Shown: one piece after another, positions 1 through 32,000 of the stretch
Layout: every line of letters starts with the position of its first letter
Position numbering within the stretch: the stretch's first letter is position 1
DNA from: Pseudomonas aeruginosa
GTDB lineage: Bacteria > Pseudomonadota > Gammaproteobacteria > Pseudomonadales > Pseudomonadaceae
Direction of reading: 5' to 3'
NCBI RefSeq assembly: GCF_001457615.1
Contig: NZ_LN831024.1
Location: forward strand, 2,160,001 to 2,192,000
Length of the DNA: 32,000 bases
Program-made: the position numbers and the translations under genes
Notes under the pieces: model-generated
Database searches by the model: none
The model's input: the letters and a program-made list of their open reading frames with translations, nothing else
Told to the model about the DNA's origin: nothing

Positions 1-108
1 CTGGTGGCCCACGAAGCCAAGCCGCGCAAGATCGACGTGGCCCTGTCGAACTCGTTCGGTTTCGGCGGGACCAACGGCACCCTGGTGTTCCGCAGGTTCG
101 CCGACTGA
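1..108 (+). CDS. fabF: 3' end of beta-ketoacyl-ACP synthase II (partial, runs off the window start)
   Basis: Frame-1 translation LVAHEAKPRKIDVALSNSFGFGGTNGTLVFRRFAD* carries the conserved KAS C-terminus SNSFGFGGTN. The TGA at 106-108 overlaps the next ATG by 1 nt. Confidence 0.8.
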   Translation: MVAHEAKPRKIDVALSNSFGFGGTNGTLVFRRFAD

Positions 109-923
109 TGCTGGACTGGGTCGACGGCCGGCCCGCCGCCGAGCTGTCCGTGCGCGATCGCGGACTGGCCTATGGCGACGGGCTGTTCGAGACCCTGGCG
201 GTGCGCGCCGGCACGCCGCGTCTCCTGGAGCGCCACCTGGCGCGCCTGGAAGAGGGGTGTCGGCGCCTGGCGATCCCTCTCGACGCCGCGGCGTTGCGCC
301 AGGAGTTGCTGGCGTTCTGCGCGGCGCTGGGCGACGGTGTCGCCAAGCTGATCGTCACCCGCGGCGAGGGTTTGCGTGGCTACGCGCCGCCTGCCGAGGC
401 CTCGCCGCGGCGAATCCTCTCCGGATCGCCGCGTCCGGCCTATCCCGAGCGCCACTGGCAGCAAGGTGTGCGCCTGTTCGCCTGCCGCACGCGCCTGGCC
501 GAGCAGCCCCTGCTGGCCGGCCTCAAGCACCTCAATCGCCTGGAGCAGGTCCTCGCCCGTGCCGAGTGGAGCGACGCCGGGCATGCCGAAGGGCTCATGC
601 TGGACGTGCACGAGCGGGTAGTGGAGGGCGTGTTCAGCAACCTGCTGCTGGTTCTCGACGGCACCCTCGTGGCGCCTGACCTGCGGCGCTGCGGCGTCGC
701 GGGAGTGATGCGCGCGGAATTGCTCGAGCGCGCCGAAGGAATCGGCGTCCCGCTGGCGATACGGGATGTTTCCATGGCTGAACTGGCGACGGCCGACGAG
801 GTCTTTCTGTGCAACAGCCAGTTCGGCATCTGGCCGGTCCGGGCATTGGACGAGCACGTCTGGCCGGTCGGCGAGCTGACCCGTAAACTGCAAGACCAAC
901 TTCGCGACGACCTGGATTTCTGA
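108..923 (+). CDS. pabC: aminodeoxychorismate lyase (class IV aminotransferase fold)
   Basis: 271-aa ORF. The N-terminus RDRGLAYGDGLFETL is typical of PabC/IlvE-fold enzymes. Position fabF-pabC-mltG-tmk-holB is a conserved gammaproteobacterial cluster. Confidence 0.85.
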   Translation: MLDWVDGRPAAELSVRDRGLAYGDGLFETLAVRAGTPRLLERHLARLEEGCRRLAIPLDAAALRQELLAFCAALGDGVAKLIVTRGEGLRGYAPPAEASPRRILSGSPRPAYPERHWQQGVRLFACRTRLAEQPLLAGLKHLNRLEQVLARAEWSDAGHAEGLMLDVHERVVEGVFSNLLLVLDGTLVAPDLRRCGVAGVMRAELLERAEGIGVPLAIRDVSMAELATADEVFLCNSQFGIWPVRALDEHVWPVGELTRKLQDQLRDDLDF

Positions 924-925
924 CT

Positions 926-3618
<2,693 letters not shown>

Positions 3619-3651
3619 AATCCCGCTGATATTCGACTGGCAGGAACCTGC

Positions 3652-4008
3652 ATGAGTTTGCCACCCAATCTGGGGCCGCGTAACGGCATCCTGTCCTTGA
3701 CCATCAAGGACAAGTCCGTGCTGTACGCCGCCTACATGCCGTTCATCAGGAACGGCGGGCTGTTCATTCCCACCAACAAGAACTACAAGCTCGGCGACGA
3801 AGTCTTCATGCTGCTCAACCTGATGGAAGAGCCGGAGAAGATCCCGGTGGCCGGCAAGGTCGTCTGGATCACCCCGAAGGGCGCCCAGGGCAACCGTGCG
3901 GCGGGCATCGGCGTGCAGTTCAACGACGGTGACAACACCGCCCGCAACAAGATCGAAACCTACCTGGCCGGGGCGCTGAAGTCGGACCGGCCGACCCACA
4001 CGATGTAA
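3652..4008 (+). CDS. pilZ: type IV pilus assembly protein PilZ
   Basis: 118-aa PilZ-domain protein (GGLFIPT...GIGVQF) directly downstream of holB, as I recall for P. aeruginosa. Confidence 0.85.
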   Translation: MSLPPNLGPRNGILSLTIKDKSVLYAAYMPFIRNGGLFIPTNKNYKLGDEVFMLLNLMEEPEKIPVAGKVVWITPKGAQGNRAAGIGVQFNDGDNTARNKIETYLAGALKSDRPTHTM

Positions 4009-4022
4009 CGCTAGACAGGATC

Positions 4023-4799
4023 ATGCTGGTCGATTCCCACTGCCACCTCGATCGCCTCGACCTGGCCGCCCATGGCGGCTCGCTCGATGCGGCGCTGGAT
4101 GCCGCGCGAGCGCGTGGCGTCGGTCAATTCCTCTGCATCGGCGTCAGCGCCGACAATGCCCAGGCGGTGAAGGCCCTGGCCGAGCGCTATGCCGACGTGC
4201 ACTGTTCGGTGGGCGTGCACCCGCTGGACCTGGAGCCCGGAAGCGCGCCAGCGCTGGACTGGCTGCTGGGCGAACTGGCGCATCCGCGGGTGGTGGCGAT
4301 CGGCGAGACCGGCCTCGACTACCACTACGAACCGGAAGCCGCCGAGTTGCAACAGGAGGCGTTTCGCCTGCACCTGGAAGCCGCGCGGATCACCGCCAAG
4401 CCAGTGATCGTGCACACCCGCGAGGCGCGCGCCGACACGCTGGCGCTGCTGCGCGAGGCTGCGTTGCCGCAGGCCGGCGTGCTGCATTGCTTCACCGAGG
4501 ACTGGGAAATGGCGCGATCGGCGCTGGACCTGGGCTTCTACATTTCCCTGTCCGGCATCGTCACCTTCCGCAATGCCGATGCCCTGCGCGAGGTGGCTCG
4601 CCAGGTACCGGCCGACCGGCTGTTGGTGGAGACCGACTCGCCCTACCTGGCGCCGATTCCCCATCGCGGCAAGCCGAACCTGCCGGAATACGTGCGCGAT
4701 GTCGCCGAATTCCTCGCGACGTTGCGTGGCGTCGGCCTGGAAACCCTGGCGGAGCAGACTACCGCCAATTTCCATCGGCTGTTTCCGTTGGCCCGCTAG
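4023..4799 (+). CDS. TatD-family metal-dependent hydrolase/DNase (YcfH-like)
   Basis: 258 aa. N-terminal DSHCHLD, IGETGLDYHY and ETDSPYLAP motifs are characteristic of the TatD family. Confidence 0.9.
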   Translation: MLVDSHCHLDRLDLAAHGGSLDAALDAARARGVGQFLCIGVSADNAQAVKALAERYADVHCSVGVHPLDLEPGSAPALDWLLGELAHPRVVAIGETGLDYHYEPEAAELQQEAFRLHLEAARITAKPVIVHTREARADTLALLREAALPQAGVLHCFTEDWEMARSALDLGFYISLSGIVTFRNADALREVARQVPADRLLVETDSPYLAPIPHRGKPNLPEYVRDVAEFLATLRGVGLETLAEQTTANFHRLFPLAR

Positions 4800-4813
4800 G
4801 CCGGCGCACGGAT

Positions 4814-4936
4814 AAAAAAAACCCGGGTTCTGGGGGATGAATCCGGGTCAAGACCATTAGGAGTGGAACAAAGGTACGCATTCCTCGGTACCTTCACTGG
4901 CTGGGTACTTGGGGGGAGATACCGCGCGCCAGTACC
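4814..4936 (-). ncRNA. rgsA: candidate RgsA (P16)-type small RNA
   Basis: Intergenic between the TatD-family gene and the aminotransferase, where I recall RgsA (about 120 nt) in P. aeruginosa. On the minus strand a CAATACT -10-like box (complement of 4941-4947) sits about 5-7 nt upstream of 4936. About 123 nt downstream is a hairpin ACCCGG...CCGGGT (4821-4848) followed by T8 (complement of 4814-4821). The strand call rests on these signals only. Confidence 0.5.
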
Positions 4937-4962
4937 TTTCAGTATTGGTCATGTTCGTGGGG

Positions 4963-4988
4963 CGTCCAGACAGGGCTGGCGGTTTTTT
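4963..4988 (+). terminator. weak intrinsic terminator-like hairpin plus T6 on the plus strand
   Basis: CCAG-acaggg-CTGG core stem with flanking GC pairs, followed by TTTTTT at 4983-4988. Would stop plus-strand read-through from the TatD gene. Confidence 0.35.
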
Positions 4989-5024
4989 AAACAGATTTGG
5001 AATACCCTTGCCGTCCTTGAGTAC

Positions 5025-6158
5025 CTAGGTGCCTGCGACCTGGCGCAAGATCGCCAGGGTATCGTCGATCACCGTCGAACTCGTGTAGAAGTGCGGGGAA
5101 AAACGGATACCTCCGCCACGCTGGGCGCAAATGACCCGTTCCTGGCGAAGCGTTTCGAAGAGTGTCCGATTGTCCTGGCCGTCCAGGCTGAAGGTCAGGA
5201 TGCCCGCGCGTCGGCTCGGGTTCCGCGGGCTGTGCAGGCGTACCCCGGGAATTCCCGACAGACCGTCCTGTAGCCACTGGACGCGCTCGGCGATGTCTCT
5301 GCCGACCCGCTCCATGCCGACCTCCTCCAACAGCCCCAGGCTGGCCTCCAGGGCCATCGCGCCGAGCATGTTCGGGCTGCCGCATTCGAAGCGCCGGGCG
5401 CTGCGCGCCGGCCGCCAGTCGCGACGCTCGTAATCGAGGGCATGTTCCAGCATGTGCCAGCCATATTCGTGCAGCGCCAGGCGCTCGCGCTGCTCGGGAT
5501 GGCAATAGAAGACGCCCAGCCCTTCGGGGCCGAGCATCCACTTGTGCCCATCGGCCATGGCGAAGGCACAATCGTAGGCCTGTACGTCGAAGGGCAGGGC
5601 GCCGAGCTGCTGGATCGCGTCGATGCAGAACAGCACCCCGCGGCGGCGACATCCCGCGCCGATGCGCTCCAGGTCAAGGCGCAGGCCGCTGGCGTACTGC
5701 ACCGCGCTGATCGACAGCAGGCGGGTGCGCGGGCCGCAGGCGGCGAGCAGGGCGCTCTCGGGATCGTCGCCGGCGAGACCGACCTCGACCACTTCGACGC
5801 CGCGCGGGCGCAAGGCTTCCCAGACCACTCTATTGGAGGGGAACTCCTCGTTGCCGATGACGACCTGGTCGCCCTCTCGCCAATCCAGGCCGAAGGCTAC
5901 GAAGGAAAGCGCCTCGGAGGTGTTCTTGACCAGGGCGAGGTCGCTGCCGGCGCGCGCATTGAGCAGTCGGGCAAGGCGCTCGCGCAGGCGATGTTCTATC
6001 TTCAGCCATTCCGGATAGTCGCTGGCGCCGTGGGCGACGTTCTCCCGGGCGAAGGCGCTCACCGCGTCGGCGGCGCGTCTAGGCCAGGGTGCGACCGCTG
6101 CGTGGTTGAGGTAGCGCAGACCGTTGGTCTGGTCGAATTCGTCCTGGTAACAATTCAT
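5025..6158 (-). CDS. class V aminotransferase / cysteine-desulfurase-like PLP enzyme
   Basis: Part of the 454-aa minus-strand ORF. I chose the internal ATG at 6158 (MNCYQDEF...). YLNHAAVAPWP at the N-terminus and a DGHKW-type PLP-lysine region (MADGHKWMLGPEG) fit this family. The upstream extension overlaps the divergent TetR gene, so it was rejected. Confidence 0.8.
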   Translation of the reverse strand: MNCYQDEFDQTNGLRYLNHAAVAPWPRRAADAVSAFARENVAHGASDYPEWLKIEHRLRERLARLLNARAGSDLALVKNTSEALSFVAFGLDWREGDQVVIGNEEFPSNRVVWEALRPRGVEVVEVGLAGDDPESALLAACGPRTRLLSISAVQYASGLRLDLERIGAGCRRRGVLFCIDAIQQLGALPFDVQAYDCAFAMADGHKWMLGPEGLGVFYCHPEQRERLALHEYGWHMLEHALDYERRDWRPARSARRFECGSPNMLGAMALEASLGLLEEVGMERVGRDIAERVQWLQDGLSGIPGVRLHSPRNPSRRAGILTFSLDGQDNRTLFETLRQERVICAQRGGGIRFSPHFYTSSTVIDDTLAILRQVAGT

Positions 6159-6243
6159 CGTCGGATGTTCCGTGCATTTTCGTGCTGAATAGGCATAATA
6201 CGCGGCTTCGATTTTTGACTCATTTTGACCTGACAGTCTTTTT

Positions 6244-6882
6244 ATGCAGAAAGAGCCTCGCAAAGTTCGTGAATTTCGTCGCCGTGAACAGGAGATTCTC
6301 GATACCGCCCTCAAGCTGTTCCTCGAACAGGGGGAAGACAGCGTAACGGTCGAGATGATCGCGGATGCCGTCGGCATCGGCAAAGGCACGATCTACAAGC
6401 ACTTCAAGTCCAAGGCGGAGATCTACCTGCGCCTGATGCTGGACTACGAGCGCGATCTCGCCGCCCTGTTCCATTCCGAAGACGTAGCCCGCGACAAGGA
6501 AGCCCTGTCGCGCGCCTACTTCGAGTTCCGCATGCGCGATCCGCAGCGCTACCGCCTGTTCGACCGCCTGGAAGAGAAGGTGGTGAAGACCAGCCAGGTG
6601 CCGGAGATGGTCGAGGAGCTGCACAAGATCCGCGCCTCCAACTTCGAACGCCTGACCCAGCTGATCAAGGAGCGTATCGCCGACGGCAAGCTGGAGAACG
6701 TTCCGCCGTACTTCCATTATTGCGCTGCCTGGGCGTTGGTGCATGGCGCCGTGGCGCTGTACCACTCGCCGTTCTGGCGCGAGGTGCTGGAAGACCAGGA
6801 AGGTTTCTTCCACTTCCTGATGGATATCGGCGTGCGCATGGGCAACAAGCGCAAGCGCGAAGGCGACGCTCCCAGCGCCTGA
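6244..6882 (+). CDS. TetR-family transcriptional regulator
   Basis: 212 aa. N-terminal TetR HTH (VTVEMIADAVGIGKGTIYKHFKSK). Divergent from the aminotransferase. Confidence 0.85.
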   Translation: MQKEPRKVREFRRREQEILDTALKLFLEQGEDSVTVEMIADAVGIGKGTIYKHFKSKAEIYLRLMLDYERDLAALFHSEDVARDKEALSRAYFEFRMRDPQRYRLFDRLEEKVVKTSQVPEMVEELHKIRASNFERLTQLIKERIADGKLENVPPYFHYCAAWALVHGAVALYHSPFWREVLEDQEGFFHFLMDIGVRMGNKRKREGDAPSA

Positions 6883-7031
6883 TGCCTGTGGTGCCGGGAC
6901 GCAGTCACTGCGCCCCGCGCACTCTTTGCCGGCAGGGATATACTCGTCGCCCATCGATCCGCCGGCGGGACGTCGGCTGCCCATTTCCGGCGAATCCGCC
7001 GGCGGCTCCACGTTCGTTCAGGAGTTCTCCG

Positions 7032-7157
7032 ATGAGTGTCCGTGAATTCCCTATCCACTACATCGAACCGGTGTTCCGGCCCCCGAGCGAGGCGCATTCG
7101 CTGATCCTCCCGGTGACCAATGGCTGTTCCTGGAACAAATGCGGCTTTTGCGATTAG
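7032..7157 (+). pseudogene. radical-SAM protein, N-terminal fragment (41 codons) truncated by the insertion
   Basis: MSVREFPIHYIEPVFRPPSEAHSLILPVTNGCSWNKCGFCD*. The Cys cluster CSWNKCGFC is followed at once by a TAG that lies in inserted DNA. The matching C-terminal fragment is at 18329-19105. Confidence 0.8.
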
Positions 7158-7869
7158 TTATCCCTAAGTGAGTCCCTAGAAATCATCGAAAAACTCTAGT
7201 TCCCTGCGGTTTGGAGGTTAATTCTCGACTCCATGGCCTGTTGGTCTGCTCTCCCCCCTGCAGGAGTTACCCCAGAGAAGTACACGTTTTCCCAAACCGC
7301 ATAAGCACAAAGTCATAGCGTAGGAATCATGTCGCTCAGGTCGCATCAGGGCCGGCCAGGAGCGACAGGCCTCATGGGCAGTTTCGCCTGACAGTGGTGA
7401 CGACAGCGGTTGTCCTCTCGCTGACCATCTGATCCGGCTTGCGCATAATTAGTGCAGCCTACGTAAATGCGAATTGCTTTGTGCTGACCTGGGCAGAAAT
7501 CTTGGGTCGCCGCTCTGCTGGGTGGTAGTAACTGCATTGAGTTGAGTTGCGGCGCCAGGGGCGTCCTCATCATTCTGGTTGAGTCACTAACCAGAGTTCA
7601 CGTTATGCTCACTCCACTCAACCTCTTCGATGTCATTAAATACACCGACTCATCACACTTCGCCGTTCAGAGGGCGTGGTGTTTTCATGGCTTTCGAGAG
7701 GGTGCTCTACAAAAGCTATCGTCCCCCGTTCAAGGTTTGGGGGAGTGATCCATGCCAACAGTCCTTGAGTCGTCCCACCAAGAGTTCAGATCCTTCGTGG
7801 TCGATGCGACTGGCATACAGCATGTCCTGCCGGTCATCGTTGACCTGCCCCCAGTTTTAGTACCGCTGC

Positions 7870-8711
7870 CTAGTTAGTAGGCCCTGGGGTTGATATTAAT
7901 TTTTCCTGCTTCAGTTGCTGCTGGCGAGTTCGCCAACTTGCAGCAAATTCTGCCGGGGTGAGATTGCCAATCGCGCTGTGCGGTCGGTGTTCGTTGTAAT
8001 CCCGCCGCCAGGCCGCAATGCGGATTCTCGCTTCGGCCAGCGAACAGAACCAGTGCTCATTGAGGCATTCGTCCCGGAACTTACCGTTGAACGACTCGAT
8101 GAAGGCATTCTGCGTGGGCTTACCAGGCTGAGCTTGATGTCGCGCTGATAGGCCCATTGATCGAGTGCCTTGCCGGTGAACTCGGGCCCCTGGTCGGTGC
8201 GGATCGCTTTCGGGTAGCCGCGAAACCGCGCCATCTCGTCCAGCGCCCGTGTGACACGAAAGCCGCTGATACCGTGCTCCACCAGGATGCCGACCGACTC
8301 CTTGGTGAAGTCATCGACCACCGTCAGGCATTTGATCCGCCGCCCGGTGCTCAGTGCATCGAAGACGAAGTCCATCGACCAGACCTGGTTTGGTGCGCTC
8401 GGCAAACTCAGACGTTCGCGCTCCACCGCGACGCCATGGCGGCGGCGCCGCCGTTTCACCATCAAGCCGGCAGCGCGGTACAGGCGATAGATCCGCTTGT
8501 GGTTGACCTGCACGCCAGCACGCCGCAGCAGGATGTGCAGGCGGCGATAGCCAAAGCGCCGGCGCTCTTGGGCCAGTTCCACCAGTTGGGCTTGCAGCTC
8601 GGTGTTTTGCACACTGGCTCGCGGCTGGTAGCGCAACACCGAGCGGGACAGCCCGATCAACTGACAGGCACGACGCTCGGAGATGCCGGTTCGCGCCTGC
8701 ATCTCCTGCAC
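7870..8711 (-). pseudogene. IS3-family transposase OrfB (DDE integrase core) with an extra frame break
   Basis: Two overlapping minus-strand ORFs. 7911-8711 carries ...WSMDF...TDQGPEF...AYQRDIKLSL and then nonsense. 7870-8157 carries QPGKPTQNAFIESFNGKFRDECLNEHWF.... The continuous sequence expected in intact elements needs a frame change near 8118-8135, upstream of the catalytic E region. Confidence 0.7.
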
Positions 8712-8734
8712 CGCCTCCCGCCGTGCTGTCGGGC

Positions 8735-8998
8735 TTACCCTTTTCCCCGGGCGACCACTTTCAGCGACTCGATGTCGAGGTGGGCCTCGGCGAGCAACTT
8801 CTTCAATCGGCTGTTTTCCAGTTCAAGATCCTTCAACCGTTTGGCGTCCGCCACGGTCATACCGCCAAACTTGGCCCGCCAGGTGTAGAACGAGGCATCA
8901 CTGAAGCCGTGTCGGCGACACAGTTCCTTCACCGGCACACCGGCCTCCGCCTGCTTGAGGAAGTCGAGAATCTGCTCTTCGGTAAAACGCTTTTTCAC
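8735..8998 (-). CDS. IS3-family transposase OrfA (HTH)
   Basis: 87 aa, MKKRFTEEQILDFLKQAEAGVPVKELCRRHGFSDASFYTWRAKFGGM.... This matches IS407-group OrfA proteins as I recall them. Ends at GGAAAAGGGTAA, where a -1 slip would fuse it to orfB (...RVSPTARREAVQEMQ...). Confidence 0.85.
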   Translation of the reverse strand: MKKRFTEEQILDFLKQAEAGVPVKELCRRHGFSDASFYTWRAKFGGMTVADAKRLKDLELENSRLKKLLAEAHLDIESLKVVARGKG

Positions 8999-9787
8999 TG
9001 CCGTCTCCTGCTCGGAAAACGGACTCTACTAAGTTTGACGTGGTACTGAAATCGGGGGGGCAGGTCATTCGTGCGCAACGTCTTCGCAGAGTTGGGGTCG
9101 CGTGCAGCGGTCGATAAAGCGCTCTCCAGGCTAGTGCAGTTAGGTTGCCTGGAGCGTGTAGCCCGCGGTGTCTATATGCGCCCCAAGCTAAGCGAGTACA
9201 CCAGCCAGCTGGTAAAGCCTAGTCCGCTAGCAATCATGAATGTCCTTTCCAAGGCGAATGGAGAGACGATTCAGATACATGGAGCTGAGGCCGTGCGCAG
9301 GTTGGGGCTCAGCACTCAGATGCAGGTGGTGCCGGTCTACTACACCAGCGGCAGAACCCGAGAAATCAAGGCTGGCAATGCTGTGGTTCGTCTCAATCAT
9401 GTTTCCAGTGATCGCTTGCAGCATGCCGGGAACAAGGTAGGCCTGGCGCTCACGGCGCTTTACTACCTCGGTAAAGATGGGGCGTGTCCCCACGCGCTTT
9501 CCAAAATAGCCGATACCCTGAGCCCGGACGAATTGACCACGCTGCTTGCCTGCAGAATGCCCAAATGGATGCGGGCGGCATTGGCTCCTTTCGCTGAAGA
9601 AGCATCACTGGCGGTGTCTTCGGGGCGCTAGCCAAAGCTTCCAGCACACCAGACCGAATGGATCGCAATGTTGGGTTGTGACCATTTGACTCAAGCCGGG
9701 TGCAACTTCATCGAAGCTATGTATTTGTGCTGTTAAGTTAAATGCAAAGGCAGTACATTTACGTGACTTTTTTGACGAGGCCCTGCC

Positions 9788-9976
9788 ATGTCACGCCTTA
9801 AGGACGAAACCCTTTCGATCCGCACCTCCGCTGAGATCAAGCAGCTTTTGCGTATGGCGGCTGATCGCGAACGCCGCTCGGTGGCATCGATGGTCGAGAT
9901 TTTGGTGCTGGAGTACGCGCGCAATCATGACTTGAGTCTGAACCACCCAGGCGGGGAGCCCAAGACGAATGCTTGA
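9788..9976 (+). CDS. ribbon-helix-helix (CopG/Arc/MetJ-like) small DNA-binding protein
   Basis: 62 aa. LSIRTSAEIKQLLRMAADRERRSVASMVEILVLEYA fits the strand-helix-helix pattern of RHH antitoxins/repressors. Ends 71 nt before the hsdR start. Confidence 0.6.
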   Translation: MSRLKDETLSIRTSAEIKQLLRMAADRERRSVASMVEILVLEYARNHDLSLNHPGGEPKTNA

Positions 9977-10047
9977 TGTGGCTCTGATTCGCCACAGGTA
10001 GCCGCCTATCCGCCACATCGAAGCCTCTATGACGGCAGGACTGATTC

Positions 10048-13000
10048 ATGACCATCACCGAACACCAGATCGAGCAGGACCTGCTCGCCAAGCTCGGCGA
10101 CCTCAAGTACAGCTATCGCCCCGAGATTCGCGACCGCGCCGGGCTCGAAGCCAACTTTCGCGAAAAGTTCCAGCAGCTCAACCGCGTCAACCTCACCGAT
10201 GAGGAGTTTGCGCGCCTGCTGGAAGAGATTGTTACACCCGACGTGTTCACCGCCGCGCAAACGCTGCGTACACGCAATAGCTTCATCCGCGAAGATGGCA
10301 CGCCGCTGAACTACACCCTCGTCAACATCGAAGACTGGTGCAAGAACAGTTTCGAGGTTGTAAACCAGCTGCGGATCAACACCGACAACAGCCACCACCG
10401 TTTTGACGTCATCCTGCTCATCAACGGTGTGCCGGTCGTGCAGATCGAACTAAAGACGCTGGGCATCAACCCGCGCCGCGCCATCGAGCAGATCGTCGAG
10501 TACAAGAACGACCCTGGTAACGGCTTCACCCGCACGCTGTTGTGCTTCATGCAGGTGTTTATCGTCAGCAACCGCGTTTCAACCTACTACTTCGCCAACA
10601 ACAACTCTCGGCACTTCAGTTTCAACGCCGATGAGCGCTTCCTACCCATTTACCAGTTTGCTGCGCTGGATAACACCAGGATCACCGGGCTGGATGATTT
10701 TGCCGATGTCTTCCTGCCCAAGTGCACGCTCGGCCAGATGATCAGCCGTTACATGGTGCTGGTCGCCAGCGAGCAGAAATTGCTCATGATGCGGCCCTAC
10801 CAGATCTATGCCGTCAAAAACATTGTCAAGTGCATCGAAGAAAACAGTGGCAACGGCTATATCTGGCACACCACCGGCAGCGGCAAGACGCTCACCAGCT
10901 TCAAGGCCTCCACCCTGCTCAAGGCCAATCCGAACATCGAAAAGTGCCTGTTCGTGGTCGATCGCAAAGACCTCGACCGGCAAACCCGCGAGGAATTCAA
11001 CCGTTTCCAAGAAGGCTGCGTCGAAAGCAACACCAACACCAGCGAGCTCGTCCGTCGTATGCTGTCGGACGATGCGGCCGACAAGGTTATCGTCTGCACC
11101 ATTCAGAAGCTTGGCCTGGCACTGGACGAGGGCAGCAGACGCAACAAAAGCCGCGAGAAGCGTGGACTTGCAACTTATGCCGAGCAGCTCGAAGCGCTGC
11201 GCGATAAGCGTATCGTCTTCATCTTTGACGAATGCCACCGTTCGCAATTCGGCGATAACCATCAGGCCATTAAGACGTTCTTCCCCAAGGCCCAGCTTTT
11301 TGGCTTTACCGGCACGCCAATCTTCGAGGCCAATGCCAGCATTAAGCAGATCAGTGGCGAAGAGAAGACGCTAAAGACCACGCAGGATTTGTTCCAGCAA
11401 TGTCTGCACGAATACACCATTAGCGATGCCATCGACGATCGCAATGTTTTGAAGTTCCACGTCGACTACTACAAACCCGACGGGAAGAACCCACCCAAAC
11501 CCGGTGAAACCCTGGCCAAGCGCGCCGTCGTTGACGCCATCCTCGCCAAGCACGATGCCGCTACGGGGGGGCGCAAGTTCAACGCGATTCTGGCCACAGC
11601 TTCCATCAATGATGCCATCGCCTATCACGCACTATTTGAAGAGGCTCAGGCCGAGAAACTGCAGGCCAACCCCGAGTTTGTGCCGCTAAATATCGCCGCC
11701 GTGTTCTCTCCGCCGGGCGACGTGAGCGCCGATGTACGTCAGTTGCAGGAAGACCTGCCCACCGAGCTGGAAGACAACCAGCAGGAGACGGACGCCAAGA
11801 AGGCGGCGCTGCAAGCGATCATTGCCCGCTATAACGCCCGCTTCGATACGAACCACCGCATTGAGGAATTCGACCTCTACTACCAGGACGTGCAGCAGCG
11901 CATCAAGGATCAGCAATGGCCGGATGCCGACCTGCGCAAAGCCAACCCCAGGGCCCCGCAACACAAGATCGACATCACCATCGTCGTCGACATGCTGCTC
12001 ACCGGCTTCGACAGCAAGTACCTCAACACGCTTTACGTCGACAAGAATCTCAAACACCACGGCCTTATTCAGGCCTTCAGCCGTACCAACCGCGTGCTGA
12101 ATGATACCAAGCCCTTTGGCCATATCCTCGACTTCCGTGGGCAGCAAGACGCGGTGGACGCTGCCATCGCGCTTTTCTCCGGCGCGAAGGCCGATGAGGC
12201 GCGCACAATCTGGTTGGTGGACAAAGCCCCTGCGGTTATCGAAAAGCTCCAAGAAGCCGCACTCGGCCTGCACAGCTTCATGGAGGCATACGGGCTTTCA
12301 GGCAAACCCGAGGAGATTGCCACGCTCAAGGGCGACGAAGCCCGGATCGGCTTTGTCGAAGCCTTCAAGAAGGTGCAGAAGCTGCAAACCCAGCTCGACC
12401 AGTACACCGACCTTACCCCCGAGCAGGAAGCCTCTATCCAGGCCATCCTGCCGCCGGACGAACTCAACGCCTTCCGTGGCCAGTACCTGGAGACGGCCAG
12501 ACGCCTGCGCGACGAGCGAGCCAAGCCTGGCGATGCCAAGCGCGAGGAACTGGAGCAGCTCGATTTCGAGTTCGTGCTCTTCGCTTCCGCCACCATCGAT
12601 TACGACTACATCATGAGACTGATCGCCGACTTCTCCACCAAGAAGCCTGGCAAAGCCACCATGAGCCGCGAACAGCTGGCCAGCCTGATCGCGAGCGACG
12701 CCAAATTCATCGACGAGCGCGATGACATCACCGAATACGTGATGAGCCTCAAGGCCGGCGAGGGCCTGGACGAACGCGCCATTCGCATGGGCTACCAGCA
12801 ATTCAAGGCGGTAAAAGCCTCCCGCGAACTGACCGAGCTAGCGGCCAAGCACGGACTGCCCACTGCAGCACTACAAAGTTTTATGGATGAGGTACTGGAG
12901 CGCCGCATCTTCGACGGCGAACAGCTAACCGAATTGCTCGCCCCGCTGGAACTGGGTTGGAAGGCGCGTACGCAGAAGGAATTGGCCTTGATGAGCGAGC

Positions 13001-13068
13001 TGGCACCGATGCTGAAGAAGCGAGCCGGCGGCCGGGATATCTCAGGCCTCCAGGCGTATGAGGATTGA
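10048..13068 (+). CDS. hsdR: type I restriction endonuclease R subunit (type IC / EcoR124I-like architecture)
   Basis: 1006 aa. SD AGGA 7 nt upstream. PD-(D/E)xK nuclease region DVILLINGVPVVQIELK. SF2 motor motifs WHTTGSGKTLTSF, FIFDECHRSQ and QAFSRTNR. The region around the nuclease motif (...FVISN...YFAN) resembles EcoR124I HsdR as I remember it. Confidence 0.92.
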   Translation: MTITEHQIEQDLLAKLGDLKYSYRPEIRDRAGLEANFREKFQQLNRVNLTDEEFARLLEEIVTPDVFTAAQTLRTRNSFIREDGTPLNYTLVNIEDWCKNSFEVVNQLRINTDNSHHRFDVILLINGVPVVQIELKTLGINPRRAIEQIVEYKNDPGNGFTRTLLCFMQVFIVSNRVSTYYFANNNSRHFSFNADERFLPIYQFAALDNTRITGLDDFADVFLPKCTLGQMISRYMVLVASEQKLLMMRPYQIYAVKNIVKCIEENSGNGYIWHTTGSGKTLTSFKASTLLKANPNIEKCLFVVDRKDLDRQTREEFNRFQEGCVESNTNTSELVRRMLSDDAADKVIVCTIQKLGLALDEGSRRNKSREKRGLATYAEQLEALRDKRIVFIFDECHRSQFGDNHQAIKTFFPKAQLFGFTGTPIFEANASIKQISGEEKTLKTTQDLFQQCLHEYTISDAIDDRNVLKFHVDYYKPDGKNPPKPGETLAKRAVVDAILAKHDAATGGRKFNAILATASINDAIAYHALFEEAQAEKLQANPEFVPLNIAAVFSPPGDVSADVRQLQEDLPTELEDNQQETDAKKAALQAIIARYNARFDTNHRIEEFDLYYQDVQQRIKDQQWPDADLRKANPRAPQHKIDITIVVDMLLTGFDSKYLNTLYVDKNLKHHGLIQAFSRTNRVLNDTKPFGHILDFRGQQDAVDAAIALFSGAKADEARTIWLVDKAPAVIEKLQEAALGLHSFMEAYGLSGKPEEIATLKGDEARIGFVEAFKKVQKLQTQLDQYTDLTPEQEASIQAILPPDELNAFRGQYLETARRLRDERAKPGDAKREELEQLDFEFVLFASATIDYDYIMRLIADFSTKKPGKATMSREQLASLIASDAKFIDERDDITEYVMSLKAGEGLDERAIRMGYQQFKAVKASRELTELAAKHGLPTAALQSFMDEVLERRIFDGEQLTELLAPLELGWKARTQKELALMSELAPMLKKRAGGRDISGLQAYED

Positions 13069-13071
13069 TCA

Positions 13072-14382
13072 ATGGTGAAGGCGGGCAATAAAGCGATGGT
13101 ACCTCGGTTGCGGTTTCCGGAGTTTCAACACGAGGGAGACTGGACGACAGTAAAGCTTGGGGCTGTTGCGACGATTAGCACAGAAAAAGTTGGCAATAAC
13201 ATTTGCGTGCCGATGAGCATCACATCCGGCGTGGGGCTTGTAAGTCAAGAGGACAAGTTTGGCCGTGTAATCGCTGGCGACTCATACAAAAGCTACTTGC
13301 TCTTGAAGCCAAACGATTTTGCTTACAACAAGAGCGCTACCAAGGAATTTCCTGAAGGTTTTCTCACTCTGTACTCGGGTACGGAGCTGGCTGCGGTTCC
13401 GAACAGTATATTCACTTGCTTTCGGATCAACGGCGCGTCGCCAAATACGCGGTTTCTGAACTATCAATTCTCAGACAACCTGCACGGGCGTTGGCTGCGC
13501 AAGTTCATTCAGGTTGGGGCTCGGGCGCATGGTTCGTTGAGTGTCAGTGATGGCGACTTGCTGGCGCTGCCCATTCCCGTTCCGGCGGGCACAACATCGG
13601 TCGCAGAACAACAAAAAATCGCCGACTGCCTCACCTCTCTGGACGAGCTGATTACAGCGCAGGAGCGAAAAGTCGAGGCATTAAAGACTTACAAGCGCGG
13701 CCTGATGCAGCAGCTCTTCCCCCGCGAAGGTGAAACCCTTCCCCGTATCCGCTTTCCCGAGTTCCGTGGTGCGCCAGAGTGGCAAGCCAAGCCATTAGGA
13801 GAGCTTGTGCAACTGCAGTCTGGATTTGCATTCTCAAGCAGTTTCTTCTCGGACTCAGGCCAGAAGTTGGTGACCCCAAAGAACTTTACAAAGACGGGTT
13901 TCGGAAATTTTGAGAGTTCGATCTCGAAATATACAACAGAGGAAGTGTCAGAAAAATACCAGTGTCGCCCAGGTGATTTACTTGTGCTTCTGACAGATTT
14001 AACTCCTACTTGCGCACTTTTAGGTCAGCCGATAGAAGTGACTGAGGCGGACGGCAACCTGCTACTCAATCAGCGAGTGGTGAAGATTGAACCAATATCA
14101 GCGCGGGTTAATAAGAGTTTTCTAAAGCAATTTCTGCTAAGCGACTCTTACCGCAAGGTTATAGTAGGAACTGCAACCGGGACTACCGTTAAGCATAGCT
14201 CTAATAAGGTTCTGGAGGGAATAGAGTTCGTTTTCCCTCAAGAAGAGGAGCAGCTCTGCATTGCTACTTGCCTTTCCTCCTTAGATGTGCAGATTTTCGT
14301 CGAATATAAAGCAATCGAACTAATAAAAACTCATAAGGCGGGACTCGTGCAGCAGTTGTTTCCGTCTCAAGGGGCGGCTTGA
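13072..14382 (+). CDS. hsdS: type I restriction-modification specificity subunit
   Basis: 436 aa with two target-recognition halves, each preceded by PR(L/I)RFPEF and followed by a conserved helix ending GLMQQLFP / GLVQQLFP. Starts 3 nt after the hsdR stop. Confidence 0.9.
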   Translation: MVKAGNKAMVPRLRFPEFQHEGDWTTVKLGAVATISTEKVGNNICVPMSITSGVGLVSQEDKFGRVIAGDSYKSYLLLKPNDFAYNKSATKEFPEGFLTLYSGTELAAVPNSIFTCFRINGASPNTRFLNYQFSDNLHGRWLRKFIQVGARAHGSLSVSDGDLLALPIPVPAGTTSVAEQQKIADCLTSLDELITAQERKVEALKTYKRGLMQQLFPREGETLPRIRFPEFRGAPEWQAKPLGELVQLQSGFAFSSSFFSDSGQKLVTPKNFTKTGFGNFESSISKYTTEEVSEKYQCRPGDLLVLLTDLTPTCALLGQPIEVTEADGNLLLNQRVVKIEPISARVNKSFLKQFLLSDSYRKVIVGTATGTTVKHSSNKVLEGIEFVFPQEEEQLCIATCLSSLDVQIFVEYKAIELIKTHKAGLVQQLFPSQGAA

Positions 14383-14384
14383 CA

Positions 14385-15524
14385 ATGGCTGTTATATTGT
14401 TTTCAGATTTGTCGGCACTGGCACAATACTTACGTGAGAACCTTGAATTAAAGAAGTTCTCGCTTATTTATGCCTACAATGGGACGGGAAAAACAAGGCT
14501 GTCTGGAGAATTCAAGGAGCAGGGTAAGAAGTTCGGCGAGGACCGCGAGATCACGCAGCGTGATACGCTTTATTTCAATGCGTTCACCGAAGATCTTTTT
14601 AACTGGGATAACGACCTCAAAAACGACCGAAAGCGAGTGCTGAAAATCAACGGCGATTCTCGTTTCTTCTCAGGGCTAGAAACGCAGGAAATGGATAATC
14701 GTATCCGCCCGCTGCTAAACCGCTACGCAGACTTTGACTTTCGCATCGACACCACCGAGTGGGAGGTGAGCTTCTCCCGAGAAGTGGAGATCGACGGTAA
14801 GAGGACAACGGTAGAAGACATCAAGGTCTCACGTGGCGAAGAGAACATCTTCATCTGGTGTTTCTTTCTCGCCATAGTGCAGCTCGCGCTCGATGGTGAC
14901 GAGGCCTACGAGTGGGTGAAGTACGTCTACATCGACGATCCGATTTCATCTCTTGACGAGAACAATGCGATCGCTGTGGCCCACCACTTGGCCCAATTAC
15001 TGATGGCCACCGATAAAGGGCCGCGCGTGGTCGTGTCCACGCATCATGTACTTTTCTTTAACGTGCTATGCAATGAGTTCAAGGGCAAGGCCTACAAGCA
15101 TCTGCTGAAGAGGGGGGCGGCGCTGGGTAGCTATTCGCTAGTGGATACCTCGGCCAGGCCCTTTCTTCACCATCTATCAAACTTAGTTGAGCTGTATGAC
15201 GCGCAGGCCAGTGGTTCCCTTTACACCCACCACTTCAACATGATGCGGCGAGTCATGGAGCAGACCGCAAATTTCTTGGGGCTGGACGACTGGAAGGCCT
15301 GCATTGCCGCGCCGGATGGTGCAGACAAGGCACTGCACAAGCGCTTCATTGATCTGATGAGCCATGGCGACTATTCGCTCTATGAGCCTCGGGAAATGAT
15401 GGAGGAGAACAAAGCGTACTTCCGGATTATCTTTCGGCAGTTCATTACCGGGCACCCCTTCAATCGCGCACTGTTTCCGAACCTTTTCAATATAGCGGGC
15501 GCGACCCCGGATGTTGACGCATGA
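14385..15524 (+). CDS. prrC: PrrC-like AAA_13-family ATPase, candidate anticodon nuclease
   Basis: ATG 14385 lies 2 nt after the hsdS stop (the ORF track starts at TTG 14379). Walker A YAYNGTGKT, ABC-signature-like VSRGEENIF, Walker B YVYIDDPISSLD, then VVVSTHH. The C-terminal region has RRVME (R-x3-E) and SHGDY about 35-40 residues later, reminiscent of the reported PrrC Arg/Glu/His triad. It is embedded in a type IC R-M operon, as E. coli prrC is. Confidence 0.6.
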   Translation: MAVILFSDLSALAQYLRENLELKKFSLIYAYNGTGKTRLSGEFKEQGKKFGEDREITQRDTLYFNAFTEDLFNWDNDLKNDRKRVLKINGDSRFFSGLETQEMDNRIRPLLNRYADFDFRIDTTEWEVSFSREVEIDGKRTTVEDIKVSRGEENIFIWCFFLAIVQLALDGDEAYEWVKYVYIDDPISSLDENNAIAVAHHLAQLLMATDKGPRVVVSTHHVLFFNVLCNEFKGKAYKHLLKRGAALGSYSLVDTSARPFLHHLSNLVELYDAQASGSLYTHHFNMMRRVMEQTANFLGLDDWKACIAAPDGADKALHKRFIDLMSHGDYSLYEPREMMEENKAYFRIIFRQFITGHPFNRALFPNLFNIAGATPDVDA

Positions 15525-15934
15525 GAGGACTCATCCTCTACACCACTGGCGACGAATGCAGCCAGGTCAAGCTGCGAGCCAAGGATCAGCCGGTCTGGCT
15601 CTCTCAGCGTGAAATGGCAGAGGTGTTCGACGTCAGTACCGATAAAGTCAGCCTGCACCTGAAGAATATCTTTCACGATGGCGAGTTGAGCCGTGAGGCG
15701 ATCCCCGTGAGCTTCTGGCGCCAGAACGTGGACCAGATCATCGGTAGCAACGGTTTTCCGCTGCTCACCCATGCCGGCAAGGTGAGCTACGCGCAAATGG
15801 AACGTGCCACCATTGCGCTTTATCTCGATTATGACCAACGCCGCAAACAGAAGGAGGCACGTCAGGCCGACGCGCAGGACGAAGCTGAACCCAAGGCGCT
15901 GGAAAACACACTCAAGAAACGGCCCAAACCATGA
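15521..15934 (+). CDS. short RhuM-family-like protein (N- and C-terminal RhuM segments, central core absent)
   Basis: 137 aa with ATGA overlaps at both ends. The N-terminus ILYTTGDECSQVKLRAKDQPVWLSQREMAEVFDVSTDKVSLHLKNIFHDGEL matches the RhuM N-terminal pattern (IxYQTxDGxxxIxVRLxxETVWLTQxQMAELF...HIKNIFxEGEL). The tail (LLTHAGKVSYAQMERATIALYLDYDQRRK) resembles the RhuM C-terminal tail. Full-length RhuM proteins are roughly 300+ aa, from memory. Confidence 0.5.
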   Translation: MRGLILYTTGDECSQVKLRAKDQPVWLSQREMAEVFDVSTDKVSLHLKNIFHDGELSREAIPVSFWRQNVDQIIGSNGFPLLTHAGKVSYAQMERATIALYLDYDQRRKQKEARQADAQDEAEPKALENTLKKRPKP

Positions 15935-17583
15935 CCGAACAAGACCAGAAACAGCTGGGCAAAACCCTATGGGCGATTGCCGACCAATTACGTGGTTCGA
16001 TGAACGCCGACGATTTTCGCGATTACATGCTGTCCTTCCTCTTCCTGCGCTACCTCTCGGACAACTACGAACAGGCTGCGAAGCGGGAGCTGGGGCCCGA
16101 TTATCCGGACGTGGCGCCGGACGTGATGGAGCAGACCGAAGCCACGACACCGCTGCAAATCTGGTATGAAGAGAACGCCAGCGACGTGGTGGCGTTCGAG
16201 AAGCAGATGCGCCGCAAGGTGCACTATGTAATCGAGCCAGAGTACCTATGGGGCAACATCGTTCAACTGGCCAAGACCCAGAGCGACAAGCTGCTCGATA
16301 CCTTGCAACGGGGCTTCAAGTACATCGAGAACGAGTCCTTCCAAAGTAACTTCCAAGGATTGTTCTCGGAAATCAACCTCGCGTCCGACAAGCTCGGTCG
16401 CAAGTACGAGGATCGCAATGCCAAGCTGTGTTCGATCCTCTCGGAGCTGGCGCGCGGCATGTCGCTGTTCTCCACCGACACCGACACGTTGGGCGACGCT
16501 TATGAGTACCTGATCGGCCAATTCGCCGCAGGCTCGGGCAAGAAGGCGGGCGAGTTCTACACCCCGCAGCAGGTCTCGAACATTCTTTCGGCCATCGTCA
16601 CGCTCGACGGCCAGGCGCCCGAGACCGGTCTCCGCAAAAAGCTGGAAAGCGTGTTCGACTTCGCCTGTGGCTCGGGCTCGCTGCTGCTGAACATCCGGCA
16701 CCGCATGAAGGACGCGGGTGGTAGCATCGGCAAGATCTACGGGCAGGAATACAACATCACTACCTACAACCTGGCGCGCATGAACATGTTGCTGCACGGG
16801 GTGAAGGACACCGAGTTCGAGATTTACCACGGCGACACGCTGACCAATGCCTGGGACTTCCTGCGCGAGACCAATCCGGCGAAGAAACCGCAGTTTGACG
16901 CGGTGGTGGCCAATCCGCCGTTCAGCTATCGCTGGGATCCGAGCGATGCCATCAGCGAAGACATGCGCTTCAAGAACCACGGCGTGGCACCCAAGAGTGC
17001 GGCGGACTTCGCCTTCCTGCTGCACGGGCTGCACTACCTCAAAGACGATGGCGTGATGGCCATCATCCTGCCGCACGGCGTGCTGTTCCGGGGTGGTGCG
17101 GAAGAGCGTATTCGCCGCAAACTGCTGCAGGATGGACACATCGATACCGTGATCGGGCTGCCGGCCAATCTGTTTTATTCAACAGGCATCCCGGTTTGTA
17201 TTCTCGTGCTGAAGAAGTGCAAAAGATCGGACGATGTGCTGTTTATCAACGCGGCCGAGCACTTCGAGAAGGGTAGGAGGCAGAACCAGCTAGCAGACCG
17301 ACATATCGACAAGATTATCGAGACCTACGAGCAACGCCCAGCGGAAGTACCGCGCTATGCGCGACGGGTAAGCATGCAGGAGATCGAGAAGAACGACTTT
17401 AACCTGAATATCTCGCGCTACGTCAGCACGGCGGTGGCCGATGAAGAAATAGACCTGACGGCCGTGCATGCCGAGCTTGTGGCACTGGATCAGAGGATCA
17501 AGACGGCCACCGATAAACACAATGAATTCCTCAAGGAACTTGGGCTGCCGCTGCTACCCTACGGTTCTGAGGTATCACGGTAA
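15931..17583 (+). CDS. hsdM: type I restriction-modification N6-adenine DNA methyltransferase subunit
   Basis: 550 aa. HsdM N-domain (LWAIADQLRG...FLFLRYLSD), FYTPQQV, AdoMet motif FDFACGSGSLLL and catalytic NPPF (VVANPPFSYRW). Confidence 0.92.
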   Translation: MTEQDQKQLGKTLWAIADQLRGSMNADDFRDYMLSFLFLRYLSDNYEQAAKRELGPDYPDVAPDVMEQTEATTPLQIWYEENASDVVAFEKQMRRKVHYVIEPEYLWGNIVQLAKTQSDKLLDTLQRGFKYIENESFQSNFQGLFSEINLASDKLGRKYEDRNAKLCSILSELARGMSLFSTDTDTLGDAYEYLIGQFAAGSGKKAGEFYTPQQVSNILSAIVTLDGQAPETGLRKKLESVFDFACGSGSLLLNIRHRMKDAGGSIGKIYGQEYNITTYNLARMNMLLHGVKDTEFEIYHGDTLTNAWDFLRETNPAKKPQFDAVVANPPFSYRWDPSDAISEDMRFKNHGVAPKSAADFAFLLHGLHYLKDDGVMAIILPHGVLFRGGAEERIRRKLLQDGHIDTVIGLPANLFYSTGIPVCILVLKKCKRSDDVLFINAAEHFEKGRRQNQLADRHIDKIIETYEQRPAEVPRYARRVSMQEIEKNDFNLNISRYVSTAVADEEIDLTAVHAELVALDQRIKTATDKHNEFLKELGLPLLPYGSEVSR

Positions 17584-17833
17584 GAAACGCCTATGGCAAT
17601 TTGGTTGGTCCCTGTGAGCTCGCACGGCGGGTTCAAATCCCTATTAGAATTTGAATCCAATACACCATCGTTCCACCGCCAAATAATATCGCGGAAAATC
17701 AGTAAATAATTCTCCGCACTTTTTACGTTCGAGCAGGCGCACAACGTACCGGTCGGCGTTTGTTACGGGCTTGAGGTCAAAGCATCGCATAGGCTTTCGA
17801 CCTCGGTGGGAAGCTTTCAATGAGGTCGCAGTT

Positions 17834-18115
17834 ATGGAACAGGCCGAATCTGTCACTGATATCTTTTGCGATGTTTGTGGCAACAGCATGCGTGTTGAAG
17901 GGTATGGGTTGCAATTCGGAACCCTTCGCGCCAGTTGGGAACTCGGCTCGGCTCATGCTGGCGAGCGTTATGAAGTCCATCTGTGCGAACTCTGCTTTTT
18001 CAGGACCCTGGCAGGCTTGAAGCGCGAGCGAATGGTGAACTCGATGTTCAGTGCCAGCAACGAGGACTTGAGCCGTTTCGGTCTTATCGCGCGCGATGAT
18101 TCTTCCATCGTTTGA
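17834..18115 (+). CDS. hypothetical small protein with CxxC...CxxC (zinc-ribbon-like)
   Basis: ATG 17834 is preceded by GAGG 8 nt upstream (the ORF track starts at TTG 17771). 93 aa containing CDVCG and, about 45 residues on, CELCF. I recognise no family. Confidence 0.4.
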   Translation: MEQAESVTDIFCDVCGNSMRVEGYGLQFGTLRASWELGSAHAGERYEVHLCELCFFRTLAGLKRERMVNSMFSASNEDLSRFGLIARDDSSIV

Positions 18116-18136
18116 GTAAGCTCAGCGCTCTCATCT

Positions 18137-18146
18137 CCCCCCCCCC
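18137..18146. repeat. C10 homopolymer tract
   Basis: Ten consecutive C read directly from the sequence, 21 nt after the stop of the zinc-ribbon-like ORF, in the AT-rich right arm of the insertion. Confidence 0.95.
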
Positions 18147-18328
18147 TCATGTCTCATGTGCCGTTCATTTTTGTACAAGCGGAGTGTGGTTTGCTCAAGG
18201 CTCTGATAGTGCTTTTAGGAGTGCACAAAACATTGATGCTCAAAAGAAGTCCAATAGTAAGGTCATAAAAATCAATTACTTGCTTTTCATGTGCTTCTTT
18301 TTTGTATGATGGCAGGATAACTACCAAT

Positions 18329-19105
18329 GAGATGTATACCCAGCCGCAAAAGAAATTTCGCGCCCGCGACGAGAACGAGGTACTGGAGGAGATCCGCCGC
18401 TGCGGCGAGCGCCTGATCGTCAAGCGGGTGTTTCTCGCCGATGGCGACGCCCTGGTATTGCCGACCCGCCGGCTGCTCGCGGTGCTGCAGGCGATTCGCC
18501 AGCACTTGCCGGAGGTGGAGCGGGTATCCAGCTACTGCCTGCCGCGCAACCTGCGCAGGAAGTCGGTCGACGAGTTGCGCGAACTGGCCGACGCCGGGCT
18601 GCGAATGGCCTATGTCGGCGCCGAGTCCGGCGACGACGAAGTGCTGGCGCGGGTCAACAAGGGCGAGACCTATTCCTCTACCCTGGATGCGCTGGAAAAG
18701 CTTGGCGAGGCGGGGATCAGTCGTTCGGTGATGATCCTCAACGGTCTGGGCGGAATGACCCTGAGCGCGCAGCACGCGGACAACTCCGCGCGCCTGATGA
18801 ACGCCGCCCAGCCGGAGTACCTGTCGACCCTGGTGGTGAGTTTCCCTACCGGCGAGCAGCGTTTCCGTGCTGGCTTCGCCGATTTCGAGGCGCTGGATCG
18901 GCGTGCCCTGTTCGTCGAGGTCGAACGCCTGTTGCAGGGTTTGGAGCTCGAAGACACGGTATTTCGCAGCGACCACGCTTCCAACTATCTGGTGCTCAAG
19001 GGCGAACTGGGTGCCGACAAGGCGCGCCTGCTGGCCGAGGTCCGCCAGGCCATCGAGCAGCCGCAGCACGCTGCCCTGCGCCAGGAGTGGCAGCGTGGCC
19101 TGTGA
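18329..19105 (+). pseudogene. radical-SAM protein, C-terminal fragment (continuation of 7032-7153)
   Basis: Reading frame from GAG 18329: EMYTQPQKKFRARDENEVLEEIRRCGE...VFLADGDALVLP...AYVGAESGDDEVL, which is the radical-SAM core after the Cys cluster. The upstream codons MYDGRITTN come from inserted DNA. Confidence 0.8.
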
Positions 19106-19169
19106 TGGCGCGGAAGCTGCATCGGCTCGTCATTCGCCGGTTTTCCGACGCCGGCAGGGGAGATGACCG

Positions 19170-19802
19170 ATGTTGCACCTGTTCCGTATCGCCCTGGCGA
19201 TGCTCCTCCTGGGCAGCCTGTCCGCCTGCATGAAGCCCAGCGACCTGGCCGACGGCGCCGACTACTACCTGCGCGACGCCGGGGTGCTCGATCACAGCGC
19301 CAGCCAGCGCAGCAACAACCGGCGGATCCAGGCCGACTCCTTCATCTACATCGGCCAGGGCCCGTTCGTGCCGCCGGGCTACCGGTACGCGCGGCCGAAC
19401 GTGGTGGCCGAGCAGGCCTTCGAAGGTTTCGTCGAGTATTTCCCGCTGGTGCGCCGCGCCAAGGCGCCGCTCGGCCTGGACGACGCGATGCGCGAGGCGC
19501 GTGCCGCCGGCGCTCACTACCTGCTGTACTGCCGTTTCGCCCGGGGCGACAACAGGATCGGCAACTGGGAGGAGTGGGAAGACGAAGAGGAACTCGGCCG
19601 GGTCGGGCGCGATCGCAGTGTCATCCAGGTCATGCTGATCGAGACCAGCACCCGTTTCCTGGTGGACAGCGCGACCATCCGCAGCCGCGGCGGTTTCCTG
19701 ACGTTCTACGACGCCACCCCGGAAGACCTGCTGCGTCCCCCGCTGGAGCAATACGCCCAGGAATTGCTGGGCCTGAACAGTCGAGGAACAGGCTATGAGT
19801 GA
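19170..19802 (+). CDS. lipoprotein (DUF4823-like)
   Basis: 210 aa. Signal peptide with lipobox LLLGSLSAC. The family name is from memory of the syntenic PAO1 gene. Confidence 0.7.
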   Translation: MLHLFRIALAMLLLGSLSACMKPSDLADGADYYLRDAGVLDHSASQRSNNRRIQADSFIYIGQGPFVPPGYRYARPNVVAEQAFEGFVEYFPLVRRAKAPLGLDDAMREARAAGAHYLLYCRFARGDNRIGNWEEWEDEEELGRVGRDRSVIQVMLIETSTRFLVDSATIRSRGGFLTFYDATPEDLLRPPLEQYAQELLGLNSRGTGYE

Positions 19803-20364
19803 TACCGGCAAGGCCAACGACCTGCTGGCGCAGATCCCCAGGGGCGAAAAGAAGGGCCTGCCGCCCGTGCACCTGTGGAATCCGCCGTTCTGCGGCGACA
19901 TCGACATGCGCATCGCCCGCGACGGCACCTGGTTCTACCTGGGCACGCCGATCGGACGCAAGCCGATGGTGAAGCTGTTCTCCAGCATCATTCGCCGCGA
20001 CGGCGACGACTATTTCCTGGTGACTCCGGTGGAAAAGGTCGGTATCCGCGTCGACGATGCGCCCTTCGTCGCGGTGACCCTGCAGGTGCAGGGCGAGGGC
20101 GGGGCGCAGGTACTGCGCTTCGCCACCAACGTCGAGGACGAGGTCGAGGCGGACGCCGGGCATCCGCTGCGCGTCGAGATCGACCCCCGCAGCCAGGAAC
20201 CCACGCCCTACCTGCGGGTGCGCGACAACCTCGAGGCGCTGGTGCATCGCAACGTGTTCTACCAGCTGGTCGAGCTGGCGGTGCCGCGCCGGATCGACGG
20301 CATCGAATGGCTCGGCGTCTGGAGCCACGGCGAGTTCTTTCCCCTCGGCCCGCAGCCGGACTGA
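19795..20364 (+). CDS. DUF1285-family protein
   Basis: 189 aa. LPPVHLWNPPFCGDIDMRIARDGTWFYLGTPIGR is the characteristic DUF1285 N-terminus. Overlaps the previous gene by 8 nt. Confidence 0.75.
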   Translation: MSDTGKANDLLAQIPRGEKKGLPPVHLWNPPFCGDIDMRIARDGTWFYLGTPIGRKPMVKLFSSIIRRDGDDYFLVTPVEKVGIRVDDAPFVAVTLQVQGEGGAQVLRFATNVEDEVEADAGHPLRVEIDPRSQEPTPYLRVRDNLEALVHRNVFYQLVELAVPRRIDGIEWLGVWSHGEFFPLGPQPD

Positions 20365-20377
20365 CAGGCGCAGCATG

Positions 20378-20406
20378 AAAAAAGGCTCCCGAGGGAGCCT
20401 TTTTCG
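20378..20406. terminator. bidirectional intrinsic terminator
   Basis: AAAAAAGGCTCC-cgag-GGAGCCTTTTT lies between the convergent DUF1285 gene (+) and the ETF-QO gene (-). An A-run and a T-run flank a 6-bp GC stem. Confidence 0.8.
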
Positions 20407-20412
20407 TTTGCC

Positions 20413-22068
20413 TTACATGTTGGGGTAGTTCGGCCCGCCGGTACCTTCCGGCGCCACCCAGGTGATGTTCTGCGCCGGGTCCTTGATGTCGCAGGTCTTG
20501 CAGTGCACGCAGTTCTGCGCGTTGATCTGGAAGCGCTTGCTGCCGTCGTCGTTGGCCACCACTTCGTACACGCCTGCCGGGCAGTAGCGCTGGGCCGGCT
20601 CGTCGTAGAGCGGCAGGTTCTTCTCGATCGGAATGCTCGCATCGGCCAGCTTGAGGTGGATCGGCTGGTCTTCCTCGTGGTTGGTATTGGAGAGGAACAC
20701 CGAGGACAGCTTGTCGAAGCTGAGCTTGCCGTCCGGCTTCGGGTAGTCGATCTTCGGCGCTTCGCTGGCCTTTTTCAGGCAGGCGTAGTCCGGCTTGTCG
20801 TCATGCAGGGTGACGGGGATCTTGCCGCCGAAGATGTTCTGGTCGATGAAGTTGAACGCGCCGCCGCCGATAGCGCCGAACTTGTGGATGGCCGCGCCGA
20901 AGTTGCGGCTGCGGAACAGTTCGTCGTACAACCAGCTGGCCTTGAACGCATCGACGTAGCTGGACAGCTCGTCGCCGCCTTCGCGGCCGGCGGCCAGGGC
21001 CTCGGCGATCGCGTCGGCGGCGAGCATGCCGGACTTCATCGCGGTGTGGCTGCCCTTGATCTTGGCGAAGTTCAGGGTGCCGAGGTCACAACCGATCAGC
21101 GCGCCGCCGGGGAAGACCATCTTCGGCAGCGAATTCAGGCCGCCCTTGCAGATGGCCCGGGCGCCGTAGGCCACGCGCTTGCCGCCTTCCAGGTACTGCT
21201 TGACCACCGGGTGGTGCTTGTAGCGCTGGAACTCGTCGAACGGCGACAGGTGCGGGTTGCTGTAGGACAGGTCGATGATCAGGCCGACGAACACTTGGTT
21301 GTTCTCCAGGTGGTAGAGGAACGAGCCGCCGGTATTTTCGTCGTTCAGCGGCCAGCCGGCGGTATGGACCACCAGGCCGGGCTTGTGCTTGGACGGGTCG
21401 ATGTCCCAGATTTCCTTGATGCCGATACCGTAGTGCTGGGCATCGGCCTCGCTATCCAGGTTGTATTTCTTGATCAGTTGCTTGCCGATGTGCCCGCGGC
21501 AGCCTTCGGCGAACAGGGTGTACTTGGCCCGCAGCTCCATGCCGGGGGTGTAGTAGCCTTCTTTCGGGTTGCCTTCGCGGTCGACGCCGAGGTCGCCGGT
21601 GACGATGCCGCGGACCACGCCGTTCTCGTCGATCAGCGCTTCCTGGGCGGCGAAGCCCGGATAGATCTCCACGCCCAGTCCTTCGGCCTGCTGGGCCAGC
21701 CAGCGGCAGAGGTTGCCCAGGGAGATGATATAGTTGCCCTCGTTGTGCATGGTCTTGGGCACGAAGAAGTTGGGCACCTTGGTAGCGCTCTCGGCGCTCT
21801 TCAGGACGTAGATGTCGTCGCCGGTCACCGGGGTATTGAGCGGCGCGCCGAGTTCCTTCCAGTCGGGGAACAGCTCGTTCAGCGCGCGCGGCTCGAACAC
21901 CGCGCCGGAGAGGATGTGGGCGCCCACTTCGGAACCCTTCTCGACCACGCAGACGCTGATCTCTTGACCGGCTTCGGCGGCCTTCTGCTTCAGTCGGCAT
22001 GCGGCGGACAGACCGGCGGGGCCGGCGCCGACGATGACGACGTCGAATTCCATGTATTCGCGTTCCAC
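20413..22068 (-). CDS. electron-transfer flavoprotein:ubiquinone oxidoreductase (ETF-QO)
   Basis: FAD-binding FDVVIVGAGPAGL at the N-terminus and a 4Fe-4S region CVHCKTCDIKDP at the C-terminus. I chose GTG 22068 because AGGAG (22076-22080) lies 7 nt upstream, giving 551 aa. The track ORF starts at TTG 22086. Confidence 0.9.
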   Translation of the reverse strand: MEREYMEFDVVIVGAGPAGLSAACRLKQKAAEAGQEISVCVVEKGSEVGAHILSGAVFEPRALNELFPDWKELGAPLNTPVTGDDIYVLKSAESATKVPNFFVPKTMHNEGNYIISLGNLCRWLAQQAEGLGVEIYPGFAAQEALIDENGVVRGIVTGDLGVDREGNPKEGYYTPGMELRAKYTLFAEGCRGHIGKQLIKKYNLDSEADAQHYGIGIKEIWDIDPSKHKPGLVVHTAGWPLNDENTGGSFLYHLENNQVFVGLIIDLSYSNPHLSPFDEFQRYKHHPVVKQYLEGGKRVAYGARAICKGGLNSLPKMVFPGGALIGCDLGTLNFAKIKGSHTAMKSGMLAADAIAEALAAGREGGDELSSYVDAFKASWLYDELFRSRNFGAAIHKFGAIGGGAFNFIDQNIFGGKIPVTLHDDKPDYACLKKASEAPKIDYPKPDGKLSFDKLSSVFLSNTNHEEDQPIHLKLADASIPIEKNLPLYDEPAQRYCPAGVYEVVANDDGSKRFQINAQNCVHCKTCDIKDPAQNITWVAPEGTGGPNYPNM

Positions 22069-22173
22069 TATCGATCTCCTACTCAAGGCTCACGGTATCT
22101 GTTTATTGGTGGCTGAGATCTTTCCCTGATCAGAGCGGGCGCATTATATATAGCTGCATGGGCAGGTCCAATA

Positions 22174-22187
22174 CAAACGTTTGTTTG
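22174..22187. promoter_or_regulatory. PsrA-type operator candidate (CAAAC-N4-GTTTG)
   Basis: CAAACgtttGTTTG is read directly in the ETF-QO/etfB divergent intergenic region. It fits the published PsrA half-site consensus (G/C)AAAC N2-4 GTTT(G/C). I recall etf genes being reported in the PsrA regulon. Confidence 0.5.
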
Positions 22188-22388
22188 AATTCTTTGGAAG
22201 CCTGATAGAATCGGCATTCGAGGGGGGGAAACCACCCTTTTGCCGTATTGACCGAAAAGGGTGATCCGGTCAAGATACGGGCGGTTTTGCGGTCGCTGTC
22301 TAGCAGAGTGTCGGTTTCCGGCCGGCGAGCATCACCGGCCAGGCCTGTCTGGCGACATCCTTATTCACCGGAGAATAACGAGGAATCC

Positions 22389-23138
22389 ATGAAGGTTCTT
22401 GTAGCAGTCAAACGAGTGGTCGACTACAACGTCAAGGTCCGCGTCAAGGCGGACAACTCCGGCGTCGACCTCGCCAACGTCAAGATGTCCATGAACCCCT
22501 TCTGCGAAATCGCCGTGGAAGAAGCCGTGCGCCTGAAAGAGAAGGGCGTGGCTACCGAGATCGTCGCTGTCTCCGTCGGCCCGACCGCCGCCCAGGAGCA
22601 ACTGCGCACCGCGCTGGCGCTGGGCGCTGACCGTGCGATCCTGGTGGAGAGCAACGACGAGCTGAACTCCCTGGCCGTGGCCAAGCTGCTCAAGGCCGTG
22701 GTCGACAAGGAGCAGCCGCAGCTGGTGATCCTCGGCAAGCAGGCCATCGACAGCGACAACAACCAGACCGGCCAGATGCTCGCCGCGCTGACCGGCTACG
22801 CCCAGGGCACCTTCGCCTCCAAGGTCGAGGTCGCTGGCGACAAGGTCAACGTGACCCGCGAGATCGATGGCGGTCTGCAGACCGTCGCGCTGAACCTGCC
22901 GGCCATCGTCACCACCGACCTGCGCCTGAACGAGCCGCGCTACGCGTCGCTGCCGAACATCATGAAAGCCAAGAAGAAGCCGCTGGACGTGGTGACCCCG
23001 GACGCCCTGGGCGTTTCCACCGCTTCCACCGTGAAGACCCTGAAGGTCGAGGCGCCGGCTGCACGCTCCGCTGGCATCAAGGTCAAGTCCGTGGCTGAAC
23101 TGGTAGAGAAACTGAAGAACGAGGCGAAGGTAATCTAA
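22389..23138 (+). CDS. etfB: electron transfer flavoprotein beta subunit
   Basis: ATG 22389 with GAGGA 4 nt upstream. [19 protein letters not shown] is the canonical EtfB N-terminus, 249 aa. The upstream part of the track ORF was rejected. Confidence 0.92.
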
Positions 23139-24067
23139 TGGCTATCCTGGTTATCGCTGAGCACAACAACGCGGCCCTGGCGGCTGCCACCCTGAACACC
23201 GTTGCCGCTGCCAAGGCCATTGGCGGCGACATCCACGTGCTGGTCGCCGGACAGAACGTTGCCGCCGTGGCCGAAGCCGCCGCCAAGGTCGAGGGCGTCT
23301 CCAAGGTGCTGGTCGCCGACAACGCCGCCTACGCCCACCAACTGCCGGAAAACGTCGCACCGCTGATCGCCGAGCTGGGCAAGAACTACAGCCACGTGCT
23401 GGCCCCGGCTACCACCAACGGCAAGAACTTCCTGCCGCGCGTCGCCGCGCTGCTGGACGTCGACCAGATCTCCGAGATCGTCGAAGTGGTCAGCCCCGAC
23501 ACCTTCAAGCGTCCGATCTACGCCGGCAACGCCATCGCTACCGTGCAGTCCTCGGCTGCGGTCAAGGTGATCACCGTGCGTACCACCGGCTTCGACGCCG
23601 TCGCCGCCGAAGGCGGTTCGGCTGCCGTCGAGCAGGTTTCCGGCCCGGCCGATACCGGCAAGTCCGCCTTCGTCGGCGAAGAGCTGGCCAAGTCCGACCG
23701 TCCGGAACTGACCGCTGCCAAGATCGTGGTCTCCGGCGGCCGCGGCATGCAGAACGGCGACAACTTCAAGATCCTCTACGCCCTGGCCGACAAGCTGGGT
23801 GCCGCAGTCGGCGCTTCCCGCGCCGCGGTCGACGCCGGTTTCGTGCCGAACGACATGCAGGTCGGCCAGACCGGCAAGATCGTCGCCCCGCAGCTGTACA
23901 TCGCGGTGGGTATCTCCGGTGCCATCCAGCACCTGGCGGGCATGAAGGACTCGAAGGTGATCGTCGCGATCAACAAGGACGAAGAGGCGCCGATCTTCCA
24001 GGTCGCCGACTACGGCCTGGTCGCCGACCTGTTCGACGCCGTACCGGAGCTGGAAAAGGCCGTCTGA
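23138..24067 (+). CDS. etfA: electron transfer flavoprotein alpha subunit
   Basis: 309 aa. MAILVIAEH..., FAD-binding C-terminal domain (VVSGGRG..., [29 protein letters not shown]). The start overlaps the etfB stop. Confidence 0.92.
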
Positions 24068-24089
24068 GCCCGATTCCAAGCCGACAAGA

Positions 24090-24114
24090 CCCGCTCCCCG
24101 GAGCGGGTTTTTTT
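24090..24114 (+). terminator. intrinsic terminator after etfA
   Basis: CCCGCTC-cccg-GAGCGGG followed by T7. Confidence 0.8.
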
Positions 24115-24251
24115 ATGTCCGGGCTGCGACGCGTGACCCTTTGGTCACGATTCCTGCCTTCGGTCCGCCCAAGCGGAGGTGTCTCATTTACAATGCGCGA
24201 CGTCTCTAGCTCCTGAATGTGCTTTTCCGGCATCTAGCAACCGAGGTTTTC

Positions 24252-25448
24252 ATGATCATCAAACCGCGCGTGCGTGGCTTCATCTGCGTCACTACCCATC
24301 CGGCAGGCTGCGAGGCCAACGTCAAGCAACAGATCGACTACGTCGAGGCCAAGGGCCCCGTCGTCAACGGACCGAAGAAGGTCCTGGTCATCGGTTCCTC
24401 CACCGGCTATGGCCTGGCTGCCCGCATCACCGCCGCGTTCGGTTCCGGCGCCGATACCCTCGGGGTGTTCTTCGAGCGTCCGGGCAGCGAGAGCAAGCCG
24501 GGCACCGCCGGCTGGTACAACTCGGCGGCCTTCGAGAAGTTCGCCCACGAGAAAGGCCTGTATGCCCGCAGCATCAATGGCGACGCTTTCTCCGACGAGG
24601 TGAAGCGGCTGACCATCGAGACCATCAAGCGCGATCTCGGCAAGGTCGACCTGGTGGTCTACAGCCTGGCCGCGCCGCGCCGTACCCATCCGAAGAGCGG
24701 CGAAGTGTTCTCCTCGACCCTCAAGCCGATCGGCAAGTCGGTCAGCTTCCGTGGCCTGGACACCGACAAGGAAGTGATCAAGGACGTGGTCCTGGAGGCG
24801 GCCAGCGACCAGGAGGTCGCCGATACCGTTGCGGTGATGGGCGGCGAGGACTGGCAGATGTGGATCGACGCGCTGCTGGAGGCCGACGTGCTGGCCGACG
24901 GCGCGAAGACCACCGCGTTCACCTACCTGGGCGAGAAGATCACCCACGACATCTACTGGAACGGTTCCATCGGCGCAGCCAAGAAGGATCTCGACCAGAA
25001 GGTCCTCGGTATCCGCGACAAGCTCGCCCCGCTGGGCGGCGACGCGCGCGTCTCGGTGCTCAAGGCGGTGGTGACCCAGGCCAGCTCGGCGATCCCGATG
25101 ATGCCGCTGTACCTGTCGCTGCTGTTCAAGGTGATGAAGGAGCAGGGTACCCACGAAGGTTGCATCGAGCAGGTCGACGGCCTGTACCGGGAGAGCCTGT
25201 ACGGCGCCGAGCCGCGCCTCGACGAGGAAGGCCGCCTGCGTGCCGACTACAAGGAACTGCAGCCGGAAGTGCAGTCCCGTGTCGAGGAGCTGTGGGACAA
25301 GGTAACCAACGAGAACCTTTACGAATTGACCGACTTCGCTGGCTACAAGAGCGAGTTCCTCAACCTGTTCGGTTTCGAGGTCGCTGGGGTCGACTACGAG
25401 CAGGACGTCAACCCGGACGTGCAGATCGCCAACCTGATCCAGGCCTGA
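24252..25448 (+). CDS. fabV: trans-2-enoyl-ACP reductase FabV
   Basis: ATG 24252. [24 protein letters not shown]... is the FabV/TER family N-terminus, 398 aa. The locus matches PAO1 fabV next to etfA as I recall. Confidence 0.9.
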
Positions 25449-25491
25449 GGCCTGGATCCGAGCCGTCCTCGCGACGGCTCCCGCTCCCCCG

Positions 25492-25522
25492 GAACCGGCG
25501 CCCAGGCGCCGGTTCGCGTTTT
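25492..25522 (+). terminator. intrinsic terminator-like hairpin between convergent fabV and plaF
   Basis: GAACCGGCGC-ccag-GCGCCGGTTC followed by gcgtttt. Confidence 0.6.
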
Positions 25523-26469
25523 CAGCGACCGGCCACCTGGGCGTTCCGTACGCCGTCGAGGAAGGCCTGGTAGTGCTGCGCGGTTTCCTCCGGGCGTTCG
25601 ACCATCGGCACGTGTCCGCAGTTTTCCATGATCACCACGCTGGGCCGCTTCAGCAGCGGACGCATCACCTCGATGCTGGAGACGTCCAGCACGCGGTCGC
25701 GGTCGCCCCAGAGCAGCAGGGTCGGTGCCTCGATCTTCGGCAGTTCCGGCTCCAGCGGGATGTAGCGCTGGCGCAGTTGTTCGAATATCTGCGCGTTGAA
25801 CGCCGACGCGGCTACCGCGCGTTCGCCGAGGTAGCGCTTGAGCGGCGCCGGCAGCGGCGGTTGCTGGACGAACACGAAGTCGAGCAGCTTCTGGAAGTCT
25901 TCCGGCTGGCGCACCACCAGGGGATTCTCGCCGCGCTCCAGGTCCTCGAACAGTTCGCTCTTGCGCGCCGGCATCACCCCGGCGTTGTCGATCAGCGCCA
26001 GCGATAGCACCTGTTCCGGATGGCGCGCCGCGTAGAGCGCGGCGATGTGCCCGCCCATGGAGTTGCCGGCCAGGTGCAGGCGGCGCACGCCGATGGCGGC
26101 GGCGAAATTGGCGACTCGCTCGGCCTGGGTGCCGACGTCGTAGCTGGCCTGTTGCGGCTTGCTGCTGTCGCCGAAGCCGGGCAGGTCGAGGGCGACCACA
26201 TGGTAGCGCTCGGTCAGCGGCCGGGCGAAGCGCAGCCAGTTGTCCTTGTCGGCGCCGAAGCCGTGGATCAGCAACAGGGTCGGGTTCTTCTCCGAGCCAC
26301 CTTCCAGGTAGGCGATCTCCAGGTTGTCGACCTGCACGCTGTGCTCGCTGAGACCGGCGAGACCGCGCTCGACGGTGCGTACGCTGGCGAGGAGGGTAGC
26401 CGGGACGAAGTAGAGGACGCCGGCGGCGACCGCCAGCAGCAGAACCAGACCGAGGAGGAATCGTTTCAT
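25522..26469 (-). CDS. plaF: membrane-anchored alpha/beta-hydrolase phospholipase A1 (PlaF-like)
   Basis: 315 aa. N-terminal TM helix (LLGLVLLLAVAAGVLYF), HGFGA oxyanion region and GNSMGG nucleophile elbow. The position next to fabV matches PA2949 as I recall. Confidence 0.8.
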   Translation of the reverse strand: MKRFLLGLVLLLAVAAGVLYFVPATLLASVRTVERGLAGLSEHSVQVDNLEIAYLEGGSEKNPTLLLIHGFGADKDNWLRFARPLTERYHVVALDLPGFGDSSKPQQASYDVGTQAERVANFAAAIGVRRLHLAGNSMGGHIAALYAARHPEQVLSLALIDNAGVMPARKSELFEDLERGENPLVVRQPEDFQKLLDFVFVQQPPLPAPLKRYLGERAVAASAFNAQIFEQLRQRYIPLEPELPKIEAPTLLLWGDRDRVLDVSSIEVMRPLLKRPSVVIMENCGHVPMVERPEETAQHYQAFLDGVRNAQVAGR

Positions 26470-26597
26470 GGGTGTCCGAAGGCTTCAGGAAAAAAGGGGC
26501 CAGCGCTGAACGCTAGCCGTGCCGGCCCGCTGTCGCAAGCCTTGTGACGAGTCTAGGCGTGCTGCCGGTGGTCGGCGCCGAACCTAAGGACGGCGGT

Positions 26598-27350
26598 TCA
26601 TTCGCCGGGTCGATAGAGATGTCGATGCTCGGCGCGGTACAGCGAAGAGTCGGCGAAGCCTTCGGCGGCCAGCACCTCGCCGACCAGGATCAGCGCGGTG
26701 CGGCGGAAATTCCTGGCGGCGACCTTGGGCAGGATGTCGCCGAGGGTGCCGCGAACCTGTTCCTGGTCGGGCCAACTGGCCCGGTGGATCACCGCGACCG
26801 GGCAGTCGGCGCCGTAGTGCGGCAGCAGTTCCTCGACGATCTTCGCCAGGTGGGCGACGCCCAGGTGGATCGCCAGGGTCGCCCGGTGCCGCGCCAGGTC
26901 ACCCAGGCTCTCGCCTTCCGGCATCTTCGTGCGTGCGGCGTAGCGGGTCAGGATCAGCGTCTGGGACACTTCGGGCAGGGTCAGCTCGCAGCCGAGCAGG
27001 GCGGCGCAGGCGGCGGTGGCGGTGACCCCGGGGACGATCTCATAGGGGATGCCGAGTTCGCGCAGGTGGCGGATCTGCTCGCCGATGGCGCCGTACAGGG
27101 AGGGATCGCCGGAATGCACGCGGGCTACGTCGAGGCCACGGCGATGGGCTTGCGCGAGTAGCTCGACGATCTGTTCGAGGTCCAGCTCGGCGGTGTTCAC
27201 CACCTGGCCGGCCTGGTGCCCCTCGAGCAGCGCTTGCGGAACCAGCGAGCCGGCGTAGAGGATCACCGGGCACTGGCGGATCAGGCGCTGCCCCTTGACG
27301 GTGATCAGGTCAGGGTCGCCGGGACCGGCGCCGATGAAATAGACGGTCAT
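26598..27350 (-). CDS. cobM: precorrin-4 C11-methyltransferase
   Basis: 250 aa. VYFIGAGPGDPDLITVKG tetrapyrrole-methylase N-terminus. ATGA overlap with the upstream cobE-like gene. Confidence 0.9.
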   Translation of the reverse strand: MTVYFIGAGPGDPDLITVKGQRLIRQCPVILYAGSLVPQALLEGHQAGQVVNTAELDLEQIVELLAQAHRRGLDVARVHSGDPSLYGAIGEQIRHLRELGIPYEIVPGVTATAACAALLGCELTLPEVSQTLILTRYAARTKMPEGESLGDLARHRATLAIHLGVAHLAKIVEELLPHYGADCPVAVIHRASWPDQEQVRGTLGDILPKVAARNFRRTALILVGEVLAAEGFADSSLYRAEHRHLYRPGE

Positions 27351-27774
27351 GGGAGTTCTCGTTCGGTGAGAAGACGTGCCAGGGCGATGCTCGCCCGATC
27401 GTCGCTGCGTTTCGCGCCGAGCAGATCGGCGCGACCGCCACCCAGGCGTTCGGCCAGGGCCAGGGCGGCGGCCTCGGCGACGCTGGAGCAGCCGGTTTCG
27501 CGCAGCGCGACGGCGGAGGGGCTGAGCAGGCGCGGCTCGTAGTCGTGCAGGACGGCGGGTGCGAGGAAATGCACGGGCGTTCGAGCAGCGCGGCCAGTTG
27601 CCGCAGGCCGGGTTCGTCGCGTTTGCCGTCGATGCTGGCGAGGGCGTCCAGCTCGGCCAGGCTGCGCCCGTGTTCGCCCAGCGTTCGCTCCAGCAGCGCG
27701 CGCAGATGCTCGGCGCTACAGCCTCGGCGGCAGCCGATGCCGGCGATCAGCAGGCTGGGGATGGGCAGGGGCAT
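27347..27774 (-). pseudogene. cobE: cobalamin biosynthesis CobE/CbiG-C-terminal-domain protein, apparent 1-nt frameshift
   Basis: The N-terminal half (27774 down to about 27575) reads MPLPIPSLLIAGIGCRRGCSAEHLRALLE...QLAALLERP. The C-terminal half continues in another frame from GTG 27574 (VHFLAPAVLHDYEPRLLSPSAVALRETGCSSVAEAAALA...). Together they make a CobE-like protein of about 141 aa. Confidence 0.65.
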
Positions 27775-28547
27775 GCGCGCACCGGAGGAAATGGAAGGAG
27801 AGGCACTATGGACCCGCGACCGGCAAGGGTCGCGGGTGGCAGGCGGTCAGGCGTCGACGCCGCCCTGTTGCGCCGGAACAGCCAGGCAGCGGCCAGGCCG
27901 AGGGCGGCCCAGAACAGCGCATTGCTGACCAGCGAGGCGACCACGAAACGCTGGGCCAGGGCTTCCGGCGCCAGGCTGGCATGGACCTCGGGCTGCGGCG
28001 CGCCGAACAGGTGCGGCAGCGCCAGCAGGACGGCGCCGACCAGCTTCAGCGGCCAGTTGCCGCCGAACACCAGCAGGGCCAGGCCCACCGCGGTGGCGGC
28101 GGCGGTGGCGATCCACCAGTACTGGCGTTGCACCAGGTCGGCCGCGGCGGTACCCGGCAGCTCCGGCGGCAGGCCCAGCGACGGCGCCAGGCAGAACACC
28201 GCGTAGCCGGCCAGGCCCCAGAGCAGGCCCTGCCAGGTCTGGCCCGGCGCGCGCAGGGTGAAGAGGCCGGCGAGCATCAGGGCGAAGCCGACCGCCACCA
28301 CCAGGTTGCCGCCGGTGGTGGAGAGGGTACGCTGCCAGCCGTCCTCCGGCTCCCAGGCCTCCTCGTCGTGGACATGGGCGGCGACGCCGGGGGCGTGTTC
28401 GTGGGGCTGGGCCGCGACCGGCTCGCTCTTCTCGTAGGTCTCCGCCTCGAGGATCAGCGGGGTGACCCAGAGAATCTGCAGCAGGGTCAGCAGCAGGGCG
28501 GCGAGCAGGCCGGCGAAGCCGGCGGTCTGGGCGATGCGCTTGATCAT
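27747..28547 (-). CDS. cbtA: cobalt transporter subunit CbtA
   Basis: ATG 28547 with GAGGGAA upstream. MIKRIAQTAGFAGLL..., His-rich loop HEHAPGVAAHVHDEE and several TM segments. The long N-terminal extension in the ORF track was rejected. Confidence 0.75.
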   Translation of the reverse strand: MIKRIAQTAGFAGLLAALLLTLLQILWVTPLILEAETYEKSEPVAAQPHEHAPGVAAHVHDEEAWEPEDGWQRTLSTTGGNLVVAVGFALMLAGLFTLRAPGQTWQGLLWGLAGYAVFCLAPSLGLPPELPGTAAADLVQRQYWWIATAAATAVGLALLVFGGNWPLKLVGAVLLALPHLFGAPQPEVHASLAPEALAQRFVVASLVSNALFWAALGLAAAWLFRRNRAASTPDRLPPATLAGRGSIVPLLPFPPVRACPCPSPAC

Positions 28548-28564
28548 TCTGGTTCCCTCGCGAC

Positions 28565-28747
28565 TCAGTGGCAGGGGAAGCCGGAGCTGTGCCGGGTATC
28601 GTGGGCGGCGTTGTGTACCGCGTCGATGTGCGAGAAACCGGCGAAATAGACCAGCAGCGCGCCGAGCAGGCCGGCGCCGATGGCCAGGCTCAGTCGCTTC
28701 GACAGGGAGGTGGTGGAGCTGGCGTGCGCCAGGGTGCTGCTGGACAT
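28565..28747 (-). CDS. cbtB: cobalt transporter subunit CbtB
   Basis: 60 aa from ATG 28747. One TM helix and the characteristic C-terminus HDTRHSSGFPCH. Confidence 0.75.
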   Translation of the reverse strand: MSSSTLAHASSTTSLSKRLSLAIGAGLLGALLVYFAGFSHIDAVHNAAHDTRHSSGFPCH

Positions 28748-28849
28748 GGTGCGTTCCCTCTGGATTGGCATGGGCGTGGCAGAGGAGTACGCACGAGGAA
28801 CAGGCCCGGACGGCCCGCTTCACGCTTGCGCCCGCCCACCGCGGGTGAA

Positions 28850-29000
28850 TCAAACGAAAGGTTCCAGGCCGGTCTCCGGGCTCGCGCGCGATGCGCTTAC
28901 CGTTGCGGGGGCAGCGCCGGACTGGCTCGGAGAGCGTCACCGGCTTCCCGTTTCACCTCGTGCGCGCCGGCACGAGACACCTGGGACAACCCGCCTAGGA
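28850..29000 (-). promoter_or_regulatory. cobalamin (B12) riboswitch upstream of cbtB-cbtA
   Basis: The minus strand reads ...GGTGAAACGGGAAGCCGGTG...GCTGCCCCCGCAACGGTAAGC...GAGCCCGGAGACCGGCC (B12 box, complement of 28868-28884). Boundaries are approximate. Confidence 0.75.
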
Positions 29001-29059
29001 CAGCATGAAGGACCGCCGGGCGTCAACCGGCCCGATTGACCCTGGCCCGCGCACTGCGT

Positions 29060-29250
29060 AGCCTTGCCGGTTCGAGGTTCCTCGCCGGCGACGGCGGGGC
29101 TAAGAGGGAACGCGGTCGATGCCGCGGCTGCCCCCGCAACTGTGAACGGCGATCGTTCCCCAATGCCACTGCGTGACGCGGGAAGGCGGGGAACCGGCGG
29201 AGACGCCAGACCGTGAGCCAGGAGACCTGCCTCGTCGATCCCGTGGCGCG
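29060..29250 (+). promoter_or_regulatory. cobalamin (B12) riboswitch upstream of cobW-cobN
   Basis: The plus strand reads ...AAGAGGGAACGCGGT...GCTGCCCCCGCAACTGTGAACGG...GCCACTG...GAGCCAGGAGACCTGCC (B12 box, about 29215-29232). Boundaries are approximate. Confidence 0.75.
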
Positions 29251-29369
29251 ATGCCCGGGGACAAGACTTCCATACAACCGGGCGGGGTGATCCGGTGGCG
29301 AATCCGTTGCGCGGCCCCTGCGTCCGCGCCACTCGTCCGCATGCCCGCCGAGCTGAACAAGGGCTGCCC

Positions 29370-30422
29370 ATGAAAACCCTGGCGAAACTCCCCGTCACCA
29401 TCGTCACCGGCTTCCTCGGCGCCGGCAAGACCACCTTGCTCCGGCACATGCTGGACAACGCCGAAGGCCGGCGCATCGCGGTGATCGTCAACGAGTTCGG
29501 CGAACTCGGCATCGACGGCGAGATCCTCAAGCAATGTTCCATCGGCTGCAGCGAAGAAGAGGCGCAGGGCCGCGTTTTCGAGCTGGCCAACGGTTGCCTG
29601 TGCTGCACCGTGCAGGAAGAGTTCTTCCCGGTGATGCGCGAGCTGGTGGCGCGCCGCGGCGACCTTGACCAGATCCTCATCGAGACCAGCGGCCTGGCCC
29701 TGCCCAAGCCGCTGGTGCAGGCTTTCCAGTGGCCGGAAATCCGCAACGCCTGCACGGTCGACGCGGTGATCACCGTGGTCGACAGTCCGGCGGTGGCGGC
29801 CGGTACCTTCGCCGCCCATCCCGAGCAGGTGGACCAGCAACGCCGCCAGGACCCCAACCTCGACCATGAATCGCCGCTGCACGAACTGTTCGAGGACCAG
29901 TTGGCCAGTGCCGACCTGGTGATCCTGAACAAGGCCGACCAGCTCGACGCCGAGGCCCTGGCGCGGGTCCGCGCGGAGATCGCCGGGGAGCTGCCGGCGG
30001 CGGTGAAGATCGTCGAGGCGAGCCGGGGCGAGCTGCCGCTGCCGGTCTTGCTGGGACTCAACGCCGAGGCCGAGCTGCACATCGACGGCCGGCCGACCCA
30101 CCACGACCACGAGGGCCACGAGGACCACGACCACGACGAGTTCGACTCCTTCCACGTCGATCTCCCCGAGGTGGAGGAAGCTGCGCTGCTCGAGGCCCTC
30201 GGCGAGCTGGTGGAGCGTCACGACATACTTCGCATCAAGGGTTTCGCCGCCATTCCGGGCAAGCCCATGCGCCTGTTGGTACAGGGCGTCGGCAAGCGCT
30301 TCGACAGGCATTTCGACCGCAAGTGGCTGGCCGACGAAGTCCGCAGCACCCGGCTGGTGGTGATCGGCCAGGAGCTGGACCAGGCCGCCATTGCCAACCA
30401 GCTGCGCACAGCGCTTGCCTGA
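29370..30422 (+). CDS. cobW: CobW-family G3E GTPase (cobalamin biosynthesis)
   Basis: ATG 29370. VTIVTGFLGAGKTTLL P-loop, GCLCCTV metal motif and a His-rich stretch HHDHEGHEDHDHDEF. Confidence 0.9.
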   Translation: MKTLAKLPVTIVTGFLGAGKTTLLRHMLDNAEGRRIAVIVNEFGELGIDGEILKQCSIGCSEEEAQGRVFELANGCLCCTVQEEFFPVMRELVARRGDLDQILIETSGLALPKPLVQAFQWPEIRNACTVDAVITVVDSPAVAAGTFAAHPEQVDQQRRQDPNLDHESPLHELFEDQLASADLVILNKADQLDAEALARVRAEIAGELPAAVKIVEASRGELPLPVLLGLNAEAELHIDGRPTHHDHEGHEDHDHDEFDSFHVDLPEVEEAALLEALGELVERHDILRIKGFAAIPGKPMRLLVQGVGKRFDRHFDRKWLADEVRSTRLVVIGQELDQAAIANQLRTALA

Positions 30423-30497
30423 TCCGTGATCCCCGGCCGGGGCCGGCGATGGCGATTCGCCGGCCCCAGCTTCTTGCGTCCTACCGGTAGAACGTCC

Positions 30498-32000
30498 ATG
30501 CACCTGTTGCGCACCCAACCCGGCGGCTTCGTTCCCGACGACGGCATCGCCCACCTGGCCCAGACTCCCGCCGAGCTGGTGATCCTCTGCAGCGGCGATT
30601 CGCACCTCGCATTGCTGGCCGAGGCCGCCCGTGCGCTGCCGGACGACTACCCGAGCCTGCGCCTGGCCAACCCCATGCAGTTGCAGAACCACGCCTCGGT
30701 GGACCTCTACGTCGAGGAAGTGCTGCGGCACGCGCGGGTGATCCTGCTTTCGCTGCACGGCGGCATCGGCTACTGGCGCTACGGCGTGGAGCAACTGGTG
30801 GCGCTGGCCGAGCGCGGCGCGCTGCTGATCCCGGTGCCCGGCGACGACCGCCCCGACCCGGAGCTGAGCGCCCTCGGCAACCTGCCGGCGGAGCAGGCCG
30901 AGCGCTTCTGGCAATACTTGCGCCAGGGCGGCCTGGAGAACGCCGGGCAGTTCTACCGCTGCCTGGCCAGCCAGTGCCTCGGCCGCGACTACGCCTGGCG
31001 CGAACCGCAGGCGCTGCCGCGGGTGGCGCTGTTCCATCCACGGCATGCCGAGGCGACCCTGGAACACTGGCGTGCCGACTGGCAGGCCGGGCGTCCGGTG
31101 GTCGCGTTGCTGTTCTATCGCACCCACCTGCAGGCAGCCAACACCGCCTTCATCGCACGCTTCTGCGAACGCCTCGCGGCGCAGGGGCTCAACCCGTTGC
31201 CGATCGCGCTGGCCAGCCTCAAGGAAAGCGCCTGCCTGGCGCAGGTGGAAGACTGGCTGGAGCGCAGCGACGCCGCGCTGATCGTCAATACCACCGGTTT
31301 CGCCCAGTCCAATCCGGAGGCGCCCGAGTTGCGTCCGTTCCGTCGCGACGTGCCGGTATTGCAGGCGATCTGCTCGCTGGACAACCGCCCGCTCTGGCTG
31401 GACAACCCGCAAGGCCTGGGGCCGCGCGACCTGGCCATGCACGTGGCGCTGCCGGAGCTGGACGGGCGCATCGTCACCCGGCCGATCAGTTTCAAGGGCC
31501 TGGCCTGGCGCAGCGAACGCAGCGAGAGCGACGTGGTCTGCTATCTCGCCGACGACGAGCGCATGGATTTCGTCGCCGAACTGGCGCGGCGCTGGGCCGA
31601 GCTGGCGCGCAAGCCAAACGCGGAAAAACGGGTGGCGCTGGTGCTGGCCAACTACCCGACCCGCGATGGCCGGATCGGCAACGGCGTCGGCCTGGACACC
31701 CCGGCGGCGGCGCTGAACATCCTTCGTGCCCTGCGCCAGCAGGGCTATCCGGTCGACGGACTGCCCGCCAGCGGAACCGAGCTGATCCGCCAGTTGCTCG
31801 GCGGCGTCAGCAACGACCTGGAGCATCTCGACCTACGGCCCTGCGCCCAGAGCCTGGCGCTGGACGACTACCTGGCCTGCTTCGCACGCCTGCCGGAGCG
31901 CAATCGCCAGGCGGTGCTGGCGCGCTGGGGCGAGCCGCAACAGGACCCGATGTTCCGCGACGGACGAATGATGGTCGCCGGCCTGCGCTATGGCCTGACC
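30498..32000 (+). CDS. cobN: cobaltochelatase large subunit CobN (5' part, continues beyond the window)
   Basis: Open frame from ATG 30498 to the window end (501 codons, no stop), so it is absent from the closed-ORF track. MHLLRTQPGGFVPDDG... and the position after cobW fit CobN. Confidence 0.8.
   Translation, partial: MHLLRTQPGGFVPDDGIAHLAQTPAELVILCSGDSHLALLAEAARALPDDYPSLRLANPMQLQNHASVDLYVEEVLRHARVILLSLHGGIGYWRYGVEQLVALAERGALLIPVPGDDRPDPELSALGNLPAEQAERFWQYLRQGGLENAGQFYRCLASQCLGRDYAWREPQALPRVALFHPRHAEATLEHWRADWQAGRPVVALLFYRTHLQAANTAFIARFCERLAAQGLNPLPIALASLKESACLAQVEDWLERSDAALIVNTTGFAQSNPEAPELRPFRRDVPVLQAICSLDNRPLWLDNPQGLGPRDLAMHVALPELDGRIVTRPISFKGLAWRSERSESDVVCYLADDERMDFVAELARRWAELARKPNAEKRVALVLANYPTRDGRIGNGVGLDTPAAALNILRALRQQGYPVDGLPASGTELIRQLLGGVSNDLEHLDLRPCAQSLALDDYLACFARLPERNRQAVLARWGEPQQDPMFRDGRMMVAGLRYGLT

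Follow-up and report, generated by a model that had tools for sequence, protein, structure and literature searches.

How an islet of 11,177 bp without a working recombinase came to lie inside a radical-SAM gene is the question raised by this locus of Pseudomonas aeruginosa. It is found in a stretch of 32,000 nucleotides (contig NZ_LN831024.1, positions 2,160,001 to 2,192,000), hereafter the window, in whose coordinates all positions are given. An initial annotation, made from the letters alone, left the insertion unexplained and offered a recombinase acting in trans, a decayed element or an unfamiliar type of element. Here, comparison with related loci (L numbers) suggests that the islet is very likely what a deletion has left of a Gamma-Mobile-Trio (GMT) island, a derivative that is no longer autonomous. 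Of the three mechanisms offered, decay is the one that stood, since the islet keeps a stub of the recombinase gene gmtY and full-length gmtYZX copies exist; the type is a GMT island, with its site listed in Dataset S2 of the GMT preprint, rather than an unfamiliar one, and a recombinase in trans is not needed. The class is known and the islet an ordinary, decayed example of it, with a modest mechanistic lead attached.

Table 1. Features of the islet and of the interrupted gene, in window coordinates
Feature	Position	Strand	Remark
Radical-SAM gene, 5' fragment	7032..7153	+	Codons 1-40 plus 2 nt, ends ...CGFC + GA; collinear with P0001/L006
Target-derived 6 bp TTGCGA at attL	7148..7153	.	Same as empty site
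Left terminal motif T-TAGTTATCC-C, inverted-repeat arm	7154..7164	+	Conserved in L020, L028, L029
Non-coding leader, left end to gmtY start codon	7154..7751	+	598 bp; 95.7% identity with L020
Internal direct copy of terminal motif, AGTTACCCC	7265..7273	+	110 bp inside left end
gmtY stub, MPTVLESSHQEFRSFVVDATGIQHVLPVI...	7752..7840	+	Codons 1-29 plus 2 nt; matches N-terminus of L020 GmtY
ISPa32-like element, IS3 family	7841..9067	-	Stands in place of ~7.5 kb of island
DUF6088/AbiEi-type gene, 3' part	9068..9631	+	First ~19 codons gone; Pfam DUF6088, PADLOC AbiEi
62-aa ORF	9788..9976	+	Gene call in all related copies; ribbon-helix-helix-like by eye
hsdR, type I restriction subunit	10048..13068	+	
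hsdS, specificity subunit	13072..14382	+	Divergent between copies
prrC-like anticodon nuclease gene (AAA_13)	14379..15524	+	PADLOC PrrC, 444.7 bits; Pfam AAA_13
RhuM-like / PDC-S05 fragment, 137 aa	15521..15934	+	
hsdM, type I methyltransferase	15931..17583	+	
93-aa ORF, CxxC...CxxC	17834..18115	+	
AT-rich non-coding 3' end of island	18116..18314	+	Highly conserved among window, L016, L020, L027
Right terminal motif GGATAACTAC, second inverted-repeat arm	18315..18324	+	
6-bp spacer ('footprint') CAATGA at attR	18325..18330	.	Non-target except final GA
Radical-SAM gene, 3' part	18331..19105	+	From third base of codon 41 to stop codon

Boundaries of the islet

The empty-site allele (L006, 3001-3897), which encodes protein P0001 (298 aa, 574 member sequences), reads ...GGCTTTTGCGAGATGTATACC at the junction. 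In the window, the left junction reads ...TTTTGCGA|TTAGTTATCC... and the right junction ...GGATAACTACCAAT|GAGATGTATACC. The initial annotation had placed the insertion precisely within the part of the gene that codes for CxxxCxxC, and the intact P. aeruginosa allele indeed reads straight across it. Joining the two radical-SAM halves, the check proposed there, gave a collinear protein that is 100% identical over 100% of the length to intact P. aeruginosa proteins. Each junction carries the dinucleotide GA (7152-7153 and 18329-18330). The reading frame is restored when 7153 is joined to 18331, and the join of 7153 to 18329 is out of frame. One copy of GA has to be dropped to keep the frame, and the insert is therefore 7154-18330 or, equivalently, 7152-18328. 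That it is AT-richer than its flanks, as had been noticed, is reflected in a GC content of 55.4% within the insert versus 66.7% outside. There are no tRNA genes in the window, and a search of 6500-19500 against Rfam at a permissive threshold returned no RNA family.

The target contains GATGTA, which we take to be the core hexamer of Tn554; we consider this a coincidence and do not rely on it. The naive radical-SAM site also holds an inverted repeat, CTTTTGCG-agatgtatacccagc-CGCAAAAG, which recurs in Dataset S2 and could be either functional or a coincidence of the coding sequence.

Full-length islands at the same nucleotide

The closest full-length sibling, L020 (P. aeruginosa GCA_009727235.1), is inserted at the same base as the window islet. 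The two are collinear, with 95.7% identity between window 6001-7845 and L020 717-2567, and 94.5-95.2% identity over window 9058-13126 and 15520-19610. Exactly at the position of the IS in the window, L020 has ~7.5 kb of extra DNA that encodes gmtY, gmtZ and gmtX. Their products score 494, 629 and 190 bits against the NCBIfam models of GmtY (NF040693, cut-off 340), GmtZ (cut-off 600) and GmtX (cut-off 40), and Pfam assigns Phage_integrase, Integrase_2 and INT_rpt to the extra genes. Similar trios, made up of a Phage_integrase gene, an INT_rpt/Integrase_2 gene and a 211-aa gene, are found in L028-L030 and L032; at two of these loci there is an extra 118-aa call.

The nucleotide of insertion is identical in the window, L016, L020, L028, L029, L030, L032, L034 and L037, of which L034 and L037 contribute further right junctions. 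In at least four other Pseudomonas genomes, islands with a related GmtY and different cargo occupy this nucleotide, and altogether the island lineages with the junction at this base number at least seven, and their species at least five. L016 comes from a different species; its flank has ~87% identity and begins to diverge at the junction itself, and its island has 93-97% identity. GmtY is 92-93% identical in L028, L029 and L030, which carry other cargo, and 84% identical in L032 and L033. Genes of SIR2, OLD/UvrD and GmrSD type are among the cargo of the siblings. Dataset S2 of Mahata et al. (bioRxiv 10.1101/2023.03.28.534373) lists the site, of sequence CCTGGAACAAATGCGGCTTTTGCGAGATGTATACCCAGCCGCAAAAGAA, as 'Intragenic, radical SAM protein' in P. 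aeruginosa H27930 and CFSAN084950, and the distance from border to gmtY is given there as 599-605 bp for the P. aeruginosa islands at the radical-SAM site.

These features are those of GMT islands such as VPaI-6 of Vibrio parahaemolyticus (bioRxiv 10.1101/2023.03.28.534373), in which gmtY-gmtZ-gmtX lie at the 5' border, as in the full-length siblings, and the cargo is rich in defence and offence genes, as are the type I R-M genes, PrrC and the AbiEi fragment here. Insertion of GMT islands is intragenic and specific for a site with an inverted repeat, for which the radical-SAM site offers CTTTTGCG-N15-CGCAAAAG, and closely related GmtY proteins share a site across species, as is the case for this one. 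The window copy differs from them in being a fossil.

Loss of the mobility genes

The islet has no recombinase because the IS replaced the 7.5 kb that encodes it. Only codons 1-29 of gmtY are left in the window copy, and gmtZ and gmtX are absent; it is therefore a remnant and not a functional GMT member, and its assignment to the class, given a gmt content of this 29-codon stub only, is made because of the collinear siblings. The initial annotation was right that there is no working recombinase and that the transposase gene of the nested IS is broken (10 bp are missing after 8130 in comparison with a plasmid copy). It had missed the recombinase 5' stub at 7752-7840.

The IS, with ends TGACCTGCCCCC...GGGGGCAGGTCA, is flanked by CGT, which belongs to gmtY codon 30, and by TTC, which belongs to abiEi codon ~20. 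Because these flanks differ, the IS is without a target duplication. Full-length abiEi (206 aa) is present in L015, L016 and L020, and in L015 and L016 an HTH gene precedes it. The same three loci ruled out two other readings of this region, namely that TCG on both sides of the IS is the target duplication of a simple IS insertion, and that 7752-7840 is the N-terminus of the DUF6088 gene rather than of gmtY.

This locus illustrates that a defence islet without a recombinase, lying inside a gene, can be the fossil of a GMT island, and such fossils would be missed by a search based on gmt genes.

Cargo

The defence-type cargo that had been proposed was confirmed as a type I R-M system (hsdR/S/M) and PrrC, together with RhuM-like and AbiEi fragments. 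The islet still provides a type I R-M and PrrC defence module that is apparently intact. The 62-aa ORF had no family match and the 93-aa ORF no family assignment; homologues of the latter sit in other accessory regions. Look-ups of the exact HsdM and 93-aa proteins led to the same locus only. In an assembly collection, more than 100 blocks index this same deleted islet, which would therefore be a stable and fixed type I R-M/PrrC module of a P. aeruginosa lineage.

Ends of the island

The 9-mer TAGTTATCC, reported in the initial annotation as a terminal inverted repeat that chance would explain if other copies lacked it, is found at exactly two places in the 32 kb, 7155-7163 (+) and 18315-18323 (-). 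In simulation, the first 20 nt and the last 20 nt of an insert shared a perfect inverted repeat of at least 9 nt with a chance of 0.0006. Both arms are kept in all related copies examined, so that the chance reading fails; the left junctions of L016 and L027 and the right junctions of L028-L030 and L032 lie outside this comparison, and the left motif of L030 and L032 is the variant TTAGTTACC. A further copy that had been pointed out at 7197-7205 is not conserved, L020 having CAGTCTCTT there. Another copy, AGTTACCCC at 7265-7273, has invariant columns in five aligned left ends (A2), including the divergent L030, and L032 carries it too. This copy may offer the recombinase a second binding site.

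When the two ends are joined, they read GGATAACTAC-[6]-TTAGTTATCC, that is, imperfect inverted repeats, complementary at 9/10 positions, round a 6-bp spacer. The halves of attB are intact on either side of the islet. The 6-mer at attL is always that of the local target, being CTGCGA or CTGTGA at orthologous sites in other species. The 6-mer at attR differs between copies: CAATGA in the window, CATTGA in L016 and L027, GCGAGA in L020 and L034, and GCACGC in L037. We infer from this pattern that the attR 6-mer could be the left flank of the previous donor. The initial annotation had limited any target duplication to the GA, at most 2 bp. GA is indeed all that the junctions have in common, but the proposal was too narrow, as two 6-bp spacers that otherwise differ, TTGCGA at the left junction and CAATGA at the right one, both end in GA.

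A search for the end sequences at other loci, which had been recommended, succeeded in part. The right end of the islet was found against a different flank in a metagenome contig (L027). When the two end regions were joined as a circle and compared with plasmids by BLAST, only homologues of the 93-aa ORF were returned and the end sequences were absent. The right end was likewise not found in a scan of viral contigs; one viral contig matched the intact joint as GGATAACTA-N8-TAGTTATCC, and as this match lies inside a phage ORF it was judged to be chance.

Origin of the islet

The order of events and the details of strand exchange would, in our reconstruction, be as follows. The ancestral island was probably ~18-19 kb long and consisted, from left to right, of the 598-bp leader, gmtY, gmtZ, gmtX, a few small genes, the HTH gene, abiEi, the type I R-M/PrrC operon and the AT-rich 3' region. 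Site-specific recombination catalysed by GmtYZX, of which GmtY is a tyrosine recombinase and GmtZ a large Integrase_2-type tyrosine recombinase, would have put it into the radical-SAM gene at a single fixed nucleotide. In the circle, the ends would make GGATAACTAC-N6-TTAGTTATCC, with inverted arms round the 6-bp spacer, and integration would leave the target TTGCGA against the left arm and the island spacer CAATGA against the right arm. Later, the DNA between gmtY codon 30 and abiEi codon ~20 (~7.5 kb) would have given way to the ISPa32-like IS, most likely by recombination between two IS copies or by an IS-associated (one-step) deletion. All three mobility genes would have gone with this DNA, which would have fixed the island in place; the IS would afterwards have lost 10 bp of its own transposase gene, and the locked islet would now be inherited vertically within a P. 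aeruginosa lineage. GMT islands were shown for two Vibrio islands to circularise, to require gmtY, gmtZ and gmtX, and to copy themselves into their site (bioRxiv 10.1101/2023.03.28.534373), and the mobility of the radical-SAM-site island is extrapolated from these two.

A natural hitch-hiker that never had an enzyme of its own and was inserted by a recombinase in trans would also lack an intact recombinase gene in 7154-18330, and with both ends intact its mobilisation in trans is conceivable. We consider it very improbable, since the gmtY 5' stub and the truncated abiEi abut the IS, one on either side, the same site is occupied in other genomes by full-length collinear copies with gmtYZX, and all copies found with the exact cargo protein are at one locus with no sign of ongoing movement. 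A large serine recombinase, of TnpX/TndX-like or phage type, could have used GA, alone common to both junctions, as a 2-bp crossover core. A GA core is used by Tn4451 and Tn5397, and coding genes are frequent targets of serine integrases. The full-length copies nevertheless encode two tyrosine recombinases and no serine recombinase, of which no gene was seen in L020, L028-L030 or L032, the inverted arms are symmetric about the 6-bp spacer and not about GA, and the right 6-mer GCACGC of L037 is without the terminal GA; there is hardly any probability left for such an enzyme. Illegitimate recombination or end-joining at a chance break, with the 9-mer repeat and the GA as coincidences, would suit the very little homology at the junctions and the lack of a recombinase in this copy. 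It is refuted by the recurrence of the same-base junction in all those lineages and species with different cargo, the terminal motifs being in addition conserved and the repeat so improbable (~0.0006), and we give it practically no weight. An IS110/IS1111-like element was rejected on the absence of a DEDD transposase gene from the window and from the full-length copies and of any Rfam match in the region, and integration of an integron cassette at a secondary site and Xer-dependent integration were dropped as well.

How the islet entered the strain of the window is a separate matter. The already deleted islet could have come from another P. aeruginosa by homologous recombination in the conserved flanks. 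The flanking genes are core genes, the deleted islet is widely indexed in the assembly collection, and a flank-mediated swap of hotspot contents has been suggested as a potential route at another P. aeruginosa hotspot, cDHS1 (PMC10250203). We hold such an entry to be possible, if rather unlikely; it concerns the spread of the islet and not its identity, and is compatible with its origin as a deleted GMT island.

Relation to Tn554, SEs and GInts

The recombination chemistry of the GMT class is still undescribed in its defining paper (bioRxiv 10.1101/2023.03.28.534373). The preprint, in the version consulted, makes no mention of terminal inverted arms on the island itself or of a 6-bp spacer that varies at the right junction; the two features are evident at the radical-SAM site, where the many islands at one site give base-level ends for a GMT clade. 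In strand-biased circularizing elements (SEs) and Tn554, attB is split between attL and attR, and the joined ends are imperfect inverted repeats with a 6-bp spacer (PMC10214605). In SEs as in the islet, the joined ends are exactly 6 bp apart, the 6 bp of the target lie at attL and a differing 6-bp footprint lies at attR (PMC10214605). Transfer has been reported as copy-out-like or replicative both in SEs and in GMT islands. The core genes of SEs number four (intA, tfp, intB, srap), against three in GMT, and Pfam and NCBIfam scans of the Gmt proteins returned Gmt and generic tyrosine-recombinase families only and no SE-specific family.

Tn554 of Staphylococcus (tnpA, tnpB, tnpC) is like GMT in having a three-gene module that encodes a small and a large tyrosine recombinase and a small accessory protein, and, like the GMT island, it makes no target duplication and is highly site-specific. 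When Tn554 moves, 6 bp of the left flank at the donor site are taken along and end up at its right end in the new site (PMC10214605). The host phylum of Tn554 differs from that of the GMT island, and tblastn of GmtZ against 72,556 plasmids gave GMT/VPA1269-type matches only, with no Staphylococcus and no Tn554.

The comparison gives a concrete, testable Tn554/SE-like model of transposition for the GMT class. We propose tentatively, with a little less than even confidence, that GMT islands move as Tn554 and SEs do. An island would be copied out as a circle with the inverted arms GGATAACTAC and TTAGTTATCC, plus the second left-end copy 110 bp inside, and a 6-bp spacer from the previous left flank, which would need little or no homology to the target and would be left as a footprint at the right junction. 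No mechanistic link between GMT islands and Tn554 or SEs was found in the literature searched. If the proposal is true, the right-hand 6-mers record the previous address of each island, GMT islands are tied mechanistically to Tn554 and SEs, and a gmt-less remnant with both ends, like the present one, could be re-mobilised by a cognate trio in trans.

GInts (ginABCD; PMC5385486) are site-specific islands of Gammaproteobacteria with a recombinase operon at one end and cargo in the middle, like the full-length GMT islands, and with four genes, three of them integrase-like, versus the GMT trio. In the loci L021 and L022, nearly the same cargo as that of the islet is accompanied by a module of four genes (490/645/682/145 aa), perhaps of the GInt or the SE type; this module does not flank the window islet. 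A short AT-rich 3' end is reportedly a feature of GInts.

RESULTS

The insert in the radical-SAM gene is very probably a decayed Gamma-Mobile-Trio (GMT; gmtY, gmtZ, gmtX) island. Joining 7032-7153 to the sequence from 18331 onward gives a 298-aa protein with 100% identity, from end to end, to intact P. aeruginosa radical-SAM proteins (e.g. P0001; 574 member sequences). The DNA of an empty-site P. aeruginosa allele (L006), GGCTTTTGCGAGATGTATACC, aligns with both the left junction (...AAATGCGGCTTTTGCGA/TTAGTTATCCCTAAG...) and the right junction (...GGCAGGATAACTACCAAT/GAGATGTATACC...), showing that the two fragments are one gene, as the initial annotation had proposed. The dinucleotide GA, the only sequence reported there on both sides, is indeed found at both junctions, and the frame is restored only when one copy is removed. 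The insert accordingly spans 7154-18330 (11,177 bp). Its GC content is 55.4% compared with 66.7% in the remainder of the window, in agreement with the AT-richness noted earlier, and the flanks are ordinary core genes (TetR, DUF4823, DUF1285, ETF-QO, etfBA and others). The B' side of the insertion site is GATGTATACC.

Features of the islet, in window coordinates
Feature	Coordinates	Strand
Gene-free stretch, 598 bp	7154-7751	
ORF start, 89 nt (gmtY stub)	7752-7840	
ISPa32-like IS3-family element	7841-9067	minus
DUF6088/AbiEi-type gene without its start	9068-9631	
62-aa ORF	9788-9976	
Operon hsdR, hsdS, prrC, RhuM-like fragment, hsdM	10048-17583	
93-aa ORF	17834-18115	
AT-rich non-coding DNA, about 200 bp	right of the 93-aa ORF	

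With HsdM and the 93-aa protein as exact queries, the deleted islet was found at the radical-SAM locus only, and the assembly collection indexes it in over 100 blocks. Scanning species-representative genomes for the 93-aa ORF gave two relatives, L015 (Ectopseudomonas oleovorans) and L016 (Pseudomonas sp. CAU 1711), and a search with the full-length AbiEi protein gave L020 (P. aeruginosa GCA_009727235.1), a complete island at the same site. Window 6001-7845 corresponds to L020 717-2567 with 95.7% identity, and the window from 9058 to L020 from 10048 with about 95% identity; about 7.5 kb of L020 lies at the place of the window's IS. The extra DNA codes for a tyrosine recombinase (459 aa), a protein of 1,172 aa that combines INT_rpt, Integrase_2 and Phage_integrase domains, and a protein of 211 aa. 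Small genes and the HTH gene lie beyond these three. The trio scores 494 (GmtY), 629 (GmtZ) and 190 (GmtX) bits in NCBIfam, with cut-offs of 340, 600 and 40 bits, respectively. Since the stub just left of the IS translates as MPTVLESSHQEFRSFVVDATGIQHVLPVI and matches the start of L020 GmtY (MPTILESSHQEFRSFVVDATGQQHVLPVIV), 29 codons of gmtY are kept in the window, abutting the IS. The stub, together with the full trio in the collinear L020 island at the same site, bears out the decayed element that the initial annotation had listed among its options.

The nested IS is 98.7% identical to a plasmid copy of ISPa32. Relative to that copy, 10 bp inside orfB are missing after position 8130, so that the transposase gene is broken, as had been stated; one extra G is also present at 9054, in a G-run of the right inverted repeat. 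There is no TCG target duplication, as the true IS ends are flanked by CGT and TTC. L015 and L016 both have a complete AbiEi-type gene (206 aa) with an HTH gene upstream of it, and the window sequence left of the IS has no match to the region preceding abiEi in these genomes; the IS thus marks a deletion rather than a simple insertion. These other island copies are also eroding. L016 has an IS5-like transposase between abiEi and the 62-aa ORF (977-1957), and in L015 a 961-aa ORF (10313-13872), Tn3-family transposase-like by size and position, removes the right end at the equivalent of window 18125.

The terminal inverted 9-mer described earlier holds: within the 32 kb it is found at the insert's two ends only, the probability of such a repeat by chance is about 0.0006, and both arms are kept in every copy seen. 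Drawn as a circle, the ends read GGATAACTAC-N6-TTAGTTATCC. The further motif copy that had been placed at 7197-7205 is not conserved; a second left-motif copy, AGTTACCCC, lies at 7265-7273, 110 bp in from the left end, and even the divergent island L030 has it unchanged. In all cases the 6 bases left of TTAGTTA are the local target sequence, namely TTGCGA in P. aeruginosa (window, L020, L032), CTGCGA in L028 and L029, and CTGTGA in L030. The 6 bases right of GGATAACTAC vary among islands before target sequence resumes: CAATGA in the window, CATTGA in L016, GCGAGA both in L020 and in a different island (L034), and GCACGC in L037, where the arm is GGTAACTAC. The GA at the window junctions is the portion in which the two spacers happen to agree. 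Right spacers mostly end in GA, and a GA requirement would be plausible from these sequences but is not proven, because the L037 spacer does not end in GA.

In an alignment of the right ends, the window just after the 93-aa ORF (18136-18160) has a C-run one base longer than that of L020 and the metagenome contig L027 (Ga0153917_1000102), followed by about nine extra bases; L016 lacks the whole C-run.

The same target has been used repeatedly. GmtY relatives in three other Pseudomonas genomes (L028-L030; 92-93% identity) and in P. aeruginosa (L032, L033; 84% identity) are preceded by what is left of the orthologous radical-SAM gene, its first 40-41 codons. These islands have different cargo, among it SIR2, OLD/UvrD-type, SRAP/polymerase and GmrSD-type genes, while the junction nucleotide is identical, after TGC/TGT-GA. 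The L016 flank is about 87% identical to P. aeruginosa, differing from the eighth base past the junction, while its island is 93-97% identical; the island thus entered the two species separately rather than being carried in with the flanks. In L027, the right 6-mer CATTGA is followed by an unrelated flank, GTGTGATGCT; the island therefore uses at least one other site.

In two further P. aeruginosa genomes (L036, L038), nothing interrupts the radical-SAM gene at the insertion site, but a cytosine run at ~2930-2950 (window equivalent 7080-7084) is shortened from C5 to C4, as a result of which the gene is called only from the internal Met. The shorter run may be a true frameshift or an error of sequencing; a true frameshift would mean that the target gene is dispensable.

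DISCUSSION

GMT islands were described by Mahata et al. (bioRxiv 10.1101/2023.03.28.534373), with the gmt genes as the 5' border, cargo rich in defence and T6SS genes, and site-specific insertion, intergenic or intragenic, at a 'naive insertion site' that usually has an inverted repeat. Circle formation and insertion into a plasmid-borne site were shown for two Vibrio islands; for VPaI-6 all three gmt genes are required and the original copy remains after transfer. In Dataset S2 of that study, P. aeruginosa H27930 and CFSAN084950 carry the entry 'Intragenic, radical SAM protein', the insertion site being CCTGGAACAAATGCGGCTTTTGCGAGATGTATACCCAGCCGCAAAAGAA and its repeat CTTTTGCG...CGCAAAAG. The class of our islet was thus already known, and its site catalogued. 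The border-to-gmtY distance is 599-605 bp at this site in Dataset S2 and 598 bp in the window.

The ends resemble those of strand-biased circularizing elements (SEs) and Tn554, in which attL has 6 bp of target, attR has a variable 6-bp 'footprint' and a 6-bp spacer separates the inverted arms (PMC10214605), the same arrangement as in the islet. No paper linking GMT islands with Tn554 or SEs was found in the literature searched, and no similarity of GmtZ to Tn554-type proteins was detected at the BLAST level. The ends and spacers, resolved to the base, suggest that GMT islands use a Tn554/SE-like mechanism, of which copy-out with capture of the left-flank spacer is a tentative version that we hold to be slightly less probable than not.

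Most probably, a GMT island integrated through GmtYZX, and an ISPa32-like element then became linked with the loss of 7.5 kb, from gmtY codon 30 to abiEi codon ~20, whether two IS copies recombined or the deletion was IS-linked. Decay of the IS would have come later, and the immobilised islet, with an apparently intact defence operon, would have persisted in a P. aeruginosa lineage. Its value is as an example of a gmt-less fossil.

All genes of the type I R-M operon lie on a single strand with overlapping stops and starts, and their order runs opposite to the usual M-S-(prrC)-R arrangement. Copies that are otherwise 93-95% identical diverge in the hsdS-prrC segment (about 13126-15520).

GMT islands seem to exchange cargo with another kind of island, which has a four-gene module. 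Nearly the same cargo (abiEi, 62-aa ORF, hsdR, hsdS, prrC-like, hsdM; ~92% identity) is found in L021 and L022 (604-18565; cf. window 9058-17736), at a different site, between hrpB and a SBP_bac_3 gene, where the recombinase module is another one, made up of four genes (490/645/682/145 aa), of which only the first has a weak tyrosine-recombinase match. This type may be GInt- or SE-like. The small genes adjoining gmtX in L020 are also present in L023-L025. Within 3895-12319 of plasmid pF061_1 (NZ_CP115216.1), an unrelated 7.5-kb cargo is bordered by an AbiEi-type homologue in the opposite orientation (75% identical at the DNA level) and a homologue of the 93-aa ORF (78%); a 4.4-kb gene for an ATP-binding protein and a BPSL0761-family gene are among this cargo. 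Such small genes are found repeatedly on either side of variable defence cargo.

The insertion-site repeat (window 7141-7153, 18331-18354) is made of TTT (Phe) and CAA (Gln), codons that are rare in P. aeruginosa. Other species have TTC on the left (L028-L030) or CAG on the right (L016, 10471-10500); these changes would keep the repeat pairing if both occurred in one genome, and covariation is possible.

Follow-up and report, generated by a model that had tools for sequence, protein, structure and literature searches.

In the prr locus of Escherichia coli, the type IC restriction-modification (R-M) system EcoprrI is encoded together with the anticodon nuclease PrrC, in the gene order hsdM-hsdS-prrC-hsdR (Levitz/Kaufmann; PMC3014915); both the latency of PrrC and its activation have been described (PMC3014915, PMC12707154). 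A wider association of PrrC and RhuM with R-M systems was published in 2013 by Anantharaman, Makarova, Burroughs, Koonin and Aravind, who proposed for such loci a multi-level defence involving DNA, RNA and protein (PMC3710099); in those neighbourhoods RhuM occupies a slot that elsewhere is held by Fic/DOC toxins. RhuM-family genes embedded in defence loci also make up the PADLOC candidate PDC-S05. The order hsdR-hsdS-prrC-hsdM (termed here R-S-prrC-M) is annotated in E. coli ETEC1739 (NZ_CP122758.1), in JJ2434 and on the IncC plasmid pNDM-1_Dok01 (NC_018994.1).

Here a locus with this latter order is examined within the window--that is, within the whole 32,000-nucleotide stretch of DNA analysed. 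The best explanation of this locus, and a likely one, is a type IC R-M and PrrC cassette in the layout standard for its clade, in which a fifth gene (Y) is the decayed remnant of a rhuM gene. A first-pass annotation had listed five genes (hsdR, hsdS, X, Y and hsdM) on one strand with minimal junctions, and five plus-strand ORFs are indeed found at those coordinates when positions and junctions are read directly (Table 1).

Table 1. Predicted features of the locus, in window positions
Feature	Coordinates	Strand	Length	Basis
Extent of conservation of the mobile cassette, comprising the RHH gene, R-S-prrC-rhuM'-M and 3' flanking sequence of ~220 nt	9689..17801	.		
RHH-like ORF	9788..9976	+	62 aa	weak Pfam RHH_5 and TacA1 matches; separated from hsdR by 71 nt
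hsdR, type IC-like restriction/motor subunit	10048..13068	+	1006 aa	Pfam, TIGR00348, PADLOC
hsdS, specificity subunit with two target-recognition domains (TRDs)	13072..14382	+	436 aa	Pfam, PADLOC
prrC (X), anticodon nuclease	14385..15524	+	379 aa	PADLOC PrrC, Pfam AAA_13, motifs
Y, rhuM remnant	15521..15934	+	137 aa	RhuM alignment, blastn, Pfam RhuM, PADLOC PDC-S05
hsdM, N6-adenine methyltransferase subunit	15931..17583	+	550 aa	Pfam, TIGR00497, PADLOC

On their domain content the R-M genes are assigned to the type IC-like (EcoR124I/EcoprrI) family, whose biochemical and genetic hallmarks are complementation of subunits or cross-reaction of antibodies with EcoR124I and sensitivity to T4 Stp. 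HsdR carries a nuclease, an SF2 motor, a helical domain 3 and an EcoR124-type C-terminal domain (Pfam HSDR_N, 1e-34; SWI2_SNF2, 2e-55, in the SWI2_SNF2/ResIII region; T1R_D3-like, 3e-57; EcoR124_C, 1e-62; TIGR00348, 381 bits; PADLOC REase_I, 1087 bits). It is encoded together with an HsdM consisting of N6_Mtase (Pfam, 1e-105) and HsdM_N (PADLOC MTase_I, 526 bits; TIGR00497, 374 bits against a cut-off of 243) and with a two-TRD HsdS, which Pfam Methylase_S matches in two stretches and PADLOC Specificity_I over the full length (408 bits). X is predicted, from a PADLOC model and from its motifs, to be a full-length PrrC: residues 7-363 match positions 18-348 of the 372-position model PDLC02360 (E 6e-134, 444.7 bits), and the similarity extends over the whole of a protein type of ~370-400 aa with an N-terminal ABC-type NTPase and a C-terminal anticodon nuclease (ACNase), here a HEPN RNase. 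Walker A and B, signature-like and H-loop motifs are present (AYNGTGKT, A30-T37; SRGE, 149-152; YIDDPISSLD, 182-191; STHH, 218-221), as is a HEPN catalytic motif of the Rx4-6H type (R320-x6-H327), whose R320 and H327 are invariant in a 21-sequence alignment of homologues. Such motif conservation points to putative activity of both PrrC and the R-M enzyme. A PDB sequence search with PrrC, like one with full-length RhuM, gave no meaningful match. The first-pass guesses at gene identity were thus right--for HsdR, HsdS and HsdM by Pfam, NCBIfam and PADLOC, for X by PADLOC, and for Y in being RhuM-related--and these family assignments support its reading of the locus as a type IC-like R-M operon into which a latent anticodon nuclease of the PrrC type is built.

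The genes are closely packed. Three nucleotides separate the hsdR stop codon (TGA, 13066-13068) from the hsdS start (ATG, 13072) and two separate the hsdS stop codon (TGA, 14380-14382) from the ATG of X at 14385, while ATGA overlaps join X to Y at 15521-15524 and Y to hsdM at 15931-15934. (A TTG at 14379 would instead give X a 4-nt overlap with hsdS; the ATG is preferred because a 100%-identical P. aeruginosa protein, P0121, which occurs on 44 contigs, is 379 aa long.) Nor is this spacing a matter of chance, since the corresponding junctions in 80 related loci are mostly contiguous (no more than 60 nt; R/S 57/72, S/C 57/80 and C/M 61/76, where C is prrC), with overlaps of -4, -1 or -8 predominating. 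A scan of the plus strand with an E. coli-type consensus found no sigma-70-like promoter between 8900 and 18400, although internal promoters may exist, and terminator-like matches were no more frequent than in shuffled sequence; both results bear only weakly on operon structure. All of these genes apparently belong to a single operon, which follows a small gene for an RHH regulator.

The first-pass annotation considered the gene order unusual. Within this large PrrC clade, however, the layout does not vary: of the 80 relatives, which span more than 10 phyla, the 69 with complete loci all have the order R-S-prrC-M; prrC lies between hsdS and hsdM in every assessable locus of the 80, and in all 80, as in the window, it adjoins hsdS within a type I R-M operon. 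The expected recurrent link of X and Y homologues with type I R-M genes also materialized, both in these 80 prrC loci and in an independent sample of 80 rhuM loci, 23 of which have prrC directly upstream of rhuM. The locus is thus unexceptional among the PrrC-guarded restriction operons, a widespread family.

On the best explanation, it is also a cassette that a Pseudomonas aeruginosa-type genome acquired horizontally. Over 8.1 kb it is 94.7-94.8% identical in nucleotide sequence to two metagenome loci (L091 and L093), and in four other loci (L001, L004, L089 and L095) identity is 83-95% in the R and M arms and the S-prrC middle is replaced; its GC content is 0.48-0.60, while the flanks have 0.65-0.70. 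A search for flanking direct repeats that would mark an attachment site found none, and a tRNA-3'-end-like string after hsdM (~17605-17645) was dismissed, as neither ARAGORN nor Rfam finds anything there. The RHH-like ORF, a probable transcriptional regulator of the cassette judging by its weak matches, precedes hsdR by 71-72 nt in all close cassettes (L001, L004 and L089-L097) and has dN/dS values of 0.08-0.26 except in the two most closely related loci. In the 80 wider loci no such ORF precedes hsdR, and it was therefore rejected as a family-wide feature, being confined to the close Pseudomonas/Azotobacter-type cassette. Inside a low-GC island, the cassette adjoins an IS3-family element. These surroundings, together with the decay of one cassette gene (rhuM), might be taken to indicate an inactive relic that confers no defence. 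Such a reading is highly improbable, however, given that no domain or catalytic motif is missing from hsdR, hsdS, prrC or hsdM, all of which are full length, that these four are under strong purifying selection (dN/dS 0.06-0.20), and that their proteins recur on tens of P. aeruginosa contigs.

Y, which the first-pass annotation regarded as a 'mini' RhuM and a third partner, is not intact: 199 of 336 residues are gone, including the whole conserved core, and what is left evolves under relaxed constraint. Aligned with RhuM proteins of 334-344 aa from the same slot, Y matches only residues 1-61 and ~262-336, so that an N-terminal HTH-like domain (aa 1-61) is joined in frame to the last ~75 aa. 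Relative to a 336-aa rhuM, 597 nt (199 codons; residues ~62-260) are missing in frame. The junction lies near nt 15692, where a blastn alignment with L095 splits. Microhomology of the CG(N)GAGG type flanks it, and ...SREA... and ...RREEI... are the short, similar segments between which the deletion probably took place. The core motifs YNLDAILAVGYRV..., DDERLKNPD and SEKRFYQK have all been removed. Pfam RhuM (PF13310) matches Y only at model positions 196-251 of 252 and its whole-protein score (28.3 bits) falls below the gathering threshold of 33.7, as against 358.8 bits over positions 2-251 for the full-length RhuM of L014; PADLOC PDC-S05 matches only the N-terminal 57 residues (aa 4-60; E 1.8e-28). 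Descent from rhuM is indicated by the operon slot, by the overlaps and by both termini: full-length rhuM genes in relatives occupy the same slot with ATGA overlaps at both ends, and where they encode 336 aa (L014, L017, L060 and L072) the C/M gap is exactly 1003 nt (1011 minus 8), compared with 406 nt (414 minus 8) in the window. By sequence, then, Y is best classed as a derivative of the rhuM gene rather than as a functional RhuM family member, and RhuM function has presumably been lost.

Among the closest loci sharing this junction, Y has a dN/dS of 0.67-0.75, for which neutrality is not rejected (p 0.35-0.38); matching comparisons give 0.11-0.14 for prrC, 0.08-0.16 for hsdM and 0.07-0.10 for hsdR. 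For dN the ratio of Y to its neighbours is 4.4 (p 3e-7), whereas in dS they are equal (p 0.2), and, as a baseline, pairs of intact RhuM proteins have dN/dS values of 0.09-0.29 over the regions retained in Y. Y has therefore evolved under relaxed constraint since the deletion. Against a more distant relative with the same junction (L089), dN/dS is 0.24-0.27 and neutrality is rejected (p 3e-9), which may reflect either some constraint on the remnant or a divergence older than independent deletions.

Could Y nonetheless be a functional mini-protein and a genuine third partner, its HTH-like domain and C-terminal helix serving as a regulator or adaptor, for example one that tethers PrrC or the methylase or that represses the operon? 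The ORF is intact, with both overlaps, in the window and in L001, L004, L089 and L091, more distant comparisons yield dN/dS values under 1 (0.19-0.30), more than 30 short proteins with joined N and C termini occur in the protein database, PADLOC includes short PDC-S05 models of 82-116 aa, and L006 has a separate Fic gene after a mini form. The short forms, however, all have different deletion junctions, so that they do not constitute one family, and a conserved 'mini-RhuM' family was rejected on this ground. Moreover, the value of ~0.7 among the closest relatives is accompanied by non-conservative changes (Y to C, R to C and the loss of 4 aa from the HTH-like segment), L093 has lost the 3' end of its Y, and an AF2 model (pLDDT 60.9, pTM 0.38) is confident only in the C-terminal helix, the N-terminal domain being of low confidence. 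A functional Y is thus unlikely.

A sample free of such short-protein selection is provided by metagenome contigs searched with the RhuM N-terminus only, from which 80 loci were taken and 67 were assessable. In 21 of these 67 (31%) rhuM is disrupted, by frameshifts, out-of-frame deletions and truncations in all but one; the rarity of the exception, a single in-frame N+C form, also argues against the mini-protein. The survey likewise gives no support to the idea that coupling favours in-frame deletions, for which the earlier impression was an ascertainment artefact, because the short proteins had been picked for matching the query at both ends. A frameshift splits rhuM into ORFs of 261 and 75 aa in a second P. 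aeruginosa lineage. From these surveys rhuM emerges as a common accessory gene of type I operons with fixed, overlapping slots (S/C or C/M); the papers found describe neither such translationally coupled slots nor a disruption rate near one third. That rate suggests that the RhuM core may be a costly toxin repeatedly lost, and is consistent with the 2013 proposal of RhuM as a toxin; the disrupted copies provide natural loss-of-function alleles for testing this idea.

The same data bear on whether selection preserves the frame of Y--that is, whether hsdM is translated only by ribosomes terminating at ATGA, such that only in-frame rhuM lesions are tolerated. Y and hsdM are preceded by no visible Shine-Dalgarno sequence, ATGA overlaps occur at both ends of every close remnant, the frameshifted rhuM of L095 ends right at the ATG from which the 75-aa ORF restarts, and the hsdR genes of L005 and L006 have also lost the motor domain through in-frame deletion. 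The first of these features renders plausible the first-pass claim that methylase translation depends on passage through both accessory genes, but relatives do not need such passage: in L093 the overlap has given way to a 15-nt gap before hsdM, the many out-of-frame and truncated remnants in the unbiased sample end 32-860 nt short of hsdM, and about a third of the contiguous C/M junctions in the 80-locus survey are gaps of 2-76 nt rather than overlaps. The Y ORF has stayed open in four lineages, which is weakly surprising, yet in a simulation with 92 substitutions its retention does not reach significance (P = 0.077), and deletion between two similar codon strings explains the in-frame outcome equally well. 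Frame selection is accordingly rather doubtful. If ribosomes are indeed handed over through Y, coupling would limit how genes of defence operons decay, as the motor-less hsdR genes might illustrate. Also improbable is the combined proposition that the remnant either hands ribosomes to hsdM or acts as a regulator or adaptor and that the RhuM core is a costly toxin.

Under the preferred explanation--a clade-standard type IC and PrrC cassette with a decayed rhuM--an R2M2S complex would restrict unmethylated incoming DNA and, by homology to E. coli EcoprrI/PrrC, would keep PrrC latent. A phage anti-restriction factor that disables this complex would release the PrrC HEPN RNase, which would then cut a tRNA anticodon loop and thereby abort infection. 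For PrrC nucleases as a class, the diagnostic activity is cutting of tRNA-Lys 5' of the wobble base once R-M control is lost. Because Y and hsdM have no recognisable Shine-Dalgarno sequence, ribosomes probably move from gene to gene by termination-reinitiation. The in-frame deletion leaves an N-terminal HTH-like segment fused to a C-terminal helix, a remnant that most likely adds little beyond an open frame delivering ribosomes to the hsdM start.

The main result is thus a clarification: a striking gene order and tight coupling prove to be what is normal for a PrrC-guarded type IC family that is very widespread, occurring in more than 10 phyla and on clinically important IncC plasmids and differing in architecture from the single textbook locus, E. 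coli prr. The current understanding of PrrC-guarded R-M systems is unchanged by these results. Nor is the three-tier defence idea new, having been proposed in 2013 (PMC3710099). The composite module that the first-pass annotation envisaged is right for the family, but in the window its third partner is degraded: all three components of the 2013 neighbourhoods are present in one locus, yet deletion has removed the RhuM core (Pfam model positions 2-195), and therefore at most two of the three tiers can be active. Y matches the N-terminal domain of PDC-S05, the full-length models of which (330-346 positions) are unmatched beyond that domain.

The E. coli prr locus and the window share type IC-like HsdR, HsdS and HsdM, a prrC gene directly after hsdS, an ABC-type NTPase with a C-terminal HEPN RNase and its Rx6H motif, and a presumed logic in which R-M keeps PrrC latent as a guard against anti-restriction. 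They differ, as the first-pass annotation stated, in gene order (hsdR-hsdS-prrC-(rhuM')-hsdM in the window; PMC3014915 for the classical order), and also in the upstream RHH gene, the rhuM remnant and the Pseudomonas host. Because the order in this clade differs from that of the only experimentally studied prr locus, the mode of PrrC silencing could differ as well. The E. coli and IncC R-S-prrC-M operons, whose PrrC carries the annotation 'AAA family ATPase' or 'anticodon nuclease', have either a TrlF-family AAA ATPase and an RNA-binding protein between R and S or no accessory genes, and lack the rhuM and RHH genes found in the window (rhuM as a remnant); they nevertheless resemble it in gene order, in 4-nt overlaps and in hsdM, which is 68-76% identical at the DNA level.

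The locus is best read from its sequence as a normal, apparently intact, PrrC-guarded type IC restriction-modification (R-M) operon in the order hsdR-hsdS-prrC-hsdM, with a decayed rhuM gene between prrC and hsdM. All five plus-strand open reading frames (ORFs) called by the first-pass annotation lie exactly where it placed them, and direct reading of the sequence confirmed their junctions: a 3-nt gap between hsdR and hsdS, a 2-nt gap between hsdS and gene X, and ATGA overlaps between X and gene Y (15521-15524) and between Y and hsdM (15931-15934). A Shine-Dalgarno-like purine-rich string precedes hsdR, hsdS and X; none was read upstream of the Y and hsdM starts. (A TTG at 14379 is formally possible as an alternative start for X; the 100%-identical database protein, of 379 aa, starts at the ATG.) Profile matches assign to HsdR a nuclease domain, an SF2 motor, domain 3 and an EcoR124-type C-terminal domain, and find HsdM and HsdS canonical; hence the R-M enzyme is type IC-like. 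The description of X as PrrC-like was borne out: it matches the PADLOC PrrC model over almost its full length (444.7 bits) and carries the full NTPase/HEPN motif set--that is, Walker A, Walker B, a signature-like motif, an H-loop and HEPN R320-x6-H327, where R320 and H327 are invariant among 21 homologues--so that, by these motifs, X is a bona fide PrrC. A PDB sequence search with full-length RhuM and PrrC found no detectable solved structure.

Features of the operon and its surroundings (window positions)
Feature	Position	Strand	Remark
sRNA RgsA	4823-5019	-	Pseudomonas sRNA, 186 bits; high-GC flank
IS3-family element	7870-8998	-	orfA (HTH_Tnp_1) and orfB (rve)
ORF with orfB C-terminal end	7870-8157		separate, overlapping
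DUF6088 gene	9071-9631		weak AbiEi-antitoxin-like N-terminus; abuts IS3-family element
RHH-like ORF	9788-9976		62 aa; constant 71-72 nt 5' of hsdR in every close relative
hsdR	10048-13068	+
hsdS	13072-14382	+
X (prrC)	14385-15524	+
Y (rhuM remnant)	15521-15934	+	137 aa
hsdM	15931-17583	+
tRNA T-arm/3'-end-like string	17605-17645		just 3' of hsdM, in conserved cassette flank
Cobalamin riboswitch	28850-28999	-	divergent from the next; high-GC flank
Cobalamin riboswitch	29058-29248	+	high-GC flank

Y, suggested by the first-pass annotation as a third partner, is by its anatomy a remnant. RhuM-family models match it in two pieces only: residues 4-60 match the N-terminal domain of the PADLOC PDC-S05 models, and residues 56-111 the final 56 positions of Pfam RhuM, with a score of 28.3 bits that falls short of the 33.7 threshold. 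Against full-length RhuM, what Y retains is residues 1-61 and the final ~75 residues; it lacks the ~199 between, within which fall all of the conserved RhuM core motifs. In DNA alignment with the WS136-type rhuM of P. aeruginosa (locus L095), the match to the window stops at nucleotide 15692 and is taken up again 597 nt later. Flanking the junction, which reads ...ELSREA|IPVSFW..., are ...SREAT... on the N side and ...RREEIRMSFW... on the C side; the two have a CG(N)GAGG-type string in common, which is consistent with a deletion between short repeats; the in-frame nature of the deletion would follow from such an origin. Metagenome loci L089, L091 and L093 share this junction, and other junctions are found in L001, L004 (Azotobacter vinelandii) and L006. 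In the WS136-type loci (L095-L097, positions 7219-8228), which represent another P. aeruginosa form of the cassette, a frameshift splits a near-full-length rhuM into ORFs of 261 and 75 aa. The early TGA overlaps the conserved Met at the start of the 75-aa ORF (ATGA), and many database 'proteins' of 75 aa correspond to this C-terminal fragment. A database RhuM variant (P0007) carries its N-terminal HTH segment twice, the extra copy being inserted behind ...NRLVVIFLE, a duplication that suggests recombination between the similar strings LEMAELF (N-terminal) and LETAELR (C-terminal) as a source of rhuM rearrangements.

A protein search returned more than 30 short forms joining the two RhuM ends, every junction different. 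Because these had been chosen for covering both query ends, a second sample was taken with the RhuM N-terminal domain alone, namely 80 metagenome loci classified at the DNA level. An intact copy was present in 45; one had the N-terminal domain fused to an unrelated C-terminus; 13 ran off the contig and were not assessable; and 21 (31% of the 67 assessable) were disrupted. The disrupted copies comprise 12 3'-truncated remnants, six frameshift or nonsense lesions, two out-of-frame deletions and a single in-frame deletion joining the two ends, and with this last class at 1/21 a rule that only in-frame lesions are tolerated is not supported. Several of the truncated remnants stop 32-860 nt 5' of hsdM, so that hsdM does not universally depend on an upstream ORF ending on its start codon. 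That rhuM decays often stands. In one locus (L174, 611-1576) the RhuM N-terminal domain (aa 1-94) occurs within a 321-aa ORF directly 5' of hsdM, the rest of which has no RhuM similarity; this domain may be a portable module.

Among the closest loci sharing the window's junction, Y has a dN/dS of 0.67-0.75 with neutrality not rejected (p 0.35-0.38), the same comparisons giving 0.11-0.14 for prrC, 0.08-0.16 for hsdM, 0.07-0.10 for hsdR and 0.19-0.20 for hsdS; it exceeds its neighbours 4.4-fold in non-synonymous rate (p 3e-7), and synonymous rates are equal. Against the more distant L089, dN/dS is 0.24-0.27, inside the range of 0.09-0.29 that intact RhuM pairs set as a baseline for these segments, and a three-taxon split yields ~0.29 and ~0.42 on the two lineages carrying the shortened gene versus 0.135 on the outgroup branch. 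In one same-junction locus (L093) the 3' end of Y is gone, and with it the hsdM overlap, and the AlphaFold2 model of Y is of low confidence (pLDDT 60.9), the C-terminal helix alone being well predicted. The dN/dS values, this loss and the model point to relaxed constraint on Y after the deletion, while leaving room for a weak residual role.

Gene order was surveyed by a PrrC-alignment scan, one genome per species, giving 80 loci that span Acidobacteriota, Pseudomonadota, Bacillota, Cyanobacteria, Verrucomicrobiota, Planctomycetota, Chloroflexota, Bacteroidota and others. Searched by tblastn with the window proteins, all 69 complete loci have hsdR-hsdS-prrC-hsdM on a single strand; contig ends truncate the remaining 11, of which none conflicts with this order. 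Junctions are contiguous in 57/72 (hsdR/hsdS), 57/80 (hsdS/prrC) and 61/76 (prrC/hsdM) cases, with 4-nt or 1-nt overlaps predominating. All three junctions are usable for extra genes, inserts occurring at 11, 9 and 14 of them, respectively. Inserted genes encode RhuM (334-352 aa), Bro-N proteins, DUF1016/YhcG nucleases, Schlafen/AlbA_2-HATPase proteins, an HEPN_LA2681 protein, DEAD helicases, DprA/SLOG proteins and a TrlF-family ATPase. RhuM occupies the hsdS/prrC slot in L013, L019, L030 and L079, and the prrC/hsdM slot in L014 (Xanthomonas axonopodis), L017, L024, L038, L060, L066 and L072; a 336-aa RhuM leaves a flanking gap of exactly 1003 nt, that is, 1011 nt minus two 4-nt overlaps. In the N-terminal-domain metagenome sample, too, the association of X and Y homologues with type I R-M genes proved recurrent: the immediate upstream neighbour of rhuM is PrrC in 23 loci and hsdS in about 22, and hsdM usually lies 3' with an ATGA overlap. 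In one metagenome lineage (L005 5410-7353; L006 736-2679), hsdR is a 647-aa ORF that fuses residues 2-231 in frame with 605-1005 and has thereby lost the entire SF2 motor; prrC is missing from this operon, which includes a Schlafen/AlbA_2-HATPase gene, a rhuM remnant of 110 aa and a standalone Fic gene.

Among P. aeruginosa proteins, X has a 100% identical and Y a 99% identical counterpart. The cassette is set in a stretch with a GC content of 0.48-0.60 versus 0.65-0.70 in the flanks, and adjoins the IS3-family element and the DUF6088/AbiEi-like gene; the conserved mobile unit spans ~9689-17801 and takes in the RHH-like ORF. Close-relative cassettes lie at different chromosomal sites, beside integrases, P4-like satellite genes or other defence genes, which indicates that the cassette moves. 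The hsdR and hsdM arms retain 83-95% DNA identity with L004, L089 and L095 (95-96% aa in L004), and the hsdS-prrC middle (13072-15524) is replaced wholesale relative to the same loci, PrrC being 47% identical (aa) with synonymous sites saturated. By these alignments the cassette is mosaic, and prrC alleles appear to have been swapped jointly with hsdS via recombination between conserved arms. The RHH-like ORF is confined to close Pseudomonas/Azotobacter-type cassettes and may be a controller of an operon whose first gene encodes the restriction subunit. Nearby, the DUF6088 gene is common to locus L001 only, with no obvious partner toxin gene, and the split orfB implies that the IS3-family transposase may be disrupted. 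The tRNA-like string GGTTCAAATCC was not called as a tRNA by ARAGORN or Rfam, and no matching direct repeat was found at the opposite island end.

PrrC-like genes in loci combining R-M and RhuM-like genes were described by Anantharaman et al. 2013 (PMC3710099), who proposed defence at several levels, in which RhuM would be a toxin; among P. aeruginosa island hotspots, a 2025 survey notes type I R-M systems in which PrrC is embedded (PMC12629846), and PrrC figures as an "RM guardian" in a review of the same year (PMC12707154). A literature search turned up no experiments on a defence role of RhuM. The composite-defence module put forward for this DNA is thus correct for the family, and already published, but in the window its third partner is a remnant. 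The residual interest of the locus lies in the high rate of rhuM decay and in possible translational coupling. The gene order, considered unusual by the first-pass annotation, does differ from that of the classical E. coli prr locus, hsdM-hsdS-prrC-hsdR (PMC3014915), in which hsdM comes first and hsdR last, but it is the majority architecture of its own clade. E. coli chromosomes and the IncC plasmid pNDM-1_Dok01 have this order in their annotation as well, and the hsdM clade of the cassette is present in 100 of 5426 complete E. coli genomes.
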